DNA of 64,000 bases, taken from a virus. Its lineage: Duplodnaviria > Caudoviricetes. The stretch lies in IMG/VR virus record IMGVR_UViG_3300033074_001927, positions 1 through 64,000 of that record; one strand, given 5' to 3'. Position numbers and translations under genes: made by a program. The notes under the pieces were generated by a model that had not been told where the DNA came from, did not search any database, and worked only from the letters and a program-made list of their open reading frames with translations. Below, one piece after another: positions 1 through 64,000 of this stretch. Positions within the stretch are counted from its first letter, which is position 1. Every line of letters starts with the position of its first letter.

Positions 1-1
1 T

Positions 2-33
2 GCGGCGTAATAGCTGTGCGCCGCTAGTCTTTT
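2..33 (+). terminator. Possible intrinsic terminator
   Basis: GCGGCGTA-atagctg-TGCGCCGC hairpin (2-24) followed by TAGTCTTTT. Confidence 0.4.
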
Positions 34-88
34 ATACAGTCTCTTTGGGGTATAAGAAGTTAGAGCTTATGCTCTAGAAAGAGGACGA

Positions 89-787
89 ATGAGTAGGAAG
101 AGATCTGTATCAAGTCCAGAAACGCGCCACAAGACGAGGTCAGTTAGAAAGGAAATTGTTGTTACACCCAAGACACCCGGCCAGGAAGTTTACATTGATT
201 TGATAAAAGAGCACGATGTTGTTCTATGTTCTGGTCCTGCCGGCTGTGGTAAAACGCTGCTTGCTGTTGGAGTTGCGCTGCAACTAATGCAGGAAAATCC
301 AAACAAGTACAAGAAATTAGTAATGGTTAGACCGGCTCTTGTTGTTAAAGGCGAGGATATGGGGTTTTTGCCTGGCGATGCAGATGAGAAGATAGCGCCA
401 TTTTTACTTCCTCTAATGGACAGCTTGGGCGCTTTCCTTAATCAGGGAGAGATACAATCACTTGTGGACAGTGGTACAATAGATGCTATTCCAATGGCGT
501 TTATGCGCGGTATCACTTTACACAACTCCATCGTCATATTGGACGAGGCCCAAAATACTAGATGGGAACATATGAAAATGTTTCTTACTCGTATCGGAAA
601 CAACACTAAGGCTATCGTAGAGGGAGACATAGATCAAAGCGATCTGGATGGGCCACTTGCTCGCAATAACGGCCTAAAATTAGCCATGAATAAACTAAAA
701 GATGTTGATTGTGTTGGAACCATAAATTTAGGCGAAAAGGATGTAGTTAGGTCAGCAATCGTAAGAAAGCTTGTTAATTACCTATGA
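89..787 (+). CDS. phoH: PhoH-family ATPase
   Basis: PKTPGQ, GPAGCGKT Walker A, MGFLPGD, AFMRG, ILDEAQN, GDIDQSDL, DVVRS; GAGGA SD. Confidence 0.95.
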   Translation: MSRKRSVSSPETRHKTRSVRKEIVVTPKTPGQEVYIDLIKEHDVVLCSGPAGCGKTLLAVGVALQLMQENPNKYKKLVMVRPALVVKGEDMGFLPGDADEKIAPFLLPLMDSLGAFLNQGEIQSLVDSGTIDAIPMAFMRGITLHNSIVILDEAQNTRWEHMKMFLTRIGNNTKAIVEGDIDQSDLDGPLARNNGLKLAMNKLKDVDCVGTINLGEKDVVRSAIVRKLVNYL

Positions 788-1098
788 AATGCGCTATATG
801 GATGACTGTGCCAGAAAACAGATGGGTAAACGAAAGAAACGAGCCAATAAAATGGGATGTTTTTTCTAGTGCCCAATTTTTTATATGGGACAACACACTA
901 TATGTGTTTGGAGAACCGTCCTCTATAGAAAATTTTAATAAGCGCATTACCAGCTCTAGGAAGCCAGCAAGTATATTTGATATGTCTAATACGCTCAGGA
1001 TAGTCAATTCTGCAACATGGCGTACCGAAGCTGACCTTTATTCAGAAGTGCTGTTTATGACGCGCAACAGACAGCCATATATTTTTGCGGCCTCATAG
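784..1098 (+). CDS. Hypothetical protein
   Basis: ATGA overlap with phoH stop. Confidence 0.7.
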   Translation: MKCAIWMTVPENRWVNERNEPIKWDVFSSAQFFIWDNTLYVFGEPSSIENFNKRITSSRKPASIFDMSNTLRIVNSATWRTEADLYSEVLFMTRNRQPYIFAAS

Positions 1099-1100
1099 AC

Positions 1101-1214
1101 ATGGAAGACGATATAGATTTGTCTTGCAACAAGTGCTGCGAATGCGGGACTGAAATTTCCTCACTGCAGATAATTTGCGCCAAATGCTTTACTGAGCGCC
1201 AAGGCTCTTCTTAA
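1101..1214 (+). CDS. Small Cys-rich (zinc-finger-like) protein, 37 aa, not in ORF track
   Basis: MEDDIDLSCNKCCECGTEISSLQIICAKCFTERQGSS; fills the gap between neighbours. Confidence 0.55.
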   Translation: MEDDIDLSCNKCCECGTEISSLQIICAKCFTERQGSS

Positions 1215-1215
1215 A

Positions 1216-1416
1216 ATGAACCTGCAATTCCTTATTTGTGGCGACAAAAAGCGCATATTAGTCAGGCCGGACAGATTGCCCATAACACGCCGAGCCCTCC
1301 GCATCTATGACAAACATTTGTTTAAGTATGAATGGTGGGAAACTAAATGGTATTACCACATGCTGTGGTTTAATGCCTGGGTGGCGGACAAAAAACCAAG
1401 AAGGAAAAAGAAATGA
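1216..1416 (+). CDS. Hypothetical protein
   Basis: Operon-like packing, ATGA overlap with next gene. Confidence 0.6.
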   Translation: MNLQFLICGDKKRILVRPDRLPITRRALRIYDKHLFKYEWWETKWYYHMLWFNAWVADKKPRRKKK

Positions 1417-1700
1417 AAACAAATGTTGGTGACACAATTTGTCTCAGGCTGTCAATCATCAATCCAGAAATGTCAAAAGACATCTTGCAAAACTTCCTAG
1501 ACACTATGCAAACAGGAGATGGATTTTGTGGAACAAAATTGACGGCTATTGCTCGCCATGATATTTTTAACCAGAACAACAGACTTAATAAAGAAATTAA
1601 TGCCCTAATAGAGTTTATCGACGATCATGTTATGTCGATGCTTGATGATAAAATGGCTGCTGTGCTAGAAAAAATAATTGATGGCAAGGAAACTTACTAA
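1413..1700 (+). CDS. Hypothetical protein
   Basis: Overlapping start/stop with both neighbours. Confidence 0.7.
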   Translation: MKTNVGDTICLRLSIINPEMSKDILQNFLDTMQTGDGFCGTKLTAIARHDIFNQNNRLNKEINALIEFIDDHVMSMLDDKMAAVLEKIIDGKETY

Positions 1701-2248
1701 TGATCAGATTTATCATATTGAAGTTTGGATATGCCGAAGATGCTAGTAATGAATGTAGTATATTTGAGTTTGTTGGAGAAAAAAATAATAAAGTTTTTCC
1801 TTCTACGCCACTAGAGGCTATTTCGTCTCTTGCCAACGGTTTTCTTGGCATATACAATGAAGAGTACAAACATTCTAGTAGAAGCTTTGATATATGGACC
1901 TATAGAGACTGGCTTATCTCAGTCAATACCGGAGTAGTAGACAACTCTAGAGTAAACGATGATGTGCAGATTGGTCCCTGGCGCCTCTGGCCACGTATAG
2001 CCGATGTGCTTTCTGCGAAACCAGAATGTTTCGCTGTTGTTGAAGAAAGCGCAGAAGACATATTGATTCTAACAACTTCGCCAGAATTGGCTGATTCTAT
2101 GTCCGCAAACAGAGATGGAAGCCAGTTTAGAGCTTGGCGAGAAAGATGTATAAAAGACGCAATCAAGTATAGGTTTAATGGCGCTGAAACTTCCTATGCA
2201 GATATAATGGCAGATCGACTGAATGACTGGAAAGATGTTAGACGATAA
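1700..2248 (+). CDS. Hypothetical protein
   Basis: TAATG coupling, AAGGA SD. Confidence 0.7.
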   Translation: MIRFIILKFGYAEDASNECSIFEFVGEKNNKVFPSTPLEAISSLANGFLGIYNEEYKHSSRSFDIWTYRDWLISVNTGVVDNSRVNDDVQIGPWRLWPRIADVLSAKPECFAVVEESAEDILILTTSPELADSMSANRDGSQFRAWRERCIKDAIKYRFNGAETSYADIMADRLNDWKDVRR

Positions 2249-3065
2249 TTTTTACATCCTGTTTAGGGAAGAAAATAGGGAACAGGTAGAGGAAAGGGCT
2301 ATTGCCGCCCAATATTTTGCCACCGCCACGGTGCGTGAACATTTGGGCGGTTTGTCGCCTGGCACGGTTATTGCGCGCTATAGCGCCCTTCCGTACTATA
2401 GAGAGGTGGAAGGCGGCATAAATTATTCGGGGCATCGCCTTATTAATAGCGCAAGTGACCACGAATGGATAGCTGAAGCTAGATGGTTAGACGTTTTACC
2501 AGACGGCCTGACCTCTCCTACCTGTTCTTTGGAGGATTTTTACAAGTGGCAGCATAGAGACTCTCCGCCCTTCATCCTGAAGGGGCGCACAAATTCCGCC
2601 AAATGGAAGTGGGCCACGCACATGTTTGCACCAACAACAAAGGCTGCCATATCTATGGGACATGAATTGTCTACTGACGCCTTTCTTGGCCCTCAAGGAA
2701 TTGTTGTGCGCAAATATATACCATTTGTAACCTATGAATATGGAATAAATGGCCTGCCATTCACTAATGAATGGAGATTGTTTTGTTATAAAGATAGTAT
2801 TTTTGCATGCACGTATTATTGGGATGTAGCCTCGGACGAGACAAAGGCGCGCGCTCATATAAACGAAGAAGCGATAGATTTCGCTGAAAATATAGCAAAG
2901 ATTGCGCGCGACTGTACTACATTTTATACGCTAGACATAGCCCAGGCAATAGACGGCAAGTGGTGGCTTGTAGAAATAAATGATGGTCAGATGAGTGGTC
3001 TAAACGGACTAGATCCACATGTGTATTATAATAGCTTGAAGGACTGTTTGAAAAATGAAAGCTAG
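2223..3065 (+). CDS. ATP-grasp domain protein (R2K-clade-like)
   Basis: PFILKG..NS.K, NEWRLF, FYTLDIA..DGKWWLVEINDGQMSG ATP-grasp motifs; start may be the second Met. Confidence 0.8.
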   Translation: MTGKMLDDNFYILFREENREQVEERAIAAQYFATATVREHLGGLSPGTVIARYSALPYYREVEGGINYSGHRLINSASDHEWIAEARWLDVLPDGLTSPTCSLEDFYKWQHRDSPPFILKGRTNSAKWKWATHMFAPTTKAAISMGHELSTDAFLGPQGIVVRKYIPFVTYEYGINGLPFTNEWRLFCYKDSIFACTYYWDVASDETKARAHINEEAIDFAENIAKIARDCTTFYTLDIAQAIDGKWWLVEINDGQMSGLNGLDPHVYYNSLKDCLKNES

Positions 3066-3447
3066 TGTTGGCGACAAGTTCTGGTATGTGCCAGGATATT
3101 ATGGCGAACAACTTATTGCCATACTATGTGCGGTAGAAGAAATAGATGAAATGGGCCTGCTTTGGGTTGACGAGCCGGTTGGGCACGGGCTACACTATAG
3201 CGAAGTTTTTGCAAAAAAAGAAGATGCTATTGCGGCTCTTTTAGAGCGGCACAGTATGTGCGACAATGAATTGACTGAGGCTAGCAAATACGTCACGCTT
3301 AGTGACTTTAGAAAAGAATCCATAAATTTTATTGCTTCAACTCACACAAATGCCGGATATATCTTTGATCCTCCTACATATAGGGAAAAGACTGCTGGCT
3401 CCGAGTGGCTAAACGTGTCGATGGCTTCTGTTTACATTAAAACATAA
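3055..3447 (+). CDS. Hypothetical protein
   Basis: Overlaps upstream stop; packed in operon. Confidence 0.7.
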   Translation: MKASVGDKFWYVPGYYGEQLIAILCAVEEIDEMGLLWVDEPVGHGLHYSEVFAKKEDAIAALLERHSMCDNELTEASKYVTLSDFRKESINFIASTHTNAGYIFDPPTYREKTAGSEWLNVSMASVYIKT

Positions 3448-3462
3448 CATAAGGAATCTAAG

Positions 3463-3903
3463 ATGCATAATAAATATCCCTTCACACATTGGCTAGTAAT
3501 TGGCGACTGGTCAAATGACGGCCACAATCATAAAGAATTTATTAGTTTGAGCTGTACGCATGACGAGGGTGCCGTTAAAAGGGCCTATATTGATGCGTGT
3601 AAAAAAGGAAATGTTTCTCTACATGAGGAAAGTGGTTGTCAGGTAATTTGCTGCGATTATGAAGATTGTAAAATAGCGCCGGAAGCGCTACAAGCATTAG
3701 CAGATCTTGGAGTAAATACAGAATTATTGGAAGCCGCATATGTTAGTCCGCATGACATTGTTACTATTTTTGCAGAAATGGTAAAAACACAAATCAATAA
3801 TTTTGAATATAAAGTAGATGAGAGCTTTCGACCTCCAACACTTAACGGCTTCTGGTCAAAAGATTTTAATCATCAATTTGGCTATGGAGTCTTTTTAGAT
3901 TAG
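3463..3903 (+). CDS. Hypothetical phage protein
   Basis: TAAGGA SD; IGDWSNDGH motif, C-terminal GYGVF. Confidence 0.75.
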   Translation: MHNKYPFTHWLVIGDWSNDGHNHKEFISLSCTHDEGAVKRAYIDACKKGNVSLHEESGCQVICCDYEDCKIAPEALQALADLGVNTELLEAAYVSPHDIVTIFAEMVKTQINNFEYKVDESFRPPTLNGFWSKDFNHQFGYGVFLD

Positions 3904-3914
3904 GCTATAAGTAA

Positions 3915-4100
3915 ATGATTCAATATATCAATGATCTCTGCCTAGTTCAGTGCTACGCGTGTGGCGGCTTTGGAAAGGCATATTGTGAACAAGCTGTGCC
4001 GCAATATTTTGCGTGCGAGTATTGCGATGGGCGCGGCTACTTGTATGCGAACATAAACAGAGTTCAATCAAACGTGGTTATAAAAAATGATAGCATATAA
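3915..4100 (+). CDS. Small zinc-finger protein (CxxCxGxG x2)
   Basis: CYACGGFG and CEYCDGRG. Confidence 0.65.
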   Translation: MIQYINDLCLVQCYACGGFGKAYCEQAVPQYFACEYCDGRGYLYANINRVQSNVVIKNDSI

Positions 4101-4389
4101 ATTGTTTAGGGTAAGAAAAGACGGAAGTATTGGCTCACTGTTTATAAATAGAAGGGAGAGACTGCCGATTAATAAGTGGCTATCTGCAAAGCCATACCCG
4201 ACAAAAGGTTATGCATATAGGCCGTATTGGCACTGCACCTCAGGTCCAACAGCGCCACACTTGTCAAAAAATGGCAGGGCATGGTACAAAGTGCAAATTA
4301 AAAATTACTCAGCGCTGGATAGGCCTGAGGCGCAGGGTGGTCTATGGTATCTTGCTTCGTCTATAAAAATAATTGAAAAGATTTCTTAA
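4087..4389 (+). CDS. Hypothetical phage protein
   Basis: AYKLFR..KDG...SLFIN, RPYWHC, QGGLWYLA; packed in operon. Confidence 0.75.
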   Translation: MIAYKLFRVRKDGSIGSLFINRRERLPINKWLSAKPYPTKGYAYRPYWHCTSGPTAPHLSKNGRAWYKVQIKNYSALDRPEAQGGLWYLASSIKIIEKIS

Positions 4390-4397
4390 TTCTTTAT

Positions 4398-4470
4398 TGT
4401 CCCGTAGTTTAATTGGCTAAAACAGTGGGCTTTGAACCCGCAATTCACAGTTCGAGTCTGTGCGGGACTG
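4398..4470 (+). tRNA. tRNA-Gln (anticodon TTG), no encoded CCA
   Basis: Acceptor (T)GTCCCG/CGGGAC(T)+G73, D arm GTTT..AAAC, anticodon arm GTGGG-CTTTGAA-CCCGC, T arm CACAG-TTCGAGT-CTGTG. Confidence 0.9.
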
Positions 4471-4485
4471 TAGGAGATTTGTGAC

Positions 4486-4641
4486 ATGAATAAAAATCAT
4501 ATTCTTGATTATATAGAGGACTCTCTGGCCAGCATGGATGACTTGCCACACGAAGATTGTGACAAGATACATTCGTTAGCGTTTAGTCTACTAGACCACG
4601 TTAGGTGTGGCGGTACAATATCTGATTTTATAATGAATTAA
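4486..4641 (+). CDS. Small hypothetical protein, 51 aa, between the tRNAs, not in ORF track
   Basis: AGGAG SD at 4472-4476; MNKNHILDYIEDSLAS...DFIMN. Confidence 0.55.
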   Translation: MNKNHILDYIEDSLASMDDLPHEDCDKIHSLAFSLLDHVRCGGTISDFIMN

Positions 4642-4650
4642 GTTAGTTTG

Positions 4651-4726
4651 CGGGCGATGGACTAATTGGATAAGTCTCCTGTTTTGGAAACAGGACATCA
4701 TGTGGGTTCGAGTCCCACTCGCCCGA
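4651..4726 (+). tRNA. tRNA-Pro (anticodon TGG), no encoded CCA
   Basis: Acceptor CGGGCGA/TCGCCCG+A73, D arm GACT..AGTC, anticodon arm CCTGT-TTTGGAA-ACAGG, T arm GTGGG-TTCGAGT-CCCAC. Confidence 0.92.
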
Positions 4727-4739
4727 AAGAAAGGCTTCC

Positions 4740-5468
4740 ATGATTGATTGTATTCCTGAAAAATACAGGAGCCGTCTGCTTTACCTTGGCAAGGGTGGCT
4801 CTATTGCTTATGGCACTAGCGGTCCTGATTCCGATATTGATTTGCGTGGCGTTTATTTACCGACTAAGCGCGACTTGTTGCTACATGGTGGTGAAAAAGC
4901 TTATAGCTCTGTAGCAAATGGCAACGATGTTGTGTTGTGGGAATTAAGGCATTTTATTGCCCTAGCAGTCAAGGGCTGTCCATCGGCTTTAGAGCTTCTA
5001 TTCTATCCATCCGATGTTGAAGTATTCTCAACAGACGGATGGAAAAAATTATGTGACATTCGCTCATGCTTTCTTGGCAAACATTTGCAAAAAACTCTTG
5101 GAGGCTTCGCAAACAGCGACATAAGGGCAATAAAGGACGGGAAAAGCTCCAGATGCGGATCAAAAGGCGCCGAGCTAATTAAACTATTTGGCTATAACAC
5201 AAAGCACGCCGCAAACGCCATCCGACTGCTTTACATGTCGAATGAAGTTGTTACAAATCGCACACTGCCAGTTCGCCTCCCGGGCTGGATGGCGAATGAA
5301 TGTAAGGCCATTAAAAATGGATTCTATACGAAAGACGAGTTTTTGAAGAACGCAGAAAGCATATGTAATATTGTAGATGAGCTATATGGATTAAGCGACA
5401 TGGCAAAAGTGGCCAGTAGCGAAACCGTATACGATGTAGCAGAAGACATAATATTTATGTCGTCGTAA
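4740..5468 (+). CDS. DNA polymerase beta superfamily nucleotidyltransferase (RlaP/YcgL/T4 NrdC.11-like)
   Basis: GGSIAYGT..PDSDIDLRGVY, WELRHF..L..KG.P..LELL, GYNTKHA.NAIRLL. Confidence 0.88.
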   Translation: MIDCIPEKYRSRLLYLGKGGSIAYGTSGPDSDIDLRGVYLPTKRDLLLHGGEKAYSSVANGNDVVLWELRHFIALAVKGCPSALELLFYPSDVEVFSTDGWKKLCDIRSCFLGKHLQKTLGGFANSDIRAIKDGKSSRCGSKGAELIKLFGYNTKHAANAIRLLYMSNEVVTNRTLPVRLPGWMANECKAIKNGFYTKDEFLKNAESICNIVDELYGLSDMAKVASSETVYDVAEDIIFMSS

Positions 5469-7131
5469 ACTCTCCAGTACAGGCTGTTGACGTTAAATAT
5501 TCGCCGCTAGCCGCTGATCCAGCAGCGTTTTCTCCAATCGCCATTCCCCTCCAGCCAGCGTAACTATGATCGTTTACATCACCAACAGCCTGCTGCAAAA
5601 GAGCTGGATTTTGCAGCAGGTCACTGCCAACATCTCCAATGTGCGCAAACAATGAAGCAAAGTCCTTAAGTAAGCTATTTACGCCATCGCCAACTTGAAC
5701 TCCAATAAGGCTTTGTTTATACAAAAACGTATAAATTTCTCCAACATAAGACTGTTCCGGGTCTGCTGGAAAGCTTCCTGTAATTTCTGGATTTTCCCAA
5801 CTTATGCTTATGGCGCCATTACCGCCGGCAGACCCGTCTCCAACATTTCCGGATGTCGCATATCCGCCTCCGCCGCCTCCGCCTGGGAGAGATCCAGCGG
5901 TAGACCCGGCCCCTCCATCTCCGTCTCCGCCAGCTCCTCCATCTGGAGTGCCTCCAAAGCCTCCATTAATGATTGTGCCATCAAGTCCGGCGCCGCTAGC
6001 TCCTGCACCTCCGCCGCCACCGCCACCATAAACATCAACTTCAGATAAATACGTTCCGGTCTCTCCGACAGAACCGTCTCCTCCATCGTATTTTACTGAC
6101 CCGATACTATCGGAAGCCAGGCCTCCAATTCCGCCGTAATTATTTACGCCAGAAGAGCCTGGATTTCCGCCAACGGCAATTACGCTACCTTCAAAATATG
6201 TTGATTGTCCACTGCCTGGCGCCGTAGACACGTCTCCACCAACACCGCCGCTACCAACATATAGCGTATATGTTTGCCCAGGAGTTACGGCAACGACTGC
6301 CTGCGAAAACGCTCCTCCTCCGCCCCCTCCGCCCGCATACAGATATGCGTCGAGCGAATCCTGTTCCCAATATCCTCTAGCTCCGCCGCCACCGCCGCCC
6401 CAGGCTCTGACGGTTATCTGAGTCACTCCATCGGGCGCGGTCCATGTTGACTCGCCAGGTGAGTTAAAGTCTTGTATCGACTCTCCCCATTCTATTATTA
6501 CTAGACCGCCTGCTCCGGCCCCATATCCTGCGCCTCCTCCTCCAGGAAAAACTCCATGAGCATCTCCTGGTGTCGCAGATGACGCGTCACCGCCGTTCCC
6601 GCCATCTGGCGCTCCACCGGAGCCTCCGGCACCATTAGACGTGCCTCCCTGGCCTTGAGATCCGGCTCCAGCAGAGCCGGCGCCGCCGCCACCGCCACCT
6701 CTGTATGGAAGATATGAGTCAATACCTCCACCAACTCCGCCTCCGTATACTACGCTTCCAATACAATTTAATACATTTCCTGCAGCTCCACCAGGAGCTG
6801 TTGACCCACCACTAACAGGCTCTCTGCCATAATCGGCCCTGACGAGTGGAGTCCCGCCAGCAAGCCACCCGGTCTCTGTTATAAAAAAAGTGTAAGGATC
6901 TCCCGCTCCTTGAACCGCTACATTTACCTTGTATACAACTCCTGGCTCAACGGCAACAACATCTTCCGCATAGGCGCCTCCTCCGCCACCTCCGGCAGGA
7001 ACAGAGTTTTGCCACCCATTACCTCCTCTGCCCCAGCATTGTACGCGGGCCTGGGTAATGCCGGTAGGGCACACCCACACATCTCGTCCTCCGTAATATC
7101 CAGTAACTCCATCAAAATACGCTTGAGGCAT
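5455..7131 (-). CDS. Glycine-rich virion/fibre-like protein with two tandem Gly-rich domains
   Basis: Duplicated unit W.(C/A)P.G(I/V)TQ..V..WG.GG.G ... GGGGGA(Y/F)...VVAV.PG..Y; long poly-Gly tracts. Confidence 0.75.
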   Translation of the reverse strand: MPQAYFDGVTGYYGGRDVWVCPTGITQARVQCWGRGGNGWQNSVPAGGGGGGAYAEDVVAVEPGVVYKVNVAVQGAGDPYTFFITETGWLAGGTPLVRADYGREPVSGGSTAPGGAAGNVLNCIGSVVYGGGVGGGIDSYLPYRGGGGGGAGSAGAGSQGQGGTSNGAGGSGGAPDGGNGGDASSATPGDAHGVFPGGGGAGYGAGAGGLVIIEWGESIQDFNSPGESTWTAPDGVTQITVRAWGGGGGGARGYWEQDSLDAYLYAGGGGGGGAFSQAVVAVTPGQTYTLYVGSGGVGGDVSTAPGSGQSTYFEGSVIAVGGNPGSSGVNNYGGIGGLASDSIGSVKYDGGDGSVGETGTYLSEVDVYGGGGGGGAGASGAGLDGTIINGGFGGTPDGGAGGDGDGGAGSTAGSLPGGGGGGGYATSGNVGDGSAGGNGAISISWENPEITGSFPADPEQSYVGEIYTFLYKQSLIGVQVGDGVNSLLKDFASLFAHIGDVGSDLLQNPALLQQAVGDVNDHSYAGWRGMAIGENAAGSAASGEYLTSTACTGEFTTT

Positions 7132-7138
7132 GTTGCGC

Positions 7139-8788
7139 CTAGTATATGTAAGGAGCTATGGATATGATGTCTCCATTAAGAAATCCAGCCATATTAACAT
7201 CCACGTTATGCTCACTTCCATCTGCTTCAAAATTAAACATTATTGTGCCAGAGGCAGTGCCCTGAGATGCTTCCGTCAGGTTAGCAAGCTGTCCAGTTTG
7301 ACTTGCCGGATATTCTATATCTGATACATTTCTGTATAGTTGCAGAGTTCCGCTACCGCCAACAAATAGTGCCCTTACGTTAGTCGCATCATCTGCTGTT
7401 GCAGTAATTCCATTTAATATTGCTGTTGAATAGCCTATTGTTCCACCCGTAGGCAGTACAGTAGAAGCTGGGAAATTTCCAGACCCATCGTCCTCTGCAT
7501 AGTATCCAGAACCGCTTATAGTTATTTCGATAGCTACGCTTCCAGGTTTTATTGGACTTACGCTTAACGGAGATGTGGATAGGTCAAAAGTTGCAGGGCC
7601 GCCACTAATTGTTCCAAGTCGTTGGTGCCAGGCTTTATTAGCCCTAAAATTCAGTCTCACCCTATTAATCAGTGGACCTGTTATTGACAACACTTCTGCT
7701 GTAGGTATACACTGGACTAGTCCTGCCTCGTCTGGGCGTGGCAGCCAATTTCTGTTACTAGATACATTATTTGACGGTATAGAATGGGAGATAGTAGATC
7801 CTCCTCCGCTATAGTTTGGCTGTCCAACACTATTTCCTAACAGTGAACCAGTCCCATTGTATCTCATTACTACTGTGGGCGTTGATGCAACAGTCCTAGA
7901 TGTGGAAACATGAATATAAATAGTTGGTGAAAAACCAACCGCCTCTATCTGATCAATAACCGGACCATATACTCCAGCCAGCGAGTTAAGCGACGCAAAA
8001 TATGACCCAGTTATCATAGTTGAAGTTCTTTCGGTTACAACTCCTAAATTATTTACACTCCATGATCGTAAAAGGGTTGAAGAAATAATTATGAGCTCAT
8101 CTGTGTCTGGATCTACAAATGCAATAAGCCCATTTTGTGTATTAAAGTGTCCTGCAGACACCGTAGCAAAAGTAGCGCTTGTATTTAAATTTATTATACG
8201 TATACTAATTCCGTTTGTTACTCCTAGGCCAAACGGCGTGCCGTTCCATGTGCACGCTCCACCAAATCCGCTAATTCCTGCAAAATTTAGCAAAGAATTA
8301 GTGCCAGTTTCTGGATTCATTGCAACATGCTCAGTGCCATTTCCTACAACATGTACTATGCCATTATTTATTGCAACGCCACCAATATCGTACGCACCAC
8401 CCCATGATACGGACTGTTCGCTCCAGGCTATTCCATCTGTTGATTTAGCCATCCTAACAAGGTTGCCTGCGCTTGCATATATGACGCACAGGTGTCTACC
8501 AATAACTACCGGCCCATAAATATTAGATCCGGTCACTGCTGCGGCATATGTGTGGCGCAAAACGCCAGTTTTACCGTCTGTAATAGACGTGTATATGCCG
8601 TCTTGTGCCGAATATACAATCATTCCATTGTAATAAATAATTCTATTCTTATTGGCTATGCCGGAAGATATGAACGTGGTGGTGCTGCCACCTGGCTGGC
8701 CGACAACGTCTACCGTTCCACCAGTATAGTTTAATATGTTTAGTGTGCCGCCATTATTGGCGTCTAGAGCTAGAAAACTAGATGGCAT
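7139..8788 (-). CDS. Putative virion structural protein (beta-rich, S/G/T-rich)
   Basis: AGGAGG SD; 549 aa with a propeller-like N half and very low charge. Confidence 0.65.
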   Translation of the reverse strand: MPSSFLALDANNGGTLNILNYTGGTVDVVGQPGGSTTTFISSGIANKNRIIYYNGMIVYSAQDGIYTSITDGKTGVLRHTYAAAVTGSNIYGPVVIGRHLCVIYASAGNLVRMAKSTDGIAWSEQSVSWGGAYDIGGVAINNGIVHVVGNGTEHVAMNPETGTNSLLNFAGISGFGGACTWNGTPFGLGVTNGISIRIINLNTSATFATVSAGHFNTQNGLIAFVDPDTDELIIISSTLLRSWSVNNLGVVTERTSTMITGSYFASLNSLAGVYGPVIDQIEAVGFSPTIYIHVSTSRTVASTPTVVMRYNGTGSLLGNSVGQPNYSGGGSTISHSIPSNNVSSNRNWLPRPDEAGLVQCIPTAEVLSITGPLINRVRLNFRANKAWHQRLGTISGGPATFDLSTSPLSVSPIKPGSVAIEITISGSGYYAEDDGSGNFPASTVLPTGGTIGYSTAILNGITATADDATNVRALFVGGSGTLQLYRNVSDIEYPASQTGQLANLTEASQGTASGTIMFNFEADGSEHNVDVNMAGFLNGDIISIAPYIY

Positions 8789-8796
8789 TTAGCCTC

Positions 8797-9171
8797 CTAT
8801 GCAAGGAACCAGTATCCGACAACAGAATGAGAAGTCCAAGTTCCATTATATTTTCTTAATTGTATAGATGAACCTACGCCGCTACCTTCTATACCTATAG
8901 CTGAAGATGTTAAAGTTGACAGTCTAATCTCATCTAGTCCAGACGGCTCTATTCTAAATAGACCAGTTTCTCCAACAGAAAAGTTAAAAATATCTCCGTC
9001 TTCAGACTCAGGCAATACAACAGTATGCTGCCCCAGCGACACATATGTTGAGCAGCCGCCACCCTCTGTCAGCTCCATAAATCCGCTTACGTATACAATC
9101 TCTGTATCGCAGGAAGCGTTACCTCCGCCACCACCACCACCAATAGAAAATGGCAAATATACAAAACTCAT
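8797..9171 (-). CDS. Putative tail-fibre-associated small virion protein
   Basis: GGAGG SD; Gly linker; TVVLP...DGDIF.F, IQLR.YNGTW resemble fibre-associated domains. Confidence 0.6.
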   Translation of the reverse strand: MSFVYLPFSIGGGGGGGNASCDTEIVYVSGFMELTEGGGCSTYVSLGQHTVVLPESEDGDIFNFSVGETGLFRIEPSGLDEIRLSTLTSSAIGIEGSGVGSSIQLRKYNGTWTSHSVVGYWFLA

Positions 9172-9194
9172 TTGCGCCTCCGGTGCTCAAGGAA

Positions 9195-9202
9195 TAATAC
9201 AC
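9195..9202 (-). promoter_or_regulatory. Candidate phage late promoter element GTGTATTA
   Basis: 24-31 nt upstream of the first gene of a virion-like block; similar motif at 19582-19589. Confidence 0.35.
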
Positions 9203-9204
9203 TT

Positions 9205-9501
9205 ATGCCTTATGGAATAAGAAAACATCCAGCTCAGTATGTTACAAAAGAAAATATGGTATATTTTGGCGCAATCATACCGGACAGCGCCATTATTAAC
9301 GATCCGTACGACATTCAATGGTATGTAATGGCTCCATCTCTGGACATGATGTATGAGCATCATGCATTTCCGTGGTTTCATCGTGATTACATTGTATACA
9401 TTAAAGACTGTGTGTGTAAAACACAAGACCTTCTTATAAGAGGTTGTAAGTGCGGCTCTTACGAAGCTGAAAGGAAATTTAAGTCCGAATGGAAGAATTG
9501 A
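9205..9501 (+). CDS. Hypothetical protein
   Basis: ORF track 9172-9501; ATG 9205 is the more plausible start; C-terminal CVC..GCKCG. Confidence 0.65.
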   Translation: MPYGIRKHPAQYVTKENMVYFGAIIPDSAIINDPYDIQWYVMAPSLDMMYEHHAFPWFHRDYIVYIKDCVCKTQDLLIRGCKCGSYEAERKFKSEWKN

Positions 9502-9647
9502 AATGCAAATTTTGCCAAGACGAAAAATACGTATGTATAATTTGTTTTCGTCCAGAATGGAATTGTGAGTGCGAAGATGACACGGGGCGTTACCAAGATC
9601 CAGAACTTACACGATGTCCAGAATGTATTGACTACTCCAACAGATAG
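9498..9647 (+). CDS. Small double zinc-finger protein, 49 aa, TTG start, not in ORF track
   Basis: MKCKFCQDEKYVCIICFRPEWNCECEDDTGRYQDPELTRCPECIDYSNR: CxxC, CxxC, CxC, CxxC; TTGA overlap with upstream stop. Confidence 0.65.
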   Translation: MKCKFCQDEKYVCIICFRPEWNCECEDDTGRYQDPELTRCPECIDYSNR

Positions 9648-10155
9648 GAGAAATGTGGCCGATTTTTACAAATATTGGGCCACTGACGCAATACGGGCAC
9701 GCCTTGACTCACTGCGTCATGAATTTGCCGTGCTGTGCCAAAATATAGAAGGTGACTTTAATATTGGGTCGGTTATACGTAACTGTAACGCATTCCTTGC
9801 ATCCTCCATTTATTATTGGGGCAACAAGAGATGGAATAGACGCGGCACCGTTGGCACGCATATTTACGAAAATATCAAATTTATTGATAGTGAAGCAAAT
9901 CTTCAATCATTATTTGAGCAGTATGCGCCAGTTTGCATCGACAATGTTGACGGCGCAATAAACATCTTTGATTACGAATGGCCCAAAAACCCTCTCATGA
10001 TATTTGGAGAAGAATGTGCTGGTATTCAAAAATCTATATTGGACAAAAATTTCCCTATTGTATACATTCCTCAATATGGCTCCGTGCGATCACTAAATGT
10101 AGGATGTGCAAGCGCCATAGCAATGGCAGATTGGTGTAGAAAGAACAAATCTTGA
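9565..10155 (+). CDS. SpoU/TrmH-family (SPOUT) RNA 2'-O-methyltransferase
   Basis: NIEGDFNIGSVIRNCNAF, IFGEECAGI, VYIPQYGSVRSLNVGCASAI; true start probably later (TTG 9628 or GTG 9655). Confidence 0.9.
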   Translation: MSAKMTRGVTKIQNLHDVQNVLTTPTDRRNVADFYKYWATDAIRARLDSLRHEFAVLCQNIEGDFNIGSVIRNCNAFLASSIYYWGNKRWNRRGTVGTHIYENIKFIDSEANLQSLFEQYAPVCIDNVDGAINIFDYEWPKNPLMIFGEECAGIQKSILDKNFPIVYIPQYGSVRSLNVGCASAIAMADWCRKNKS

Positions 10156-10403
10156 AGCTGTTCTTAACTTCTATAAAAAGCGATGTATGCCACACATTCT
10201 CGCTAGCCATAAAAAATAACGAAGTCATTGTGTCAACTCCTGACGAAACAGAAATGTGGAAGTTGCACATTCAGCCAGACGATTTTACGGCAGCCAAAAG
10301 GCCCGGACTTAGCTTTTGCATACATGTTTTTGACGCCTTCGACGGAGAGATATTAACCTCAATATATAAGGACGCCAGAACATGGATGACCCAAGAAAGC
10401 TAA
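10152..10403 (+). CDS. Hypothetical protein
   Basis: TTGA overlap with upstream stop. Confidence 0.55.
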   Translation: MKLFLTSIKSDVCHTFSLAIKNNEVIVSTPDETEMWKLHIQPDDFTAAKRPGLSFCIHVFDAFDGEILTSIYKDARTWMTQES

Positions 10404-10612
10404 TAAGTCAGGCCGAAAACATGATGATTGACTTAATTGAAGTCGGCCCAAAAGAACGCAATAAACAGGCGGCTCAAATACAATACTTGAGCAAAGAGTT
10501 AACAGAAGCAATGTGTTCTGTCCTTGGACACAAGCTAGTATGTGGCCTTAGAAAAAAGAAAAAGATAAAGCTGCTCTGTCATTTTTGTCAGGCAGATCTT
10601 ACATATGCATAG
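10382..10612 (+). CDS. Hypothetical protein with C-terminal C/H metal-binding pattern
   Basis: CSVLGH...C...CHFC. Confidence 0.65.
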   Translation: MDDPRKLISQAENMMIDLIEVGPKERNKQAAQIQYLSKELTEAMCSVLGHKLVCGLRKKKKIKLLCHFCQADLTYA

Positions 10613-10628
10613 AAAAGAGAAATAAAAT

Positions 10629-10838
10629 ATGGCAGACCTTACGCTAATTGATGTTAGTAATAAAGAGCAGGTATATGAATTTGTAACATGGCTTGGAAAG
10701 CAACAAAAATTTCCCTTTGAAATATATATGAATGGCATAACATATGGATTTCGGGAGCCGCTACATAAGGAATTTTTTCTAATAGGTTTCTTTTCAGCCG
10801 TAGAAATCTTAGACAAGCTCGGCGAGGAAATGCAATGA
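10629..10838 (+). CDS. Hypothetical protein
   Basis: Packed in operon. Confidence 0.65.
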   Translation: MADLTLIDVSNKEQVYEFVTWLGKQQKFPFEIYMNGITYGFREPLHKEFFLIGFFSAVEILDKLGEEMQ

Positions 10839-10921
10839 CGCCTGAAAGCGTGCTGCTTATAGTCTTTATAATTATAGCCACATCTTGGCTTTTCTCAGAA
10901 CTGATGTTTAAGCTCAAATGA
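10835..10921 (+). CDS. Small membrane peptide, 28 aa, not in ORF track
   Basis: MTPESVLLIVFIIIATSWLFSELMFKLK; ATGA overlaps at both ends; GAGGA SD. Confidence 0.55.
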   Translation: MTPESVLLIVFIIIATSWLFSELMFKLK

Positions 10922-11115
10922 ATAACAGATACTATGTGGTCCTAAATCACACACAACTATCAAGAGTATTTAATGATAAATGGACGGAACTAATAGACGG
11001 ATGCCATTTTAACGGTTACCCAATCATAGATAGAAAAAAGGACACTGACATATTGTTTATTAAAAAACTAGACTCAATAAGACTTGGAAAAGCAGAAGGC
11101 GATATAAATGTATAA
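10918..11115 (+). CDS. Hypothetical protein
   Basis: ATGA coupling. Confidence 0.6.
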   Translation: MNNRYYVVLNHTQLSRVFNDKWTELIDGCHFNGYPIIDRKKDTDILFIKKLDSIRLGKAEGDINV

Positions 11116-11365
11116 GACAGTAAATGTGCAATTAACTATTTCTCAACGAATAATAAATTCAGTAGTAATTGGATTTTCTAGTTTTTTTGGCGGCATCCTG
11201 CTGTCGCTTATATCTCCAATTCTTGCAATGCAAGAGTTTTTCGTAAAAGAAAAGCTAATGATGGTAGCAGACATCAAAGATTTAGGCAGTCTGCCTAAAC
11301 AAGACGGATCATCACCGTTGGATGGTGATGAATGGAAGCGAGACCATGATGAGCTGTATGGGTAG
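11108..11365 (+). CDS. Hypothetical membrane protein
   Basis: One hydrophobic segment (VVIGFSSFFGGILLSLISPILA). Confidence 0.65.
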   Translation: MYKTVNVQLTISQRIINSVVIGFSSFFGGILLSLISPILAMQEFFVKEKLMMVADIKDLGSLPKQDGSSPLDGDEWKRDHDELYG

Positions 11366-11373
11366 GGTGTATT

Positions 11374-11571
11374 ATGAAAGATGTAAAGCTGGAAATAAAT
11401 GAACTTATACAAAAAATGTCAGAAGCCCAACTAGACTTTGAAAGAGTACAGTTAAACTATCTTAACGAGACAAGGAGGCTAAAGTCCATAGTAGACGAGC
11501 TAAACAGTAAACTATCAACACTAACCTCTCTTCCAACCATTACTGTTGGAGACTTTGAAATAGATGGATAA
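11374..11571 (+). CDS. Small coiled-coil protein
   Basis: Heptad-like Leu/Ile pattern. Confidence 0.65.
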   Translation: MKDVKLEINELIQKMSEAQLDFERVQLNYLNETRRLKSIVDELNSKLSTLTSLPTITVGDFEIDG

Positions 11572-11923
11572 CATGGCGCTAAACGAAAATCATAAAAAGA
11601 AAATAATAGAAGCTCTTGAAACAATAGATGTGTGCCTGCAGGAGCTAGAAGAGTGCCCAACCGACATAAGAGCACTAGATCTTCTTAGCGTAGTCATAAG
11701 CCTGCTGCAGGAACAAGTAAACAACAACGTTGCATACGAAGACAGCGCTACTGTTAAATTTGCTGACGACCAAGTGCCAGATGACGATGATGCGGACGAA
11801 GACGCGCGCTTTATGGCACAAAATATACTTGGTGTCAAACTTGACGCAAACGATTTTAAGTTACTCAAAGAGAACGATGATATGCCGTCAACAAAAGATC
11901 TTGAGAACTGGTTTACGTTATAG
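11564..11923 (+). CDS. Acidic hypothetical protein
   Basis: Packed in operon; D/E-rich. Confidence 0.7.
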   Translation: MDNMALNENHKKKIIEALETIDVCLQELEECPTDIRALDLLSVVISLLQEQVNNNVAYEDSATVKFADDQVPDDDDADEDARFMAQNILGVKLDANDFKLLKENDDMPSTKDLENWFTL

Positions 11924-11926
11924 TGC

Positions 11927-12442
11927 ATGGTAAATCTACTAACGCTAGTGCTCAATAAAAATTGGCAGCCGCTAAAAAGCGTGTCGTGGAAAAAGGCATT
12001 TGTTCTAGTATATAGGGGTACTGCTGAAATACTTGAAAACTATTTTCACACAGTTAAAAGCGCTTCGCAGGAATGGTATATTCCATCGGTTATAAGACTA
12101 CTGTCATATTGTGGCTTTACAAAGGCGCACATAAAAGGAGTTAGATTTAGCAAGCGAGCCGTCGCACAACGAGACGGCTACACCTGCCAATATTGCGCAA
12201 AATTGCTGGATAAAAAAACAGCAACAATAGACCACGTCATACCTCGCTCGCTCGGTGGAAGGTCTACATTTGAAAATACCGTTGTAAGTTGCAAAAATTG
12301 CAATAGGGCAAAAGGAGATAAAAGACTAGAAGAAAGTGGCTTTAGGCTGTTAAACAAACCATATAAGCCCGACTGGACTCAATCTGTAGATATCGTAGAG
12401 GCATGGAGGCAATACCTCCCAAAGGGATTTAAATATGAATGA
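11927..12442 (+). CDS. HNH endonuclease (McrA-like)
   Basis: LVLNKNWQPL, PSVIRL, RDGYTCQYC, TIDHVIPRS.GG, CKNCN.AKGD. Confidence 0.93.
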   Translation: MVNLLTLVLNKNWQPLKSVSWKKAFVLVYRGTAEILENYFHTVKSASQEWYIPSVIRLLSYCGFTKAHIKGVRFSKRAVAQRDGYTCQYCAKLLDKKTATIDHVIPRSLGGRSTFENTVVSCKNCNRAKGDKRLEESGFRLLNKPYKPDWTQSVDIVEAWRQYLPKGFKYE

Positions 12443-12656
12443 ACATAGGATATTGTCGATACTATCGAATTATACGTCGCAGTCATGGACTGCAATGGCC
12501 GCTTTAGATATTGTTGAATATTTCAAGCAATGCCTTAAAGAATCCACGCTAGAAGCAGCACGCAATTCTACATGCAAATGCTCTTGCGGCAATAAACAAG
12601 CCGCTAAGCTTGGAGTAACAATGTTAGATGAAAATGGAAAGCCAAAGTCTGTATGA
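12435..12656 (+). CDS. Hypothetical protein
   Basis: Overlaps neighbours in operon fashion. Confidence 0.6.
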   Translation: MNEHRILSILSNYTSQSWTAMAALDIVEYFKQCLKESTLEAARNSTCKCSCGNKQAAKLGVTMLDENGKPKSV

Positions 12657-12907
12657 AAAAAGAAGTACAAATACAAGACCCGTATGCCCTATTACTTATT
12701 TCCTCTATCAAAACATCAGAGGAGCTACTTCGGGAAAAGGCCAGGGTGATAGAACTGCTATCAAATGAATTGAATAGTGAAAAGCAAAAGCTTTTTATTT
12801 ACATCAATAAATCTATGGGAATAGACAATTCTAAAACTCGCATGTCAATAAATAGCGATAAGAAAGTCGTTCATCTTGAAGACATTGAAGAAAAGCAAGA
12901 TGAATAG
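12653..12907 (+). CDS. Hypothetical protein
   Basis: ATGA coupling. Confidence 0.65.
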   Translation: MKKEVQIQDPYALLLISSIKTSEELLREKARVIELLSNELNSEKQKLFIYINKSMGIDNSKTRMSINSDKKVVHLEDIEEKQDE

Positions 12908-13797
12908 TGGCGCTTGGGTTATGCTGTCAGTGGCTAGATGATAAGAACAAAAATACGCTAGTTACAAAATCCCTCTTGTTTTCAAAAAGAAATTTTTACA
13001 GCAAGAGCAAATATTTAGAAACATATAGAGAAAATGTTGCCGCCTTGGCGACCTCTCTGCCCGCAATACTTGAATCCGGCATACGCGTATTCAGAATGTC
13101 TTCCGCCATTTTTCCGCTATGGGATGTTGCCGGCTTCGATCCGCTAGCTATTGCCGATATAAAGGACGCGCTAGCTGACATTGGGCAGGTGGCCGTGCGT
13201 AGCGGGCTGCGCATCACAATGCATCCTGGACAGTTCGTGTCACTGTCTAGTCAAAAGGAAGGCGTTGTGGCAAAATCAGTTAAAGAACTGGAATTTGCGG
13301 CAAGAATATTTTCGACTATGGGACTTGCCGCATCGCCATACTACGCCATCAACATACATGGGGCCGCAAAAGACGAGCGCAAACTAATATCTTCTCTACT
13401 ATCTGTAGACGAGTCGATAAGGTCAAGGCTGACACTAGAAAATTGCGAATATTCATGGTCAGTAAAGAAACTTATTCCCGTCAGCGCCACAACCGGCGTA
13501 CCAATAGTATTTGACACACATCATCATTCGCTAAATCCAGACGGCTTGTCAACAGAAGATGCTGGAGAGGCATGCAGGCAGACATGGGGCGGAATAAAAC
13601 CCTTAACGCATATATCGAATTCAATTCCTGGATGTAAAAATACAATAGGAGCTCTTCGTGCGCACAGTGATTTTATTTATGCAATACCACCGTGGCAGCT
13701 TGAGCTAAACAACAGCGATCTCATAGACGTAGAAGTCGAAGCAAAAATGAAAAATAAGGCCATATTTAGAATGGTTGAACTTGGAGCAAAACTTTAA
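12907..13797 (+). CDS. uvsE: UV DNA damage endonuclease UvsE/UVDE
   Basis: LGLCC, FRMSS.IFP, RITMHPGQF.SLSS, INIHG, RLTLEN, PIVFDTHHH, RAHSD, EVEAKMK. Confidence 0.93.
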   Translation: MALGLCCQWLDDKNKNTLVTKSLLFSKRNFYSKSKYLETYRENVAALATSLPAILESGIRVFRMSSAIFPLWDVAGFDPLAIADIKDALADIGQVAVRSGLRITMHPGQFVSLSSQKEGVVAKSVKELEFAARIFSTMGLAASPYYAINIHGAAKDERKLISSLLSVDESIRSRLTLENCEYSWSVKKLIPVSATTGVPIVFDTHHHSLNPDGLSTEDAGEACRQTWGGIKPLTHISNSIPGCKNTIGALRAHSDFIYAIPPWQLELNNSDLIDVEVEAKMKNKAIFRMVELGAKL

Positions 13798-14315
13798 TGC
13801 TTAAGATAATAAGTGGAGGACAGACAGGCGCCGATAGGGCTGGTCTTGACGCAGCGATAGTTATGGGCCTGCCTCATGGTGGCTGGTGCACAAAATTCAG
13901 AAGGGCCGAAGATGGCCCAATCCCCGCAAGTTATAATTTAATAGAGCTAGACAATCCAAGCTATCCAGCAAGAACAAAAAGAAACGTTCAAGCATGCAAC
14001 ATCGCAATAGTCTGGTTTACCAGATATAGCGCTGGGACAAAACTAACAGAGCGCTACTGTATAGAGAATAAGAAGCCTTATATTTTGGTCGATCTTAGTC
14101 GTCCAACATCATATGTTGATTTTAATGGCGTAGAGCTGTGTCAGTCTACTTATGCTGACTACAGAGATTCTATTGCTTCAATAATAGGCAGAATGCACGA
14201 CAAGGCCGGGAATCTAGTTATTAATGTGGCTGGAAATAGAGAGAGCGTCTCTCCTGGCATCTACAATCATGTATATAAAGATCTCATGTATGTATTTGGA
14301 GTTTTGATTAAATGA
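13797..14315 (+). CDS. SLOG-superfamily protein (putative molybdenum carrier family)
   Basis: KIISGGQTGADRAGLD.A, HGGWC...RRAEDG, Y..RT..NV, INVAGNRES. Confidence 0.9.
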   Translation: MLKIISGGQTGADRAGLDAAIVMGLPHGGWCTKFRRAEDGPIPASYNLIELDNPSYPARTKRNVQACNIAIVWFTRYSAGTKLTERYCIENKKPYILVDLSRPTSYVDFNGVELCQSTYADYRDSIASIIGRMHDKAGNLVINVAGNRESVSPGIYNHVYKDLMYVFGVLIK

Positions 14316-14812
14316 GTCAAATATTTATTTGGAACACAATCCTCGATAGAGGTCCATTATTACCGGTGCAAAATAACTATGAAAGATTCTTTAATTCTGC
14401 TCCACAGGATGTTGCAAGCGAGCTTGGGCTTGTTTGCTTCACGGGAAGGCCCAACCTTCTTTTAATAGACTTTGATCATCCAGCAGATGATTCAAGGAAT
14501 GAGCGAGATCTCAAGCTGAATATACTGTCGCAAAAAATTGCGCAAGTTAAAGATTACTTTTTTACAAGAAGTAAAAGCGGCAATCTACACGCCTATGTTA
14601 GATTGGCAAATAACGTTACTTTTGCCTCGTATATGAATGCCTTGTCAATGTGTGGATCAGATATGATGCGCAACGATATTGTGCGCAAAAAGGTAAAAAT
14701 GAACCCAAATATAGATCCATTTAGTCATGTTGCGCTATTTGAAACGCCAGAAGAGGCTAGACGGGTTCGAGAGTTTTTGGGCCAAAACAATGATGATACC
14801 ATCCTATGGTAA
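14312..14812 (+). CDS. Short AEP/primase-polymerase-like protein
   Basis: LLLIDFD (motif I DxD) and TRSKSGNLHAYV (motif II-like). Confidence 0.5.
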   Translation: MSQIFIWNTILDRGPLLPVQNNYERFFNSAPQDVASELGLVCFTGRPNLLLIDFDHPADDSRNERDLKLNILSQKIAQVKDYFFTRSKSGNLHAYVRLANNVTFASYMNALSMCGSDMMRNDIVRKKVKMNPNIDPFSHVALFETPEEARRVREFLGQNNDDTILW

Positions 14813-15303
14813 ATATCTATGCTATTGGCTCTGCGGAGTGGATATATGGCGCCTTTTTTTCTGAGCAAGAGGCTATATACTATAGCCGCTATTGTAATGG
14901 TAGCGCAGTATATAGGGTTTGCCTAGACAGCAAAAGGCCTGCGATGAAAACATACAGGCCAGATAGCTATGTAAAACCGCCACTTTTCTTTCTTCTATTT
15001 CCTCGTAACCCAAGCAACGCTTTCTTGCATATAGTAAGGGCAGACAACGAAGGTGTTCGTCCATACTATACTCTATCTGCGCATACCGCGGAACATTATG
15101 CCAACCAATTGTGGCAGGCTATTCTTGAGTGCCGAGGAGTTTTGCGCTCGGTAGAGGTAATCAAATTGCAAATGAACACTATTAATATTATATATGGAGG
15201 CATTGCTCTGTCTCCTGGTGCAGAACAAAACAGCTTGGCTGAATCGACAACCATTAGACGCAAGCTTGCAAAACCACATGACTATTCTATGGAGTATGCG
15301 TGA
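14806..15303 (+). CDS. Hypothetical protein
   Basis: Overlaps upstream stop. Confidence 0.65.
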   Translation: MVNIYAIGSAEWIYGAFFSEQEAIYYSRYCNGSAVYRVCLDSKRPAMKTYRPDSYVKPPLFFLLFPRNPSNAFLHIVRADNEGVRPYYTLSAHTAEHYANQLWQAILECRGVLRSVEVIKLQMNTINIIYGGIALSPGAEQNSLAESTTIRRKLAKPHDYSMEYA

Positions 15304-15422
15304 TGTCAAAAGAAGAACAAATTGGAATTCTTGTAATAATTTTTGGTATATCATTTATACTTGGGGCAAGTGTTGTAGCGATTGCTTTAACGCTCATTGG
15401 AAATGCGGCAGCCGGCAAATGA
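15303..15422 (+). CDS. Small membrane protein, 39 aa, not in ORF track
   Basis: TGATG coupling, GGAG SD; MSKEEQIGILVIIFGISFILGASVVAIALTLIGNAAAGK. Confidence 0.55.
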   Translation: MSKEEQIGILVIIFGISFILGASVVAIALTLIGNAAAGK

Positions 15423-15465
15423 TTTTGCTGGTGGCCGCAACGCGAATGAGACGCAATGAAACGAA

Positions 15466-15678
15466 TCAAATAAATGAGTTTTTTTCGTCGCTCCATTTAC
15501 GCCGCGCGATTATTTTCAAATCCATTTGTTCAATAAGACTGTTGGCGTTTACTTTGCTTAAGCATACAGCCAATCGCTGCTCTGTATCTCCATATTCTTT
15601 TTTCATAACATCATCGCTCATGCATCTTTGCACGAACTTATCTTTTTTTTCCCCGTCTCTTTGGCTTGGTATCGGCAT
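15466..15678 (-). CDS. Small hypothetical phage protein (MPIP...FVQRCM...EY....QRLAVC type)
   Basis: AAGGAGG SD; pattern I recall from large phages. Confidence 0.75.
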   Translation of the reverse strand: MPIPSQRDGEKKDKFVQRCMSDDVMKKEYGDTEQRLAVCLSKVNANSLIEQMDLKIIARRKWSDEKNSFI

Positions 15679-16204
15679 CTAACACCTCCTTGATGGTCAT
15701 TACTCTGTCGCATTTTGATTCAACATATCCAGCATATTTACGAGTTTCAAAAGCTTTTTTAATTGACTCTATATACCCGTTAGAGTCTTTTAGATGACTT
15801 CTCTTGTTCATCTTTATTCCAAGCTCACGCGCTTTTTGCAATGTACGCAGCTCTGCATCATATTCCATTAATAGAATTGCGCCTCTAGCCATCCGCAGTT
15901 GCTCGCGGCTAAACTCTTTTCCCTTTATCCAATCATCCAATATTGTCCATCCGTCTTTTGTTCCAGGCTCCTCCAGCTTCATCATATAGCCATCTTTCCA
16001 TTGTAAAAAATGGCAATATTCATGCAGCAACACATGAAGTGGATTATTTTTATCTCCCAACATAGCTACTGAAATATACGGACGACCACGTTTGTTCAAG
16101 TCAAACAGACCCGCACAATTTTGGCCAAGTAAAATTTTTTTGTTATATAACCTTACTGGACAGCCTTGTGACCTTACAAAGGCGGCCAGGGTTTTAACGT
16201 TCAT
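15638..16204 (-). CDS. Zincin-like metallopeptidase (HEXXH)
   Basis: VLLHEYCHFLQW with downstream EYDAE third ligand. Confidence 0.7.
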   Translation of the reverse strand: MNVKTLAAFVRSQGCPVRLYNKKILLGQNCAGLFDLNKRGRPYISVAMLGDKNNPLHVLLHEYCHFLQWKDGYMMKLEEPGTKDGWTILDDWIKGKEFSREQLRMARGAILLMEYDAELRTLQKARELGIKMNKRSHLKDSNGYIESIKKAFETRKYAGYVESKCDRVMTIKEVLDADTKPKRRGKKR

Positions 16205-16602
16205 TACTGTTGACCAAAATAATCTGGAGTTCTTGTTGTTTGAGGAACATATGTAAGCGGATCCAAATTAGACGGGGCGCGCCTATCATACAACACATAT
16301 GACGCCCTAACTCCAACATCTCCAGAAACAGATAGAGAAATGTAAAAGCCACTACCTGGTGATAGCTCGTGCCTGCTATCAAAACTGTCCCATACGATGG
16401 TTCCTGACGGCCCAATCGTCATGTCGAAGTAGGGGTCGCCTCCTTCATACATGTCCACATCCACAAACAGACCAGACCTCTCGTGCAGTGCAACGGAGGT
16501 TAGTGTTATTGAATGGCCTGCGACCGGCGCTATCACCTCTTGTGGAGTTACGCCAGTAACGCTGACTAGAACTTTTCTTACGCCTACAGGTCTTGGAAAC
16601 AT
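16204..16602 (-). CDS. Putative small virion protein (beta-rich)
   Basis: GGAG SD; alternating beta pattern; 4 SG dipeptides. Confidence 0.6.
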   Translation of the reverse strand: MFPRPVGVRKVLVSVTGVTPQEVIAPVAGHSITLTSVALHERSGLFVDVDMYEGGDPYFDMTIGPSGTIVWDSFDSRHELSPGSGFYISLSVSGDVGVRASYVLYDRRAPSNLDPLTYVPQTTRTPDYFGQQ

Positions 16603-16606
16603 TTAA

Positions 16607-16867
16607 CTACTCCGACGGAGGTTCGTTTTTGAAAAAGGCAGATTGTTCTGAATCGTCGGTAGATCTTGTTGTTTTTACTATTGTAGAATGAGTAAATGTG
16701 GTTTTTTGCAACTCATCAACAGCCTCCATGTCAGGAATCTCTGTTGGCGAATTATTAAATATGGTTGTTTCTTGACCGTCAACAGTAATGGATGTTGACT
16801 TTCCAAGTTTTCTTAATGAAACGCTATTTTGAACTATCTTAGACCCGTCTTCATTTCTCGAGCCCAT
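16607..16867 (-). CDS. Hypothetical protein
   Basis: TAATG coupling. Confidence 0.65.
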   Translation of the reverse strand: MGSRNEDGSKIVQNSVSLRKLGKSTSITVDGQETTIFNNSPTEIPDMEAVDELQKTTFTHSTIVKTTRSTDDSEQSAFFKNEPPSE

Positions 16868-17022
16868 TAGTTCACCACCAGCCTTACTGAAGTGTTGTCT
16901 TTTCTCTCTATCACAACACTTGCTAATGTGTCGCCAACAACAATCTTGTCGCCGTTATGAGAGACGGTTTTAGTGTTGGTGGCCTGTAGCTTTTTTGTTC
17001 CGTCAAAGTTATTTGACGCCAT
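16867..17022 (-). CDS. Small hypothetical protein, 51 aa, not in ORF track
   Basis: TAATG overlaps at both ends; MASNNFDGTKKLQATNTK...VRLVVN. Confidence 0.6.
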   Translation of the reverse strand: MASNNFDGTKKLQATNTKTVSHNGDKIVVGDTLASVVIERKDNTSVRLVVN

Positions 17023-17474
17023 TAGAGTGGAAACCCATCATCGTATACGCCACTATTTGGAATGCGTTGAACGACAGAATCATCAACGCTTTGCGACTCC
17101 TGTATAGAGTCGCCTGTGTGCTTATATCCAAGCTGTGGAATGTTTGGCTGTAGCGAGTCTGGCACAACAGCAATTGTCCTGTTGTCTCCAAGCTTTACCA
17201 TATTGTCTCTGGATGCGCCAACATCAGAAGCGACGCGCTCCATTGTAGAGCGCCCCATCAGGTAGGCGCCCCAAGCAAGGTCTTCGTAATATTCAACAGA
17301 ACCATCATCCCTAACTATAGAGCCAGATGTTATTGTGCGAGCAACGTCCGCCGTAACTATATTAGTTGCAACATCTGTCTCACTATCTGTTGCATTAATT
17401 ATTATTGACATCTTTCTATACGTGTTGCTATTTTTTGCAACAACAGGAATGCCCGTAGCAGCCAATGATCCCAT
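17022..17474 (-). CDS. Hypothetical protein (possible virion)
   Basis: AGGAGG SD. Confidence 0.7.
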   Translation of the reverse strand: MGSLAATGIPVVAKNSNTYRKMSIIINATDSETDVATNIVTADVARTITSGSIVRDDGSVEYYEDLAWGAYLMGRSTMERVASDVGASRDNMVKLGDNRTIAVVPDSLQPNIPQLGYKHTGDSIQESQSVDDSVVQRIPNSGVYDDGFPL

Positions 17475-17490
17475 CTATCCTCCTACAGGC

Positions 17491-17775
17491 CTATATATCA
17501 GACCTAAAAACATATTTATTTTCATCAACAACTTCTGATGGACCAAGACTACCACTGGCCCTAACGTCTACAACAGATAATTGTATTCCATCTATTTTTC
17601 TTGAATACTGCCAAGCAAGAGCCCCACTAGGAGTCGCGTTATCGGTAAATATTTGCCTATTTACGCTAGTGTCCGCAGTCCTTTCGGACAGAGACATTCC
17701 TTGGGTGTCTGGGCCAGTTCCATCTCCGCCCTTGCCAAAAACAGTTCCTTTTACTGGATAGTTAAGCATACTCAT
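17491..17775 (-). CDS. Hypothetical protein (possible virion)
   Basis: Packed in block. Confidence 0.65.
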   Translation of the reverse strand: MSMLNYPVKGTVFGKGGDGTGPDTQGMSLSERTADTSVNRQIFTDNATPSGALAWQYSRKIDGIQLSVVDVRASGSLGPSEVVDENKYVFRSDI

Positions 17776-17777
17776 AA

Positions 17778-18791
17778 TTAGAACTGCCTAAGACCCCTAT
17801 ATGGAAGTCTATATTTTATTTTTATATATCTATTTATAAGATCGAGCTCGCTATTAGTTAGCACTCTACTAAATACCATTAGTTCGTAAATAAGACCTCT
17901 TAAGCCAACAAAAGACTCTTGATATGTTAATGAGGTGCCAAGAAAAAATGGCGTATCATCCTGCTCCATGTTGTCTGGGCCACCAGCCACATCATCGAAG
18001 GTAGGAGTAGCCTCATTAGAGTTCTCAACCCCATCAACAAAGGCCACCTCATTTTGCATTAGCTTTATGAACTCTTCTCTATCTGTTTTTGAAGCATCGC
18101 ACATTCCAATTAATAGCGTGCGGTCTTTTGCAAATACATCGATAAGAGTTTCTCCGTATGCTCCATCTCCAGAAGTTGAGTTCATTACTGTTATGTATGG
18201 AAAACTTGTACTGCCAGAATTTCCAACCGCGCCATGCAAATTGAGGGTATACCGCGTGTCAGCCTCTAAAACAGATCCCTTACTAACGATCTCTACTGCC
18301 TTGTCGTCATCTACTCCGTTAAATGCGCCTGGGCCATTTAACTGCTTATATGCAACAACGACCGTAAAAGATCCGTCCTCTGCAAAAACATCACTAAGTT
18401 GTTGGCCAAAACTTATTCCATTGAACCCATCAAAAGATATTGCCTTTGCTGGTGAACTAAGTTCTGTATCAGTAGTTAGCGAACACTTATTGGTTTCAAA
18501 GATACCACTCTGCTCACTAATTATTCCATTTGATGTTTTATCTGCAACATATTCAATTGTTGAGCCATCCAAAACTAATGAATCTGACGCCGACGGATCT
18601 ATCCACAACACCCTGTCTTCAATTAGACCTACAGAATCTTCTAGGGACTCAACTATTGCGCGATAGGTTTGTGGATCAAATGACTCAAGAACCTCATCCG
18701 TAACAGATGAGGATTCTGATATTTTTTGTCCACAATTCCTATAGGATAGTGGATTTTGTCCTATAGGCTCGCCTTCGCGCAAACTAGACAT
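17778..18791 (-). CDS. LamG/ConA-like lectin-fold virion protein
   Basis: LWIDPS, AISFDG, FTVVVA, FFLG...LRGLIYELMVFSRVLTNSELDLINRYIKIKY terminal motif. Confidence 0.75.
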   Translation of the reverse strand: MSSLREGEPIGQNPLSYRNCGQKISESSSVTDEVLESFDPQTYRAIVESLEDSVGLIEDRVLWIDPSASDSLVLDGSTIEYVADKTSNGIISEQSGIFETNKCSLTTDTELSSPAKAISFDGFNGISFGQQLSDVFAEDGSFTVVVAYKQLNGPGAFNGVDDDKAVEIVSKGSVLEADTRYTLNLHGAVGNSGSTSFPYITVMNSTSGDGAYGETLIDVFAKDRTLLIGMCDASKTDREEFIKLMQNEVAFVDGVENSNEATPTFDDVAGGPDNMEQDDTPFFLGTSLTYQESFVGLRGLIYELMVFSRVLTNSELDLINRYIKIKYRLPYRGLRQF

Positions 18792-19216
18792 TAGCTTTGA
18801 CCGAGGTATGAAACAGCAACACCAATACGAAGGTTTGTTGCTGCGCCAAGGTCGGCAGTTACAGCATAGTCTGCACGTATCACTGTTCCGGCATCAACAA
18901 TAACGGCATTTTGCCTATCCTTTGGCAAGAATACCGCATCAGCATCCGTTCCAGACGCCAGAGTTCCAGACGCTACTATAGCGCCGTCTGCTGAAATAGC
19001 ATACTCTATCTGTCCTACTATCGGAATGTTTGTTGAAGTAATAGTTATGCCCTTTATGTTGGCTTGGCGTGGCGCAGTCCACCTTCCTGCAGTAGTGTGC
19101 GAAACAACTCCAGACGCTCCAGTAACATTGATTTGCAGCACATCATCCATAAGGACTGGGCCAAAATCGGCGTGCCCCAGCAACTCTTTCATTTTTTGAC
19201 GGTGATAAACACTCAT
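18791..19216 (-). CDS. Putative virion (decoration-like) protein
   Basis: AGGAG SD; V/A/T/G-rich beta-sandwich-like composition. Confidence 0.55.
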   Translation of the reverse strand: MSVYHRQKMKELLGHADFGPVLMDDVLQINVTGASGVVSHTTAGRWTAPRQANIKGITITSTNIPIVGQIEYAISADGAIVASGTLASGTDADAVFLPKDRQNAVIVDAGTVIRADYAVTADLGAATNLRIGVAVSYLGQS

Positions 19217-19220
19217 GGTA

Positions 19221-19553
19221 CTAAACTCCTCTTAGATTTTGAATGAAAAAGTAAATTATGGGGACAATACCAGAGCCCATTATTACCCATTGAAATTTAA
19301 TATTTGAAACAAGTCCAGAAAGACTTCCGACAACCTTTTCTTCAGATTCTTTTATTTGTTCCATTATTTCTTGCTTGAAGCCATTGTGAAAGTGATTTGA
19401 TATCTTTTCAAGCTTTTGATCTTGCCGCTCATCTATTTCTTTATTGCGAAGCAATATTGCTTTTATTTCTTCTAATTGCTTTGTATTTTCTTTAGTAGCC
19501 TCTACTTGCACTTTTATGGCAAGCGTAAGAGCAGAAATTGCATTATCTTCCAC
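19221..19553 (-). CDS. Coiled-coil protein with C-terminal TM helix (holin/XhlA-like architecture)
   Basis: ORF track start 19577; GGAGG SD favours GTG 19553; terminal FQWVIMGSGIVPIIYFFI. Confidence 0.6.
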   Translation of the reverse strand: MEDNAISALTLAIKVQVEATKENTKQLEEIKAILLRNKEIDERQDQKLEKISNHFHNGFKQEIMEQIKESEEKVVGSLSGLVSNIKFQWVIMGSGIVPIIYFFIQNLRGV

Positions 19554-19581
19554 TTGCACACCTCCGCCAAGTATCAATTAC

Positions 19582-19589
19582 TTATACAC
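19582..19589 (-). promoter_or_regulatory. Candidate phage late promoter element GTGTATAA
   Basis: Intergenic; precedes block 19553-15466. Confidence 0.35.
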
Positions 19590-19594
19590 AAAAA

Positions 19595-20041
19595 TTACCA
19601 GCCGAGCATAAGAACGTAAGCCCTCTCTAGCGCAAGCCTAATGAGTTCTAACTCGTCAGAACTAACAGGTATGGAAATGACTTCTGATTTGCTGCCCTCC
19701 TTCATGGAGGCCGTAAGGTACAGGCCACCTGGTTGCCACTTAAATTTAATTATCTTATTGCCTTTTTCGTTTTTATGAAAAAGCTCAAGGTCTGCCGCCC
19801 CCTCTTTTGGCTCTGGAAGGCGCCCATAAAGCAGGGCAAGTATTTTGCCTATATCTGTGTGCCCAAGCTTTATTCTAATGCCATTTGCCCAATCATATGG
19901 CTTAGAACTATTCATTGGCGCATTTTGCTTGGCCATTTCTAAAAACACGCAGTCTTTATTTGACCCAAGCTTTAATTGAGCTACCGAGCCGCCAGATTCT
20001 TTTTTTGGCTTGTATATTCCGACAAAATCTCTTTTACTCAT
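19595..20041 (-). CDS. Whirly-like ssDNA-binding protein
   Basis: IYK, FLEMA, YDW...I.IKL..TDIGKI..L, ELFH, ISIPVSSDE, terminal MLGW match the plant Whirly domain as I recall it; ATG 20041 overlaps upstream stop (track start 20050). Confidence 0.7.
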   Translation of the reverse strand: MSKRDFVGIYKPKKESGGSVAQLKLGSNKDCVFLEMAKQNAPMNSSKPYDWANGIRIKLGHTDIGKILALLYGRLPEPKEGAADLELFHKNEKGNKIIKFKWQPGGLYLTASMKEGSKSEVISIPVSSDELELIRLALERAYVLMLGW

Positions 20042-20267
20042 ATTCGGCAACCTTTATAATTTTTTCCTTTACGCAAGAGCAGCGAGCCCTTGTTGATTTT
20101 CCACCAACTGGATGATATGTTACGATGCCTACTCCACTACATGTTTTACATGACCTTTTGGCCCTATATGTTGGCCTGTCAACCATTTTTATTTTTTTTC
20201 CACCCATTTGCTCGGAAGCTGAAATAATGTGCGCTTTACGCTCATCTTCGTTAATAAATATACTCAT
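20034..20267 (-). CDS. Small zinc-finger protein
   Basis: AKRSCKTCSGVG...RCSCV. Confidence 0.7.
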   Translation of the reverse strand: MSIFINEDERKAHIISASEQMGGKKIKMVDRPTYRAKRSCKTCSGVGIVTYHPVGGKSTRARCSCVKEKIIKVAEYE

Positions 20268-20917
20268 TTAGATTTCTCAGCCTTTATTTTCTTTGCAAGC
20301 AGCGCATTCATTTTTGACATAAGCTCCCTTCCTTCTAGTCTCGTAAAATCATCCACCCTGGCAACATCTCTAGGTATATCTAACAATGATATAATTTCTG
20401 TCTTACCGATTGCAAGTTTTGTCGCCATGTTGCGAATCAATACAACCTGATGTGGCTCTATAGGAGCGGTATCTTCTACTTGAAGAATGCGCGCATCCGC
20501 ATCACTTTTCTCTTCAACAGAACACATGCTTATTCCAAACGCCGTCCTTAGTGCTCGAGCCTTACTACGACTTTCTGCCATTGCAGTAGTATATAATTTG
20601 AAATTTCCATCACAATTATCTATGGTGGCATCAGCACTGCCCTCGTATTGGCAACCATCCACAAATTCATACCTGTATGTGCAATACATTCCTCGAGGAA
20701 GAGGTTCAAGCCTAACACAAATGGCAGCCTTAACACCCCGCTCCTTGGCGAGCCTTTCGAGTCCTCTTAGAAAAACAAACTGTTTGCCATCTTCTGTTTT
20801 TATTTCTTCTGGAAGCAAATCCTTACTATAGTCTTTTTTTATATCAAATATGACAGGATGGGGCCCTAAATGCTCAATTTTTCCCATATATCTAACTTTC
20901 TCCATCTTTAAAACCAA
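20264..20917 (-). CDS. Rad52/Sak-like single-strand annealing protein
   Basis: GLERLAKERG, YEGSADA...N, AMAESRSKARALRTAFGI.MCSVEE; helical C-terminal extension. Confidence 0.65.
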   Translation of the reverse strand: MVLKMEKVRYMGKIEHLGPHPVIFDIKKDYSKDLLPEEIKTEDGKQFVFLRGLERLAKERGVKAAICVRLEPLPRGMYCTYRYEFVDGCQYEGSADATIDNCDGNFKLYTTAMAESRSKARALRTAFGISMCSVEEKSDADARILQVEDTAPIEPHQVVLIRNMATKLAIGKTEIISLLDIPRDVARVDDFTRLEGRELMSKMNALLAKKIKAEKSK

Positions 20918-21527
20918 TCAAATCTCGAATATCTCCATGTATACAGAGTGGATTGGCTACATCAAGTTCTTTATCATTACCAAGAGCGTGCCAATCTCCG
21001 TATTGGCGACGGGCAAATAACTCTATTTTTCTCAACCCTCCGTCAGGAGGTGTAACTATTTTGTCTATTTTGCTATACAAAATGTCCGGCTTTCTACTAT
21101 GGCTAGTTCTCTCCGCCTCAAACTCTTGTTCTTCATTGTTTGTATAATGTTTTGGCCTCCCTCTTTTGCCAACCAATACTATTTCAGTAGATCCTTGGGC
21201 TCCACATGAGCGAGAAAAGTTTTTTGCCTTTTTACCGTTTACAGTGCGCTTACACCATACAAATGCGCACGTTCTATACTTAAATCCCCACTCTTCCATA
21301 ATTTCTATGCATTCAGGAAGGCGCGCCCATACGGCCCACATGAATAGCCAGCAATCTTTATTTGCTATACTACTTATGTGCAACCTTTTGCCTTCTTCTA
21401 TGGTCAACAAATCATATTGATCTTTTGCCTCATATTTCTTTTTCTTGCTATATATATTGACTTCAAATGGCCAAGGATAATCGGCCAATATAACATCGAA
21501 TTTGCCTAACTCTTTTGCAGTTCCCAT
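20892..21527 (-). CDS. MT-A70-family adenine methyltransferase
   Basis: FDVILADYPW, LFMW, WGFKY.T..FVW.K, TE..LVG.RG, HSRKP, IELFAR. Confidence 0.88.
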   Translation of the reverse strand: MGTAKELGKFDVILADYPWPFEVNIYSKKKKYEAKDQYDLLTIEEGKRLHISSIANKDCWLFMWAVWARLPECIEIMEEWGFKYRTCAFVWCKRTVNGKKAKNFSRSCGAQGSTEIVLVGKRGRPKHYTNNEEQEFEAERTSHSRKPDILYSKIDKIVTPPDGGLRKIELFARRQYGDWHALGNDKELDVANPLCIHGDIRDLIGFKDGES

Positions 21528-22084
21528 GTTCCACCGTGAGCTCCGTCTATTAGCGCGTCTATATAATCTGCCATATGCCCAATGAACGCTTCCATTGTAG
21601 CTGGCGATACGTTACTACCCCATTCTCTTCTTCCGTGATGACTAACTACTATGTGCAAAATATGGTCCATTTTAGACTTATCAACACCCATAGCAACGAG
21701 CGCTTCTCTTGCTATTGCAAAAGACATCGGAATATGATGATGTAACCTTCCGGCCTCTGTATGTCTAAAAAAAGATCCGTTTACATCTTCGTATGAATTT
21801 ATTTTGCCCAAATCCTGAAATATGCAGCCAGCTACAAGAACATCTCTGTCTATTTGTACATGCGGATAGTTGTCCGCTATTGCAAGAGCCATTTTGGTTA
21901 GACCGATGGTGTGCCTGGCCAAACCACCTCTCTCTATGTGATGTTTTGTAGCTCCTCCACATTGATTAAAAAAGCCTATGGCATACTCTTCTTCTATACC
22001 ATTTATTGCATAACGCACTGCTTCTCTGATATTTTTATCTTCTATTTTATTAACTAGCTGCCAAAATTCTTCAACCACCACCAT
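21506..22084 (-). CDS. HD-domain protein (YhaM-like HD domain; HD dyad reads QD)
   Basis: HH...GGLARHT, DRDVL.AG..FQDLGK..SY, HIVVSHHG..EWGS..P.T.EA...H.AD..DA. Confidence 0.8.
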   Translation of the reverse strand: MVVVEEFWQLVNKIEDKNIREAVRYAINGIEEEYAIGFFNQCGGATKHHIERGGLARHTIGLTKMALAIADNYPHVQIDRDVLVAGCIFQDLGKINSYEDVNGSFFRHTEAGRLHHHIPMSFAIAREALVAMGVDKSKMDHILHIVVSHHGRREWGSNVSPATMEAFIGHMADYIDALIDGAHGGTWELQKS

Positions 22085-22286
22085 CCTCCTCTAACCTTGC
22101 GCATGTAGATATGGCTCTATTTAAGATAATATCCATATCGTGCAAAAAGTCTGCATAACTATTTGCGTCAATTACAACATTTCCTTTTGAATTTTTTAGG
22201 TCAACAATTGGCCTATATTCTGATACAATGTAGGCCATTTCCATTATTACTTGATCCAGATCTATAATTATCTTCACTAGAAGCAC
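22071..22286 (-). CDS. Hypothetical protein
   Basis: Fills gap; start possibly GTG 22277. Confidence 0.55.
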   Translation of the reverse strand: MLLVKIIIDLDQVIMEMAYIVSEYRPIVDLKNSKGNVVIDANSYADFLHDMDIILNRAISTCARLEEDGGG

Positions 22287-23050
22287 TCTATAATAAATAG
22301 GCCTGGACCCTTATTATCCTCAATAAGCCTAACTATATTTTCAACCGTCCTTCTGACAAATGCCATAGAAGACGTTGTTGACATATCTCTACATCTTATT
22401 AGCGTCCAGCCAGATCCTACTAAGATAGAATTTTTCTTCTCATCCTTTTCCATTACTTTTGCCAAATTTTCTTCACCATATATTGGCAAAAAATGCGTTG
22501 CCCCATCCCATTCTATAGCAACCCTTTCTGAAGGTAAGCAAATATCAATCTCAAACACTCTTCCTGGCGTATATTCGTTTGTTCTCTGCTCTACAACATA
22601 ACCAATGGATGATAGCATATCGGCTACGGCATTCTCATTCTTGCTACCATCTTTGGCTTTTGCCGTATTTGCTGCATGCATTTTGCGTATTATCTCTGCC
22701 TTGTCCTTGTCCGACATTGAAGACCATTTTTCTTTTGCAACAGATGCCAAGGTGTCTTTTCTGTCTTGAACCTCCTCCTCTGTTAGCTTATCCCAAAATG
22801 TCTGCAGCCCCTTAGAGATACGCAGCTTTTCCTCATCTGTTCTGTGTCGCCCCTGGGTTGGTGTTCCATTTCTTTCTATATTTATTTTTTGTGCTGTACC
22901 CTTGTCTCTAAGCGGGATGCCATTTCTTTTTAGCTCCCTTCTTATCGTCATTGGGAAAACGCCATGCTCTTTGGCTATATCGCTAGTGCTGCGACGCTTC
23001 TCCACAAATTCAACTTCAAGATATCTCGGGTCTTTCCATATAGCAGACAT
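22277..23050 (-). CDS. Free-standing homing-endonuclease-like protein (HTH/NUMOD3 plus Vsr/DUF559-like nuclease)
   Basis: STSDIAKEHGV...TIRR HTH, GRHRTDEEKLRIS NUMOD3-like, FEIDI...VAIEWDG..HF, GWTLIR. Confidence 0.75.
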   Translation of the reverse strand: MSAIWKDPRYLEVEFVEKRRSTSDIAKEHGVFPMTIRRELKRNGIPLRDKGTAQKINIERNGTPTQGRHRTDEEKLRISKGLQTFWDKLTEEEVQDRKDTLASVAKEKWSSMSDKDKAEIIRKMHAANTAKAKDGSKNENAVADMLSSIGYVVEQRTNEYTPGRVFEIDICLPSERVAIEWDGATHFLPIYGEENLAKVMEKDEKKNSILVGSGWTLIRCRDMSTTSSMAFVRRTVENIVRLIEDNKGPGLFIIECF

Positions 23051-23053
23051 TAT

Positions 23054-23809
23054 TTATTCCTCCGGCCATCTAATATAGGCCACATATTCAGTCCTATCAA
23101 CGGTGCCACCTCTGCGAAGATTTGGAACCTTTCTTTTTGCTACAACGCGCCAATCGTGCCCTGGAAATAGTTCAGGCGCCCCATCTCCGTACGTAAATAT
23201 GATTGGACATGATGTTTTGTCTATAATATTTCTAACTGCCGCAATATTATTTGAATGATCAAAATTTATATTATTTCCTCTATCTTTATAATTGCCAAGC
23301 GTACCTGCATATGGAGGATCTAGAAAGATAAGGCAGCCATCTCCTTGCTCAAAGTCTGCCGCATCTCCATTCGTGTAGAATATGTTCTTTACAGCATCAA
23401 GCGAAGTCCTGACGGCATTCCAATTTATTCCATGCTTTTTATATACTGTCCAACTACTAAGTTGACCAACAACAACGCTGGCACACATTAGTCTTAAGAA
23501 ATTTATTTGCCCAACAGAAAGCGCGCCCCTGTGGTCTTTTAAATTGTCCTTGTCCTTAATGTTGTTGTTATAATAGTCTTCAAGCCAGTCAATATTTTTT
23601 TTATCACAAGACTGTAGCCACCACCAAACCTCACACAGATCTCTGTTCTTCTCAATCCCTACAGCATAGAATTGAGTATAAAAAAGACTATATGCCATAC
23701 TTCCTGCGTATGGCTCAAGTATATATTTTGTGCCATTTGGGGGGCGCCTATATTCCTTAACATACCTTGTTTTACTTCCGCTATATCTAAACGGCTTATG
23801 CAAACTCAT
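23054..23809 (-). CDS. Dam/D12-class DNA adenine methyltransferase
   Basis: PFRYSGSK, EPYAGS, IFLDPPY. Confidence 0.88.
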   Translation of the reverse strand: MSLHKPFRYSGSKTRYVKEYRRPPNGTKYILEPYAGSMAYSLFYTQFYAVGIEKNRDLCEVWWWLQSCDKKNIDWLEDYYNNNIKDKDNLKDHRGALSVGQINFLRLMCASVVVGQLSSWTVYKKHGINWNAVRTSLDAVKNIFYTNGDAADFEQGDGCLIFLDPPYAGTLGNYKDRGNNINFDHSNNIAAVRNIIDKTSCPIIFTYGDGAPELFPGHDWRVVAKRKVPNLRRGGTVDRTEYVAYIRWPEE

Positions 23810-24062
23810 CTAACCTAGACCTCTCATCTAATATGAGTCGTGTTTTATCTAAATTGTCCAGGTCTTCTCTTGCTTTTATTTTCTTTATATTCTCTGCAAC
23901 ATCGACATACATTGTATAGTAAGGAATCTTTTTTAAATGCTGCTTTACCTCATCATTTGTTAGATTTAGTTTTACGGTAAAGTGCTTCATTGTTGCACCA
24001 GCATGAACAAGCGCCAAAAACTCTTTCATTTCATTAATTTTTAACTGTCGACCACAGTTCAT
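23796..24062 (-). CDS. Hypothetical protein
   Basis: GAGG SD; packed in operon. Confidence 0.65.
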   Translation of the reverse strand: MNCGRQLKINEMKEFLALVHAGATMKHFTVKLNLTNDEVKQHLKKIPYYTMYVDVAENIKKIKAREDLDNLDKTRLILDERSRLDEFA

Positions 24063-24075
24063 TTTGCCACCTCAT

Positions 24076-25047
24076 CTACGACGCATTTTTGTGTCTTTTT
24101 ATGTCAGCGTCAACCATTGAATTTACCAAGTCTACAAAACTATATTGCGGAGACCATGATAGAGTATTTTTTGCCTTTGTCGCATTTCCGCATAACGTAG
24201 TCACATCATTTGGCCTAGAAAACCTTTCGTCGTAAGTAACATATTGACGCCAATCAAGCCCAACCCTCGAAAACGCTATTGACAAAAATTCCCTTATTGT
24301 GTGCTTTTCTCCAGTAGCAACAACATAGTCATCTGGACAGGTATGGGAAAGCATTGCCGCCATAGCCTCGCAATAGTCTGCCGCATGGCCCCAATCTCGC
24401 TCACTGTCCAGATTACCAAGCGCTATTGAAGCGGCCTTTCCGCTTGCTATTCTTGCAACCCCGTCCGTTATTTTACGGGTCACAAACTCGAGGCCGCGCC
24501 TTTCTGATTCGTGGTTGAACAATATGCCATTACAGGCAAACATGCCATAAGACTCTCTATATATTTTTGTACAATGAAACCCAAAGCACTTTGCTGCAGC
24601 ATATGGAGATATTGGATTAAATGGCGTCTTTTCTGACTGTATCGGCTCTAGCACCCTGCCAAACATTTCAGAAGAAGCCGCATTATAAAACTTTGTGTCT
24701 GGCTTTGTATCTCTTAACGCCTCTAGGCATACAAGCGTGGCAAGGCCGGTTGCGTTTGACGTATGTATCGGCTCTGACCATGAAACTCCAACGAACGACT
24801 GTGCGGCCAAATGATAGAATTCATCAGGAGAGTGCGACTGTATCAACCTGCGCATATTTCCACTATCTGTAACATCTCCAAATTCTAAAATAAAGTTTTT
24901 ATTATCACGAAGATGCTCGATTCTCCAATTGTCTGGACTTCCGCTTCTCCTAGCGACTCCAATAACTTTATATCCGCGCGCAAGAAGTATGTCAGAGAGA
25001 TAAGAGCCGTCCTGGCCCCTAACTCCTGTTATAATTGCTGTTTTCAT
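24076..25047 (-). CDS. gmd: GDP-mannose 4,6-dehydratase
   Basis: AIITGVRGQDGSYL, YHLAAQSFV, SSEMFG, SPYAAAK, GILFNHES.RRG.EFVTRKI, LGNLDSERDWGHA. Confidence 0.96.
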   Translation of the reverse strand: MKTAIITGVRGQDGSYLSDILLARGYKVIGVARRSGSPDNWRIEHLRDNKNFILEFGDVTDSGNMRRLIQSHSPDEFYHLAAQSFVGVSWSEPIHTSNATGLATLVCLEALRDTKPDTKFYNAASSEMFGRVLEPIQSEKTPFNPISPYAAAKCFGFHCTKIYRESYGMFACNGILFNHESERRGLEFVTRKITDGVARIASGKAASIALGNLDSERDWGHAADYCEAMAAMLSHTCPDDYVVATGEKHTIREFLSIAFSRVGLDWRQYVTYDERFSRPNDVTTLCGNATKAKNTLSWSPQYSFVDLVNSMVDADIKRHKNAS

Positions 25048-25363
25048 TTTTCCAACCACCTATTTGGTCAAAATCCTTAATATCTCCACTATACTCATAC
25101 ACGTACGCCATTCCCGCAAATAGCCCCTGCCTATTGTAGGCCCTGACAATCTTTCTATTAAAAAGATGTGGACAGCCCTCATACCTGTCTAAATATTCAA
25201 GATCTTCTCCTGTTACTTTTGTTAGTTGTCCCCATATCTTGTCCCTATATCCTCCGGTCTTTGCTCCAGGAAACCACGAAGATACCTGGTATAGACGTCC
25301 ATAAATATAAAAATCATCAGTAACATGGTCTTTTTTAAGCGTTCCGTAAACAAACAGATTCAT
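25019..25363 (-). CDS. Gamma-glutamylcyclotransferase (AIG2/GGCT-like)
   Basis: LFVYGTLK, FPG, LDRYEG.P.LF.R, AYVY. Confidence 0.88.
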   Translation of the reverse strand: MNLFVYGTLKKDHVTDDFYIYGRLYQVSSWFPGAKTGGYRDKIWGQLTKVTGEDLEYLDRYEGCPHLFNRKIVRAYNRQGLFAGMAYVYEYSGDIKDFDQIGGWKNENSNYNRS

Positions 25364-26124
25364 TATGAGCCCTCACAAATAGACAGCATGTCTCTATATA
25401 GTAACCTTAGTCTTGATATAGAATTGTTTTGTAAAGCCTCCTCTAGGCGAGCCAATTCTTCTTTAGCATAAAACTCTATTCTCTGACTTAGTACAACGTA
25501 ATTATTTATTAATTCTTTAAGAATATTGTTGCCGCCACCTCTTCTAGATTCCCTTAAGAGAGAGTAGTGAAACACGTTTCCTTTATCAAATATTTTTATA
25601 TCGTCTTTTACGTAAGCGCAATTTACCGGACTTATGTCTAGGTCTATATATCCAATATCAAGTAGCCACAATTTATGCTTAAAATGCACAATAGCGCACT
25701 CTTTTTGCATTTCTGTATTTTGAAATGGCTTAGACGTGATTGGTTCATCAACCATATCCACATCAGATAGGATGCCAAGACAGTTTGTAGTATATGGACT
25801 TAAACTAGCTATCCTGTATCTTATTGTTGCAGATCTTGCAACATCATATCCCCTGCACCAAATCTTTTTTATAAAACCACTTGTTGTGCATGAATTTAGA
25901 TCATCTGACTTTCTTACATATAGAAATGATTTATCCCCCCTTATTGGGCCGAAGAAGTATTCCTCCATTGGGGGCAAGCAGCCAACAACAGATACTATTC
26001 CAGTTGGCAAAATAAATGATGCTAGTTTTTTTGCAAAAAGCGATTCTGGTACAGACGCGTCTACACTTCTATCTGCCTCCCAGTAAGTCCTTTCAGAGAT
26101 GGGACTATAGTCAAATAAGCGCAT
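25363..26124 (-). CDS. Hypothetical protein
   Basis: 253 aa, TAATG coupling to GGCT; no recognised motif. Confidence 0.7.
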   Translation of the reverse strand: MRLFDYSPISERTYWEADRSVDASVPESLFAKKLASFILPTGIVSVVGCLPPMEEYFFGPIRGDKSFLYVRKSDDLNSCTTSGFIKKIWCRGYDVARSATIRYRIASLSPYTTNCLGILSDVDMVDEPITSKPFQNTEMQKECAIVHFKHKLWLLDIGYIDLDISPVNCAYVKDDIKIFDKGNVFHYSLLRESRRGGGNNILKELINNYVVLSQRIEFYAKEELARLEEALQNNSISRLRLLYRDMLSICEGS

Positions 26125-26190
26125 ATATCAAGAAAAACGCTAGTAGAAAGATAAATATTATCAAATCTGTTTTATAGCAAGAATTGCACA

Positions 26191-27051
26191 TCATTTTTTT
26201 ACAATATCCCGCATTACTTTTTGCCATTTTTTGTCTGCTCCATCCACCTTTATACCACCAGGCAGCACGGCTATGCCGCCTTTTATTGCAACATCATAAG
26301 AGGTCCACGCACTGCCGTCATTTCTGACCCAAACAAGCGACACGCCATGAACCCAATCTGTTGGGTTATGCGCCATGTATAGCGGCTGTAGTTTTGACAA
26401 ACATCCTGGACTCCAGGCCTGTAGCCGCCTTGAAGTTATTGGATCCTTTGCCGTATACATCTGCGCCCTGTGAGTATGGCCGTGCACTACGCTGTATGAC
26501 CTTGCCAACGCTAAATGGTTTGCGGCGGCATGTCTAGCAAAAGACCATCCATGTATGGCTATTAAATCTCTAGCTATTTTGTAGTGTGGAAGCGGGGCTC
26601 CTGGTTTTGGAACATAATCAATATATGTCCATTTTACTTTTCTGTCCTCTGACAGGAGACGTTTAGGCGAAACAAGTTCGGCTATTCCGGCCCCAAGGTG
26701 GCCAAGATCAACAACAGACCTCTCCACTCTATGTTCGTGATTTCCTGCCAAATATGCAATCTCGCCGGTATTTGTTTCGCAAAAATTCAATAGTCGCGTC
26801 ATTGGCACTATTTCTCCGCGAAAGTATGATGCCGCCCTGTCCTCTAGAAGAGATCCCTTTGGGTGCCTAGAAAACGACTCACAGTCAAGTCCATCTCCTA
26901 AGAAAACTGTCTTTTCTGGCTTTAGTGCATCATGAATCGCCATTGCACATCCAACAGCCCTATTGTCTTGATGTGGGAAGTGAATGTCTGGCCAAACCAT
27001 GACAAGGTGCGAGCCATCCCTCGGCGCCGGTATTACTTGTTTCTTGGGCAT
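26191..27051 (-). CDS. Calcineurin-like metallophosphoesterase
   Basis: PDIHFP, LGDGLD, GNHE, IHG, HGHTH. Confidence 0.9.
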   Translation of the reverse strand: MPKKQVIPAPRDGSHLVMVWPDIHFPHQDNRAVGCAMAIHDALKPEKTVFLGDGLDCESFSRHPKGSLLEDRAASYFRGEIVPMTRLLNFCETNTGEIAYLAGNHEHRVERSVVDLGHLGAGIAELVSPKRLLSEDRKVKWTYIDYVPKPGAPLPHYKIARDLIAIHGWSFARHAAANHLALARSYSVVHGHTHRAQMYTAKDPITSRRLQAWSPGCLSKLQPLYMAHNPTDWVHGVSLVWVRNDGSAWTSYDVAIKGGIAVLPGGIKVDGADKKWQKVMRDIVKK

Positions 27052-27633
27052 TTAAAACTCCATAGAATGTTTTGTTTTACAATGAAAGAACATTGCCCTT
27101 TCGCCATATTCCGTCTTAGTACTTAATATATGATAAAACTTAGACAACTTTTCTTTCCACCAGAGCAAAGGCTTTTGCGTGAGATGAAGCTCTACACCAT
27201 CTAGGATGTCAGAATGGTTTGATATTGCAAACAAATAGTGCACACCTAGCTTAGACAAAACTTCCAAAACCCCGTCTATTTTAGCCTCCTCGATGTGTTC
27301 TAGCACGTCTAGGCACGTCACATAGCTATAATAACCAACATCTTTTTTAATTTCTTCTGCTACTTGTGAAAATTTTTCCATATTTGCGATGTCGCAATTA
27401 ATGTGCCTTATTGGTAAATTGTGAAAATTTTCAAGATCCATAGCGGTTGTGTCAGCAAAAAGAGATGCCAGTTTAATAAAGCTTCCTCTTCCAGATCCAA
27501 CATCTAATAGAGATGTTTTGTGATTAGTTTTTGCTATTTTTGAAATAGCCCAAGCATATCTTGGCTCTGAGGCGGGATGTATGTTGTAGTCGCTTCTTGC
27601 AAACATCTTGCTGTATACGGCCGCATAGTCCAT
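27052..27633 (-). CDS. Class I SAM-dependent methyltransferase (possible glycan O-methyltransferase)
   Basis: LLDVGSGRG, VTCLDVLEHI, LHLT.KP..WW. Confidence 0.85.
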   Translation of the reverse strand: MDYAAVYSKMFARSDYNIHPASEPRYAWAISKIAKTNHKTSLLDVGSGRGSFIKLASLFADTTAMDLENFHNLPIRHINCDIANMEKFSQVAEEIKKDVGYYSYVTCLDVLEHIEEAKIDGVLEVLSKLGVHYLFAISNHSDILDGVELHLTQKPLLWWKEKLSKFYHILSTKTEYGERAMFFHCKTKHSMEF

Positions 27634-28802
27634 TAGAATAGCGCCCTTCTACTAAATATTCTATAATTAACAAAGTCTATAGAATCATCTGCAGAATCCT
27701 CAAACCTTTTTACCATATCATCTACAATTTTCTTGCCGGCCTGTCCGTCCCCAAGCAATAACTTGTTGTAAGACCCAATATTATCCATTACAAATTTTGC
27801 TGCGTTATAAACGTTTTTATCATTTGCACACAACACACTAATGTTTGTATCTAGTGTTTCCGGCCTTTCGGTGGACGTTCGTAATACAACGCATGGAATG
27901 CCGGCAATTGCCGCAACCTCCTGGTTTGTTCCACTATCTGTAAACTCCATTGAAGCACCAAGTTCAAGATTTATGAAATCAAAAAAACCAAGCGGATCTA
28001 TAGGTAAAATATTTGATGGATATTTTATCTTGAAAGCCTTAAGTCTTGGCATCTGTATTAGAATGCAAGGAATCCCTATCTTTTTACAAGCGTCTGAAAC
28101 AGCAAAAATTAGAGATCTTGCCCTCTCAACATTCATGTTTTCATCTCTATGAAGCGTCATTATTGCATAGTTGTCTGGCCTAACGCCATACCTAAAACAG
28201 GTAGAGTCAACTAGCCCAAACCTGTTCATATGTATTTCGTCATCATCTAGAACTGATGGGAATTCCTCCGCCAACACATCAACTATTGTATTACCCACCA
28301 CTGATATCTTATAAGGATCTGTACCTTCTAATATAAGGTTATCTTTGTAGTTCTGATGATAGCAATAAAGAATGGAGCTTATCCTATCTATTATTGTCCT
28401 GTTTTTTTCTTCTGGCATACGCATGTCGTACGATCTCATGCCGGCTTCTATATGTATGACTGGTATATTTATCTTAAACGGAGCTATTGAGCCAATGACA
28501 GCGTTTGCGTCTCCTAGAAAGCACGTATAGTCTGGCCTGTCTTTTACCAAGACATCCTCTAGCTGCGCTATCAATTTTGCATGCTGTTCTCCATGAGATG
28601 AGCCAGTTGCAGATAGCGTAATGTCCGGTTCTGGAAGCTCGAGTTCATCAAAAAATACCGACATTAGGTTTTTGTCATAATGCTGGCCGGTATGAATAAC
28701 TCTGCACTGCAATTCTGGTCTAGTAAAAGCCTCCTTAAGAACCTGCTTCATCCTTATAAAGTCTGGCCTAATTCCAACTATAAAGTCTATTTTGTGCGCC
28801 AT
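27633..28802 (-). CDS. Non-hydrolysing UDP-N-acetylhexosamine 2-epimerase (WecB/WbjD/QnlB-like)
   Basis: VGIRPDFIR, HTGQHYD, LGDAN, HIEAGMRS.D..MPEE.NR, TLHR.EN, TDSGT.QE, TERPE. Confidence 0.9.
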   Translation of the reverse strand: MAHKIDFIVGIRPDFIRMKQVLKEAFTRPELQCRVIHTGQHYDKNLMSVFFDELELPEPDITLSATGSSHGEQHAKLIAQLEDVLVKDRPDYTCFLGDANAVIGSIAPFKINIPVIHIEAGMRSYDMRMPEEKNRTIIDRISSILYCYHQNYKDNLILEGTDPYKISVVGNTIVDVLAEEFPSVLDDDEIHMNRFGLVDSTCFRYGVRPDNYAIMTLHRDENMNVERARSLIFAVSDACKKIGIPCILIQMPRLKAFKIKYPSNILPIDPLGFFDFINLELGASMEFTDSGTNQEVAAIAGIPCVVLRTSTERPETLDTNISVLCANDKNVYNAAKFVMDNIGSYNKLLLGDGQAGKKIVDDMVKRFEDSADDSIDFVNYRIFSRRALF

Positions 28803-29632
28803 ACAGGTGTCCACCAAGCCATTTCTCTTATCATTTGTTCGTGTGATGGTATGCCCAGCTTTGAATTAAGGTCTTTTACCGTTGAAAGCGTTCTGTCTAC
28901 ATAATCTTTTGCATTACATCTTTTTACAATTAGTCCAAGATTGTAGGCATTAGATATTTGCTGCACAAGGTCAGCCTTAGTTATCGGCGGGCCAAAAACG
29001 TGATACAACTCATTCTTGTACCAGTCGTTTTTAATTATCTTTCCTATTGATTTGGCCAGTTCAAGCGTTGTAATTCCAGACCATTTATGATTAATGAAGC
29101 CATTAACCTCTTTGCCTTTGTTTGATATAGCCCATTCAACTAATGATCTTTTTTTACCATGAATCTCTGGGCCTATAATACTGGTCCTTAGAACCATGCA
29201 GTTTTCTGGCTCACCAAGCGCCTTACTCATCCCATAAAGGTCTGTAGCATCCTTATGTGAAGTTTCGGCATAATTGCCGGAATGGCCAGTAAAGCAACAG
29301 TCAGAAGAAATGTGTATAAGCCTTGTATTTTTGTGTTTTTCGCAATGATTAGCCAATCTTCTGGGATAGACCGCATTTGTATATACAGCATCTGCTATAC
29401 CATCTGAATCAGAAGAATTAAATATTGGCTTAATCGCGCCAATACAGTTGATTATATAGTCAAACTTACTACCAACAACCGTCCACCACCACGTCTCACT
29501 AACCGCATGTCCAACCATTGCGCCGTTGCTTCTGTTAAAGCCGCGAACCTCTATGTTGTCAACTAGTGACAAATAGTCGTATACCATATGGCCTAGCATA
29601 CCAGTATCGCCAAGTACCGCAACCTTTATCAT
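28787..29632 (-). CDS. RmlD-family NDP-4-keto-sugar reductase (WbvR/QnlA-like)
   Basis: VLGDTGMLG, IINCIG, IHISSDC, DLYGMSKALGE, LRTSIIGPE, SLVEW, WSGITT.ELA. Confidence 0.88.
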   Translation of the reverse strand: MIKVAVLGDTGMLGHMVYDYLSLVDNIEVRGFNRSNGAMVGHAVSETWWWTVVGSKFDYIINCIGAIKPIFNSSDSDGIADAVYTNAVYPRRLANHCEKHKNTRLIHISSDCCFTGHSGNYAETSHKDATDLYGMSKALGEPENCMVLRTSIIGPEIHGKKRSLVEWAISNKGKEVNGFINHKWSGITTLELAKSIGKIIKNDWYKNELYHVFGPPITKADLVQQISNAYNLGLIVKRCNAKDYVDRTLSTVKDLNSKLGIPSHEQMIREMAWWTPVWRTK

Positions 29633-30069
29633 CTACGCCTCACTATCCAAATATCATCGTGAACAGAAGCATCTAGTCTTGCATCATCTTCTTTTACGGC
29701 ACTAAAGCTTAGTGTTGACATAAACAGTAATTTTGTATTATCTTCTAAACTCATTGCGCCATTATAGTAGCCTGGCGGAATATGTAAAACTTTAGGAGTT
29801 CTTGCAGATAGGGAGAAACATATTGGCTTCTCTAATGTATTTACGTTAGGTGCATATTTTAACGCCGCAACCTTTGCTGCGCCCGACAAAACTTGTACGT
29901 ATGTCGAGCCAGTCTTGTGGAGGTGCCATGCCCTAACTGTTCCTCTGGAGAAATTTTCAACCACATACAAGCGCTTTATTCCTAATTTATCAATGTCGTC
30001 CATTACGCAGTGGACATAGCCCCTGTCGTCGGTATATAGCTGACATTCCAGCAAACTAGGCAAGCTCAT
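29629..30069 (-). CDS. RmlC-like cupin (NDP-sugar 3,5-epimerase-like)
   Basis: DDRG, IKRLY.V.N, GTVRAWHLH, VLHIPPGYYNG. Confidence 0.85.
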   Translation of the reverse strand: MSLPSLLECQLYTDDRGYVHCVMDDIDKLGIKRLYVVENFSRGTVRAWHLHKTGSTYVQVLSGAAKVAALKYAPNVNTLEKPICFSLSARTPKVLHIPPGYYNGAMSLEDNTKLLFMSTLSFSAVKEDDARLDASVHDDIWIVRRR

Positions 30070-31039
30070 CTATCACCATCTTAAGATACCTTTCGTTATG
30101 ATAAGCGGGGCTTGACAAGTCGCTTATGCGGCCAGAAGAAAAGACATCCCTCATCTCCACTAGTGCCGCAGAAAAGTCACTCCTTACAATAAGCCCGGCC
30201 TCGATGGCCTTTTTGTTTATAACCTTGTAATTTCTCAAATCTTCTGTAGGCATATCCTGCTCTATCAAGTTTGATTTTTTATCTCCCAAAATTTCTATTG
30301 CCAAATCCTTCAATTTATAGTTCTTGTCGCTTATAATAAAAGTGCCGTTTGCATTGCCGAGTAGCGCCGACAAAGCAGCCGCTTCCCCCGCCATATTTAC
30401 AGACACCATCGGTCTCCACTGATCTCCGCCAAAAACAGAACAAGAATCTTTCTTAATTGCGTCTATTGTCATTTTGTTAGCAACAAGATCAGTTCTTATT
30501 CTTCCAAAAGGCCCAGACATTCCGCCTATCGTTCCAAATCTTAGTATAGTGTGCTTATATGGCAGCTTTTCTCTTATATAGCGCTCAACTTCTAACTTTG
30601 TTTCTGCATAGAGGCTTATTGGTGTTGTTGCACTATCCTCATCCAGATAGTCTTGACTATATCCATAAACAGAACATGTTGAAGCGAAGACGAGCCTTGA
30701 CCTCGAGCTCTTGCACCAATCAACAATGAACTTCGAGCCATATACATTAATGTCTCTGGTTAAAAATTCGTCAACATTGCAAGCGCCATCTCCTACTATG
30801 GCCGCCAAATGAATGATGACGTCTGGACGAAGATCTTCTAAAAGAAGCTCAAAGTCATAACTGCGTATGTCTACATTTTTAAAAAATATATTAGGAGGCA
30901 AATAGTTTTGTCCATAAAGAAGCCTGTCAACACCATGTATTGCAGAACCAAGGCGCGGATTCCTACGAATTAGTTCGCCTACTACAGCATCCCCGATATA
31001 GCCGGCAACACCAGTTATCAGGATTTTTTTAGGCGCCAT
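30056..31039 (-). CDS. NAD-dependent epimerase/dehydratase (extended SDR)
   Basis: ILITGVAGYIG, IHLAAIVGD.AC, FASTCSVYG, LYAETK, R.DLV.N, GG.QWRP. Confidence 0.9.
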   Translation of the reverse strand: MAPKKILITGVAGYIGDAVVGELIRRNPRLGSAIHGVDRLLYGQNYLPPNIFFKNVDIRSYDFELLLEDLRPDVIIHLAAIVGDGACNVDEFLTRDINVYGSKFIVDWCKSSRSRLVFASTCSVYGYSQDYLDEDSATTPISLYAETKLEVERYIREKLPYKHTILRFGTIGGMSGPFGRIRTDLVANKMTIDAIKKDSCSVFGGDQWRPMVSVNMAGEAAALSALLGNANGTFIISDKNYKLKDLAIEILGDKKSNLIEQDMPTEDLRNYKVINKKAIEAGLIVRSDFSAALVEMRDVFSSGRISDLSSPAYHNERYLKMVIDELA

Positions 31040-31197
31040 AAAGTTTTTCTCCACCAAAAAGTATCAATAAGATGTTTTTTGTCTTTGCCGGCATTGACTA
31101 TTTTAACCGGACCAGAACAGTAGCAAACAGTCTCTGTGATTGGCATTATTTCTTCACATCTTGCACATTGCTTACAGAAGATGTCTTCTGAATGCAT
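31018..31197 (-). CDS. Small Cys-rich protein, 59 aa, not in ORF track
   Basis: MHSEDIFCKQCARCEEIMPITETVCYCSGP...; fills the gap. Confidence 0.5.
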   Translation of the reverse strand: MHSEDIFCKQCARCEEIMPITETVCYCSGPVKIVNAGKDKKHLIDTFWWRKTLWRLKKS

Positions 31198-31933
31198 ATA
31201 ACGTTACTCCAATACATGTAATGATTGACAAAATCAACAAAGTATTTTTCTTTTTATCCACAATATAGGTATCAGCTCCAACAAAATCTCTTATTGTTTT
31301 TGCGCTAACAGATTCTGACCAGGACGGAACAATTGTGCCTCTGTCAACCCTGACCCTTGTATTTATTCCTATGAGTAGATTGTTTGAAGCCAAAAATAGC
31401 CCGCCACCACTGTTTCCAAAATATATTGGTGTAGACGTTCTTATAAAATCGCTCTGACTTAGGCTTAGCACGCCAGAGACTATGTGTGATGGAAACTCGC
31501 TGGCAGGAAAGCCGACACCAAATACCGGATCTCCAAACCTCATTCTCTTTAGATCTTTTTCTGTAGCCAATCTAGCGCTGCTTTTTAACTTTTTTCCTTT
31601 TGCGTATAGTATTGCTATGTCTGGCAGTTCAAATGCGCCATATCTTACAACCGTCGCGTCAACGTCTTCACCATTATATAGCTTTAAAACTACATCTTTT
31701 TCTGCATCAGATATTACGCCATCTCTGTTGACATCGACTACATGCATATTTGTTAGCACATATCCGGTATCTAAAATAACTCCACTTCCGTATATTGAAT
31801 ACTCTTCCACATCCTCTCTCCATACCTTTACCGCACACACGGAGTGCACAACATCTGTTGGCGATGGCCTAACATGCACAAGAACAAGTAATGAGAATAG
31901 TATAGCGAAAATTGCTAGCCTCCTATGTTTCAT
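31172..31933 (-). CDS. Membrane-anchored trypsin-like serine protease
   Basis: GSGVI...YVLTNMHVV (His), DIAIL (Asp), GNSGGGLF (Ser); N-terminal signal/TM and C-terminal TM; start MKHRR (track 31990). Confidence 0.88.
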   Translation of the reverse strand: MKHRRLAIFAILFSLLVLVHVRPSPTDVVHSVCAVKVWREDVEEYSIYGSGVILDTGYVLTNMHVVDVNRDGVISDAEKDVVLKLYNGEDVDATVVRYGAFELPDIAILYAKGKKLKSSARLATEKDLKRMRFGDPVFGVGFPASEFPSHIVSGVLSLSQSDFIRTSTPIYFGNSGGGLFLASNNLLIGINTRVRVDRGTIVPSWSESVSAKTIRDFVGADTYIVDKKKNTLLILSIITCIGVTLYAFRRHLL

Positions 31934-32664
31934 TGCGTCAACCTCGTATATTTGCCATCTGCTAGTAGACGCTTCGCCTGTTGGCGGCAAAATTCTGCGG
32001 CCGCATCAGTTTCATCTTTTTTCCTATTTGTTATTTGGCCACCATGTATGCGATATCCCATTAGCACTTCGGGCAAAAGGCTGAATGACGTGTACTGGGC
32101 TGCCCTTGTAGCCCACTCATAATCTTCGCAAACCTTATTCCAAAACGGGCCGGCTTTTAGCCACAAGTCTTTCGTATACAAAAAAGAAGGGCCAAGATCA
32201 TAGCCATTAACAAGATCTTCTACTGGCTGAGTTTTTGCGTGCCGCAGCTCTCTTATTGGTTTGCCATTCTCAGTAATATACATAAAATCACTATATACAA
32301 AGTGGATGCTGCTTAGTGAAGTTATGTGGTCATATAGCCTTTGCACAAAATTTGGAAAATAAAAATTATCTGCGCTACACCACGTAACATATTTGCCAGT
32401 TGCAACCTCATGCCCAGCATTAAGGGCACTTCCAGTTCCGCCATTTTCTTTGTCTAGCGTCTTAAGCCTTCTATCAAATAGAAATTTGCTTATTGTATCT
32501 TTTGTTGAATCGGTAGATCCGTCATTTACTACTATAATTTCGATATCTGAAAAATCCTGTTGCACCAAGCTGTTTAGACACGAAGCCAATAGACGTCCAC
32601 CATTATATACTGGAACAACAATAGAAACTATTGGATCTGGATCCTCAATTAGGAATTGATGCAT
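31930..32664 (-). CDS. Glycosyltransferase family 2
   Basis: VSIVVPVYN, EIIVVNDGSTD, N.G...ALN.G, ADN, EDYEW; start MHQF (track 32736). Confidence 0.93.
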   Translation of the reverse strand: MHQFLIEDPDPIVSIVVPVYNGGRLLASCLNSLVQQDFSDIEIIVVNDGSTDSTKDTISKFLFDRRLKTLDKENGGTGSALNAGHEVATGKYVTWCSADNFYFPNFVQRLYDHITSLSSIHFVYSDFMYITENGKPIRELRHAKTQPVEDLVNGYDLGPSFLYTKDLWLKAGPFWNKVCEDYEWATRAAQYTSFSLLPEVLMGYRIHGGQITNRKKDETDAAAEFCRQQAKRLLADGKYTRLTQ

Positions 32665-33265
32665 TGCTAAATCTCCCAAAAACTTTTCTAAATGCCCACT
32701 GCATCTCAGGCAGCACTCTGTCGTGAAAAAGAACAACTTGCGATGTATAGGCTATGTGTTCAGAATAGTCTCCTATTCCAAAAACGTCTGTTACGAATCT
32801 ATTTGCTGCAGACTCTACAAATAGCGTTATCCCATGATAATATTGATGTTTATAGCACATTTTGTATGCTAGTAAAAATTCATCTATATTGATTAGGCTG
32901 TCACCAGAGTCTCTTCCAATGTCATCTATATGATGAACATATTCATGTATGATTGTTGGTATGATGTCTTTTTTGATAAAAGATTCTGAAACAACAACCT
33001 TTCTTCCGATACCGTGACCAAGAAGCAAGCTCATTGTTTTACTTCCAAAACTCGTGCCGGCTGCATAGGCTGTTGATGCAGTAGGAGATACGACCATTGG
33101 TATGTCTTTTATAAGATCATAGGCCTCTTTTGTAAAATTAGTCCTCAACACATCGTCAACAGTTCCGCTATATCCGTAGTTGTCTAACCTATCCAAGGTC
33201 GTATAACATCCAGACATTAATATTACAAGAGATAATACAAGTAATCTATTTTTCTTTACTAACAT
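32645..33265 (-). CDS. Putative lipoprotein zinc metallopeptidase (HEXXH)
   Basis: Lipobox-like KKNRLLVLSLVILMSG-C; IIHEYVHHID and downstream SEHIA; GGAGG SD. Confidence 0.65.
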   Translation of the reverse strand: MLVKKNRLLVLSLVILMSGCYTTLDRLDNYGYSGTVDDVLRTNFTKEAYDLIKDIPMVVSPTASTAYAAGTSFGSKTMSLLLGHGIGRKVVVSESFIKKDIIPTIIHEYVHHIDDIGRDSGDSLINIDEFLLAYKMCYKHQYYHGITLFVESAANRFVTDVFGIGDYSEHIAYTSQVVLFHDRVLPEMQWAFRKVFGRFSNASIPN

Positions 33266-33911
33266 GGAAGTATCCTCCGCCATTTTCTGTGCCAACTTTT
33301 TGCATAAACGCCTGACACTCTTCATCTGGTGGCTTACCTCCAGCAGTGTAGTGCTTGTTTTCTATTCCAATAGATACGATAATAGCTTTTCCTAAACCGT
33401 TGTCCTCTCTCCATTTTTGCGCATCCTTAATGCATCTGTCTATTACTCCAAAGCCGCGATTATTGCAAGCCTCTGTGAAGCCGCCATCTGATATAAGCAC
33501 GATGGTTAATCTTTCTTTATTCTGCCTTATTGCTAAATCAATAGCAACCCTGCCGTATGAAAGGACTCCTTTTGTTTTTTGCACAAAATCATCGGCTTTT
33601 CTTATTGCTTCTGGAGACATCTCCATCCAGTCGAGCCGTCTTTCCATTCCTCTGTCATTAAAAGTAATGACGCTTATATTCATTTCATCTGTAGGAAACT
33701 TTAATGACTCAAAGAGTCCAGCCCTAACGAGACCAAATATATTATGTGTTGAAGAGCTGTTGTCTATTACAAATTGCCAATTTTTTGTCAATGGAACTGA
33801 TGGCATGTTAACATTTCTAAATACATAATTCTGTATTGGCGGCTGTTCGGCAAGAACAAGTAGTGGAAAAACAAGTATTGTTAGCCAGGTGGCTATTTTT
33901 TTTCGCATCAC
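33246..33911 (-). CDS. Exported von Willebrand factor A domain protein
   Basis: Signal peptide; MIDAS-like VIDNSSS and IVLISDGG; VSIGI; NGGGYF. Confidence 0.75.
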   Translation of the reverse strand: MMRKKIATWLTILVFPLLVLAEQPPIQNYVFRNVNMPSVPLTKNWQFVIDNSSSTHNIFGLVRAGLFESLKFPTDEMNISVITFNDRGMERRLDWMEMSPEAIRKADDFVQKTKGVLSYGRVAIDLAIRQNKERLTIVLISDGGFTEACNNRGFGVIDRCIKDAQKWREDNGLGKAIIVSIGIENKHYTAGGKPPDEECQAFMQKVGTENGGGYFHVSKEK

Positions 33912-34474
33912 ACCCTCTCAAAAATGAACGTGGCCCTTACTCTATGATTTGTTGAGCGTGTAAGCAATATTTCTCCGACCCTCTTCCAATCTGTCTTCTT
34001 ATACATCGGCATTCTCTCGTCTAGCCAGATCAGGTGTCCACCGCGCTCTGTTATTTTTGCGCACTCACTCATTACAACGCGCTTATTTGGGTGTTTTACG
34101 CCATAAATTTTACTGTCTTCAGGCTGATATGGCGGGTCCGCTATAACTAAATCAAATGAATTTGGCTTAAAATACTTGCTTGCCTCTTCCGCATTGCCAA
34201 CAACATCTGGAGAGAACCTGTCACTAACATCCATTCTTTTATAGTTGCCTGGTTCGAGAGAGCCGCTAAATATATGTAGAATATTTTTTTTGTCACCAAA
34301 CATCGACATCATTCTTGCCAAATATCCTCTTGGAAACTCTCCATAGAACTTGTTCTTGCTCCTATAGTCATTTCCAATATTAAAACAGCCTACTATCCAA
34401 CCCTTGTCATATATAAGTTTAGGATATTTGTGATATAAGCTATTATAGCAATCAACCCTCTCTTGATAGTCCAT
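33908..34474 (-). CDS. Phage amino-methyltransferase-like protein (DPPY)
   Basis: ILHIFSGS (motif I-like), FDLVIADPPY (motif IV). Confidence 0.75.
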   Translation of the reverse strand: MDYQERVDCYNSLYHKYPKLIYDKGWIVGCFNIGNDYRSKNKFYGEFPRGYLARMMSMFGDKKNILHIFSGSLEPGNYKRMDVSDRFSPDVVGNAEEASKYFKPNSFDLVIADPPYQPEDSKIYGVKHPNKRVVMSECAKITERGGHLIWLDERMPMYKKTDWKRVGEILLTRSTNHRVRATFIFERV

Positions 34475-35487
34475 TACACATCCAACCAGTTATAAAATGG
34501 CTTCATTTTAACATCGCCAAATCCACCACTCCACATCCATTGTGGAATTGTTGGCATGCTTCTGTGTTGACTGTAATACTTGCTACCTGTTTTCCAGTTC
34601 TTGAACCCCATATTTTGGTATAATGGATCTTTTACACAAAATAATGGATGATTTTCCATTACTCGAGGATGCGGCCCATCAAATTCAAGTATCGTGTCTA
34701 GACTCTCAGTCCCATTAACATATTCCTCAAATTTTGCATCAAAAGCCTTGGCAGCATTTCCTCCTCCTGTTGCAGGAAATTTTTCCAATTCTTTTCTGTA
34801 GAACTCCTGCTTCATTTTGTGAAATTTTTCACCTTTCGCGTGCCCATAGTGATATATAAAGACGGGGATCATATATCGCTGTATTTGTATTTCTGGTGAA
34901 AAATAGCTACAAGAGCCATCAGGCAGCGTTGCTACTGGATGCGTATGATACCTCATTCCCCTTACATATCTAATTATTCTTTGGTGATTCAAGACCCATT
35001 CAGGATGGAAGTCCTTTATATGATAAAAGTCTCTATAAAAATGCAGAAATGTGGGAATAAATTCTATTGCAGATGGGCGAATGTGCGCTGCACGCCTTAT
35101 CCTGTCAACATCTCCATCTACATAGAACTCGTCAGCATCCACGATGCAAAGAATCTCGTCTTCATTTGCTACATCTAAAAATATCTGCTTCTGCTCTTCT
35201 AGAGACCTGAAGTGTCGACCTATCTGATATAGTTCTATTTTGTTATGTGGATCTGGAAATGATTTTATTATTTCTATTGTAGAATCTGTGCTATGCCCAT
35301 CGCTAGTGCTGTTTGGCCTACCTTCGACTGCGCCTTCAACAATTCTTATTTTATCAAACTCTTCATAATTGTTTTTTAATACATACTCTATCCAATCCTC
35401 TTCGTTGTGTGCGCCAACACACTTAATCAACTTTATGTTGTCTACATCTCTATTTATTTCTGAGTTTATTAAGTCTATCTGTTTCAT
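34474..35487 (-). CDS. GT-A fold (GT2-like) glycosyltransferase
   Basis: AHNEEDWI, STDSTIEII, IVDADE (DxD), IYHYGHA. Confidence 0.85.
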   Translation of the reverse strand: MKQIDLINSEINRDVDNIKLIKCVGAHNEEDWIEYVLKNNYEEFDKIRIVEGAVEGRPNSTSDGHSTDSTIEIIKSFPDPHNKIELYQIGRHFRSLEEQKQIFLDVANEDEILCIVDADEFYVDGDVDRIRRAAHIRPSAIEFIPTFLHFYRDFYHIKDFHPEWVLNHQRIIRYVRGMRYHTHPVATLPDGSCSYFSPEIQIQRYMIPVFIYHYGHAKGEKFHKMKQEFYRKELEKFPATGGGNAAKAFDAKFEEYVNGTESLDTILEFDGPHPRVMENHPLFCVKDPLYQNMGFKNWKTGSKYYSQHRSMPTIPQWMWSGGFGDVKMKPFYNWLDV

Positions 35488-36157
35488 TTTTTATTGATTC
35501 CTCGCATAGGGCGGCAAAATCAGGATCTTTTTCAATTACTATATACTTCCTACCTGTCCTCAATGCCGCGACAGCGGTGGTTCCACTACCAGCAAATGGA
35601 TCTAAAACAACATCTCCTTCGTTAGTAAGTATTTCTAGTATTTCTGTAAATAGTCCATCTGGCTTTTTTGTAGGATGTTTTGATCTCTGAGACGCATAAT
35701 TAAAAACTCCAGTTTCTCTTTTAAAGCCGTCCCTTCTCCTAAATGTCCACTTGCCTTTTGGCTTAACTGCCCAAACAGCAAATTCTAGACATGAAACAAA
35801 AAGTCTATCAAGATTGCGCGGTGCTGAATTTTTCTTAACAAGGACAAGGGGGCGCTTAACAAGCATTCCGCACCGCTCAAGCTCGTCTACAACATGAGAC
35901 ATATAGAGAAAAGACGTCCATATGACAATGCCACCACCCTTCTTAAGGGTTGCTACTGCATCCTTTATCCAGCCAGTTAGGTCGAAGCCGACATCCCATT
36001 CGCCAAACATTACTCCATGTTGTTTGATCTTCATGGTATGAAAATTGTTTGCCTTGCTGATGTTGTATGGCGGATCTGTTAATATAAAATCAATTGATTC
36101 AGGCTTTATTGTCTTTAGGACTTCAAACGCGTCCCCATTAATTACAGTATTGATCAT
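35450..36157 (-). CDS. N4-cytosine/N6-adenine DNA methyltransferase (beta class)
   Basis: IDFILTDPPYN, HPTKKP, VVLDPFAGSGTT. Confidence 0.93.
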   Translation of the reverse strand: MINTVINGDAFEVLKTIKPESIDFILTDPPYNISKANNFHTMKIKQHGVMFGEWDVGFDLTGWIKDAVATLKKGGGIVIWTSFLYMSHVVDELERCGMLVKRPLVLVKKNSAPRNLDRLFVSCLEFAVWAVKPKGKWTFRRRDGFKRETGVFNYASQRSKHPTKKPDGLFTEILEILTNEGDVVLDPFAGSGTTAVAALRTGRKYIVIEKDPDFAALCEESIKNETDRLNKLRNK

Positions 36158-37230
36158 ATATTTGCCACAATCTTGTCTGCGGTATTTTGCCAGGATAGAG
36201 CTCGAGCCGACTCAACTCCTGTAAGATTTGGAAGCAGCTTTCCAGTCTGCTTTTCTTCGTGCACTTTTTTCATTTCTGACGCTAGATCCTCTATATTAAA
36301 AGTACACCAACTTCCATTGTTGTGAAACCACCTTCCATCATTTGCTAGCTCAAATCCTGTAGGATTGATAAGTCTTGCATTATCTTTGTTGCAAAATTCT
36401 GTATGGCCAGCATAGTTGGTGGCTATAACATGTCCTCCGCACGCCATAACCTCTAGCGCCTCAAGATTCCACCCCTCTGCATGACTTGGAAATACTCCGC
36501 AATCTATATGCGAAAATATTTCAGCCATTATGTTTTGCTTCTCAAACCTCGGAAAGAACTTTATATTCCTCCCCATTTTTGATGACAAATATTTATTTTT
36601 CCACACATCGTTTTCTGAGCCAATAAATGGATTTTCATTTATCATCCAAAGTTCTACGTTGTCATCGGTGGAAAACGCTAGATTAAACGCCTCTAACAGC
36701 TCCTCGTGTCCCTTTCTTTTTTCCCACTTTCCAGCATTCAAGAACACCGTAGACTGCCTGGTGTAAGCCGGCCTTCTTTTTCTTGCCGCTTCAGAAAACA
36801 CAAAAGGATCTCCAACGCCAAGCGGAACAACATGAACGTTCTTGTGTCCGGTTTGCAGCTCTACAACCTCTTTTGCCCAAGAAGAACATACAAACACAGC
36901 ATCCAGAGACGAGATTTGATGCTTCTCTCTATCTGTAAATTCTCTAAGTTCAAATATTGGCCATCCAACCTTCAGCCCATTTCCACATGGAAATAAATCA
37001 AGCTGATGTTGATGCCAGATACGTATTGATGGAGCACTTCTGTCGTAGAAATGTGAGTTATTAATTGCAGACTCTATTAATTTTTTTGACTCAACACTTC
37101 CATCAAAATGCGCATCCCCTATGGGAAATAATGCCACATTATGACCAGCTATGCTTAGATGTTTTAATACATTAAAGCCAACAACGCCATACCCTAAACT
37201 GTTTATTGGCGCAACAAGGTTTATATTCAT
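36154..37230 (-). CDS. Glycosyltransferase family 4 (GT-B)
   Basis: LGYG, GKWEKRKG, VFPSHAEGWNLEALEVMACG..VIATN..GH. Confidence 0.92.
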   Translation of the reverse strand: MNINLVAPINSLGYGVVGFNVLKHLSIAGHNVALFPIGDAHFDGSVESKKLIESAINNSHFYDRSAPSIRIWHQHQLDLFPCGNGLKVGWPIFELREFTDREKHQISSLDAVFVCSSWAKEVVELQTGHKNVHVVPLGVGDPFVFSEAARKRRPAYTRQSTVFLNAGKWEKRKGHEELLEAFNLAFSTDDNVELWMINENPFIGSENDVWKNKYLSSKMGRNIKFFPRFEKQNIMAEIFSHIDCGVFPSHAEGWNLEALEVMACGGHVIATNYAGHTEFCNKDNARLINPTGFELANDGRWFHNNGSWCTFNIEDLASEMKKVHEEKQTGKLLPNLTGVESARALSWQNTADKIVANI

Positions 37231-37231
37231 T

Positions 37232-38371
37232 CTATACTCCAGCCCTATAATGCTTTTCTATAACAGATAGAAGTGTTTTCCCAACGCCTTCTACAGAAAA
37301 TTCTGACATTTTTTCTATGCACTTTCTTTTTCTATCAGACCATTTACAGTGCTTGTTGCCTGAAAACTTATATATCTTCCATTCGTTATAAGCAGCTCTC
37401 ATAGCCTCCATCACCTTTGAGGTAACAGGTTCTGCCCACATGTCTGATCCGGTATACATAAAACTATGAGGATGTGGCATATCTATGCATGGCGATGGAT
37501 TTTGCGGAATTAGCCATCCGCAGCTATCATCAATGAAGTGCGTTGGCCCGCCCCAATTTGTAGCAATAACAGGAGTTCCGCGATGCATCGCCTCCATGTA
37601 TGGAAGGCCCCAACCCTCCCCCCTGGATGGCAGACAGAAGAGATCAGCCGTAGAATATAACCTATTCATTTGGGCCTTGGAATATACTTCTGGCAACAGC
37701 ATTACGTGAGCATAATCATTCATCCTCAGGGCTTCTTTCATTTTATCTACCTGAAAAAACAGCTTTTCTTTGTATTCCTTATTTGAAACCGTATTAGCAT
37801 ATGTTTTTAGAATCAAAAGAACTTTGTCTGTTTTCCTAAACTCGGCAAAAAATGACTTAAGCAAAACATCTATGCCTTTCTTTTTAGAATCTTGGCATAC
37901 AGCCAGTATCTTGAAGTGACTTTCAAATCCATCCACAGCATATGGAGCCGCAACCTCTGGCGGATTCATGCATAGTGGAACATACTCTACTGGAACATAG
38001 ACGCCTGATTTTTTTGCCGCAAGGACGTTCGCTTCACAAGAAACTATAACAAGATCCATTCTATTTAGTTTGTTTACCCACTCAGAAGGCATCCTGTCTG
38101 TTTCCCAAGATATACAATTTACATTAAAAACTCCATCTTTTCTTTCCGTCTCATTAGGAGTCGTGTGCTGAACAACAACATCTACGCCACTGGCTGGCTT
38201 TAGATAAAGAGTGGCGAGCTCTGCGTCAAACTCAATAGAACCGCCGTCGTAAACCAGTGGACGAACCACCACGTCCGCTCCTGATCTAGTCAAGGCTCTT
38301 GCGTAGTTCCTTGATGCTTCGGCATATCCGCTTATGTCTTTTAATGGACCTACATAAAGTATTTTTTTCAT
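37232..38371 (-). CDS. Glycosyltransferase family 4 (GT-B)
   Basis: SGYAEASR, WETD, KKG...L, LPSRGEGWGLPYMEAM..G.PVIATNWGG. Confidence 0.92.
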   Translation of the reverse strand: MKKILYVGPLKDISGYAEASRNYARALTRSGADVVVRPLVYDGGSIEFDAELATLYLKPASGVDVVVQHTTPNETERKDGVFNVNCISWETDRMPSEWVNKLNRMDLVIVSCEANVLAAKKSGVYVPVEYVPLCMNPPEVAAPYAVDGFESHFKILAVCQDSKKKGIDVLLKSFFAEFRKTDKVLLILKTYANTVSNKEYKEKLFFQVDKMKEALRMNDYAHVMLLPEVYSKAQMNRLYSTADLFCLPSRGEGWGLPYMEAMHRGTPVIATNWGGPTHFIDDSCGWLIPQNPSPCIDMPHPHSFMYTGSDMWAEPVTSKVMEAMRAAYNEWKIYKFSGNKHCKWSDRKRKCIEKMSEFSVEGVGKTLLSVIEKHYRAGV

Positions 38372-40005
38372 TTTAATATTCCACTAAGCCGATCAGATAC
38401 AAACTCTATGGTTGGCGCCTCAATCGACATTCCTCTTATCTCCATAGATCTTGAATATCTCTTCTCCTCAAATCTATTATCTATTTGCGCCTCTCTTCTA
38501 AAGTAATTTTCTACGTCATCCCTGCTTTTACCAGCAGCAATCTCTTTTAGCCAATATTTTATGCCATCCGTGTCTGGTTGGCGATTAAGAATAAGTTTAT
38601 AGCACGCGACTATAAAATCATCTGCAGATGTATTTGCAGGCAATCTTCCACGGACAGGACTCTTGAAGAGCGGGCGAACATCCCACGTTTTACTTCTGTC
38701 ATATGGCTTTATTTTGTCAATAATGCTCATTAGCTTGTTTGCAGAGATGTCCCATGCGTGCATTGATTGCGCGCACTTTATGGCTGCGGCTGATAAATCA
38801 TTCCTCTTCTTTTTGTCTGTAACTAGCAGTAATAGCTTCTTTACAAAATCCTCCTCATCTGGCAGAGACCTTACCGCCATTGTATTTGGTTCTGTATAAA
38901 ACTTCTTAACAGATAGAGGAAGTCCCCCACCATTTGCAATATGGTCTTCCATAGCCGAGTAGTTTTGGTATATGCCCGGCACGCCGCAAGCCTTCGCCTC
39001 AACTATTGGCAGACCCCATCCCTCGCATATTGCTGGATGAACATAAACGTCCATTAGGTTATATATTTCTGCTAAATCTGCCGCGTCTACTCCGCTATGC
39101 GTGTTTGGCATATGCGCCTTATTGGCTCCGCAAAAAATACATTGCGCAAAACCGTCCTTTGACGACGGCAGGAACCATTGCAAAAACACCTTTGAGCAGG
39201 CGTCACACTTGTATGTAAAGATAACATCCCTCTTTATTTTATTCCTATTTAAAAGTTCTGGAAGATCCCAGCCTGAATCTGGCCATGATGTGTGACACAA
39301 CAAAACAGACTTATTCACCTCTGGTATTTTACTGTGCCTCTTCTTCAAGGTAGCAAAGGCAGAAAATAGCTCTGGGAACAACTTACGAGACTGATTTCTC
39401 ATAACTGTTCCTATAACAACAATATTTTTATTTATGCCCCAGTCTGCACGCACAGCGTCTTTATCTAGTGGCCTAAATAAAGACAAGTCAACTCCTGGAC
39501 TTATAACATCCGCTACAGGCACTCCTTGCTTCTCTAGAGTTTTTTTGCCAAAATAGCTGTAAGCGCAAACCACTGTTGCCTTTTTAAATATGTCGTCTAT
39601 CCACTCGACCTTTTGTGGCGCAGAGTCTACTGTTGGAATAAGTATTGTTTTGTAATTTGACGCAAACCTATTGTTTACATCATGCGACATCATCCACGGG
39701 TCTCTAAAATTTATAACAATATCTGGTTGAAAGTCTGCTAAAAATCCCTCTATTTTGTAACCGCCAAAGTGCGCAGCCCTATCCCTTGCTACAATCTCCT
39801 TTTCCGCATCGTTTGTTGGCAATACTCCGTAAAACTTCCAAGGAAGCTTAGATGCCCTCGCGTCTTTCTCGGATCCCCACGATCCGACCTCTGCGAGCTC
39901 ATACTTTTTGGTTGCGTGCAATCTTCGCATGAACTCGTTCTGCATTACTGCAAAACCAGTAGAAAGCCAGCTAGCCTCACCGCTAAACATTATTCTTTTC
40001 TTCAT
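38368..40005 (-). CDS. GT4 glycosyltransferase with zinc-ribbon insert and C-terminal DUF4214-like domain
   Basis: STGF, VMRNQSRK, CDAC..CIFC insert, EGWGLPIVEAKACG, FI..CYKLILNRQPD.DG..YW. Confidence 0.9.
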   Translation of the reverse strand: MKKRIMFSGEASWLSTGFAVMQNEFMRRLHATKKYELAEVGSWGSEKDARASKLPWKFYGVLPTNDAEKEIVARDRAAHFGGYKIEGFLADFQPDIVINFRDPWMMSHDVNNRFASNYKTILIPTVDSAPQKVEWIDDIFKKATVVCAYSYFGKKTLEKQGVPVADVISPGVDLSLFRPLDKDAVRADWGINKNIVVIGTVMRNQSRKLFPELFSAFATLKKRHSKIPEVNKSVLLCHTSWPDSGWDLPELLNRNKIKRDVIFTYKCDACSKVFLQWFLPSSKDGFAQCIFCGANKAHMPNTHSGVDAADLAEIYNLMDVYVHPAICEGWGLPIVEAKACGVPGIYQNYSAMEDHIANGGGLPLSVKKFYTEPNTMAVRSLPDEEDFVKKLLLLVTDKKKRNDLSAAAIKCAQSMHAWDISANKLMSIIDKIKPYDRSKTWDVRPLFKSPVRGRLPANTSADDFIVACYKLILNRQPDTDGIKYWLKEIAAGKSRDDVENYFRREAQIDNRFEEKRYSRSMEIRGMSIEAPTIEFVSDRLSGILK

Positions 40006-40018
40006 GTAAGATCGCCCA

Positions 40019-40390
40019 CTAAATGTTATCGCTATCTTTTCTTGTAGCCCTTATTAAAACATCAAAGGCAAAAGCTCTTCTATCTCCTGCCACGCTAGAG
40101 TCGCCATTCCTATACTTGTGGTAATCTATGTAGATGTCTTTTGACAGTGACACAACCCCGGCCCCACCGCCATGAAGCCTTGCCATCTCTTCTATTATTT
40201 CATTCCTTGCGCAAGCTCTTGCATAGCCATAAAAATTCTTTTTATTAGAACCAGATGCGTAAGCCTTGAGCAGACCTAAATACGCGGCCTGACGACAGTC
40301 ATCAAGGAGGTATGGCGGCACCCTTTTTAAGAGTGCCGCCACAATCCTGTGGTCTTCTGTTGACAGGTCGTCTTTAGAATGGAAGGTCAT
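40019..40390 (-). CDS. Sigma-70 region-2-like protein (no region 4)
   Basis: DDCRQAAYLGLLKAY...FYGYARACARNEIIE matches region 2.2-2.4 pattern; probable start 40390 (track 40501). Confidence 0.6.
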   Translation of the reverse strand: MTFHSKDDLSTEDHRIVAALLKRVPPYLLDDCRQAAYLGLLKAYASGSNKKNFYGYARACARNEIIEEMARLHGGGAGVVSLSKDIYIDYHKYRNGDSSVAGDRRAFAFDVLIRATRKDSDNI

Positions 40391-41267
40391 AAGACTGGCT
40401 ATCATCTCCAGCCGGATTTGGCCTTCTGCCCTTTTGTTTCTGCGGACCACCATCTCTTGCGTCGGTGTCTGCATTCTTCTTGTCGGCAGAATGAACAACA
40501 ACTTCTTGCAGTTTTACCTGAATGCGACTAGTCTTTTTACCAGTCTCTTTATCTGTCCACTCCCTTGATTCGAGACCACCTCTTACCGTAAGCGGCGTTC
40601 CCTTTGTAACTGATCTTTCTAGTCGCTCAGCAAGGTGTCCCCAAGCATCGCAATCAATAAAGAGCGGAACTTCAACCCATTCATCTCCCTTTTTATATGA
40701 CCTATTGACCGCAATGCGAACAGTTGCAACCTTGTTTTCTCCGAACTCTTTTACGACCGGATCTGAAACAGCCCGTCCAGCACCAACCCACTGATTTAAA
40801 CTCATATACAACTCCATGCCATCGACTTCAATGAGCCTTAAGAAATCCTCAAACAATCCAACACTAATTGACTTTAATATGAATTTATTAAGCAAATAAA
40901 GATTATTGTCAACGTAATCTCTATAGAGAGTAGACAAATTTTCTTTTGCCAATAAATCAACGGCCAAGTCAAACACAACACCGTTTATATTGTTACATTT
41001 TGAGTCTATTAAGATAATATTTGTTAAATCACAGTCGTCCAAACTAAGCAAAGTTTTTATTTCTTCTTCTACTAAAACTGTTGCAGCCAGCAATGTTGTT
41101 TTTACCGGCCTGCCATAAGGCAGTGTTAAAATCCCATTATTAAACGACCACTTTAAAGACTCTCCATTGAAAGAAAAATATACAACGCCATTGTCGGTAT
41201 CGCAGCATACTATATTTTTAGATTTTTTTTCTTTATATCTACCAAGTATCGCTTCTATATCATGCAT
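40374..41267 (-). CDS. ssb: Single-stranded DNA-binding protein (domain 40374-40805) with in-frame N-terminal 154-aa extension
   Basis: MSLNQ...GR...DP, V..VRIAVNR, FIDCDAWG..AE, KG..L.V.G.L..R.W.D, acidic tail YDLPF; internal GGAG SD before ATG 40805. Confidence 0.88.
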   Translation of the reverse strand: MHDIEAILGRYKEKKSKNIVCCDTDNGVVYFSFNGESLKWSFNNGILTLPYGRPVKTTLLAATVLVEEEIKTLLSLDDCDLTNIILIDSKCNNINGVVFDLAVDLLAKENLSTLYRDYVDNNLYLLNKFILKSISVGLFEDFLRLIEVDGMELYMSLNQWVGAGRAVSDPVVKEFGENKVATVRIAVNRSYKKGDEWVEVPLFIDCDAWGHLAERLERSVTKGTPLTVRGGLESREWTDKETGKKTSRIQVKLQEVVVHSADKKNADTDARDGGPQKQKGRRPNPAGDDSQSYDLPF

Positions 41268-41276
41268 TAGTTTGTA

Positions 41277-41299
41277 TCTCCTATATATGTAATAGGAGA
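41277..41299 (-). promoter_or_regulatory. Hairpin sequestering the AGGAGA SD of the SSB-fusion ORF
   Basis: TCTCCTAT-7nt-ATAGGAGA perfect 8-bp inverted repeat; ATG at 41267. Confidence 0.45.
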
Positions 41300-41303
41300 A
41301 AAA

Positions 41304-42917
41304 CTATATATGTTCAATCTTATCTACAAGAAAGCTTACTCCGTCTTTTCTTCCAGACACAAGAACAACTTTTCCTGGCTCTATTATCCATGCGCATTTT
41401 GGATATGTAGACGCAAATACAACAGCTCCGTCCAAGAAATATGTTGAATCACTGAGCTTTAGAAAGCACATCCAGTTACCATTCTTGTCCTTTATAGTCC
41501 TAACATCCTCTATAAGAACTCCAAGTGTAGCTCTGGTCTTATTTGGCATCTTTAGAAAATCTCTACATGTTGTAGTTATTTTATCGCTACTGTATATATC
41601 TACCTCACTACCAGTAACAGTTAGGCCCAAGCAATATTTTTCATACGCAAGCGCCAACCTCTTTCTATTACTAACCCCCAATTCTTTAGCTATAGCATTT
41701 CTAAGCTCTTCAATTTTAACTTTCCTGTTTTTATTGGGTATTTTTGATTCTAAAAGAATGGCCACCCAATCATTCATTGGCCTGTCGATTAAATTAGACG
41801 ACAGTAAAAATTCAACCTCCCTATCAGTCAGAGCTCTCAAAAACCTATATCTTGCCAGTGTTCTTATTCTGTCGCTTACTATATTATCTATGCTGCCAGA
41901 CTTAATAAGTGCTTCAACTACATCTGTTTTTATTTTTACCTTGCCACCAAATATTGATGCAAACAGTTCTGCCTCGCTATTTATTCCCTTCAATTGCTTT
42001 ATTGATGGTAAAGCAGAAGCGCCAATGCCCTTTACGTGTATAATGCCAAAACGTAAACTATCTCCATCAAATGAGAAGTCTTCTGCTGGATTCAATATTG
42101 ATGGCGGAAGAACTTTTATTCCAAAAAGTTTAGCCTCATAAACTAGTTCTTTGATCTCCTCAAACTCATCTATTTTACTATCACTGTATGTCAGCATGCT
42201 CTTGAAAAATTCAACAGGTGCATGAACCTTTGCCCATGCTGTCTGATAGGCATTGAAGGCGTAGCTAACTCCGTGAGCTTTATTAAATGAATAACCGCTA
42301 AACTTGTCTATCCATGAAAATATTTCTTTTGCTATCTTCTCATCATTGTTTTGTTTCTTGGCGCCTTCTATAAAATCTTTTTCAACCTTAGCCATCAAAG
42401 CCGGTATTTTTTTACCAATAGCTCGCCTAACATCATCTGCCGCCTTTAGTGTGAAGCCGGCAAAATCCTTGCATATGTCCATTATTTGTTCTTGATAGAC
42501 AGGTACGCCGTATGTTTTAGACAGTATGGGCTCTAGGCTTTCATGTATATATTCCGGCTTTAGCGAACCGTCCTTGGCTCTGGCGTATGCATCAACAATT
42601 GTAAGTGTTTTCCCATTATCTGGATCTTCTCTATATTCGGCTTCTAAGCATCCAGGGCGTATAAGGCTGATAACGTCACTAAGCTCTTCTATCGTGCGCG
42701 GCTTCAGCCTTTTGCACCACTTCTTACCAAGCTGCTTCTCTAGCTGAAAAACGCCTTTTGTAAGTCCTTCGCCAATCATATCCCATGTACGAGGACAATC
42801 AAGAGATATGTCATCTATGCGAAGTGATCCATTTATTATGCAACCACACTCAAATGTTACCTTTTTGCGACCAGTGCTTAAAGCAGCGAGATTCGTACTT
42901 TTCTGCTCCACCAACAT
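41304..42917 (-). CDS. dnaE: DNA polymerase III alpha subunit, C-terminal part (fingers, HhH, OB)
   Basis: KGVFQLE, SLIRPG, TYGVPVYQEQIM, ADDVRRAIGKK, FSGYSFNKAHGVSYA..AYQTAW.K, VKGIG. Confidence 0.95.
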   Translation of the reverse strand: MLVEQKSTNLAALSTGRKKVTFECGCIINGSLRIDDISLDCPRTWDMIGEGLTKGVFQLEKQLGKKWCKRLKPRTIEELSDVISLIRPGCLEAEYREDPDNGKTLTIVDAYARAKDGSLKPEYIHESLEPILSKTYGVPVYQEQIMDICKDFAGFTLKAADDVRRAIGKKIPALMAKVEKDFIEGAKKQNNDEKIAKEIFSWIDKFSGYSFNKAHGVSYAFNAYQTAWAKVHAPVEFFKSMLTYSDSKIDEFEEIKELVYEAKLFGIKVLPPSILNPAEDFSFDGDSLRFGIIHVKGIGASALPSIKQLKGINSEAELFASIFGGKVKIKTDVVEALIKSGSIDNIVSDRIRTLARYRFLRALTDREVEFLLSSNLIDRPMNDWVAILLESKIPNKNRKVKIEELRNAIAKELGVSNRKRLALAYEKYCLGLTVTGSEVDIYSSDKITTTCRDFLKMPNKTRATLGVLIEDVRTIKDKNGNWMCFLKLSDSTYFLDGAVVFASTYPKCAWIIEPGKVVLVSGRKDGVSFLVDKIEHI

Positions 42918-43419
42918 CTATCTGTGACTCCATTTTTATCTTTGAGTAAGTTCTTGTTGCGGAATTTAGCTCTCTACACTCGCTGCATACGGCCTTTAAA
43001 CAGATCACCTCGTCTGCTATAGCCATAATATATGGCATACTCCCAAATGGCTTTCCATTTGCGTCGCATGACAGTCCGGCCACAAAAACCCTTCTTCCAT
43101 GAACATATAGAAGAGAATATATTGCCGCCTCTATGCTCGGCGCAAAAAATTGCGTCTCGTCTATCAGTACGGCATCTATATTGTCTTCGTGTACAGCGTA
43201 TACATAGTCTAAAATTTTCAGCGGCCCATCTGTCGGAATAGTGACGCACGCTATTGACTCTCCGCTATGAGCAACTATTCTACTTTCTAAACCATACCTA
43301 TTATCTATGGATGGCTTAAATAGCATTATTTTTTTCTTTGCAACAAGAAGAGAATTGGCCGCCGCTATTAGCGCAGAAGATTTCCCCGAGTACATCGGGC
43401 CAACTATTGCTGTAAGCAT
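42850..43419 (-). CDS. tdk: Thymidine kinase
   Basis: GPMYSGKS, FKP.IDNRY, IDETQFF, VAGL, AVC..C, VGG.EKY..RC..H. Confidence 0.95.
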   Translation of the reverse strand: MLTAIVGPMYSGKSSALIAAANSLLVAKKKIMLFKPSIDNRYGLESRIVAHSGESIACVTIPTDGPLKILDYVYAVHEDNIDAVLIDETQFFAPSIEAAIYSLLYVHGRRVFVAGLSCDANGKPFGSMPYIMAIADEVICLKAVCSECRELNSATRTYSKIKMESQIDVGGAEKYESRCFKHWSQKGNI

Positions 43420-43637
43420 TACTTGCCACCAAGTAAGTCTTTTCCAGTTTTATTTCTGTACCACTTCCCAAGCGTTTCCCTTTCTATAACAAAAGAGCTC
43501 GACGCTCCGATAATCCTCCTAGAATCACCGCCGCAATCACATATTACAGCAATGGTGGGGTCAAAGGAAATTGGAAGAGTTCTTTCGAGCCTTTTACCAC
43601 ACTCTCTTGCTGTGCATTTATATATGTAGTTTGGCAT
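43419..43637 (-). CDS. FmdB-family zinc-ribbon protein
   Basis: MPNYIYKC...CG ... CDCGG...RII. Confidence 0.8.
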   Translation of the reverse strand: MPNYIYKCTARECGKRLERTLPISFDPTIAVICDCGGDSRRIIGASSSFVIERETLGKWYRNKTGKDLLGGK

Positions 43638-43791
43638 CCTTAGCCTCCATAATTAGGTGGTATGGCGGAGCCTCCGCCGCACCGTCAAGATCATCCCACC
43701 TATATGTTGTAGTATGAATAATTGAACCGTTATATAGCCAGTCTCTTGTAAAGAGCACGCTACCATTTATTACGCGCGATGTTTCGTTCAT
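43618..43791 (-). CDS. Small hypothetical protein
   Basis: ATG just after dut stop (track start 43842). Confidence 0.5.
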   Translation of the reverse strand: MNETSRVINGSVLFTRDWLYNGSIIHTTTYRWDDLDGAAEAPPYHLIMEAKDAKLHI

Positions 43792-43792
43792 T

Positions 43793-44494
43793 TTAACGTC
43801 CGGTACTACCAAAGCCGCCTTCCCCCCTATCTGTTTTTTCAAGCTCTGCGCCTTCTACGAAATCACACGAGTCAACACGAGAAAATACGGCTTGAGCTAT
43901 CCTATCTCCCACATTGACAACAAATGTTTCCTTTCCAAAATTATGTAATATTACTTTCCATTCACCCCTATATCCGCTATCTATCGTTCCAGGGGAATTG
44001 AGTACTGATACCGAGTGCTTTGCCGCCAAAGACGACCTTGACCTAATTTGAAACTCAAATCCTTCTGGGATGTTTGCCGCAAAGCCTAATGACACTAGAC
44101 GAGTCTCTCCTGCGGGTATTTCTAATGCCTGAACGCTATATAGGTCTAGGCCTGCATCCGTACTGTGCGCATATGTCGGAAGTCTTGCGCTCTCGTGTAG
44201 GCGCACAAAACCAACCGGCCTTTTGCTTCTGTCTGTAAATGTCATTCCTATTAGACCCTCCTCATATAATCTCAATAGACCAAAACCAAGTTCTTTTTCT
44301 GTTGGCATCTCATACGAGGTTCTGTTGTTTTCTACAAAGTGCTTTATTCTTCCTGCAATCTGATGTAATGTTAGATAGTCATCTCCTATTAGATTTCTCC
44401 ACAGTCCATACTGAGATGTTCTACATAAAACGTCCTGTACAAAAGTTACGTCTTTTTTGTCTACGTCTATTTTATAAAACCTATTCTTGCTCAT
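43793..44494 (-). CDS. dut: Trimeric dUTPase with N-terminal 83-aa extension
   Basis: AGLDL, RSRSSLA, NSPGTIDSGYRGE, GDRIAQ, RGEGGFGSTG. Confidence 0.95.
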   Translation of the reverse strand: MSKNRFYKIDVDKKDVTFVQDVLCRTSQYGLWRNLIGDDYLTLHQIAGRIKHFVENNRTSYEMPTEKELGFGLLRLYEEGLIGMTFTDRSKRPVGFVRLHESARLPTYAHSTDAGLDLYSVQALEIPAGETRLVSLGFAANIPEGFEFQIRSRSSLAAKHSVSVLNSPGTIDSGYRGEWKVILHNFGKETFVVNVGDRIAQAVFSRVDSCDFVEGAELEKTDRGEGGFGSTGR

Positions 44495-46367
44495 CTAGTC
44501 CATTCCTCTTATTAAAGTCTTTTTCAATCAAGGCTAGCACGTCAAGAGTCTTAAGACCAAGAACGTCGGCTTTCAGGTATCCCATCTTGTCCATCGTGTT
44601 GCCATCCCATTCAGTAATCAATTCTTTTTTCTTTGCATCCCATCTAAGTGGTACCGATCCTGTAGAGAAGTCTTCATCGCTTATAATTATGCCGGCAGCA
44701 TGTTTTCCAGAGCTTTTTGGACATCCTTCTAGCTTTTTCGCTATACTGAACAGATCTGGATTTTTGTTTTCATATTCCTTTAGTTTTTCACTTCTATCTA
44801 CGGCATCCTGTAGATTCTTTGGCTTATCTGGAACTAGCCGAGTCATTACGTTGGCGTCTGCGTGTGGCATACCTCTCTTTCCAAGAACCTTTGATGTATC
44901 CTTAAGTGCAGCCTTTGGTTTTAGGCCATTAAACGTGACCATTTGCGCAACTCTGTTTTCACCAAACCTTCTTTTTATATATGCAACAACCTCATCTCGC
45001 CTATCCATAGAAAAATCCATGTCTATGTCGGCCAAAGATCCAGCACGACCAACATTGTAGAATCTTTCCCAAATTAGTCCATACTTCATTGGATCTATTT
45101 TTGTTATGCCTAAGCAGTAAGAAACAAGACTTCCGGCAGCACTGCCACGACCAGGACCAGACGGTATCCCCTTTGATTTTGCCCAAGCAACAATATCCCA
45201 TACTATGAGGAAGTAATCTGCAAGTCTAGCAAACTTTATGTCACCGAGCTCTTTCGCTATTCTTTCCCTGTGTTCTGCTGGTGCGTCAAACACGTCTATT
45301 CCATAGATTTTCTTATATCCATCATGGACTAGTTGAACTAAATAATTAAACGAAGTAAGATCCTCTACTGTTCCTTCTGCCTGCTCTTGATGGTGTGTAC
45401 AAGAATCTTTTGTTGCACATCCAAGACTATATTCTGGAACAAATTCATACTTCGGCAAATGCATTTTATTTTCTATCTTAACGTCTCCTATGCGATCGGC
45501 GATTTCTAGTGTAATATCTAGTTCTTGCTCAGTAAGAGTTGTCTTTCTCTTCTCTCCACCTTCTGTTGTAAGCTCCTCTTTGAGGATGTGCTCAAAATCC
45601 TTCAACCAATATTCTCTTGTTGAATAGTATGGTCTAAATTCCTTACCTTTCCCATATCCTATTGGCGTATCAAGACTGTGTTTTGTTCTAATTGCCCACA
45701 ATGCTTCATGAGCTACGACGTCGTTTCTATCTATGTAATGAGCATCCTGACATCCCACGACCTTTATGTCTAACGATTTACCTAGCGCCCTCATTGCAGA
45801 ATTGATCCCTGGCTGTATGTTTAGCCCGCCATCCTGGGTTTCAAGATACAGCCTATCTCCAAATATAGATTGGAGTATTTTAGCATGCCTTGCCGCTTCG
45901 TCATATTTCTCTATTGAGAGATTATATGGAACAATGCCCTTAAGGCATGCCGTCAAGCAAATAAGTCCATTGCCATGCTCTTTAAGATCGTTATAATCTA
46001 TTCGAGGATTGAAATAGAATTTTTCATTTGCCTTTGTGTTAAGAAGCTTTATGTTGGTCCATCCCTCATCATTCATTGCCATCAGTATTAGGTGGTATGG
46101 ATTACGTTTTTCTTCTCCTGCGGCCGCCAATCTTTTGTGCTCTGCAGCATCTGGAACCATATAAAATTCAGAAGCAAGTATTGGCTTAATCCCCTTCTTT
46201 TTGCAAGCGTTGTAAAATTCAGGAACCCCAGCTATTGTTCCATGATCTGTTAATGCAGCCGCCTTGTGACCATATTGAGAAAGTCTGTCAACTATCTCAT
46301 CTATTTTTGACACGGCATCAAGTATAGAAAAGCTTGAATGCATATGTAGGTGCGCCATTTTACTCAT
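44481..46367 (-). CDS. dnaE: DNA polymerase III alpha subunit, N-terminal part (PHP plus palm/thumb)
   Basis: HLHMHSSFSILD, TDHG, HLILMA, DAHY, GPGRGSAAGSLV.Y.LGIT.IDP, ADIDMDF, HAAG, LKADVLGL. Confidence 0.96.
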   Translation of the reverse strand: MSKMAHLHMHSSFSILDAVSKIDEIVDRLSQYGHKAAALTDHGTIAGVPEFYNACKKKGIKPILASEFYMVPDAAEHKRLAAAGEEKRNPYHLILMAMNDEGWTNIKLLNTKANEKFYFNPRIDYNDLKEHGNGLICLTACLKGIVPYNLSIEKYDEAARHAKILQSIFGDRLYLETQDGGLNIQPGINSAMRALGKSLDIKVVGCQDAHYIDRNDVVAHEALWAIRTKHSLDTPIGYGKGKEFRPYYSTREYWLKDFEHILKEELTTEGGEKRKTTLTEQELDITLEIADRIGDVKIENKMHLPKYEFVPEYSLGCATKDSCTHHQEQAEGTVEDLTSFNYLVQLVHDGYKKIYGIDVFDAPAEHRERIAKELGDIKFARLADYFLIVWDIVAWAKSKGIPSGPGRGSAAGSLVSYCLGITKIDPMKYGLIWERFYNVGRAGSLADIDMDFSMDRRDEVVAYIKRRFGENRVAQMVTFNGLKPKAALKDTSKVLGKRGMPHADANVMTRLVPDKPKNLQDAVDRSEKLKEYENKNPDLFSIAKKLEGCPKSSGKHAAGIIISDEDFSTGSVPLRWDAKKKELITEWDGNTMDKMGYLKADVLGLKTLDVLALIEKDFNKRNGLDEQE

Positions 46368-47286
46368 TTTCTTCTATCGCCTTTTCTTCTGCAGTTACTG
46401 GCGGCGGCATAATAAACCTGCCACCATCATCTACGTAATTGTTCCTAATTTTGCCACACTCTTCATATCCTACGCAAAATCTACATAGCCAACTTTTATT
46501 CCTTGACGGATTCGTGTCCTCTAGTATTTTTTTGTAAGCTCTAATTAAAAATTCTCTAGTGTCTGCGTCTTGCTTTGGCCCAAACGCAACTGAAACTGGA
46601 GAGTATTTTAGATAATCAAGTGTCATGATAGCATATTTGTATTGAGGAAATATTGACTTAACTATAAGACTATATATCCTCATTTGCAAATCTACTTTTG
46701 CTTCATCCTCGTTTTTGCTTCGACCAGTCTTGTAATCTATTACTTCGACAGTCTCTTCATCTATTTCAATAATTAGATCTATAAATCCAACAGCCTTAAA
46801 TCCTTCTATTTCAAAATCAAATGGAACCTCTGCTCCAACAATTTTTTTACTAAGCGGACTGTCTTCTCTATATATGGCATACTTGACAAGCTTAAGGTCT
46901 TCTTCAAAATTTGGCCTTGGACATCCATCAAATGACTTTATATCTCTTTTTGCTATAGAGCATATTGTTTCTTTGCCGGCACTTACGGCCCATTTACATC
47001 CATTGCAGCTCTTTTCTACAGGATGTATGTATCCGGCCTTTCTATCGTCGGCTTCCCAAACCTTGTTATCTGCGTAAAAGTCCTTAAGAACACTCTCGTA
47101 GTCTTCTCCACCTACATGCTTTTCTAAAGCCTCATGCACAGCCGATCCCTTAAGGGCGCTTATTCCGCTCTTATTTAGCTCTGGCAGTTTTAGGTGGTAT
47201 TGCAAAAAATACTTAAATGGACATGCTATATAGGTATTAAGTCTTGATGCACTTAAATAACTTATTTTCATTTCATACTCTTCCAC
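46360..47286 (-). CDS. PD-(D/E)XK nuclease, Cas4/AddB-like
   Basis: LSASRL..Y..CP..Y, G.AVH..LE, GFIDL, VIDYKTG, LQM.IY, C..C.....C. Confidence 0.88.
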   Translation of the reverse strand: MEEYEMKISYLSASRLNTYIACPFKYFLQYHLKLPELNKSGISALKGSAVHEALEKHVGGEDYESVLKDFYADNKVWEADDRKAGYIHPVEKSCNGCKWAVSAGKETICSIAKRDIKSFDGCPRPNFEEDLKLVKYAIYREDSPLSKKIVGAEVPFDFEIEGFKAVGFIDLIIEIDEETVEVIDYKTGRSKNEDEAKVDLQMRIYSLIVKSIFPQYKYAIMTLDYLKYSPVSVAFGPKQDADTREFLIRAYKKILEDTNPSRNKSWLCRFCVGYEECGKIRNNYVDDGGRFIMPPPVTAEEKAIEENE

Positions 47287-48188
47287 GGAACAGGTAGCGA
47301 GAGTATGGCAAGTTTTGCCTCAAGCTCTTCTCGCTCTCTATTTCTTTTAAGGTTGCCATTCTTGTCTCTTTGCAGCCAGCCAAAGTCTGTTGCCAAATTT
47401 ATTGCGCCGGTCCCAGTAACGCCTATTGCGGCTATTATTTGGGCCTCCAGCCTAGATAGTGAAATGGAATCTAGCCTATAATCCTTAAAGGCATCCCAAG
47501 TCATTGGCACCCAATGCGCAACGATCTTTTCTCCTATCGTTGTTGCATAGTCCCTAATTTCCTGTTGTGCATGCGGATCCATCCTAAGTCTTAGGAAATG
47601 CAGCAAGTTGTGGAGATCAATCTTCCAGTACGCTTCGGTATAAGTAGACAGCGGCAAAATCTTTCTGGCCTGCTCTCTAGCTATGCCAAGTTCTAGCATT
47701 TTCTTGTATATGTCATGCGTTTTTTGATTGTGCACGGCCTCTGCAAGACTTATGTCCTCTCCCGTATCTGTATCAAGATAACCATCACTTCCTTGCTTAT
47801 TGTCTTTTGCCTGCAGTCTCCATTCTGATGGTCCAGTTATTTGCCACGACTCATCTACAACAGAATATCTGGTGCTGACTTCGTTTATTTTTGCTGTGCG
47901 ATGCCTTACCCACTGCCTCCAGCAGTCCATAGGAGCCCTTATATGCAACTTAATGCTGCACATTTCTAACGGAGACGTATGATAATTTCTTACGAGATAT
48001 CTTATCAATGACTTGTCTTCACTAACCTTTTTGGTTCCACCACCATACGAAACCCTTGCGGCCTGGACGATAGAAGAGTCGCTTCCCATATAGTCAACAA
48101 CCCTAACAAAGCCATCATCTAATACCTTAAATTTTTCTCCAATAATAGAATCTAGGAATGTGCTTTTAAATCTTTCTAATTCTGACAT
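47268..48188 (-). CDS. thyX: FAD-dependent thymidylate synthase
   Basis: AARVSY, HTSPLE, RQWVRHRTAKINEVSTRY, REQAR..LP, NLLHFL.LR...HAQ.EIR. Confidence 0.96.
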   Translation of the reverse strand: MSELERFKSTFLDSIIGEKFKVLDDGFVRVVDYMGSDSSIVQAARVSYGGGTKKVSEDKSLIRYLVRNYHTSPLEMCSIKLHIRAPMDCWRQWVRHRTAKINEVSTRYSVVDESWQITGPSEWRLQAKDNKQGSDGYLDTDTGEDISLAEAVHNQKTHDIYKKMLELGIAREQARKILPLSTYTEAYWKIDLHNLLHFLRLRMDPHAQQEIRDYATTIGEKIVAHWVPMTWDAFKDYRLDSISLSRLEAQIIAAIGVTGTGAINLATDFGWLQRDKNGNLKRNREREELEAKLAILSLPVPWKSMK

Positions 48189-48607
48189 TATACCTTCTTT
48201 CTAAAAGAAAGCCAATTTTCTTGAGATCCATCATAGTCGGGACAAAGATCGTTCATTGCCGCTGGCAACTTGTTGTTCGCCATCATCTCTTCATAATGAA
48301 CGATAAACATCGCATTGCACAAGATTGCTGCAAGATGATCTTCCGTTCTGTCTCCACCCAGATACATAAATGAATGCCTAAGAAGACTGTCAAAAGTCCT
48401 TCCAATAGGCATGCCTTTTTTCCAGTTATGGGCATCATATTTTAGCGCACCCTTTTCTAGATGTAGCGCTAGTCTCCTCATTGCTATTGGGCTTATAAGA
48501 TCATAGCGACCCTTTCCGTCCTGCACATCTCTAACAGCGCCAGTTTCAAACTGATCTCTTTTCCCGCTATCTTTCAATGGTTTACTGTCTATAGAATTAG
48601 AATCCAT
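48188..48607 (-). CDS. dATP/dGTP diphosphohydrolase-domain protein (DUF5664-like)
   Basis: F.TGAVRD...GKGRYDL, GA.KY..HNWKKG, S..RH, EDHLAA...N. Confidence 0.85.
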   Translation of the reverse strand: MDSNSIDSKPLKDSGKRDQFETGAVRDVQDGKGRYDLISPIAMRRLALHLEKGALKYDAHNWKKGMPIGRTFDSLLRHSFMYLGGDRTEDHLAAILCNAMFIVHYEEMMANNKLPAAMNDLCPDYDGSQENWLSFRKKV

Positions 48608-49148
48608 TACATTCTCCCAGGTGTTTTACTCTTAAATAATCTCCACGAACATGTCTATTGTATTTCCAATCTATCATGATGAGTGGGCATCTTGTATTAA
48701 GCAACACGTCCTCAGCGACGTACGGAGAGTCATCTATATGATAGATAGGCCTTATTATATTTAGGTGCTTACTCTTTTTTGTTGACGTAAATATAAGTGT
48801 AGGATTTTCAAAACCAGCCAATTCTAGTGCGTCTATACTTTGAGCGTATGCTTCTAATGGTCTTTTCGACAAAAAGATTAGGTTGTATTTTTCTGACAAA
48901 GACCTTAATACTTTTACATTTTTTTTCATTACCGGCGTATCTCTATATTTTTCTGCTTTAGTATACGCATCAAACTCTATTTCAAACATATCTTTTGATA
49001 AGATGTCTGGGTATTGTTTCCACCAGTAATACTCTTCTATTTTTAGGTAATCCAATCCAAGATCATACGCAATATTTAAATGATCACAAAAATGTGAAAC
49101 AAAATCAAACATAACTCCGTCGAGATCGACCGAAATACTCTTTCTCAT
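48597..49148 (-). CDS. HAD-family 5'(3')-deoxyribonucleotidase-like protein
   Basis: VDLDGV, HIDDSP, YNR. Confidence 0.82.
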   Translation of the reverse strand: MRKSISVDLDGVMFDFVSHFCDHLNIAYDLGLDYLKIEEYYWWKQYPDILSKDMFEIEFDAYTKAEKYRDTPVMKKNVKVLRSLSEKYNLIFLSKRPLEAYAQSIDALELAGFENPTLIFTSTKKSKHLNIIRPIYHIDDSPYVAEDVLLNTRCPLIMIDWKYNRHVRGDYLRVKHLGECNGF

Positions 49149-50134
49149 TATGCACCGCCAAACGCAGATAGAATAAGCTCTTTGCTCGCATCTCCTACAT
49201 CTTTTACGCCTTCGACATTTACGGTTTTTACTCTAAAAAACGAAGAAAGTAAAGATTTTGCCTTTTCAGCTCCAGTCTTTCCGGCTATATCGTTGTCTAG
49301 TGACAACACAACGTCTGTTGCGCACGCAGTCATTAGTATAGTTACCTGTCTATTTGACAGCTCCCTGCCCATTAAGGCTACACTATTATGAATGCCTGCC
49401 TCTTCAAGCCTTAAAACATCAAATGGCCCTTCTACCAGAATTGCAGTTCCACTATCTTGAATGTAAGATGATGCTCTATCTATATTAAATAGATTTTGAG
49501 ATTTCACAAACCCCTTGCTGTGTTCCCATTTGCTTACGCCCCTTTCCTTCCAATCTTCAAAAAGCGTTCTTCCAGAGAACCCAACTAAGCACCCTTCTAT
49601 ATTCCTTATAGGAATAATTAGCCTATTTGACATTTTGCCATATTTTGAATTTGATACGCCTATCTGATAGTCTTCAACTATTTTGCGACTAAAACCTCTA
49701 GTCTCGAGGTATGGGTGATACACAAGTCTGTCCAGCAAGCTCTCATCATATGTAACCGGCTCGCGCTCTTGTTTACTAAGCCACTTCTTGTTCTCTTCAA
49801 CAGATATGGAAGTTTTTGTCACTACTATGTTTTTGCGACTTAATATTTTTTCTACGACACCTACCGCAGTCAGAAAGTCGCATTTTCTGACTCCTCTGAC
49901 AAGACCAAACACATCTATGCCCCACTTATCCTGACAGCTTTTCGTAAAGCACCTGTAGATACCCATCTGAAGGTGCCAGCTAAATGCTCCGTCGTTATTC
50001 CCATCGTGTATTGGGCACCTTCCAACAATATATTGGTATCTTTCACTATACTGTATGTCTAGTGCTTCCAAAATAAGACATATGTTTTCGTTTGCTGTGG
50101 ATTTTATGGCGGCTATTTGTATTTTGGTATACAT
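49148..50134 (-). CDS. dnaG: DnaG-type DNA primase
   Basis: CPIH..C...C zinc finger, YL..RG, RLIIPI, GFSGR, LVEGPFD, LDND.AG. Confidence 0.92.
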   Translation of the reverse strand: MYTKIQIAAIKSTANENICLILEALDIQYSERYQYIVGRCPIHDGNNDGAFSWHLQMGIYRCFTKSCQDKWGIDVFGLVRGVRKCDFLTAVGVVEKILSRKNIVVTKTSISVEENKKWLSKQEREPVTYDESLLDRLVYHPYLETRGFSRKIVEDYQIGVSNSKYGKMSNRLIIPIRNIEGCLVGFSGRTLFEDWKERGVSKWEHSKGFVKSQNLFNIDRASSYIQDSGTAILVEGPFDVLRLEEAGIHNSVALMGRELSNRQVTILMTACATDVVLSLDNDIAGKTGAEKAKSLLSSFFRVKTVNVEGVKDVGDASKELILSAFGGA

Positions 50135-51558
50135 TAGAACTCTTCTTCCTTCACGCTTGAGAACTTCTTGAGTTCAACATCCACCTTCTTTTTTATTTGC
50201 GAGACAACGCTTTGCGTCTCACTATTCTTTTTATCTTCTTTGAACTGTCCACAAGACTTATCAAAGTGCACATTTATCCATTCGCCAAAATCATGACCAG
50301 GCCCATTTCTCGAATAGGTAACCTCCATTGCGTGGCTTCCTCTGGCCTGACCATCAGTCTCTATTTCTTCTGGTTTTTTTGGCCTTAGTATCGTAACAGA
50401 ATCAACGTTGTGGACTATTCTGTCTATACCAACCTCTTCTTGCTTATTTAACTGGCCCAAGGCTATTATAGGAACATTAAGTCCTGCAGCACAATCATGT
50501 AGCCCGCTTAGTAAGAGTCCTATAAGCTGATACTCTTGCATATTTTTTCCAAGGTCATTTGATGACATTAGCTTAATGTAGTCATATATTACTAAGCACT
50601 TTGGATCATCTCCAATAAGTGGTCCACCAAAATTTTTGTATACAAACTTTCTTATTGTTGGAATAACATAAGACAATGGGCGACCAGCTATGTTTTTGTA
50701 GTAAAGAGGTGCGTCTTTAACTAGATCAAATGCACGATATATTTTATCGACCATCGATCTGTTGCCCTTCCACTGCCCAGACTCAATTATGTTGTATGGA
50801 ATTCCACTTATGATTCCGCACAACCTCATCTGCTGCTGCCTAGCCTGTAGTTCTGTATCTAGATACAATACTGGCTTTTTCTGCTCTATTGCTGCCTTAA
50901 ATGCAGCCCACATAGAAAATTGAGACTTTCCAACTTTTGATCTTGCAAATAGTCCTGTTATAGCCCCATTCCTTATGTGACCAATATCTTCTTGCCAGCG
51001 AGGAAATCCAACATCTATGCCTATCTGTCCATCTCTGTCTGCATAGAAATTTACAGTATCTTCAAATCCATTTGACAGCAAGTCTATGTCGTCTGCGCTG
51101 CCGTCAATAGACTTTAGACAATCTAGTATGGAAGTCTCTACCATCGACCTGAGTTCTATAGAAGGACCAACATATTCATCTATATCCTGCTTTAGATCAT
51201 CACACTTATTTATTAGCGCACGTTTAATTGACGCCTGTTTTACGTCTGCAACATACCTTTTTAGGTTAGATGGATTTGTTGACATCTTACAGATAGCGAA
51301 AACAAGTTCTCCACCAATCGTCTGTGTAAGAAAGTCTGATAAGCCCTTTGCTTCTGCTGTTGACAGAATTAGATACGGGTCTATTGACGTCTTTCCAAGA
51401 CCTGGTGCCAGATCCTTCACTATAGTAAAGATCATTGATGATCCTGTGTTTGAAAAATCTGCCTCGCTAATTATATCATTGATCTCAAAAAGTTTTTCTG
51501 GATCTTTGATTATAATAGAAAGAATGGCGCGCTCAGCACCATGAGCCTCAGTTGACAT
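50134..51558 (-). CDS. dnaB: DnaB-type replicative helicase
   Basis: AERAIL, ARSKVGKS Walker A, LYLDTE, IYDYIKL, QLN, SRNGP. Confidence 0.92.
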   Translation of the reverse strand: MSTEAHGAERAILSIIIKDPEKLFEINDIISEADFSNTGSSMIFTIVKDLAPGLGKTSIDPYLILSTAEAKGLSDFLTQTIGGELVFAICKMSTNPSNLKRYVADVKQASIKRALINKCDDLKQDIDEYVGPSIELRSMVETSILDCLKSIDGSADDIDLLSNGFEDTVNFYADRDGQIGIDVGFPRWQEDIGHIRNGAITGLFARSKVGKSQFSMWAAFKAAIEQKKPVLYLDTELQARQQQMRLCGIISGIPYNIIESGQWKGNRSMVDKIYRAFDLVKDAPLYYKNIAGRPLSYVIPTIRKFVYKNFGGPLIGDDPKCLVIYDYIKLMSSNDLGKNMQEYQLIGLLLSGLHDCAAGLNVPIIALGQLNKQEEVGIDRIVHNVDSVTILRPKKPEEIETDGQARGSHAMEVTYSRNGPGHDFGEWINVHFDKSCGQFKEDKKNSETQSVVSQIKKKVDVELKKFSSVKEEEF

Positions 51559-52003
51559 ATTTATCTCTACTCCTTCTATCTGCCATTCTTTTCAATGTAT
51601 CTATTTTAAGCCAGACGCCCTCGCATATCGGCTCTAGCATGTCTTTTTTCGCCCTCTCTTTCGCAATTGTGTCCTCCATCTTTGCATATTCTATATTAGA
51701 GGCTAGCACCAATGCTTTCTTTTCTTGTACATACCCTGTCTTTATTTTATGTGACTCGAAAGCTACAACTCTTTGCAAAGAAGTGTCTATGTAGTTTATC
51801 CTACTATTAAGTTGGCCAAGCTGGTATTTAAGGTACAGATAGTAGGAAGATAGTATTAATATCTGTCTATCTAGTTCACGCGGGCCCATAGAGTCAATTT
51901 CTGCCGGCGTAGCCTCTAGCGCATCGATAAGTTCATCTTCATCTCCCCTGCTTATTCTATCTATACAAACCGATGCCTTCCAGCTTTCTATTTCTTCTTT
52001 CAT
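51548..52003 (-). CDS. Helical protein, possible UvsY-like recombination mediator
   Basis: All-helical coiled-coil pattern, between recA-linked nuclease and helicase; function inferred from context. Confidence 0.45.
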   Translation of the reverse strand: MKEEIESWKASVCIDRISRGDEDELIDALEATPAEIDSMGPRELDRQILILSSYYLYLKYQLGQLNSRINYIDTSLQRVVAFESHKIKTGYVQEKKALVLASNIEYAKMEDTIAKERAKKDMLEPICEGVWLKIDTLKRMADRRSRDKYVN

Positions 52004-52425
52004 TGCGCGCTACTCCGCTTGACGCTATTTCTTATACTCATCAACTGGTCTACTACGTTCTTTTCGTCGTACCGTATGATGTTGTATTGAATGTTATTTA
52101 AGTCGCACCACAACTTCTTTTTATTATCTCTTGCTTGAGACATTTTAAAATCTGCGGCATCTTTGTGAAAGAAGCTGCTATAGCCATAGTGTTGCTGGCC
52201 ATGAACCTCTATTGCAATCATCAGTCTTGGCAAGAAAAAGTCTATGTATAAGTTGTCTATAGGTATATAGAATTCTTCAAGAACAATCTCGTTAACAAAA
52301 ACAAGTCCTATAGCCTTTGAAACAGCCTCCTGCAAAAAGCTTTTGTGTTTTCCATCATCTTTTTTATTTTTAGACGGTCGCAGGTTTATAGAATAGGTCT
52401 TTCCTGTAGTCGACACAAACTTCAT
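52000..52425 (-). CDS. DUF559/Vsr-like endonuclease
   Basis: EEF, LYIDFFLP..IAIEVHGQQHY, RD..K..WC..N.I. Confidence 0.78.
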   Translation of the reverse strand: MKFVSTTGKTYSINLRPSKNKKDDGKHKSFLQEAVSKAIGLVFVNEIVLEEFYIPIDNLYIDFFLPRLMIAIEVHGQQHYGYSSFFHKDAADFKMSQARDNKKKLWCDLNNIQYNIIRYDEKNVVDQLMSIRNSVKRSSAQ

Positions 52426-53435
52426 TATATCAGTTCTTTTATCATGCCATTTATGATGGCCCTAAATTCTGCATCTTCTTTTAGCATTTTTACCAATTCT
52501 GCTTCCCTAAACTTTTTATCTCCACCAGGAATTGTATACCATCCGCCGCTATAAGATCCTATAACGCCAACATCAACGGCGAATTCCAACAAATCTAGAT
52601 CTTCGTCTATACCCTTCCCATATACTAGCGGGAATTCTATAGTGACAAATGGTCTATTAACATTGTTTTTTACAACTGTAGCCTTTACCTTCTGGCCATA
52701 CTGCTCTCCTGTTTTTGTGTCTTTCATAGCTCCAGCAGCCAAAGTTTTTAGCTCTATTCTTTGCGCTGCTCTATTTTTAATAGCGTTGCCTCCATGAGTA
52801 GTCGTAGCGCCACCATACGGATTCATTGTAGCCGTGAGATGATTCAAGAAAATAGTCACGCATTTGTTTCTAGAATTTATTCCAGTAAGTTTTCTAACAA
52901 GCTTGTGACACAATCTTGCAACCTCTCCCATACCACTTCTATTGAAGCCCTCAGCATCTTCTGCCTCCGGAAGAAGACCTCCAACAGAGTCAAGTATTAT
53001 AACACATCCAGGACATGATATCATTATGTCATGCATTATGTTTAGAGCCTCTTCTCCATTGTCTGGAAAAATAAGAGTTATTTTACTCTTGTCAAGGCCA
53101 CTAATCATATTCAACTGAGATTCTCTTAGCTTATACTCAAGATCTAAATAAAACACCCTCTTGCCCATCTTAATTGCATGCTTAGCAACATTTAGTGCGA
53201 GTGTTGTTTTGCCAGCCGTTTGCGGCCCATATATTTCTACCATAGAGCCTTCTAAGAAGGGCCTATTAAGGGCCCAATCCAACTTTACCGAACCGGTGGA
53301 TATGGACAAGAGGTCGTCATCCTTAAAATCTGTCCCCTCTTTTACTTTGACTCCCCACTGCTTCTTAAACGCCTCTATATCAAACTCAACAGATGGTTCT
53401 GGTGCGGCGCTGTCTTCTTTTTTTCTTCTACCCAT
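52425..53435 (-). CDS. recA: RecA/UvsX recombinase
   Basis: ISTGS..LD.AL, VEIYGP..AGKTT, YLDLE, ILDSV, VARL, IFLNH, GGNA, VVKN. Confidence 0.94.
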   Translation of the reverse strand: MGRRKKEDSAAPEPSVEFDIEAFKKQWGVKVKEGTDFKDDDLLSISTGSVKLDWALNRPFLEGSMVEIYGPQTAGKTTLALNVAKHAIKMGKRVFYLDLEYKLRESQLNMISGLDKSKITLIFPDNGEEALNIMHDIMISCPGCVIILDSVGGLLPEAEDAEGFNRSGMGEVARLCHKLVRKLTGINSRNKCVTIFLNHLTATMNPYGGATTTHGGNAIKNRAAQRIELKTLAAGAMKDTKTGEQYGQKVKATVVKNNVNRPFVTIEFPLVYGKGIDEDLDLLEFAVDVGVIGSYSGGWYTIPGGDKKFREAELVKMLKEDAEFRAIINGMIKELI

Positions 53436-53871
53436 CTAATTTTTCCATTTCGTTTAATTTTAAAAAAAGACTTTGTCTTGGCGAAACATTATTTTCCCGA
53501 TGTCTAAAATCTCCGTCAGCAATCGGAGGCTTAAAGGTGGCAGGGCTGTCATCTTTCGGAGACATTATTCGATTTAATCGCTCAACTGCTTTTTGAAGTT
53601 TTACCTCAACATCTCCATAGGAAGTAAATGTCTGAATGTCTTTGTTTGCCACAACAACAAATTTTACAACATCTTCACCATATCTCTTAATAAACGTAGA
53701 TACGGCCTTCAGCTCATTTACAAACTGCCATTTAAATTTCTGAACTTTCCAAAATGCCTCTGGTAAGCGCCCCTTGTGCTTCCTGTACATTACCAGCTCT
53801 GCAAGCCATTGACGAACAGGTAGGAAAGAGTTTGGTGTCGTCGCTGACGGAAGTTTATTCTGCTTAGCCAA
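53428..53871 (-). CDS. Hypothetical protein (first gene of replication block)
   Basis: TTG start with GGAG SD; overlaps recA start. Confidence 0.7.
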   Translation of the reverse strand: MAKQNKLPSATTPNSFLPVRQWLAELVMYRKHKGRLPEAFWKVQKFKWQFVNELKAVSTFIKRYGEDVVKFVVVANKDIQTFTSYGDVEVKLQKAVERLNRIMSPKDDSPATFKPPIADGDFRHRENNVSPRQSLFLKLNEMEKLDG

Positions 53872-53949
53872 TATTTAACGCTCCATCCGGTACTACCGTT
53901 TTCATATACATCTCCTGTATACTACTGCTGTGTACCTGTACATTAGGGG

Positions 53950-54276
53950 TTAAAATGGCAGCGTCCAATCTTTCTTTATTACGATAGAAAAAAAGTTTGG
54001 CGATTCTTCTGAACCAATATTACATGTTACTATGTTGCCAGAAGATAGGTCTGAATTGCGAACACAATCTAATTTTTTTCTAGTAATCTCTGGTGGCTCA
54101 CCATTTATTTTTGCAGCAATACGAATGCGCCTCAGTGTATCTTTGATGTCTATATCGCACGCGTCTGTTTGCGGCTGGTTGCCAACCGTAGTAACATGCC
54201 TGGCTGGCTCTGACAATTCATTAGAAGCCCCCTGTTGAACAGTAAAATGCTCATTGGGTACTTGTGCACACGGCAC
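53950..54276 (-). CDS. Hypothetical protein (end of structural block)
   Basis: AGGAG SD before GTG. Confidence 0.65.
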   Translation of the reverse strand: MPCAQVPNEHFTVQQGASNELSEPARHVTTVGNQPQTDACDIDIKDTLRRIRIAAKINGEPPEITRKKLDCVRNSDLSSGNIVTCNIGSEESPNFFSIVIKKDWTLPF

Positions 54277-54311
54277 TCCTGTTAATTTTGGCCTTCACCT
54301 TCTTTTGGACA

Positions 54312-56105
54312 TTATTTTGCTCCGCAATTACCGAACTTTGTTGTTGGAACTGGTGGAGGGTCATTATCGCAAGCGCGACCAGCGACAAAGTTCTCATCAT
54401 CCATGCACGGCCCCTGAAGGTGTGTTCCGTGACAAATAGCGCAGTCTAGTGCTGGAACTCTGCCAAGAGTTAGTGTGCAACTTCCAACACTTATTCCGCC
54501 AAGAGGTAGATTTATTACTGGACCTGACTGTCCACCAATAATAGGTGAAAACAGTTCCGCCTCGCATCCACAGAATTCTAGTGCGGCCTTTATATTTGCA
54601 ACAAGCTGGTTCATGGCTGTTTGAACGTCGGACTTCAGCTTACTTATCTTGTCATTTGTTGAAACTATTACTTGATTAACATAGGTTGTGGTAGATGCGG
54701 CCAATCCCTGAACCTCTCTATTCAAGCAGTCAATGGCCACACCAACGCTAAGAAAATTGCCATCAATGGCACCCTTAAGATTTTCTGTATAGCGAGTTAT
54801 TTCATTACAAGTCTCACTAATTCTTACCGCCAAATTGATGTCGTTTTGTACAAACTTTAAGAAGTGTTGGCCGACTAGCTCGCACTCATCTATTTTTATT
54901 GCAGGAACCCACATTCTATCGGGTTCATCCGAAACTGGACCGGCTGGCAAGTCTCTTGGGTCAGATCCGGCAGATTCGCAATAGTTAAGACTGACATCCA
55001 TCCACAACATTTCACCAACAAAATATTTACCACTGTTTGGCTTGCAACACACATCTTCTTCTGATGCTTTGGCTCCAAACTTTATTGGCCCGTCTTTTCC
55101 AATTTCTTGAAAGAAATGAACTGTGGTGCGTATGTCTATGGCCTCTCCATCACCCGTTATTTCTCCACCTACGCTACATTCTTCTCCTTTTGGATGCAAG
55201 TCATCATCTGTTGATATAGAGTGAGGTATGATAAAGACGCTTGACAGGCTTGCCGCACCATTCTCTTCTTCATCGAAAAGTCTGTGCGTTAGTTTTGTCA
55301 TTACCTCTGCTGTCTGGGCTCCCTGAGTTCTTCCATTAGTTGCAGACTTCTCAAAAGTCTTTCTTACCCACCAAACGTCTTCTAGACGCCCCCTAATAAA
55401 TGGGTAGCCCTGATCGCTGTCAGGGTTCGTGCCAAACACCCACGTACCAATGCCGACATCTTGGTTGTCAGCAACCAGGTCGTTGTAGGCCGACCACACA
55501 CCTCTTCTGTAGTCCCATCGATAATCAACCGGGCCAAACTTCCATGTTTCACGAGCCAGCTTATGAACCTCGTCATTTCTCCTGCCTGTGGAGTCCTCAG
55601 ATGTTTGTGGATCTGTTGGAAGACCATCAATCGTTCTTCCCCACCCACCAGCGATGGAAGGTATTCTTACTCCGATACCTCTTACGCCAGTTATAGATCC
55701 GTATGTTTCCTCGTCATCATATTCTTCTATGGTTGGTTTGCTGACAAGCATGGAGATTTGTTGAATATCTGCCTCGTCTGTTGATACAGGTATCCATGTA
55801 TTGTTGTCGAAGGCATTAGATGAGCCGTCTCTATATATGCCGTTCAGACTTATTGAATCTATTGCTTCCTGAATTTTCTGGCCATTTATTATTGCCATTG
55901 TAGAGTCTAAAGAGGCGCCAAACGTAGATTGCCATGCGTCTGTAAATATTCCTGGCGGATTAAGGTCCACATACATTGGAGGGCCGTTTGGTACAAGCTT
56001 GCCAGCAGTTGTTTGCTGAGCAACGCTTGGCTGTCGTCCGCTAATGGCGTAAGAAGCTCTGTTGTAATCTAGACCGTATAGAAAGTCTCTATTTACATTA
56101 TCCAA
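54312..56105 (-). CDS. Putative tail/baseplate spike-like protein with coiled coil and Cys-rich C-terminus
   Basis: GWG.T.DG.P and W.FGP.D.RWD..RGVW motifs; coiled coil in C-terminal third; context. Confidence 0.55.
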   Translation of the reverse strand: MDNVNRDFLYGLDYNRASYAISGRQPSVAQQTTAGKLVPNGPPMYVDLNPPGIFTDAWQSTFGASLDSTMAIINGQKIQEAIDSISLNGIYRDGSSNAFDNNTWIPVSTDEADIQQISMLVSKPTIEEYDDEETYGSITGVRGIGVRIPSIAGGWGRTIDGLPTDPQTSEDSTGRRNDEVHKLARETWKFGPVDYRWDYRRGVWSAYNDLVADNQDVGIGTWVFGTNPDSDQGYPFIRGRLEDVWWVRKTFEKSATNGRTQGAQTAEVMTKLTHRLFDEEENGAASLSSVFIIPHSISTDDDLHPKGEECSVGGEITGDGEAIDIRTTVHFFQEIGKDGPIKFGAKASEEDVCCKPNSGKYFVGEMLWMDVSLNYCESAGSDPRDLPAGPVSDEPDRMWVPAIKIDECELVGQHFLKFVQNDINLAVRISETCNEITRYTENLKGAIDGNFLSVGVAIDCLNREVQGLAASTTTYVNQVIVSTNDKISKLKSDVQTAMNQLVANIKAALEFCGCEAELFSPIIGGQSGPVINLPLGGISVGSCTLTLGRVPALDCAICHGTHLQGPCMDDENFVAGRACDNDPPPVPTTKFGNCGAK

Positions 56106-58704
56106 AGGTAAACGCTCCTCCTCTCATTGGATTCCCACCATTTCCATTGAGAGGCTGTTTATTGACGGGCACATTGTAAGAAGACATAAAGTTAGTAAGA
56201 CGCTCTGGCAATATTCTGGCACCACCGCTATTTAGAAACAGAGCAATAGTAGCCCAGTCTTCTTTTGTCAGCTCTCCAAATTTCCTTGTATATGACTGTA
56301 ACTGGTATGTTGTTGTACATCCACCGTCAGTGCTAAAAGTCATTGAAATAGAACTTATGTTAGAATTTCTATCAACAGCTTGTCCAAGAGTATATTTTGG
56401 ATATGATTCCACTGCTATTGTGCCAGAGAACAGCTCTTTTTGTGCAGACGCAATGTTGTCAACCTTGGCTTGCATGGCAAGAGCCATGAGCGATATTGAA
56501 CCAAATTCCCACGGAGCAAACCCATCATCCTGAATAACTTCAAGACGACCGAACTCTATTTCATTGATGCGCGACGGAAATATTGGACCATAGCGCAAAT
56601 ATCTAGAACGGGTCGGTATGTATACGTTAACTGGTTGGTATGCCTTTGGATGACTTATTGTAAACCCAGGGCCAACAACGGATGCTATGTTTTGCGCTAT
56701 CTTGCTTACAACAAATGCCTGGTTTCCATCTGCCTCCACGCCTATCACGTCTTCGTTATTTACTTCATTTCCGCCATTTATTCTTGCCTGTATCGCAGAG
56801 ATTTTTGCCACAACGCTTGTTCTTTGAGAACTAACTCTATCCAGCTCTCTTATTTTGAGAGTTCTCTTAGTTCCATCTAGAAGTTCATCAATCTCAGCAT
56901 TAAGATCTCTTTGCCTGATCGCTAGAGATTCCTCCCTCTCTTGTAGTGCGCTTAATTTTGATAGCAGATAGTTTGATGTGTCAGACTCAGCTATGTTTAT
57001 TATTTGCTTAAGTGCATCGTCAGCCGATGGATCTAGAGTTTTTTCCGTAATTGGTGACTCTATTCTCACAACGCCATCCTTATCTATTGTGCATGCAACA
57101 AATATGGATGTTGTTGGAGATGCTGCCTCGTAAGTATAGTGGGACTTATCCATTTTTATTACATAGTTGGTAGGATCGAGTACGTCGTTTTCCATTCGTA
57201 TGATGGCATTATTTGGCTCGACGCCAGTATTTTCGAAGGTTTTGCCATAGGAGGTTATGTTTCGGAAAACAACACTATCTCCAAAAGATTCTCTAGGAGT
57301 GGATATAACATTTATTACTCCTGTAGGCGCTCCATACAAGAACTCTACAAATGCCCTCGTCCTACCATCTTCCTGTCTAAAATATTCTAGTGGGTTGTTG
57401 TTAAAGCTAGTTGCATCTCTTGTCCAACACGATTCTATGATTTCATCAAAAACATCCTCGTGAACAAAACGCTTACCATATGTTGATGTCGCATGTCCGC
57501 TTAGCTTTTCATAAACCTTTCCCACCACCTCTGAAAAGTCCGTTTGCAGATCCCTAGTTTTTCTATTTTTGTTTTTGAAAAGATTGTTAACGCTTACATT
57601 TTCTTGAACATCTGCAAGATTTGGTATTATTGTTTTTGCATACGAGTCTAACAGCGTCCCACCATACCTAGAGAATCCACCACCTCCTCCGCTTTCTGCC
57701 GGTATTGTTATCCACGCCTCCCACGACTGCTTACCTCCTAGAACAGCCCTCATTTCATCTTCGGTCATCAGGTACGCAGCAGATCCGCTCTCCTGACTAA
57801 GATCTAGAGGCTCATTAGCAAGTCCAGCTATCGGAACTCTTTTAATAGATTCTATAGCAGCCCCAAGCAAAACCGCACATGCAGAGTCGGTCTTGAGTTC
57901 AACTCCAGACGTTGCAGTAATTACCTTTTCTGGATGATCGTCTAAAAATTCTTGCAAACTAAGTTCTATATTGTCTTCTTTTCTATCTATTACCTTAACT
58001 GTAACAACAATTGTGTTATTTACCACAGAGCTTTCAACAAACCAGTCAAAAGAGTTCTTTTGTGCAATGTCTTCAATGACAGAAGATAGCGGCGAAAAGT
58101 TGGTATTGATTAAAAAGTCGCCAGACACATAGTTGTCAACTTCACTTAAATCGAAACTGTATGTGTCTCCCAAGATATTTACTGTCTGCTGCGGGAAGCT
58201 AAATGTAAAATTACCAATAGTAAGCGAGCCACCGCTTATTGCTTTTGAAAAGCTTCTATATGGCATTCCAGCCTGTGTCCAACCAGAAAAGTTCCAGGCT
58301 TGAGCATCTACGCTAAATGCTCCAAATACATCTATAAGTTTACAGTTAGTATTTCTTACGCCATCTATTATAGCGCTTGATCCTGGATTGATAATAACAG
58401 GTAGGTTAGACATTATTTGTCGTGGATCGCTAATATTTATTCTTATAAATCTACCACCAACATTCCTTAAGTCCAGATCATATTTTGTTATGATTCCACC
58501 AAAGCTCCAATTATTCCCAACTTCTACTGTGTAGTATCTGCCAACCTCTGGGTGCTGGAAAGCAAAGCCGTTCTGAGGGTCTTCGGCCAATGTGACGGTT
58601 ATTGAACTAGGGTTGCTTGAAAAACCAGTATTTGCGCTAATATGCTTAATATATGCGCCTAAAAACGTTGGTGGAGAATTCAGTCCAAGAGTTGTTACTG
58701 TCAT
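56098..58704 (-). CDS. Putative baseplate hub/tail protein
   Basis: TFLGA.I, FGGII, SDPR, FDWFV, YGP, APWEFG, ISSIS..F..DGG.TT.Y.L beta-rich architecture; coiled-coil insert. Confidence 0.55.
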   Translation of the reverse strand: MTVTTLGLNSPPTFLGAYIKHISANTGFSSNPSSITVTLAEDPQNGFAFQHPEVGRYYTVEVGNNWSFGGIITKYDLDLRNVGGRFIRINISDPRQIMSNLPVIINPGSSAIIDGVRNTNCKLIDVFGAFSVDAQAWNFSGWTQAGMPYRSFSKAISGGSLTIGNFTFSFPQQTVNILGDTYSFDLSEVDNYVSGDFLINTNFSPLSSVIEDIAQKNSFDWFVESSVVNNTIVVTVKVIDRKEDNIELSLQEFLDDHPEKVITATSGVELKTDSACAVLLGAAIESIKRVPIAGLANEPLDLSQESGSAAYLMTEDEMRAVLGGKQSWEAWITIPAESGGGGGFSRYGGTLLDSYAKTIIPNLADVQENVSVNNLFKNKNRKTRDLQTDFSEVVGKVYEKLSGHATSTYGKRFVHEDVFDEIIESCWTRDATSFNNNPLEYFRQEDGRTRAFVEFLYGAPTGVINVISTPRESFGDSVVFRNITSYGKTFENTGVEPNNAIIRMENDVLDPTNYVIKMDKSHYTYEAASPTTSIFVACTIDKDGVVRIESPITEKTLDPSADDALKQIINIAESDTSNYLLSKLSALQEREESLAIRQRDLNAEIDELLDGTKRTLKIRELDRVSSQRTSVVAKISAIQARINGGNEVNNEDVIGVEADGNQAFVVSKIAQNIASVVGPGFTISHPKAYQPVNVYIPTRSRYLRYGPIFPSRINEIEFGRLEVIQDDGFAPWEFGSISLMALAMQAKVDNIASAQKELFSGTIAVESYPKYTLGQAVDRNSNISSISMTFSTDGGCTTTYQLQSYTRKFGELTKEDWATIALFLNSGGARILPERLTNFMSSYNVPVNKQPLNGNGGNPMRGGAFTFG

Positions 58705-60692
58705 GTTTGAGTATGCGTCCAGGAAACGTTACGAGTAAATACCAGGGTTCGTTTATTAAATGTATACTGATCAGCTGTCTTAAACACCCCAGAGGCTATC
58801 GGTTTCTCGCCCCTCGAGTGTTCAAGCATTGTGTTGTTTACCAAAATATCAGATTCGGATAGTGCAGCAAGCTCCAATTGATATTGAGTGGCCGTTGATA
58901 TTGGTCCACAGGTTATTCCGCTTGGGGTCATACTATATTGGATACGTAGACGTTTTTCTCTCTGCGTAACTGTACCTTGGTCCTGCAATATTGGACCGGT
59001 AGACTTGAGTGGTATTGGAATAATCGCAATAACCTGTCCAGGAAGTTGATAATCAACCTCAATGACTTCGTCAGAAATAAGTGGATTGTCTGACAGGTAT
59101 CTATTGTCATACCTGTAGTCGTATGTAACTATGCCTCCGCGCTTATTGTACCCGATCGTTGTGCTTATTGGATTTATTCCAAGACACGATCCGCTTGGAA
59201 TAAGGTCTTCTGCTCTTCCGCGAATAAGCGGCATGATTGTGTTGTAAAATGCGCCAGAAGCGTTAGTGAATCTGTCTGTAGAAGATGTAGAACTTTCTGG
59301 CGAAAGTCCATATACACTACCATTTATGCTTATTGTTACTGTAGCAGTTTCTATGTTTTGTTCCCTGCTTGACTGCCACTCTTCCCAATATCCAGATACG
59401 CTTTGGTCTCTGTATACTTTTGTCAGACTAAAACTTTTTTGCAGATCATCTCTTTCTGCACTAACAGATTCTATATTACCAGAATAGGAGCTAGAAAAAT
59501 ACGGTTCTATATAACTATCAATTGGGTAGTTATTAGCGACACAGTAATTAATGGCGTGCTCTATGCCAGACGTGCTGGACAGGGAGACTCTTGCGGATGT
59601 TGTAACAGACTGAGTAACACTACCATCATCATTGCGCGTTAGTGAGCGCGTTATTGCCCTATCTTGTAGCGGGTCTTGCTGATCAACACCATAGTCTACT
59701 GAGTATGTTACCGTGCCTGCAAACCTGTTATCGGACCTGCTCTTGCTTAAGATGCCCGTAGTACTATAGAAGCTTATTTGTGGAGCTACAATGTCTTCAA
59801 ATGCAGTAATGGCGTTGTCTAGGCGAGAGAATGTATCGTCTCCGTAGCCTTGCACTGTTCCATTGACCGCAGTAGACAGTTGTAGTATCCCACTACCAGT
59901 CAGCTCCCATGAGCTCTCTATGGTCCTGTCGTCTTTATAGTTTCCAGAACTTAATACCCAGCTCTCATCTATAGAATATGATCCGGCCGTAGTGTCTGAG
60001 TTTTCAGAACGAGTATGATTGAACTCAAACAGATTGTCTACATCTAATATTGAAGAAGTGTAGGGGCTTTTAATAAAAAAGCTTAGTGTTTTGTCTATGG
60101 TATTTGATCTAGATAAAACAAAATCTTTTGCATTCTCTAATGCGCCAGTTGGTGCTCCAATGTCATTTATGCCAACAGCGCTTATTGAGTGAGTTACAGT
60201 TACGGTATCATCGTCTTGTTGCTGAAATGCCCAAGTATCAGAGAATGTACTTATCCTTGCGTCGGCGTCTGAATAATGTTCTGTAGAAAATGCAACAGTA
60301 TAGTCGCGCTTAGTAACAATTTGACTTAGATCAAAGTTTATAGAATCTACTCTTACATGTTCCGAAAGAACGGCATAACCAGATGCATCTACGATAAGAA
60401 GATTTCCATAGTCTTCATCTAGAGCCGATTTTAGCTGATCGCTTTTACGATCCAATAGCTCAAGACATGTTGCTTCAGAATTTACACCAGACAACTCTGG
60501 AAGGTCTGGAAGTAACGTGCCTTCAAACGTAAATGTCTTTGTAGTCGCAATCCTTCTTTGCTCGCCATCTATAATGAGAGATGTAGATTCAACGTCTTCT
60601 GACATGAACGGAACCGGACTGAAACAGTAGGCCAGCCCATCTGACCGCCTAATGTAATACATTCTTGTTCCAGAATTAAAATTTACAGGCAT
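58701..60692 (-). CDS. Putative tail/baseplate structural protein
   Basis: S/T-rich repeated beta modules (TV.YS.DY, V.YDY.YD); context. Confidence 0.55.
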   Translation of the reverse strand: MPVNFNSGTRMYYIRRSDGLAYCFSPVPFMSEDVESTSLIIDGEQRRIATTKTFTFEGTLLPDLPELSGVNSEATCLELLDRKSDQLKSALDEDYGNLLIVDASGYAVLSEHVRVDSINFDLSQIVTKRDYTVAFSTEHYSDADARISTFSDTWAFQQQDDDTVTVTHSISAVGINDIGAPTGALENAKDFVLSRSNTIDKTLSFFIKSPYTSSILDVDNLFEFNHTRSENSDTTAGSYSIDESWVLSSGNYKDDRTIESSWELTGSGILQLSTAVNGTVQGYGDDTFSRLDNAITAFEDIVAPQISFYSTTGILSKSRSDNRFAGTVTYSVDYGVDQQDPLQDRAITRSLTRNDDGSVTQSVTTSARVSLSSTSGIEHAINYCVANNYPIDSYIEPYFSSSYSGNIESVSAERDDLQKSFSLTKVYRDQSVSGYWEEWQSSREQNIETATVTISINGSVYGLSPESSTSSTDRFTNASGAFYNTIMPLIRGRAEDLIPSGSCLGINPISTTIGYNKRGGIVTYDYRYDNRYLSDNPLISDEVIEVDYQLPGQVIAIIPIPLKSTGPILQDQGTVTQREKRLRIQYSMTPSGITCGPISTATQYQLELAALSESDILVNNTMLEHSRGEKPIASGVFKTADQYTFNKRTLVFTRNVSWTHTQT

Positions 60693-60700
60693 TTGATCAC

Positions 60701-63700
60701 CTAGTTAAAGAAATTTCCTGTTGGTATAGACGCAACTAAGGTAGCAGGTAGTGGGAAGTAGTTGTGCGCAGGACACGCCTCTTTACTATTAACTCCGCTT
60801 GTTGTTCCTATCATTGTTCCGTATATGGTTGATATGGGGAAGTTTGACCCAATAACGAATCCATTAATGCTATCGCTAAATGTTCCACTAATGCCAAAAA
60901 GCCATCCATTTATTTCGTCTCCAACAAATCCGGCCCCACTCATGTATGCATTTATTGAACTAGCCGCTTCTTCATGCCCAACCAAGAATCCATGTATTAT
61001 AGAATCGTCAGCTCCTGCGGATACGTATCCAAAAATATGCTCCCAATAACCTGGCGGCGCCATTAGATAACCATTTATTTGCTGAAATCCATCATGTGCC
61101 TTTAGATAGCCATTAATCCAGTTGGTGCCTGGAATGACATTTGATGTTGAAGAACCTCCACCTCCTGGGCCTCCACCAACCAATCCACCTCCACTAGGAA
61201 CTAGCGCCTCACTGCCCAAATATCCCCATATACTAGATATTGGATAGTTGCCCATCAAATACCCGTTTATACTAACGCTTTCCAAATCCTCCGCGCTCAA
61301 ATAACCATTTATTATTGACTGTGGTCCAATAAAAAACTCGCCATTTCCATTCCAGCCAGGTAAATACGAATTTATATAGCTTACATCTCCAGAGGGTGTA
61401 AACATATATCCATTTATTACTTGATCGCCAATGCCAAAACGAGCATTAAGATAACCAGCTATGCTACCACTAAATACACTTTGGCCATATGTATTCACTA
61501 TGCCATTTATATAACTCTCGGCATCAAAAGCTTTTACATAACCGAATATTTGATTTTGTCCGCTTGGTATGTCTCCTGGTGCTGATGCGCCGATAATATA
61601 GCCATTTATTCCTTGATCCCAGTTTGCAAGTAAAATTCCATTGATGTTAGATTCATCCCATCCAGTCCAAACAAGCATGTAACCATTTATGGATCCAGTT
61701 GGATATGTAACAGCAAACTCGCCAGAATTGACTGCAAGCATGTAACCATTTATAGAGCCATCAGTATTGGCATATAAGTAACCGTTTATTGAACTAACAA
61801 AATCTGGATCTACAGCTGATAGTAAATATCCATTAATCGAACTATCGAATGGCGCGCCATACATGTAGCCATAAATTTGTTCTGAATAGTTTGTATTCAT
61901 GTAGCCATTTATGATGCCAGTTGCAACGCCCTGCTCACCTTTTATGAAACCGTTTACGGACCATAGTGGCGGACCCGGCACGCCACTAACATTATCTATC
62001 CAGGCCGCTCCATACGTAAACGGATCAGTCGTAGAGCCCCTTATATATTTCCATCTTGCAGTATATGTTGATGCGTCTAGAGTTGTTGTATGAGTTAGCC
62101 AATTGTTAAATGATCCAGTCACACTAAGATGAACTGTTTCTGTATTAAATTCATCTATTGTAGAAAATTCAAAAACATCATCTTGATTTTGATCAAGCCT
62201 ATAGTCAAACGCTATATACCTCTTGTTGGCATTAAACTCTTCTACGCTAATATCAAGGTCTACCTCTACAACCCCGCTTGAACCAGGATATATCCCGCTT
62301 GATGGTATTGGGCCAACTGGAGAAACTAGTCCCGATGCGTCTGCTGCAGGCTCGCTGATTAACGAAAAACCATCTCCATTTCCGTTTGTTGCGGCCAAAT
62401 AATAAAATAGCCCAGATGGGACTAGGCCATTAGCATATGATGGCTCTTCTTGCGTTGGCAGCACAACGTCATGCGTAAAATCGCCACTAGCTACCGTATA
62501 CCACGTAAAGTCTCCATAAGACCTCCATGTTGCTGGAAGCTCTCCTCGTTTTCTTCTAAACCTCTCTATATATTGGCGACGAACTTGCGGAACGTTAAAA
62601 TATGTATGGTCTGCTGTTGTAGTTTGATGTGCAGTAGTCGAAGGGCCAAACAGCCTTATTTCACTTATTCTTCTGCCGCTAGTTGTATAGGCTGTCGTAA
62701 AATTAAGCCTAACATACCTTGCGCTTATCGGATCAATGAGTTGATAGAATCCCTGCGACCCCGGCTGAACTTCTACTTCTAGCTCATTTGCAGTAAAGCG
62801 CCTAAGCCTAGTTCCAAGACTCGCATTACCAGATGGAATTGTTTGAATATAAGAAAAGTTTGTGCCATCATGCGAGGCATACAGATCTATCTGCCCTATG
62901 TCTCTATTGTTTGTGGCCGCGCTTGAGCTGCTTTGACCAACAATTTCTATTCTATCTATTACTCTACTCTTATCCATTTCAAGAGTTAGATAGCTGCCGC
63001 TACCAACAAGCCCGTAAGTATTCACATCTCCATCAAACATGAGAGGGATGTCTGCATGAAAAAACGCATCTGATACGCCAACAAATATGTTTTCGTCACC
63101 AGAGGTTGCGGTATAATCTATTTGATAGTATGGCTGATTGTAGTGTGAGCGAACGGCAGGAGACTCATCCATGTTCCATATAACTAAATTTGAGCCACTA
63201 GGATAAGTTGATGTATAGCTGTTTGTTACTATTAGTTGAGATTTAAAATCATTACCACTTGGAGCAGTAGGATGCTTAAGAGCCTTGAAGTTTTTATAGA
63301 AGCACCTTCCGTTATATCCACCAGCAACATCATGCGAAACTTGTGACGTAAAACGCATGCCGGATGGATATATGTCGGCAGGAGCCGTATAGATGCGATA
63401 GCTGGTGCCATCATGGAATGGGCGTGAAGCTGTTCTTACGATGCATTGATGGCCGGCACTATTTTTTTGTTGCCAATACCAATACATGTTGCCGTAGCTG
63501 TCAAATGAAAAGTCACAATTTGTTCCAGATCCAGGAAAGTCGCCACCAACGCCATATATACCAGACTGTGGTATTTGGTCCCGCCAATCTATAGTCGCAG
63601 TTTCTACTACCTGCCCATCATAAAGAACGGACGACCTGGAGTCTAGGCGCGTAAATGTTTGACCTCCGCTAATTTGATAGTTTCCCCACAAATCATTGCC

Positions 63701-64000
63701 AGAAGAAGAACAGGTAAAGGAAGTCAGGCCAGTATATGGCAGCGTGCCACTTCCAATGCCCATCTTGCCGCAAAACGGCTCTTCTCCAGACCCAAGGTAT
63801 CGTGGGAAAAATCCCTGAACATGCCAGAAATCAAAAGAACTATTTCTTATTACTGGTATTATTTTTCTGTCTACATCATCATAGTATGCAACACCTGCGC
63901 CATTGCCATTATCACCATCAGCATAAGTGATTGGGTAGCCTCCATTAGTGCCAGCATTATCTTCTCCTATGGTTTCTTTTAAGAAGAAGCCGCTAGAGTG
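60701..64000 (-). CDS. Large virion protein (5'-partial): F5/8-discoidin-like domain plus C-terminal INGY repeats
   Basis: Frame stays open from 63763 to the window end, so the true start is outside; YASHDG.NF, ARYVRL..T, ISEIRLFG discoidin-like motifs. Confidence 0.75.
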   Translation of the reverse strand, partial: HSSGFFLKETIGEDNAGTNGGYPITYADGDNGNGAGVAYYDDVDRKIIPVIRNSSFDFWHVQGFFPRYLGSGEEPFCGKMGIGSGTLPYTGLTSFTCSSSGNDLWGNYQISGGQTFTRLDSRSSVLYDGQVVETATIDWRDQIPQSGIYGVGGDFPGSGTNCDFSFDSYGNMYWYWQQKNSAGHQCIVRTASRPFHDGTSYRIYTAPADIYPSGMRFTSQVSHDVAGGYNGRCFYKNFKALKHPTAPSGNDFKSQLIVTNSYTSTYPSGSNLVIWNMDESPAVRSHYNQPYYQIDYTATSGDENIFVGVSDAFFHADIPLMFDGDVNTYGLVGSGSYLTLEMDKSRVIDRIEIVGQSSSSAATNNRDIGQIDLYASHDGTNFSYIQTIPSGNASLGTRLRRFTANELEVEVQPGSQGFYQLIDPISARYVRLNFTTAYTTSGRRISEIRLFGPSTTAHQTTTADHTYFNVPQVRRQYIERFRRKRGELPATWRSYGDFTWYTVASGDFTHDVVLPTQEEPSYANGLVPSGLFYYLAATNGNGDGFSLISEPAADASGLVSPVGPIPSSGIYPGSSGVVEVDLDISVEEFNANKRYIAFDYRLDQNQDDVFEFSTIDEFNTETVHLSVTGSFNNWLTHTTTLDASTYTARWKYIRGSTTDPFTYGAAWIDNVSGVPGPPLWSVNGFIKGEQGVATGIINGYMNTNYSEQIYGYMYGAPFDSSINGYLLSAVDPDFVSSINGYLYANTDGSINGYMLAVNSGEFAVTYPTGSINGYMLVWTGWDESNINGILLANWDQGINGYIIGASAPGDIPSGQNQIFGYVKAFDAESYINGIVNTYGQSVFSGSIAGYLNARFGIGDQVINGYMFTPSGDVSYINSYLPGWNGNGEFFIGPQSIINGYLSAEDLESVSINGYLMGNYPISSIWGYLGSEALVPSGGGLVGGGPGGGGSSTSNVIPGTNWINGYLKAHDGFQQINGYLMAPPGYWEHIFGYVSAGADDSIIHGFLVGHEEAASSINAYMSGAGFVGDEINGWLFGISGTFSDSINGFVIGSNFPISTIYGTMIGTTSGVNSKEACPAHNYFPLPATLVASIPTGNFFN
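60800..61960 (-). repeat. Degenerate protein repeat, about 25 copies of (S/Q/Y)I(N/F/Y)G(Y/F)
   Basis: Manual count in translation; recurring CCATTTAT/CCGTTTAT on + strand. Confidence 0.8.

Follow-up and report, generated by a model that had tools for sequence, protein, structure and literature searches.

A stand-alone Whirly protein, P0001, is encoded at the end of a compact run of overlapping genes in this large, uncultured tailed phage, directly behind a zinc-ribbon gene and the gene of a predicted single-strand annealing protein. By its sequence and its predicted fold, P0001 truly belongs to the Whirly family (PF08536), and modelling indicates that it most likely assembles, via its two helices, into a whirligig homotetramer. 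We propose, with a probability of about 0.62, that this predicted tetramer binds ssDNA in an accessory role, in support of single-strand annealing, repair or recombination-dependent replication beside the annealase; its binding of ssDNA and its cooperation with the annealase are both what we infer. The window analyzed here comprises the first 64 kb of a 118,892-base IMG/VR record, which CheckV places at 57% completeness; the contigs of relatives have 166 and 177 kb. The gene run is organized as follows:

19595..20041, minus strand: Whirly-family gene P0001, 148 aa, predicted homotetrameric single-stranded nucleic-acid binder
20034..20267, minus strand: zinc-ribbon protein of 77 aa (CKTCSGVG ... 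CSC), with 8 nt shared between its stop and the Whirly start
20264..20917, minus strand: two-domain single-strand annealing protein of 217 aa, assigned by fold
20892..21527, minus strand: MT-A70 family DNA methyltransferase (PF05063, E 8e-21; phrog_359), overlapping the annealase start
21506..22084, minus strand: HD-domain protein (phrog_5889), overlapping the MT-A70 start

The reverse complement of 19595-20041 is a single uninterrupted reading frame (148 codons and the stop), and it represents the only Whirly-type gene in the whole virus record. All the motifs that the initial annotation had read in its product (IYK, FLEMA, YDW, LGHTDIGKILAL, ELFH, ISIPVSSDE and a terminal MLGW) were found, and in the claimed order. 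Translation likely begins at the ATG at 20041, to judge from the sequence. The equivalent Met opens all ten close homologues, the stop codon of the ORF before it shares bases with this ATG (ATGAGTAA), and an AAGG is located about 9 nt upstream of the ATG. P0001 has a basic pI of 9.4, and its C-terminus coincides with the end of the domain; only 5 residues precede beta1 and there is no organelle-targeting extension, as expected of a phage gene. An acidic tail of the SSB type is absent as well, and was present in only 2 of the 148 family members sampled. Conserved positions in the family include K11, K58, H89, Y/F49 and W51, with His89 invariant (148/148), while the Y/F-D-W and F-H motifs, E130 and the terminal W are common to the family and to the plant Whirlies. 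The basic pI and the first five of these positions lend indirect support to the proposed binding of ssDNA.

The replacement of the KGKAAL motif, also pointed out in the initial annotation, is evident in P0001, which reads IYK-P-K-KESGG-SVAQL, that is, KPK, a hairpin insertion of about six residues, and SVAQL. The basic residue two positions past K11 is kept in 8 of 10 close homologues. KGKAAL is a hallmark of higher-plant Whirlies, in which the second Lys drives the assembly of 24-mers (PMC3245945). The motif is also missing from algal and Marchantia (liverwort) Whirly-like proteins (PMC9070903), and therefore it defines a land-plant subgroup and not the Pfam family.

Against the Pfam Whirly profile PF08536, P0001 scored 23.7 bits (E 4.7e-5, profile positions 30-134 of 136), a pass that is marginal if taken alone, the curated cut-off being 23 bits. 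It is accompanied by the result of family profiles. Ten metagenomic homologues share 46-65% identity with P0001, and a profile built from them, searched against the PDB at E up to 10, matched only six plant Whirly sequences; phmmer with the single P0001 sequence gave only noise in the same database, so that the family profile was needed for these matches. An exhaustive profile search yielded 648 clusters (at 50% identity) with the E limit set at 1e-3, and 223 with the limit at 1e-10, nearly all of them stand-alone proteins of 140-175 aa. With a profile of 148 members, the matches were PBF-2 p24 (E 1.1e-10), StWhy2 (2.2e-10), AtWHY1-3 (1e-8 to 8e-10) and, more weakly, MRP1 (7.6e-5), with nothing else outside the plant Whirly chains. 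Individually, 64 of the 148 members matched PF08536 (best E 3.3e-21) and two touched PF09387, a profile to which P0001 had no match even at E 10. No PHROGs family was found for P0001, nor any match by tblastn in 50,697 GenBank phage records. A search for longer homologues, confined to proteins of 337-2000 aa and thus weak evidence on fused forms, found none. In some members, such as P0079 (327 aa) and P0038 (243 aa), the Whirly domain is preceded by an N-terminal stretch of about 100-200 residues that matches nothing in Pfam, which indicates that the family is not always stand-alone.

The AlphaFold2 model of P0001 (pLDDT 91.4, pTM 0.85) presents a beta4-alpha-beta4-alpha topology, which corresponds to the Whirly domain with its pair of four-stranded beta-sheets and a helix after each. 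In the structural comparison MRP1/2 drew level with the plant Whirlies in Z (16.0-16.5, with an rmsd of 2.0 Å over 133 residues); the identity in these matches was 17-25% for the plant Whirlies and 14% for MRP1/2. When four copies were predicted together, an ipSAE of 0.94 was obtained in three out of three runs, compared with 0.31 for the best control, with a contact agreement of at least 84% and a partner pLDDT of at least 90. In the calibration, the mark was reached by 20 of 30 solved homomers and by 1 of 23 single chains; since plant Whirly tetramers are already solved, the pass expresses likeness more than independent proof. The predicted interface is formed by the helices at residues 61-76 and 127-148. 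The proposal of a stand-alone phage Whirly is thus supported by sequence, predicted fold, predicted tetramer and viral context.

MRP1 and MRP2 form a heterotetramer of two paralogues that anneals RNA. Compared with these guide-RNA matchmakers of Trypanosoma (PDB 2gia, 2gje; PF09387), P0001 is structurally MRP-like in its model but, by its 14% identity and its lack of a PF09387 match, lies outside the MRP family. The plant organellar Whirlies StWhy1 (PBF-2 p24), StWhy2 and AtWHY1/2/3 (PDB 1l3a, 3n1h, 4koo, 4kop, 4koq) count among the known proteins closest to P0001. Unlike them, P0001 has neither a transit peptide nor N- or C-terminal extensions, and its gene belongs to a phage operon that also encodes the annealase and the zinc-ribbon protein.

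As regards the genetic context, the HD protein, MT-A70, annealase, zinc-ribbon and Whirly genes overlap one another on the minus strand, with Whirly last, and from this arrangement the annealase, zinc-ribbon and Whirly genes can be described as a translationally coupled cassette. The same gene order was observed in all five close relatives examined. The scan for promoters and terminators performed no better than on shuffled sequences and gave no operon boundary. The 217-aa protein, for which neither a Pfam match nor a PDB sequence match was found (PF04098 Rad52_Rad22 was not found in the record), is by its model a single-strand annealing protein of the Redβ/Sak style. The model (pLDDT 77.8) has two domains, a Rad52/Sak/Mgm101/Redβ-like N-domain at about residues 25-132, with the beta-beta-beta-alpha annealing core, and a three-helix domain like the Redβ CTD at about 148-214. 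The annealase was the only neighbor of Whirly kept across distant phage lineages; the methyltransferase and HD genes were not kept. In two such lineages (L010 and L011) the end of the annealase gene overlaps the Whirly start by 8 nt. The annealase match is strong in L010 (hhalign 97.6%, E 4e-12; hmmsearch 3.4e-16) and weaker in L011 (E 7e-5 and 1.7e-4), and in a third lineage, L013, only the core motif is shared. No annealase was found beside the archaeal L012 or the bacterial L019 Whirly genes; the flanks of the archaeal loci L014-L017 span only about 1.5 kb.

The 77-aa protein had no Pfam or PHROG match. A CxxCxGxG...CxC protein is kept directly upstream of Whirly in L002, L003, L004 and L006, and in L013 and L018 this place is taken by four-Cys ribbons of unrelated sequence. 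Small zinc-ribbon proteins of this kind recur in close and distant lineages and may be Whirly partners. The upstream zinc-ribbon ORFs (20034-20267, minus strand, in the window; L002:5792-5974; L013:5732-6001; L018:278-529) often overlap the Whirly gene. The MT-A70 gene is syntenic in L003, L005, L006 and the P0008 contig, and the syntenic HD homologues carry the PF01966 HD domain. Two genes for REase_MTES_1575-like or homing/HNH-like endonucleases (22277-23050 and 52000-52425, both on the minus strand) were also observed, one of them syntenic upstream of the HD gene and the other between RecA and the DnaB-side genes.

The rest of the window contains the following features of the DNA toolkit, together with two tRNA genes:

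4397-4471, plus strand: tRNA-Gln(TTG)
4651-4726, plus strand: tRNA-Pro(TGG)
40374..41267, minus strand: OB-fold SSB ending in ...YDLPF (PF00436, E 1.2e-19; OB domain 40500-40796), inside the replication block
41304-42917 and 44481-46367, minus strand: split DnaE halves (PHP + pol3-alpha core; finger + HhH + OB), with other ORFs between them
46360..47286, minus strand: PD-(D/E)xK (RecB/Cas4-like) nuclease (PF12705, E 3e-27), candidate end-resection partner
52425..53435, minus strand: RecA/UvsX-like recombinase (PF00154, E 1.6e-46; phrog_97, UvsX-like)

DnaB, a DnaG-type primase and ThyX are also present in the record, in addition to the DnaE polymerase split in two genes. Neither gp32 (PF08804) nor YqaJ (PF09588) was found in the record, itself only 57% complete. 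As a canonical OB-fold SSB is present, Whirly is a second, predicted ssDNA binder and not the only one of the phage. The SSB ORF has 297 aa as listed, with the SSB domain in the last ~150 residues; its unannotated N-terminal half may either extend the SSB or belong to another gene, and there is an internal Met before MSLNQW. A block of nucleotide-sugar enzymes and glycosyltransferases occupies 24076-40005 on the minus strand (GDP-mannose 4,6-dehydratase at 24076-25059; a glycosyltransferase, for example, at 38368-40005), and in the distant loci L010, L011 and L013 the annealase and Whirly genes likewise have glycosyltransferases upstream of them.

In the mechanism that we propose, P0001 would resemble the plant WHY proteins in binding ssDNA on its beta-sheets and between them, with little preference for sequence. 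By covering resected or displaced strands it would determine which of them are open to pairing by the annealase, and possibly by the phage RecA, as a complement to the ordinary OB-fold SSB and not as its replacement. The proposed role has a parallel in plants, whose Whirlies hold microhomology-mediated rearrangement in check (PMC3245945) and also stimulate the RecA of organelles (bioRxiv 10.64898/2026.10.24.761589). Among known phage modules of annealase and SSB we considered lambda Redβ/Exo and Sak of phage 80alpha (PDB 8tfu, 6m9k, 8pq8). Like Redβ, the 217-aa neighbor combines an annealing N-domain with a small C-domain, and a predicted ssDNA binder is encoded beside it. However, in this phage the adjacent binder has a Whirly fold without an acidic tail, instead of the OB-fold SSB, of host or phage origin, that serves those modules, and a zinc-ribbon gene lies between the two. 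Moreover, no exonuclease gene adjoins the annealase, as compared with lambda Redβ/Exo, the nearest nuclease being 26 kb away. The C-domain of Redβ binds lambda Exo and the C-terminal peptide of SSB, and the similar domain of the phage annealase would be expected, by analogy, to hold on to an SSB tail of the acidic kind. A tail of this kind is present in the OB-fold SSB and absent from Whirly, so any contact between Whirly and the annealase would have to involve a different surface, perhaps with the zinc ribbon as an intermediary.

Other functions for P0001 were considered. That it acts as the main replicative SSB of the phage, in place of the OB-fold protein, is very improbable: the canonical SSB with its ...YDLPF tip sits in the replication block, the acidic tail is lacking in P0001 as in nearly all of the family members sampled, and the gene lies about 20 kb from those of the polymerase, helicase and primase. 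We therefore rejected Whirly as sole or replicative SSB, which the canonical SSB largely excludes. It is also unlikely, in our opinion, that P0001 is a general DNA-coating, nucleoid-remodelling or transcription-modulating protein, or an ssDNA shield for counter-defence. The precedent for coating and regulation comes from plants, where nucleoids are compacted by Whirlies, which initially entered the literature as transcription factors (PMC9070903), and where WHY1 is proposed to act in plastid nucleoids; the bacterial and archaeal members, stand-alone and with no annealase beside them (L012, L019), also fit such a role. The MT-A70 and HD genes of the cassette and the REase-like genes nearby could fit a theme of protection. 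However, it is the annealase, and not the methyltransferase or the HD gene, that accompanies Whirly across distant phage lineages, and no defence or anti-defence family was identified among the matches obtained.

A role chiefly in RNA binding, with P0001 acting in matchmaking like MRP1/MRP2 or in mRNA handling like ChmC and with the annealase as an incidental neighbor, seems doubtful to us, even if part of the evidence points in that direction. The MRP1/2 structures tie with the plant Whirlies in the comparison described above, and the family profile reaches MRP1, with two members touching PF09387; nevertheless, P0001 is closer to the ssDNA-binding Whirlies of plants both in identity (17-25% versus 14%) and in family-profile significance (E 1e-10 versus 7.6e-5). 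Plant WHY1 also binds RNA (PMC3245945). ChmC (gp61 of PhiPA3, from nucleus-forming jumbo phages) is a homotetramer with the Whirly fold whose affinity is higher for ssRNA than for ssDNA; its sequence is not detectably similar to that of any known protein, and it has a role in mRNA handling (PMC11077065). Both proteins are thus phage-encoded Whirly folds, and single-stranded nucleic-acid binding is predicted for P0001. However, ChmC consists of beta3-alpha repeats followed by a long disordered C-terminal region rich in N/G and S/D/E (PMC11077065), whereas P0001 has beta4-alpha repeats, no disordered tail, a sequence match to PF08536 and DNA-recombination neighbors, which by description sets it apart from ChmC. 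Furthermore, no ChmC-like protein was found among the top BFVD matches listed, and the coupling of the Whirly gene to a DNA-annealing module in several lineages argues against a role confined to RNA. An accessory function on ssDNA beside the annealase is the interpretation that we favor for P0001.

The initial annotation stated that Whirly proteins have been described mainly in the organelles of plants and algae, which agrees with the literature (PMC9070903, PMC3245945). The family found here is not restricted to phages either, as bacterial and DPANN archaeal genes are among its ~650 clusters. The P0024 gene (L019) has the surroundings of an ordinary bacterial chromosome, where its neighbors include purF-like, M48 peptidase, T2SS ATPase and exosortase genes, and P0100 (L012:6001-6501), from a DPANN archaeal MAG, adjoins genes for TFIIB, ribosomal protein S8e and RNase HII. 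In the DPANN phylum sampled, 24 of 201 genomes contained one above-threshold copy, single-copy and chromosomal; the NCBI names on two archaeal members are Candidatus Norongarragalinales and Micrarchaeota. The nearest clusters in the ESM Atlas were assigned to Verrucomicrobiota and Uroviricota. A related-locus search with one of the family alignments returned one IMG/VR relative and none in the GTDB genomes.

Scored against the plant-built PF08536, P0149 reached 76 bits, P0024 56 and archaeal and other members 41-48, which places the P0001 clade, with its 23.7 bits, among the least plant-like of the members scored. P0149 (L018:529-1047) is the most plant-like non-plant Whirly that we have seen; it covers PF08536 positions 1-134 and begins with VYKGSGVA, without the hairpin insertion. 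It is encoded on a 2.5-kb contig of packed small genes on the same strand, directly after a four-Cys zinc-ribbon ORF. A homologue search from P0149 towards plant sequences returned only P0149 itself. This protein would make a good bridge sequence for a phylogeny of the family.

The initial annotation also considered the phage protein relevant to the origin of organellar Whirly, given that other organellar replication proteins are phage-derived. We found no specific support for this proposal. The family extends to a bacterial chromosome and to DPANN genomes, and the P0001 clade is among the members least like the plant model (23.7 bits, versus 40-76 for other prokaryotic or viral members). Organellar Twinkle and RNA polymerase derive from a replisome of the T-odd type. 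In this phage the gene content (split DnaE, DnaG, DnaB, OB-fold SSB and RecA) is that of a bacterial-type replisome, and not a T7-like or T-odd one. A broader scenario can be outlined, in which Whirly would be an ancient ssDNA-binding family of prokaryotes and viruses natively partnering Rad52-type annealases. The phage cassette would then be ancestral to the plant organelle toolkit of Whirly, RecA and the RAD52-like protein ODB1, which guards organelle genomes, and the plant gene would come from a phage or a phage-bearing bacterium. The observation cited for this scenario is P0149, with its 76 bits and no insertion, in a compact array of prokaryote or virus style behind a zinc-ribbon gene. 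We regard this scenario as a speculative one that is unlikely to be correct.

Some aspects of these findings were already known. Phage proteins with the Whirly fold have been described in the case of ChmC, and PF08536 labels exist on proteins of uncultured phages in UniProt and IMG, such as UniProt A0A6J5NR37 ("Whirly transcription factor [uncultured Caudovirales phage]") and the IMG name of P0005. These prokaryotic and viral entries resemble P0001 in being stand-alone proteins of about 140-175 aa with the signature YKPxKxxxGxAxQF, FLExAxQ, FDW and LFH. Their names are automatic, with no study behind them, and the P0001 clade is a divergent branch (23.7 bits). P0001 is a new member of a known family, in an undescribed but recurrent context. 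Our literature search found no paper on PF08536 proteins in phages, bacteria or archaea, or on their pairing with annealases, and in plant reviews, as in papers from 2024-2026, Whirly continues to be presented as specific or unique to plants (PMC9070903, PMC11712025, bioRxiv 10.64898/2026.10.24.761589).

The phage cassette, together with RecA and the canonical SSB, offers a simple, expressible system for the effect of Whirly on annealing and strand exchange, in a field that has yet to settle by what means Whirly diverts repair from microhomology-mediated rearrangement. In addition, the phage, bacterial and DPANN archaeal members are the non-plant sequences needed to root the Whirly phylogeny. 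For phage biology, a predicted ssDNA binder without an OB fold is added to the repertoire of recombination modules, which may matter for the design of recombineering tools.

Follow-up and report, generated by a model that had tools for sequence, protein, structure and literature searches.

Results

Two predicted tail-tip genes follow the tape-measure gene

The window analysed here is a stretch of 64,000 nucleotides from the ~175-kb genome of an uncultured phage (IMG/VR record IMGVR_UViG_3300033074_001927), whose virion module lies at 54-88 kb. Two adjacent genes rich in Ser-Gly (SG) pairs were found in this module just after the tape measure (Table 1). The first of them is the next gene downstream of the tape measure (64516-71115) and encodes a 1271-aa protein composed of a beta-propeller, a CBM32 domain and an IxGY-repeat fibre. 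The preliminary description had treated a 1020-aa frame as this gene. That frame starts at an internal Met and is a truncated version, because the gene passes the window edge. Homologues align across the whole 1271 residues and share invariant residues at the N-terminus, which supports the longer start.

Table 1. Features of the tail-tip region and the sugar island, with positions numbered from the first letter of the window
Feature	Position	Strand	Remarks
1271-aa tail-tip protein	60701-64516	-	gene crosses the window end; part in the window 60701..64000
N-terminal beta-propeller (predicted), part in the window	63137..64000	-	residues about 1-460 of the 1271-aa protein
F5/8 type C (CBM32-like) carbohydrate-binding domain	62684..63040	-	PF00754; residues 493-611 of the 1271-aa protein
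C-terminal fibre	60812..61957	-	residues 854-1235; about 23 S-I-N-G-Y repeat copies of 12-16 residues each
663-aa Dit-like hub or baseplate protein	58701..60692	-	about five modules, each a 4-stranded sheet plus helix
N-terminal tube-fold domain	60261..60692	-	residues 1-144 of the 663-aa protein; matches Dit
Two tail genes, 868 aa and 597 aa	54312..58704	-	downstream of the SG-rich pair; no Pfam or PHROG match
Nucleotide-sugar and glycosyltransferase island	24076..40005	-	proposed enzyme source for the glycosylation hypothesis

The AF2 model of the propeller had a pLDDT of about 80-90. When this predicted model was searched with Foldseek, a six- or seven-bladed propeller fold was found, with matches to sialidase 1EUT (E=3e-14) and to the 7-bladed Photorhabdus lectins PLL/PHL (TMt 0.55-0.65). 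BFVD matches included phage proteins with a sialidase domain or a 7-bladed propeller, and the family consensus carries an Asp-box-like S-x-D-S-G-x-x-W in the propeller. The predicted structure suggests that the propeller is lectin- or sialidase-like. PF00754 was detected at E=6.8e-7 (29.9-30.2 bits, above the Pfam gathering score of 28.2), and some homologues carry a precomputed PF00754 label. The whole protein is a predicted carbohydrate binder. In the fibre, many S-I-N-G-Y copies have P-[S/T]-G a few residues upstream; the AF2 pLDDT of this region was below 50, and it was not modelled as a monomer.

The second gene encodes a 663-aa protein with only 6% Gly (AF2 pLDDT 82) and 701 relatives in the representative library. 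It gave no sequence-profile match in Pfam or PHROG, as was the case for most tail genes. However, VIA-align matched residues 7-140 to the baseplate of phage 80alpha (6v8i_AC, Z 10.3, rmsd 2.7, 114 aligned), to lactococcal p2 (2wzp_P, Z 9.9) and to SPP1 Dit (2x8k, Z 8.7). An N-terminal tube fold and proximity to the tape measure, which together characterise Dit, were thus both found, with one gene between the 663-aa gene and the tape measure. No sequence-level homologue among cultured phages was matched by megablast or tblastn. The "moraphage" lineage is contractile-tailed and has no tape measure, and is therefore not this clade.

SG pairs are in excess in the two tail-tip proteins

SG, and especially PSG, had been proposed to be enriched in virion-like proteins and to mark glycosylation sites. 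On recount, all SG, PSG and tripeptide counts of the preliminary description were exact, and the motifs were dispersed, not tandem. The 1020-aa frame holds 26 SG (13.4 expected), 8 PSG (0.65 expected) and 15 GS. The full 1271-aa protein has 35 SG against 16.4 expected and 8 PSG against 0.84, with 17 GS; the 663-aa protein has 12 SG against 5.2 and 2 PSG against 0.19, with 5 GS. When the two proteins were pooled, 47 SG stood against 21.7 expected (z=6.1) and 10 PSG against 1.06, whereas GS was at expectation (22). The pair is thus enriched over both composition and GS. Significance was assessed by shuffling within each protein, and was reached only by the 1271-aa (p<0.0005) and 663-aa (p=0.0025) genes. 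The proposed enrichment therefore held for these two adjacent genes, at about 2x, and not for the small genes named with them (16204-16602, 18791-19216, 17491-17775 and 8797-9171), which gave p=0.03-0.6 each. The virion-like label of the latter was also unsupported, as neither Pfam nor PHROG gave a match for them and their positions are distant from the virion module.

A contrast between structural and non-structural genes was likewise seen only in part. SG was at 0.97x in non-virion genes and at 1.18x genome-wide (GS 1.09x), but several virion proteins were not enriched either: the putative major capsid protein (333 aa, assigned by gene position; 1 SG against 1.2 expected), the portal (2/3.3), the tape measure (11/12.8) and the virion proteins of 954, 868 (9/6.3) and 597 aa (3/4.1). 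The tail-tube candidate (374 aa, also assigned by gene position) had 6 SG against 2.5 (p=0.03). In the rest of the virion module, PSG was 7/2.08 (p=0.004) and S-G-V/I/L 1.74x. A DNA-level motif was rejected as the source of the pairs, since the SG serines use both AGY and TCN codons and TCAGG and its relatives occur at Markov expectation.

We compared these values with 58 beta-rich virion proteins of lambda, T5, SPP1, T4 and P-SS2. SG averaged about 1.2x and S-G-V/I/L about 1.05x in this set, and none of the 58 proteins reached p<0.01 for SG. PSG was 8/5.6 in the four model phages and 11/4.4 in P-SS2. The excess is therefore not a generic trait of virion or tail proteins. None of these five phages has a kit for virion glycosylation, so that neither this comparison nor those with composition and GS refuted the glycosylation proposal.

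When all dipeptides were scanned blindly in every protein of this genome, SG of the 1271-aa protein ranked 5th (p=4.6e-5 in about 52,000 tests), so that the single-sequence signal was only marginal. It is credible because it is conserved at the family level and recurs in a second protein. The marginal rank would suit a historical accident noticed afterwards, in which ancestral SG corners were frozen by purifying selection on loops, had no common cause, and drew attention because glycosyltransferases lie nearby. Repetition across a family is inheritance, not independent replication; the small genes failed; and in lambda, which has no system of this kind, J (12/6.5) and H (10/5.1) are at 1.9x. 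However, SG was the top dipeptide in the non-repeat part of the 1271-aa family and second in the unrelated Dit-like family, and neither the PSG and S-G-V/I/L surplus in the remaining virion module nor the silence of the 58 controls would be expected from an accident, which we regard as rather improbable.

SG sites are conserved in both families and lie mostly in loops

All 43-44 homologues of the 1271-aa protein (25-47% identity) showed SG at about 2.0x. Representatives of the Dit-like family showed SG at 1.75x and GS at 1.15x. In the 1271-aa family, 737-926 of 1432 SG sit in 23-36 conserved columns, and no SG surplus was found outside the conserved columns (ratio 0.96-1.23), which gives no indication of selection for site density. 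Most of the strongly conserved sites are in the propeller. In a 480-aa subfamily of the Dit-like protein (alignment A4), about 9 semi-conserved columns hold 41 of the 72 SG, and selection for density with turnover of positions was not seen in the columns of either family.

At conserved sites, Gly was kept more often than Ser (855 vs 741 of 970 non-gap cells). Where Ser was replaced and Gly kept, the substitutes were T, G, D, E, A and N; Thr was the commonest (41/118), and Ala was rarer than at other conserved Ser columns. The residue before the pair is usually small and that after it aliphatic, with V, I or L following Gly at 3.6x (1271-aa family) and 2.5x (Dit-like family) over expectation; some sites read G-S-G-E/T or A-S-G-D. 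In the non-repeat part of the 1271-aa family, DG (1.07x), NG (0.97x) and TG (about 1x) were not raised, and PDG was observed 8 times against 15.6 expected. PTG was enriched 3.4x, and the C-terminal part of this family held 89 PSG against 14.2 and 44 PTG against 6.4. A generic [D/N/S]-G turn preference is thus insufficient to account for the excess.

The pairs were then placed on the predicted structures. In the confident part of the AF2 model of the large protein, loops hold 19 of 27 SG, and for most of the 27 the nearest strand end is no more than 3-4 residues away; in the Dit-like protein, 7 of 12 sit at most 2 residues before a strand. Most of the pairs thus occupy loops, and many directly precede a strand (S-G-V/I/L about 3x). 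Loop composition bias was rejected as a cause: 27 pairs were observed, and stratification by predicted loop or strand lifted the expectation only from 9.2 to about 10. Multiplication of the motif by internal duplication of the 663-aa protein was not detected, as module pairs gave z <=2.7 and their SG sites do not align.

The S-G pair behaves as a unit at conserved sites (S+T 81%, G 88%; P(G|S)=0.99, P(S|not G)=0.06), which could point to another Ser-directed function: a different modification, sugar-ligand contacts in the propeller or CBM32 domain, or recognition by a chaperone or protease. The predicted carbohydrate binding of the large protein and the trypsin-like peptidase in the sugar island are in keeping with it. 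However, sites occur in all domains and in both of the unrelated folds, unlike a single ligand site, neither a kinase nor any other modifying enzyme was linked to them, and the coupling is equally explicable by whole-loop replacement. We see only a slight chance that such a function is responsible.

The sugar island encodes soluble glycosyltransferases with generic family matches

The 16-kb island encodes GDP-mannose 4,6-dehydratase, epimerases/reductases, UDP-GlcNAc 2-epimerase, methyltransferases, and three GT4-type and one GT2-type transferases, with the peptidase among them. It is core to the clade: it was carried by 5 of 5 close and 41 of 44 wider relatives, and the three without it are fragments. 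Co-occurrence of motif and island is uninformative, because every non-fragment relative found carries the island.

The preliminary description had read x-S-G as the acceptor site of the phage's own glycosyltransferases. In its present form, Ser in [A/P/G]-S-G-[aliphatic] loops of the tail tip would be O-glycosylated in the infected cytoplasm by one of the island's soluble GT4/GT2 enzymes, and the outcome would be a sugar-decorated tail tip, not a coated capsid. The excess is directional and Ser-specific in exposed tail proteins (SG 2.0-2.3x; GS, DG, NG and TG about 1x) and absent from the 58 controls, the PTG enrichment and the preference for Thr over Ala as substitute also speak for it, and four or more soluble glycosyltransferases are at hand in the island. 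Phage-encoded virion glycosylation in mycobacteriophages and the GT4 enzymes SdgA/SdgB, which read Ser-Asp, are precedents. On the other side, island glycosyltransferases gave only generic GT4/GT2 matches and none came near the curated cut-off of a protein-O-glycosyltransferase model (GtfA 24.7 bits vs 574.6; SdgA 19.2 vs 800). The tail module of G009, a complete relative with glycosyltransferases, shows no SG excess, and the lack of a surplus beyond conserved columns gives no sign of selection for site number. With the putative capsid protein, portal, tape measure and several large tail proteins unenriched, a glycan-coated virion does not fit parts of the picture. We consider glycosylation of the tail-tip loops possible but unlikely. 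The fuller proposal is doubtful: that S-G-aliphatic, often after Pro, Ala or Gly, is the acceptor motif of a clade-core cytoplasmic O-glycosylation system whose targets are the propeller receptor-binding protein, the Dit-like hub and perhaps the tube and fibres.

If it were true, phage virion glycosylation would have its first defined sequon, a code readable from sequence, and a target would be identified for the sugar island that hundreds of large, uncultured 125-245-kb aquatic phages carry as a core feature. Chiefly, the present result narrows the claim. Only two tail-tip families carry the excess, conserved loop positions explain it there, and no independent contrast ties it to glycosyltransferases.

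A structural turn motif is favoured

The SG excess is real, directional, protein-level and conserved, and its sites are in loops or where strands begin. We infer that its conservation is due to folding or assembly rather than to modification. The excess follows protein family, not virion exposure. The structural reading is favoured, with about an even chance that SG marks a lineage-specific turn in a pair of all-beta proteins of the tail tip and is not a signal for modification.

By this mechanism, about 25-35 positions of the propeller/CBM32/fibre protein would be fixed as [small]-S-G-[V/I/T/polar] in short loops, often directly preceding a beta-strand. Gly would give the turn or bulge backbone conformation and Ser would cap the turn. 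The fibre P-[S/T]-G would belong to the repeated IxGY unit and so would have been multiplied through repeat expansion, and the Dit-like hub would use SG likewise in the hairpin loops of its tube-like modules. Against the turn motif, the excess is not generic to beta-rich virion proteins and is Ser-specific, with DG, NG and PDG not raised, and internal duplication in the Dit-like protein is not demonstrable at the sequence level. The recurrence of SG as a top-ranked dipeptide in two unrelated folds faintly suggests a shared cause that works at the level of the phage and not of a single fold.

Comparison with known systems

In type I turns with a G1 bulge, Pro is preferred at i+1, Ser, Asp or Asn at i+2 and Gly at i+3; beta-propellers such as WD40 have a conserved S-G-S-x-D turn, and turns usually favour Asp and Asn. 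The tail-tip pairs resemble these classical turns (N-P-D-G and S-G-S-x-D) in the order Pro, small polar residue, Gly, then strand, but differ in that Asp/Asn variants are unenriched (PDG 0.5x) and Ser is preferred.

The animal proteoglycan xylosyltransferase, a eukaryotic Golgi enzyme, recognises Ser-Gly with nearby acidic residues. The Ser-Gly dipeptide with Ser as acceptor is shared, and several sites here read G-S-G-E/T or A-S-G-D. However, the flanks are otherwise small or aliphatic, and the window showed neither a GT14-type xylosyltransferase nor a UDP-xylose synthase. In bacteria, Ser is glycosylated in the cytoplasm by the GT4 enzymes SdgA/SdgB (Ser-Asp repeats) and by GtfA/GtfB (serine-rich repeat adhesins), and the autotransporter heptosyltransferases TibC/Aah modify Ser in strand-loop-strand motifs. 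These soluble enzymes act on Ser in short repeated contexts of beta-rich surface proteins, and the island has three transferases of GT4 type. SdgA and GtfA acceptors are tandem repeats, whereas the sites here are dispersed, and the similarity of the island enzymes is that of generic GT4, far below the cut-offs.

To our knowledge, phage virion glycosylation has been shown chemically only in mycobacteriophages; Freeman et al. reportedly found virion O-glycosylation in Che8, Corndog and Myrna in 2023 (Cell Host Microbe 31:1216). There, the phage's own glycosyltransferases act on its own virion proteins, a target role that is proposed here as well. The glycans are reported to lie at the C-termini of capsid and tail-tube subunits (PMC12619734). 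Unlike this arrangement, the putative capsid protein here has no SG excess and the motif is dispersed in internal loops of the tail tip.

The combination of propeller and CBM in the 1271-aa protein is also that of the Micromonospora sialidase 1EUT and of phage proteins with a sialidase domain. The predicted tube fold of the 663-aa protein is common to siphophage Dit (SPP1 gp19.1, lactococcal p2 ORF15 and 80alpha), but about four tube-like modules extend beyond the known Dit. SPP1 Dit (0 SG) and T5 pb9 (2 against 1.6 expected) have no SG excess, unlike the 663-aa protein. In phages with Dit, the tape-measure gene is followed by that of Dit, whereas here the order is tape measure, propeller protein and then the Dit-like protein.

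Gene content and identity of the tail-tip proteins

The window covers positions 1 to 64,000 of a record that is 118,892 bp long and was rated 57% complete by CheckV. Complete relatives span 126-244 kb, some with terminal repeats. In addition to the features listed below, the window carries a replication block with a split DnaE, DnaB, primase, RecA, ThyX and SSB.

Positions of the features discussed, in coordinates of the whole record
Feature	Position	Strand	Remarks
558-aa protein, Gly_rich_2 domain (PF21722)	5455-7131	(-)	
Four small genes	8797-9171; 16204-16602; 17491-17775; 18791-19216		adjoin a recombination module
Nucleotide-sugar/glycosyltransferase island	24-40 kb		16 kb
Trypsin-like serine peptidase (PF13365, E=1.8e-16)	31172-31990	(-)	inside the island
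545-aa GT4-type glycosyltransferase, C-terminal DUF4214	38368-40005	(-)	
Virion module, downstream end	from 54.3 kb to window end		runs on past the window
663-aa hub protein, predicted Dit-like	58701-60692	(-)	
1271-aa tail-tip protein	60701-64516	(-)	
S-I-N-G-Y repeats	60812-61957	(-)	residues 854-1235; ~23 copies of 12-16 residues
Tape measure, 2199 aa	64516-71115		
Large terminase	87.9-89.7 kb		far end of virion module; beyond window
Ribonucleotide reductase large subunit	93449-97051		beyond window
237-aa tandem-repeat protein	112206-112919		beyond window

The preliminary description placed the start of the large tail-tip protein at an internal Met, giving a frame of 1020 aa. The gene encodes 1271 aa, and 43 homologues aligned over the full length with invariant N-terminal residues. 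AlphaFold modelled residues 1-850 well and left the C-terminus unmodelled. Its fold matches pair a beta-propeller with a galactose-binding module, the arrangement of sialidase 1EUT, and also include the seven-bladed Photorhabdus lectins (TMt ~0.6). Matches among viral models were sialidase-domain and propeller tail proteins, and Pfam detected an F5/8 type C domain. The C-terminal third consists of tandem S-I-N-G-Y repeats with a monomer pLDDT below 50. This failure on the monomer suggests that the repeats form an intertwined oligomeric fibre or a solenoid. The hub protein model (pLDDT 82) comprised five sheet-plus-helix modules, and residues 1-144 aligned at Z 8.7-10.3 with distal tail (Dit) proteins from phages 80alpha, p2 and SPP1. 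Based on these fold, domain and N-terminal matches, the 1271-aa protein is a predicted sugar-binding receptor-binding protein and the 663-aa protein a predicted Dit-like hub.

Ser-Gly excess is confined to the two tail-tip proteins

Expected Ser-Gly (SG) and Pro-Ser-Gly (PSG) counts and p-values were obtained by shuffling each protein 2000 times. The preliminary description had proposed that SG is enriched in virion-like proteins; its counts were all exact on recount, and the enrichment was borne out in the two tail-tip proteins. It did not extend to the putative capsid protein, the portal, the tape measure or the 954-, 868- and 597-aa proteins, in which shuffling gave no SG excess. The four small genes, described as virion-like and SG-rich, each gave p=0.03-0.6. 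Profile searches found no family match for them, and with a recombination module adjoining they bear no mark of virion genes. As a separate observation, the Gly_rich_2 protein has the opposite asymmetry (GS 17, SG 8, with 12.7 expected).

Dipeptide and tripeptide counts (observed/expected, or ratio)
Set	SG	PSG	GS	S-G-V/I/L
1271-aa protein	35/16.4, p<0.0005	8/0.84	17	
663-aa protein	12/5.2, p=0.0025	2/0.19	5	
Two tail-tip proteins	47/21.7, 2.17x (z 6.1)	10/1.06		3.1x
Other virion-module proteins (n=21)	78/60, 1.30x	7/2.08		1.74x
Remaining proteins (n=128)	141/145, 0.97x	6/6.79		1.03x
Large-protein family, pooled (44)	1432/715, 2.0x	212/37.6, 5.6x	0.96x	3.6x
Hub family (133 representatives, >=400 aa)	1.75x	88/24.6	1.15x	2.5x
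Lambda, T5, SPP1, T4 (45)	1.23x (rank 17/244)	8/5.6	~1.03x	1.07x
P-SS2 (13)	1.13x	11/4.4		1.03x

In a blind scan of all dipeptides in all proteins, SG of the large protein ranked fifth (p=4.6e-5 among ~52,000 tests), behind tandem repeats only, and this one sequence is therefore marginal evidence. The 237-aa tandem-repeat protein, with recurrent G-L-P-A, Y-W-E-N and K-R-H-R, dominates both the dipeptide and the tripeptide outlier lists of the genome. The SG excess was found in all 44 members of the large-protein family (25-47% identity). A blind scan of four complete relatives repeated the result in G002, whose 1271-aa orthologue has SG 30/13.5, and gave a mild excess in some tail genes of G007 and G047.

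The excess occupies fixed positions in a Ser-specific manner

As controls for a general property of beta-rich virion proteins, the marine siphophage P-SS2 supplied 13 virion or fibre proteins, and a further 45 virion proteins came from lambda, T5, SPP1 and T4. None of the 58 had an SG excess at p<0.01, the nearest being lambda J (12/6.5) and lambda H (10/5.1), and averages were 1.13-1.23x. The excess is therefore no general property of such proteins.

Within the non-repeat part of the large family (residues 1-850), SG was the most enriched dipeptide (2.31x), and Asp-Gly (1.07x) and Asn-Gly (0.97x) were not enriched; pooled Thr-Gly stood at ~0.9x. PSG reached 123/23, PTG 47/19.4 and PDG 8/15.6. 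About half of the large-family SG lies in 23 columns conserved in half or more of the aligned members, and no surplus was found outside conserved columns (1.23-0.96x after masking 23-36 columns). The hub protein has 701 relatives, typically ~480 aa long, and SG ranked second among dipeptides in the representatives. Its positions are less conserved than in the large family; in an alignment of the closer 480-aa subfamily, 41 of 72 SG fell in ~9 semi-conserved columns, with the remainder at or under expectation.

The large-protein model contains 27 SG, of which 19 fall in loops; the majority of the 27 are no more than 3-4 residues away from the end of a strand. In the hub protein, 7 of 12 SG are at most 2 residues ahead of a strand, several within hairpin loops. 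Conserved sites carry A/P/G/T/S before the pair and V/I/T/S/N/L after it. At these sites Gly is conserved above Ser, and the two are tightly coupled, with P(G|S)=0.99 and P(S|not G)=0.06; where Gly is retained, the main substitutes for Ser are Thr (41), Gly (17), Asp (11) and Glu (11). The excess acts at the protein level: Ser is encoded by both codon families and no pentanucleotide is skewed. A strong codon-pair bias was also observed across all called genes of the record: TCA precedes Gly 21 times against 55 expected, and none of the 47 SG pairs in the two tail-tip genes uses it, AGC, AGT and TCT being favoured. There is no depletion of TCAGG as a pentamer, so this avoidance is at the reading-frame or translation level and not at a DNA site.

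We favour, at about an even chance, a structural turn motif. This is based on the fixed columns without surplus beyond them, the loop-to-strand location with Gly conserved above Ser, an excess that tracks protein family and not virion exposure, and the multiplication of P-[S/T]-G inside the fibre repeat. A purely structural reading leaves unexplained the Ser-specificity, the missing excess in all control phages, and one dipeptide topping two unrelated folds in a single phage. The same three observations keep alive the proposal that SG serines are acceptors for the phage's own glycosyltransferases. We consider this unlikely, and have narrowed it from a coated virion to a decorated tail tip. An accident combined with post hoc choice is likewise unlikely, and another Ser-directed function is very unlikely.

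Glycosyltransferases in the relatives

GT4-type genes and a GDP-mannose dehydratase were present in all five close relatives tested. GT4-type genes also occurred in 41 of 44 records with a hub-protein relative, the other three being fragments. With no relative lacking glycosyltransferases for contrast, their co-occurrence with SG is uninformative. In G009, which has glycosyltransferases, the tail module showed no SG excess (1368-aa tape measure 4/7.7, hub 4/3.0, 1556-aa protein 13/12.2). Against NCBIfam, the island glycosyltransferases gave generic GT4/GT2 similarity only, far under every curated cut-off.

Open frames of 545-615 aa with the same GT1-profile segment as the 545-aa gene recur in nearly every wider-clade record, so of the island's enzymes this one appears to be the most conserved. 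The island peptidase gene has a GT2 gene on one side and a gene for a sugar epimerase on the other. Elsewhere in the record, the ribonucleotide reductase large subunit is split by an intein that itself bears a LAGLIDADG homing-endonuclease domain (PF14890, PF14528).

Comparison with known tail modules

The tape measure gene is followed by that of the 1271-aa propeller/CBM32/fibre protein and then by that of the Dit-like hub (58701-64000, on to 71115). The relative G007 has the same order, with a ~1150-aa protein and a ~510-aa Dit-like protein after the tape measure. In model siphophages, however, Dit directly follows the tape measure, whereas here the 1271-aa gene stands between the two.
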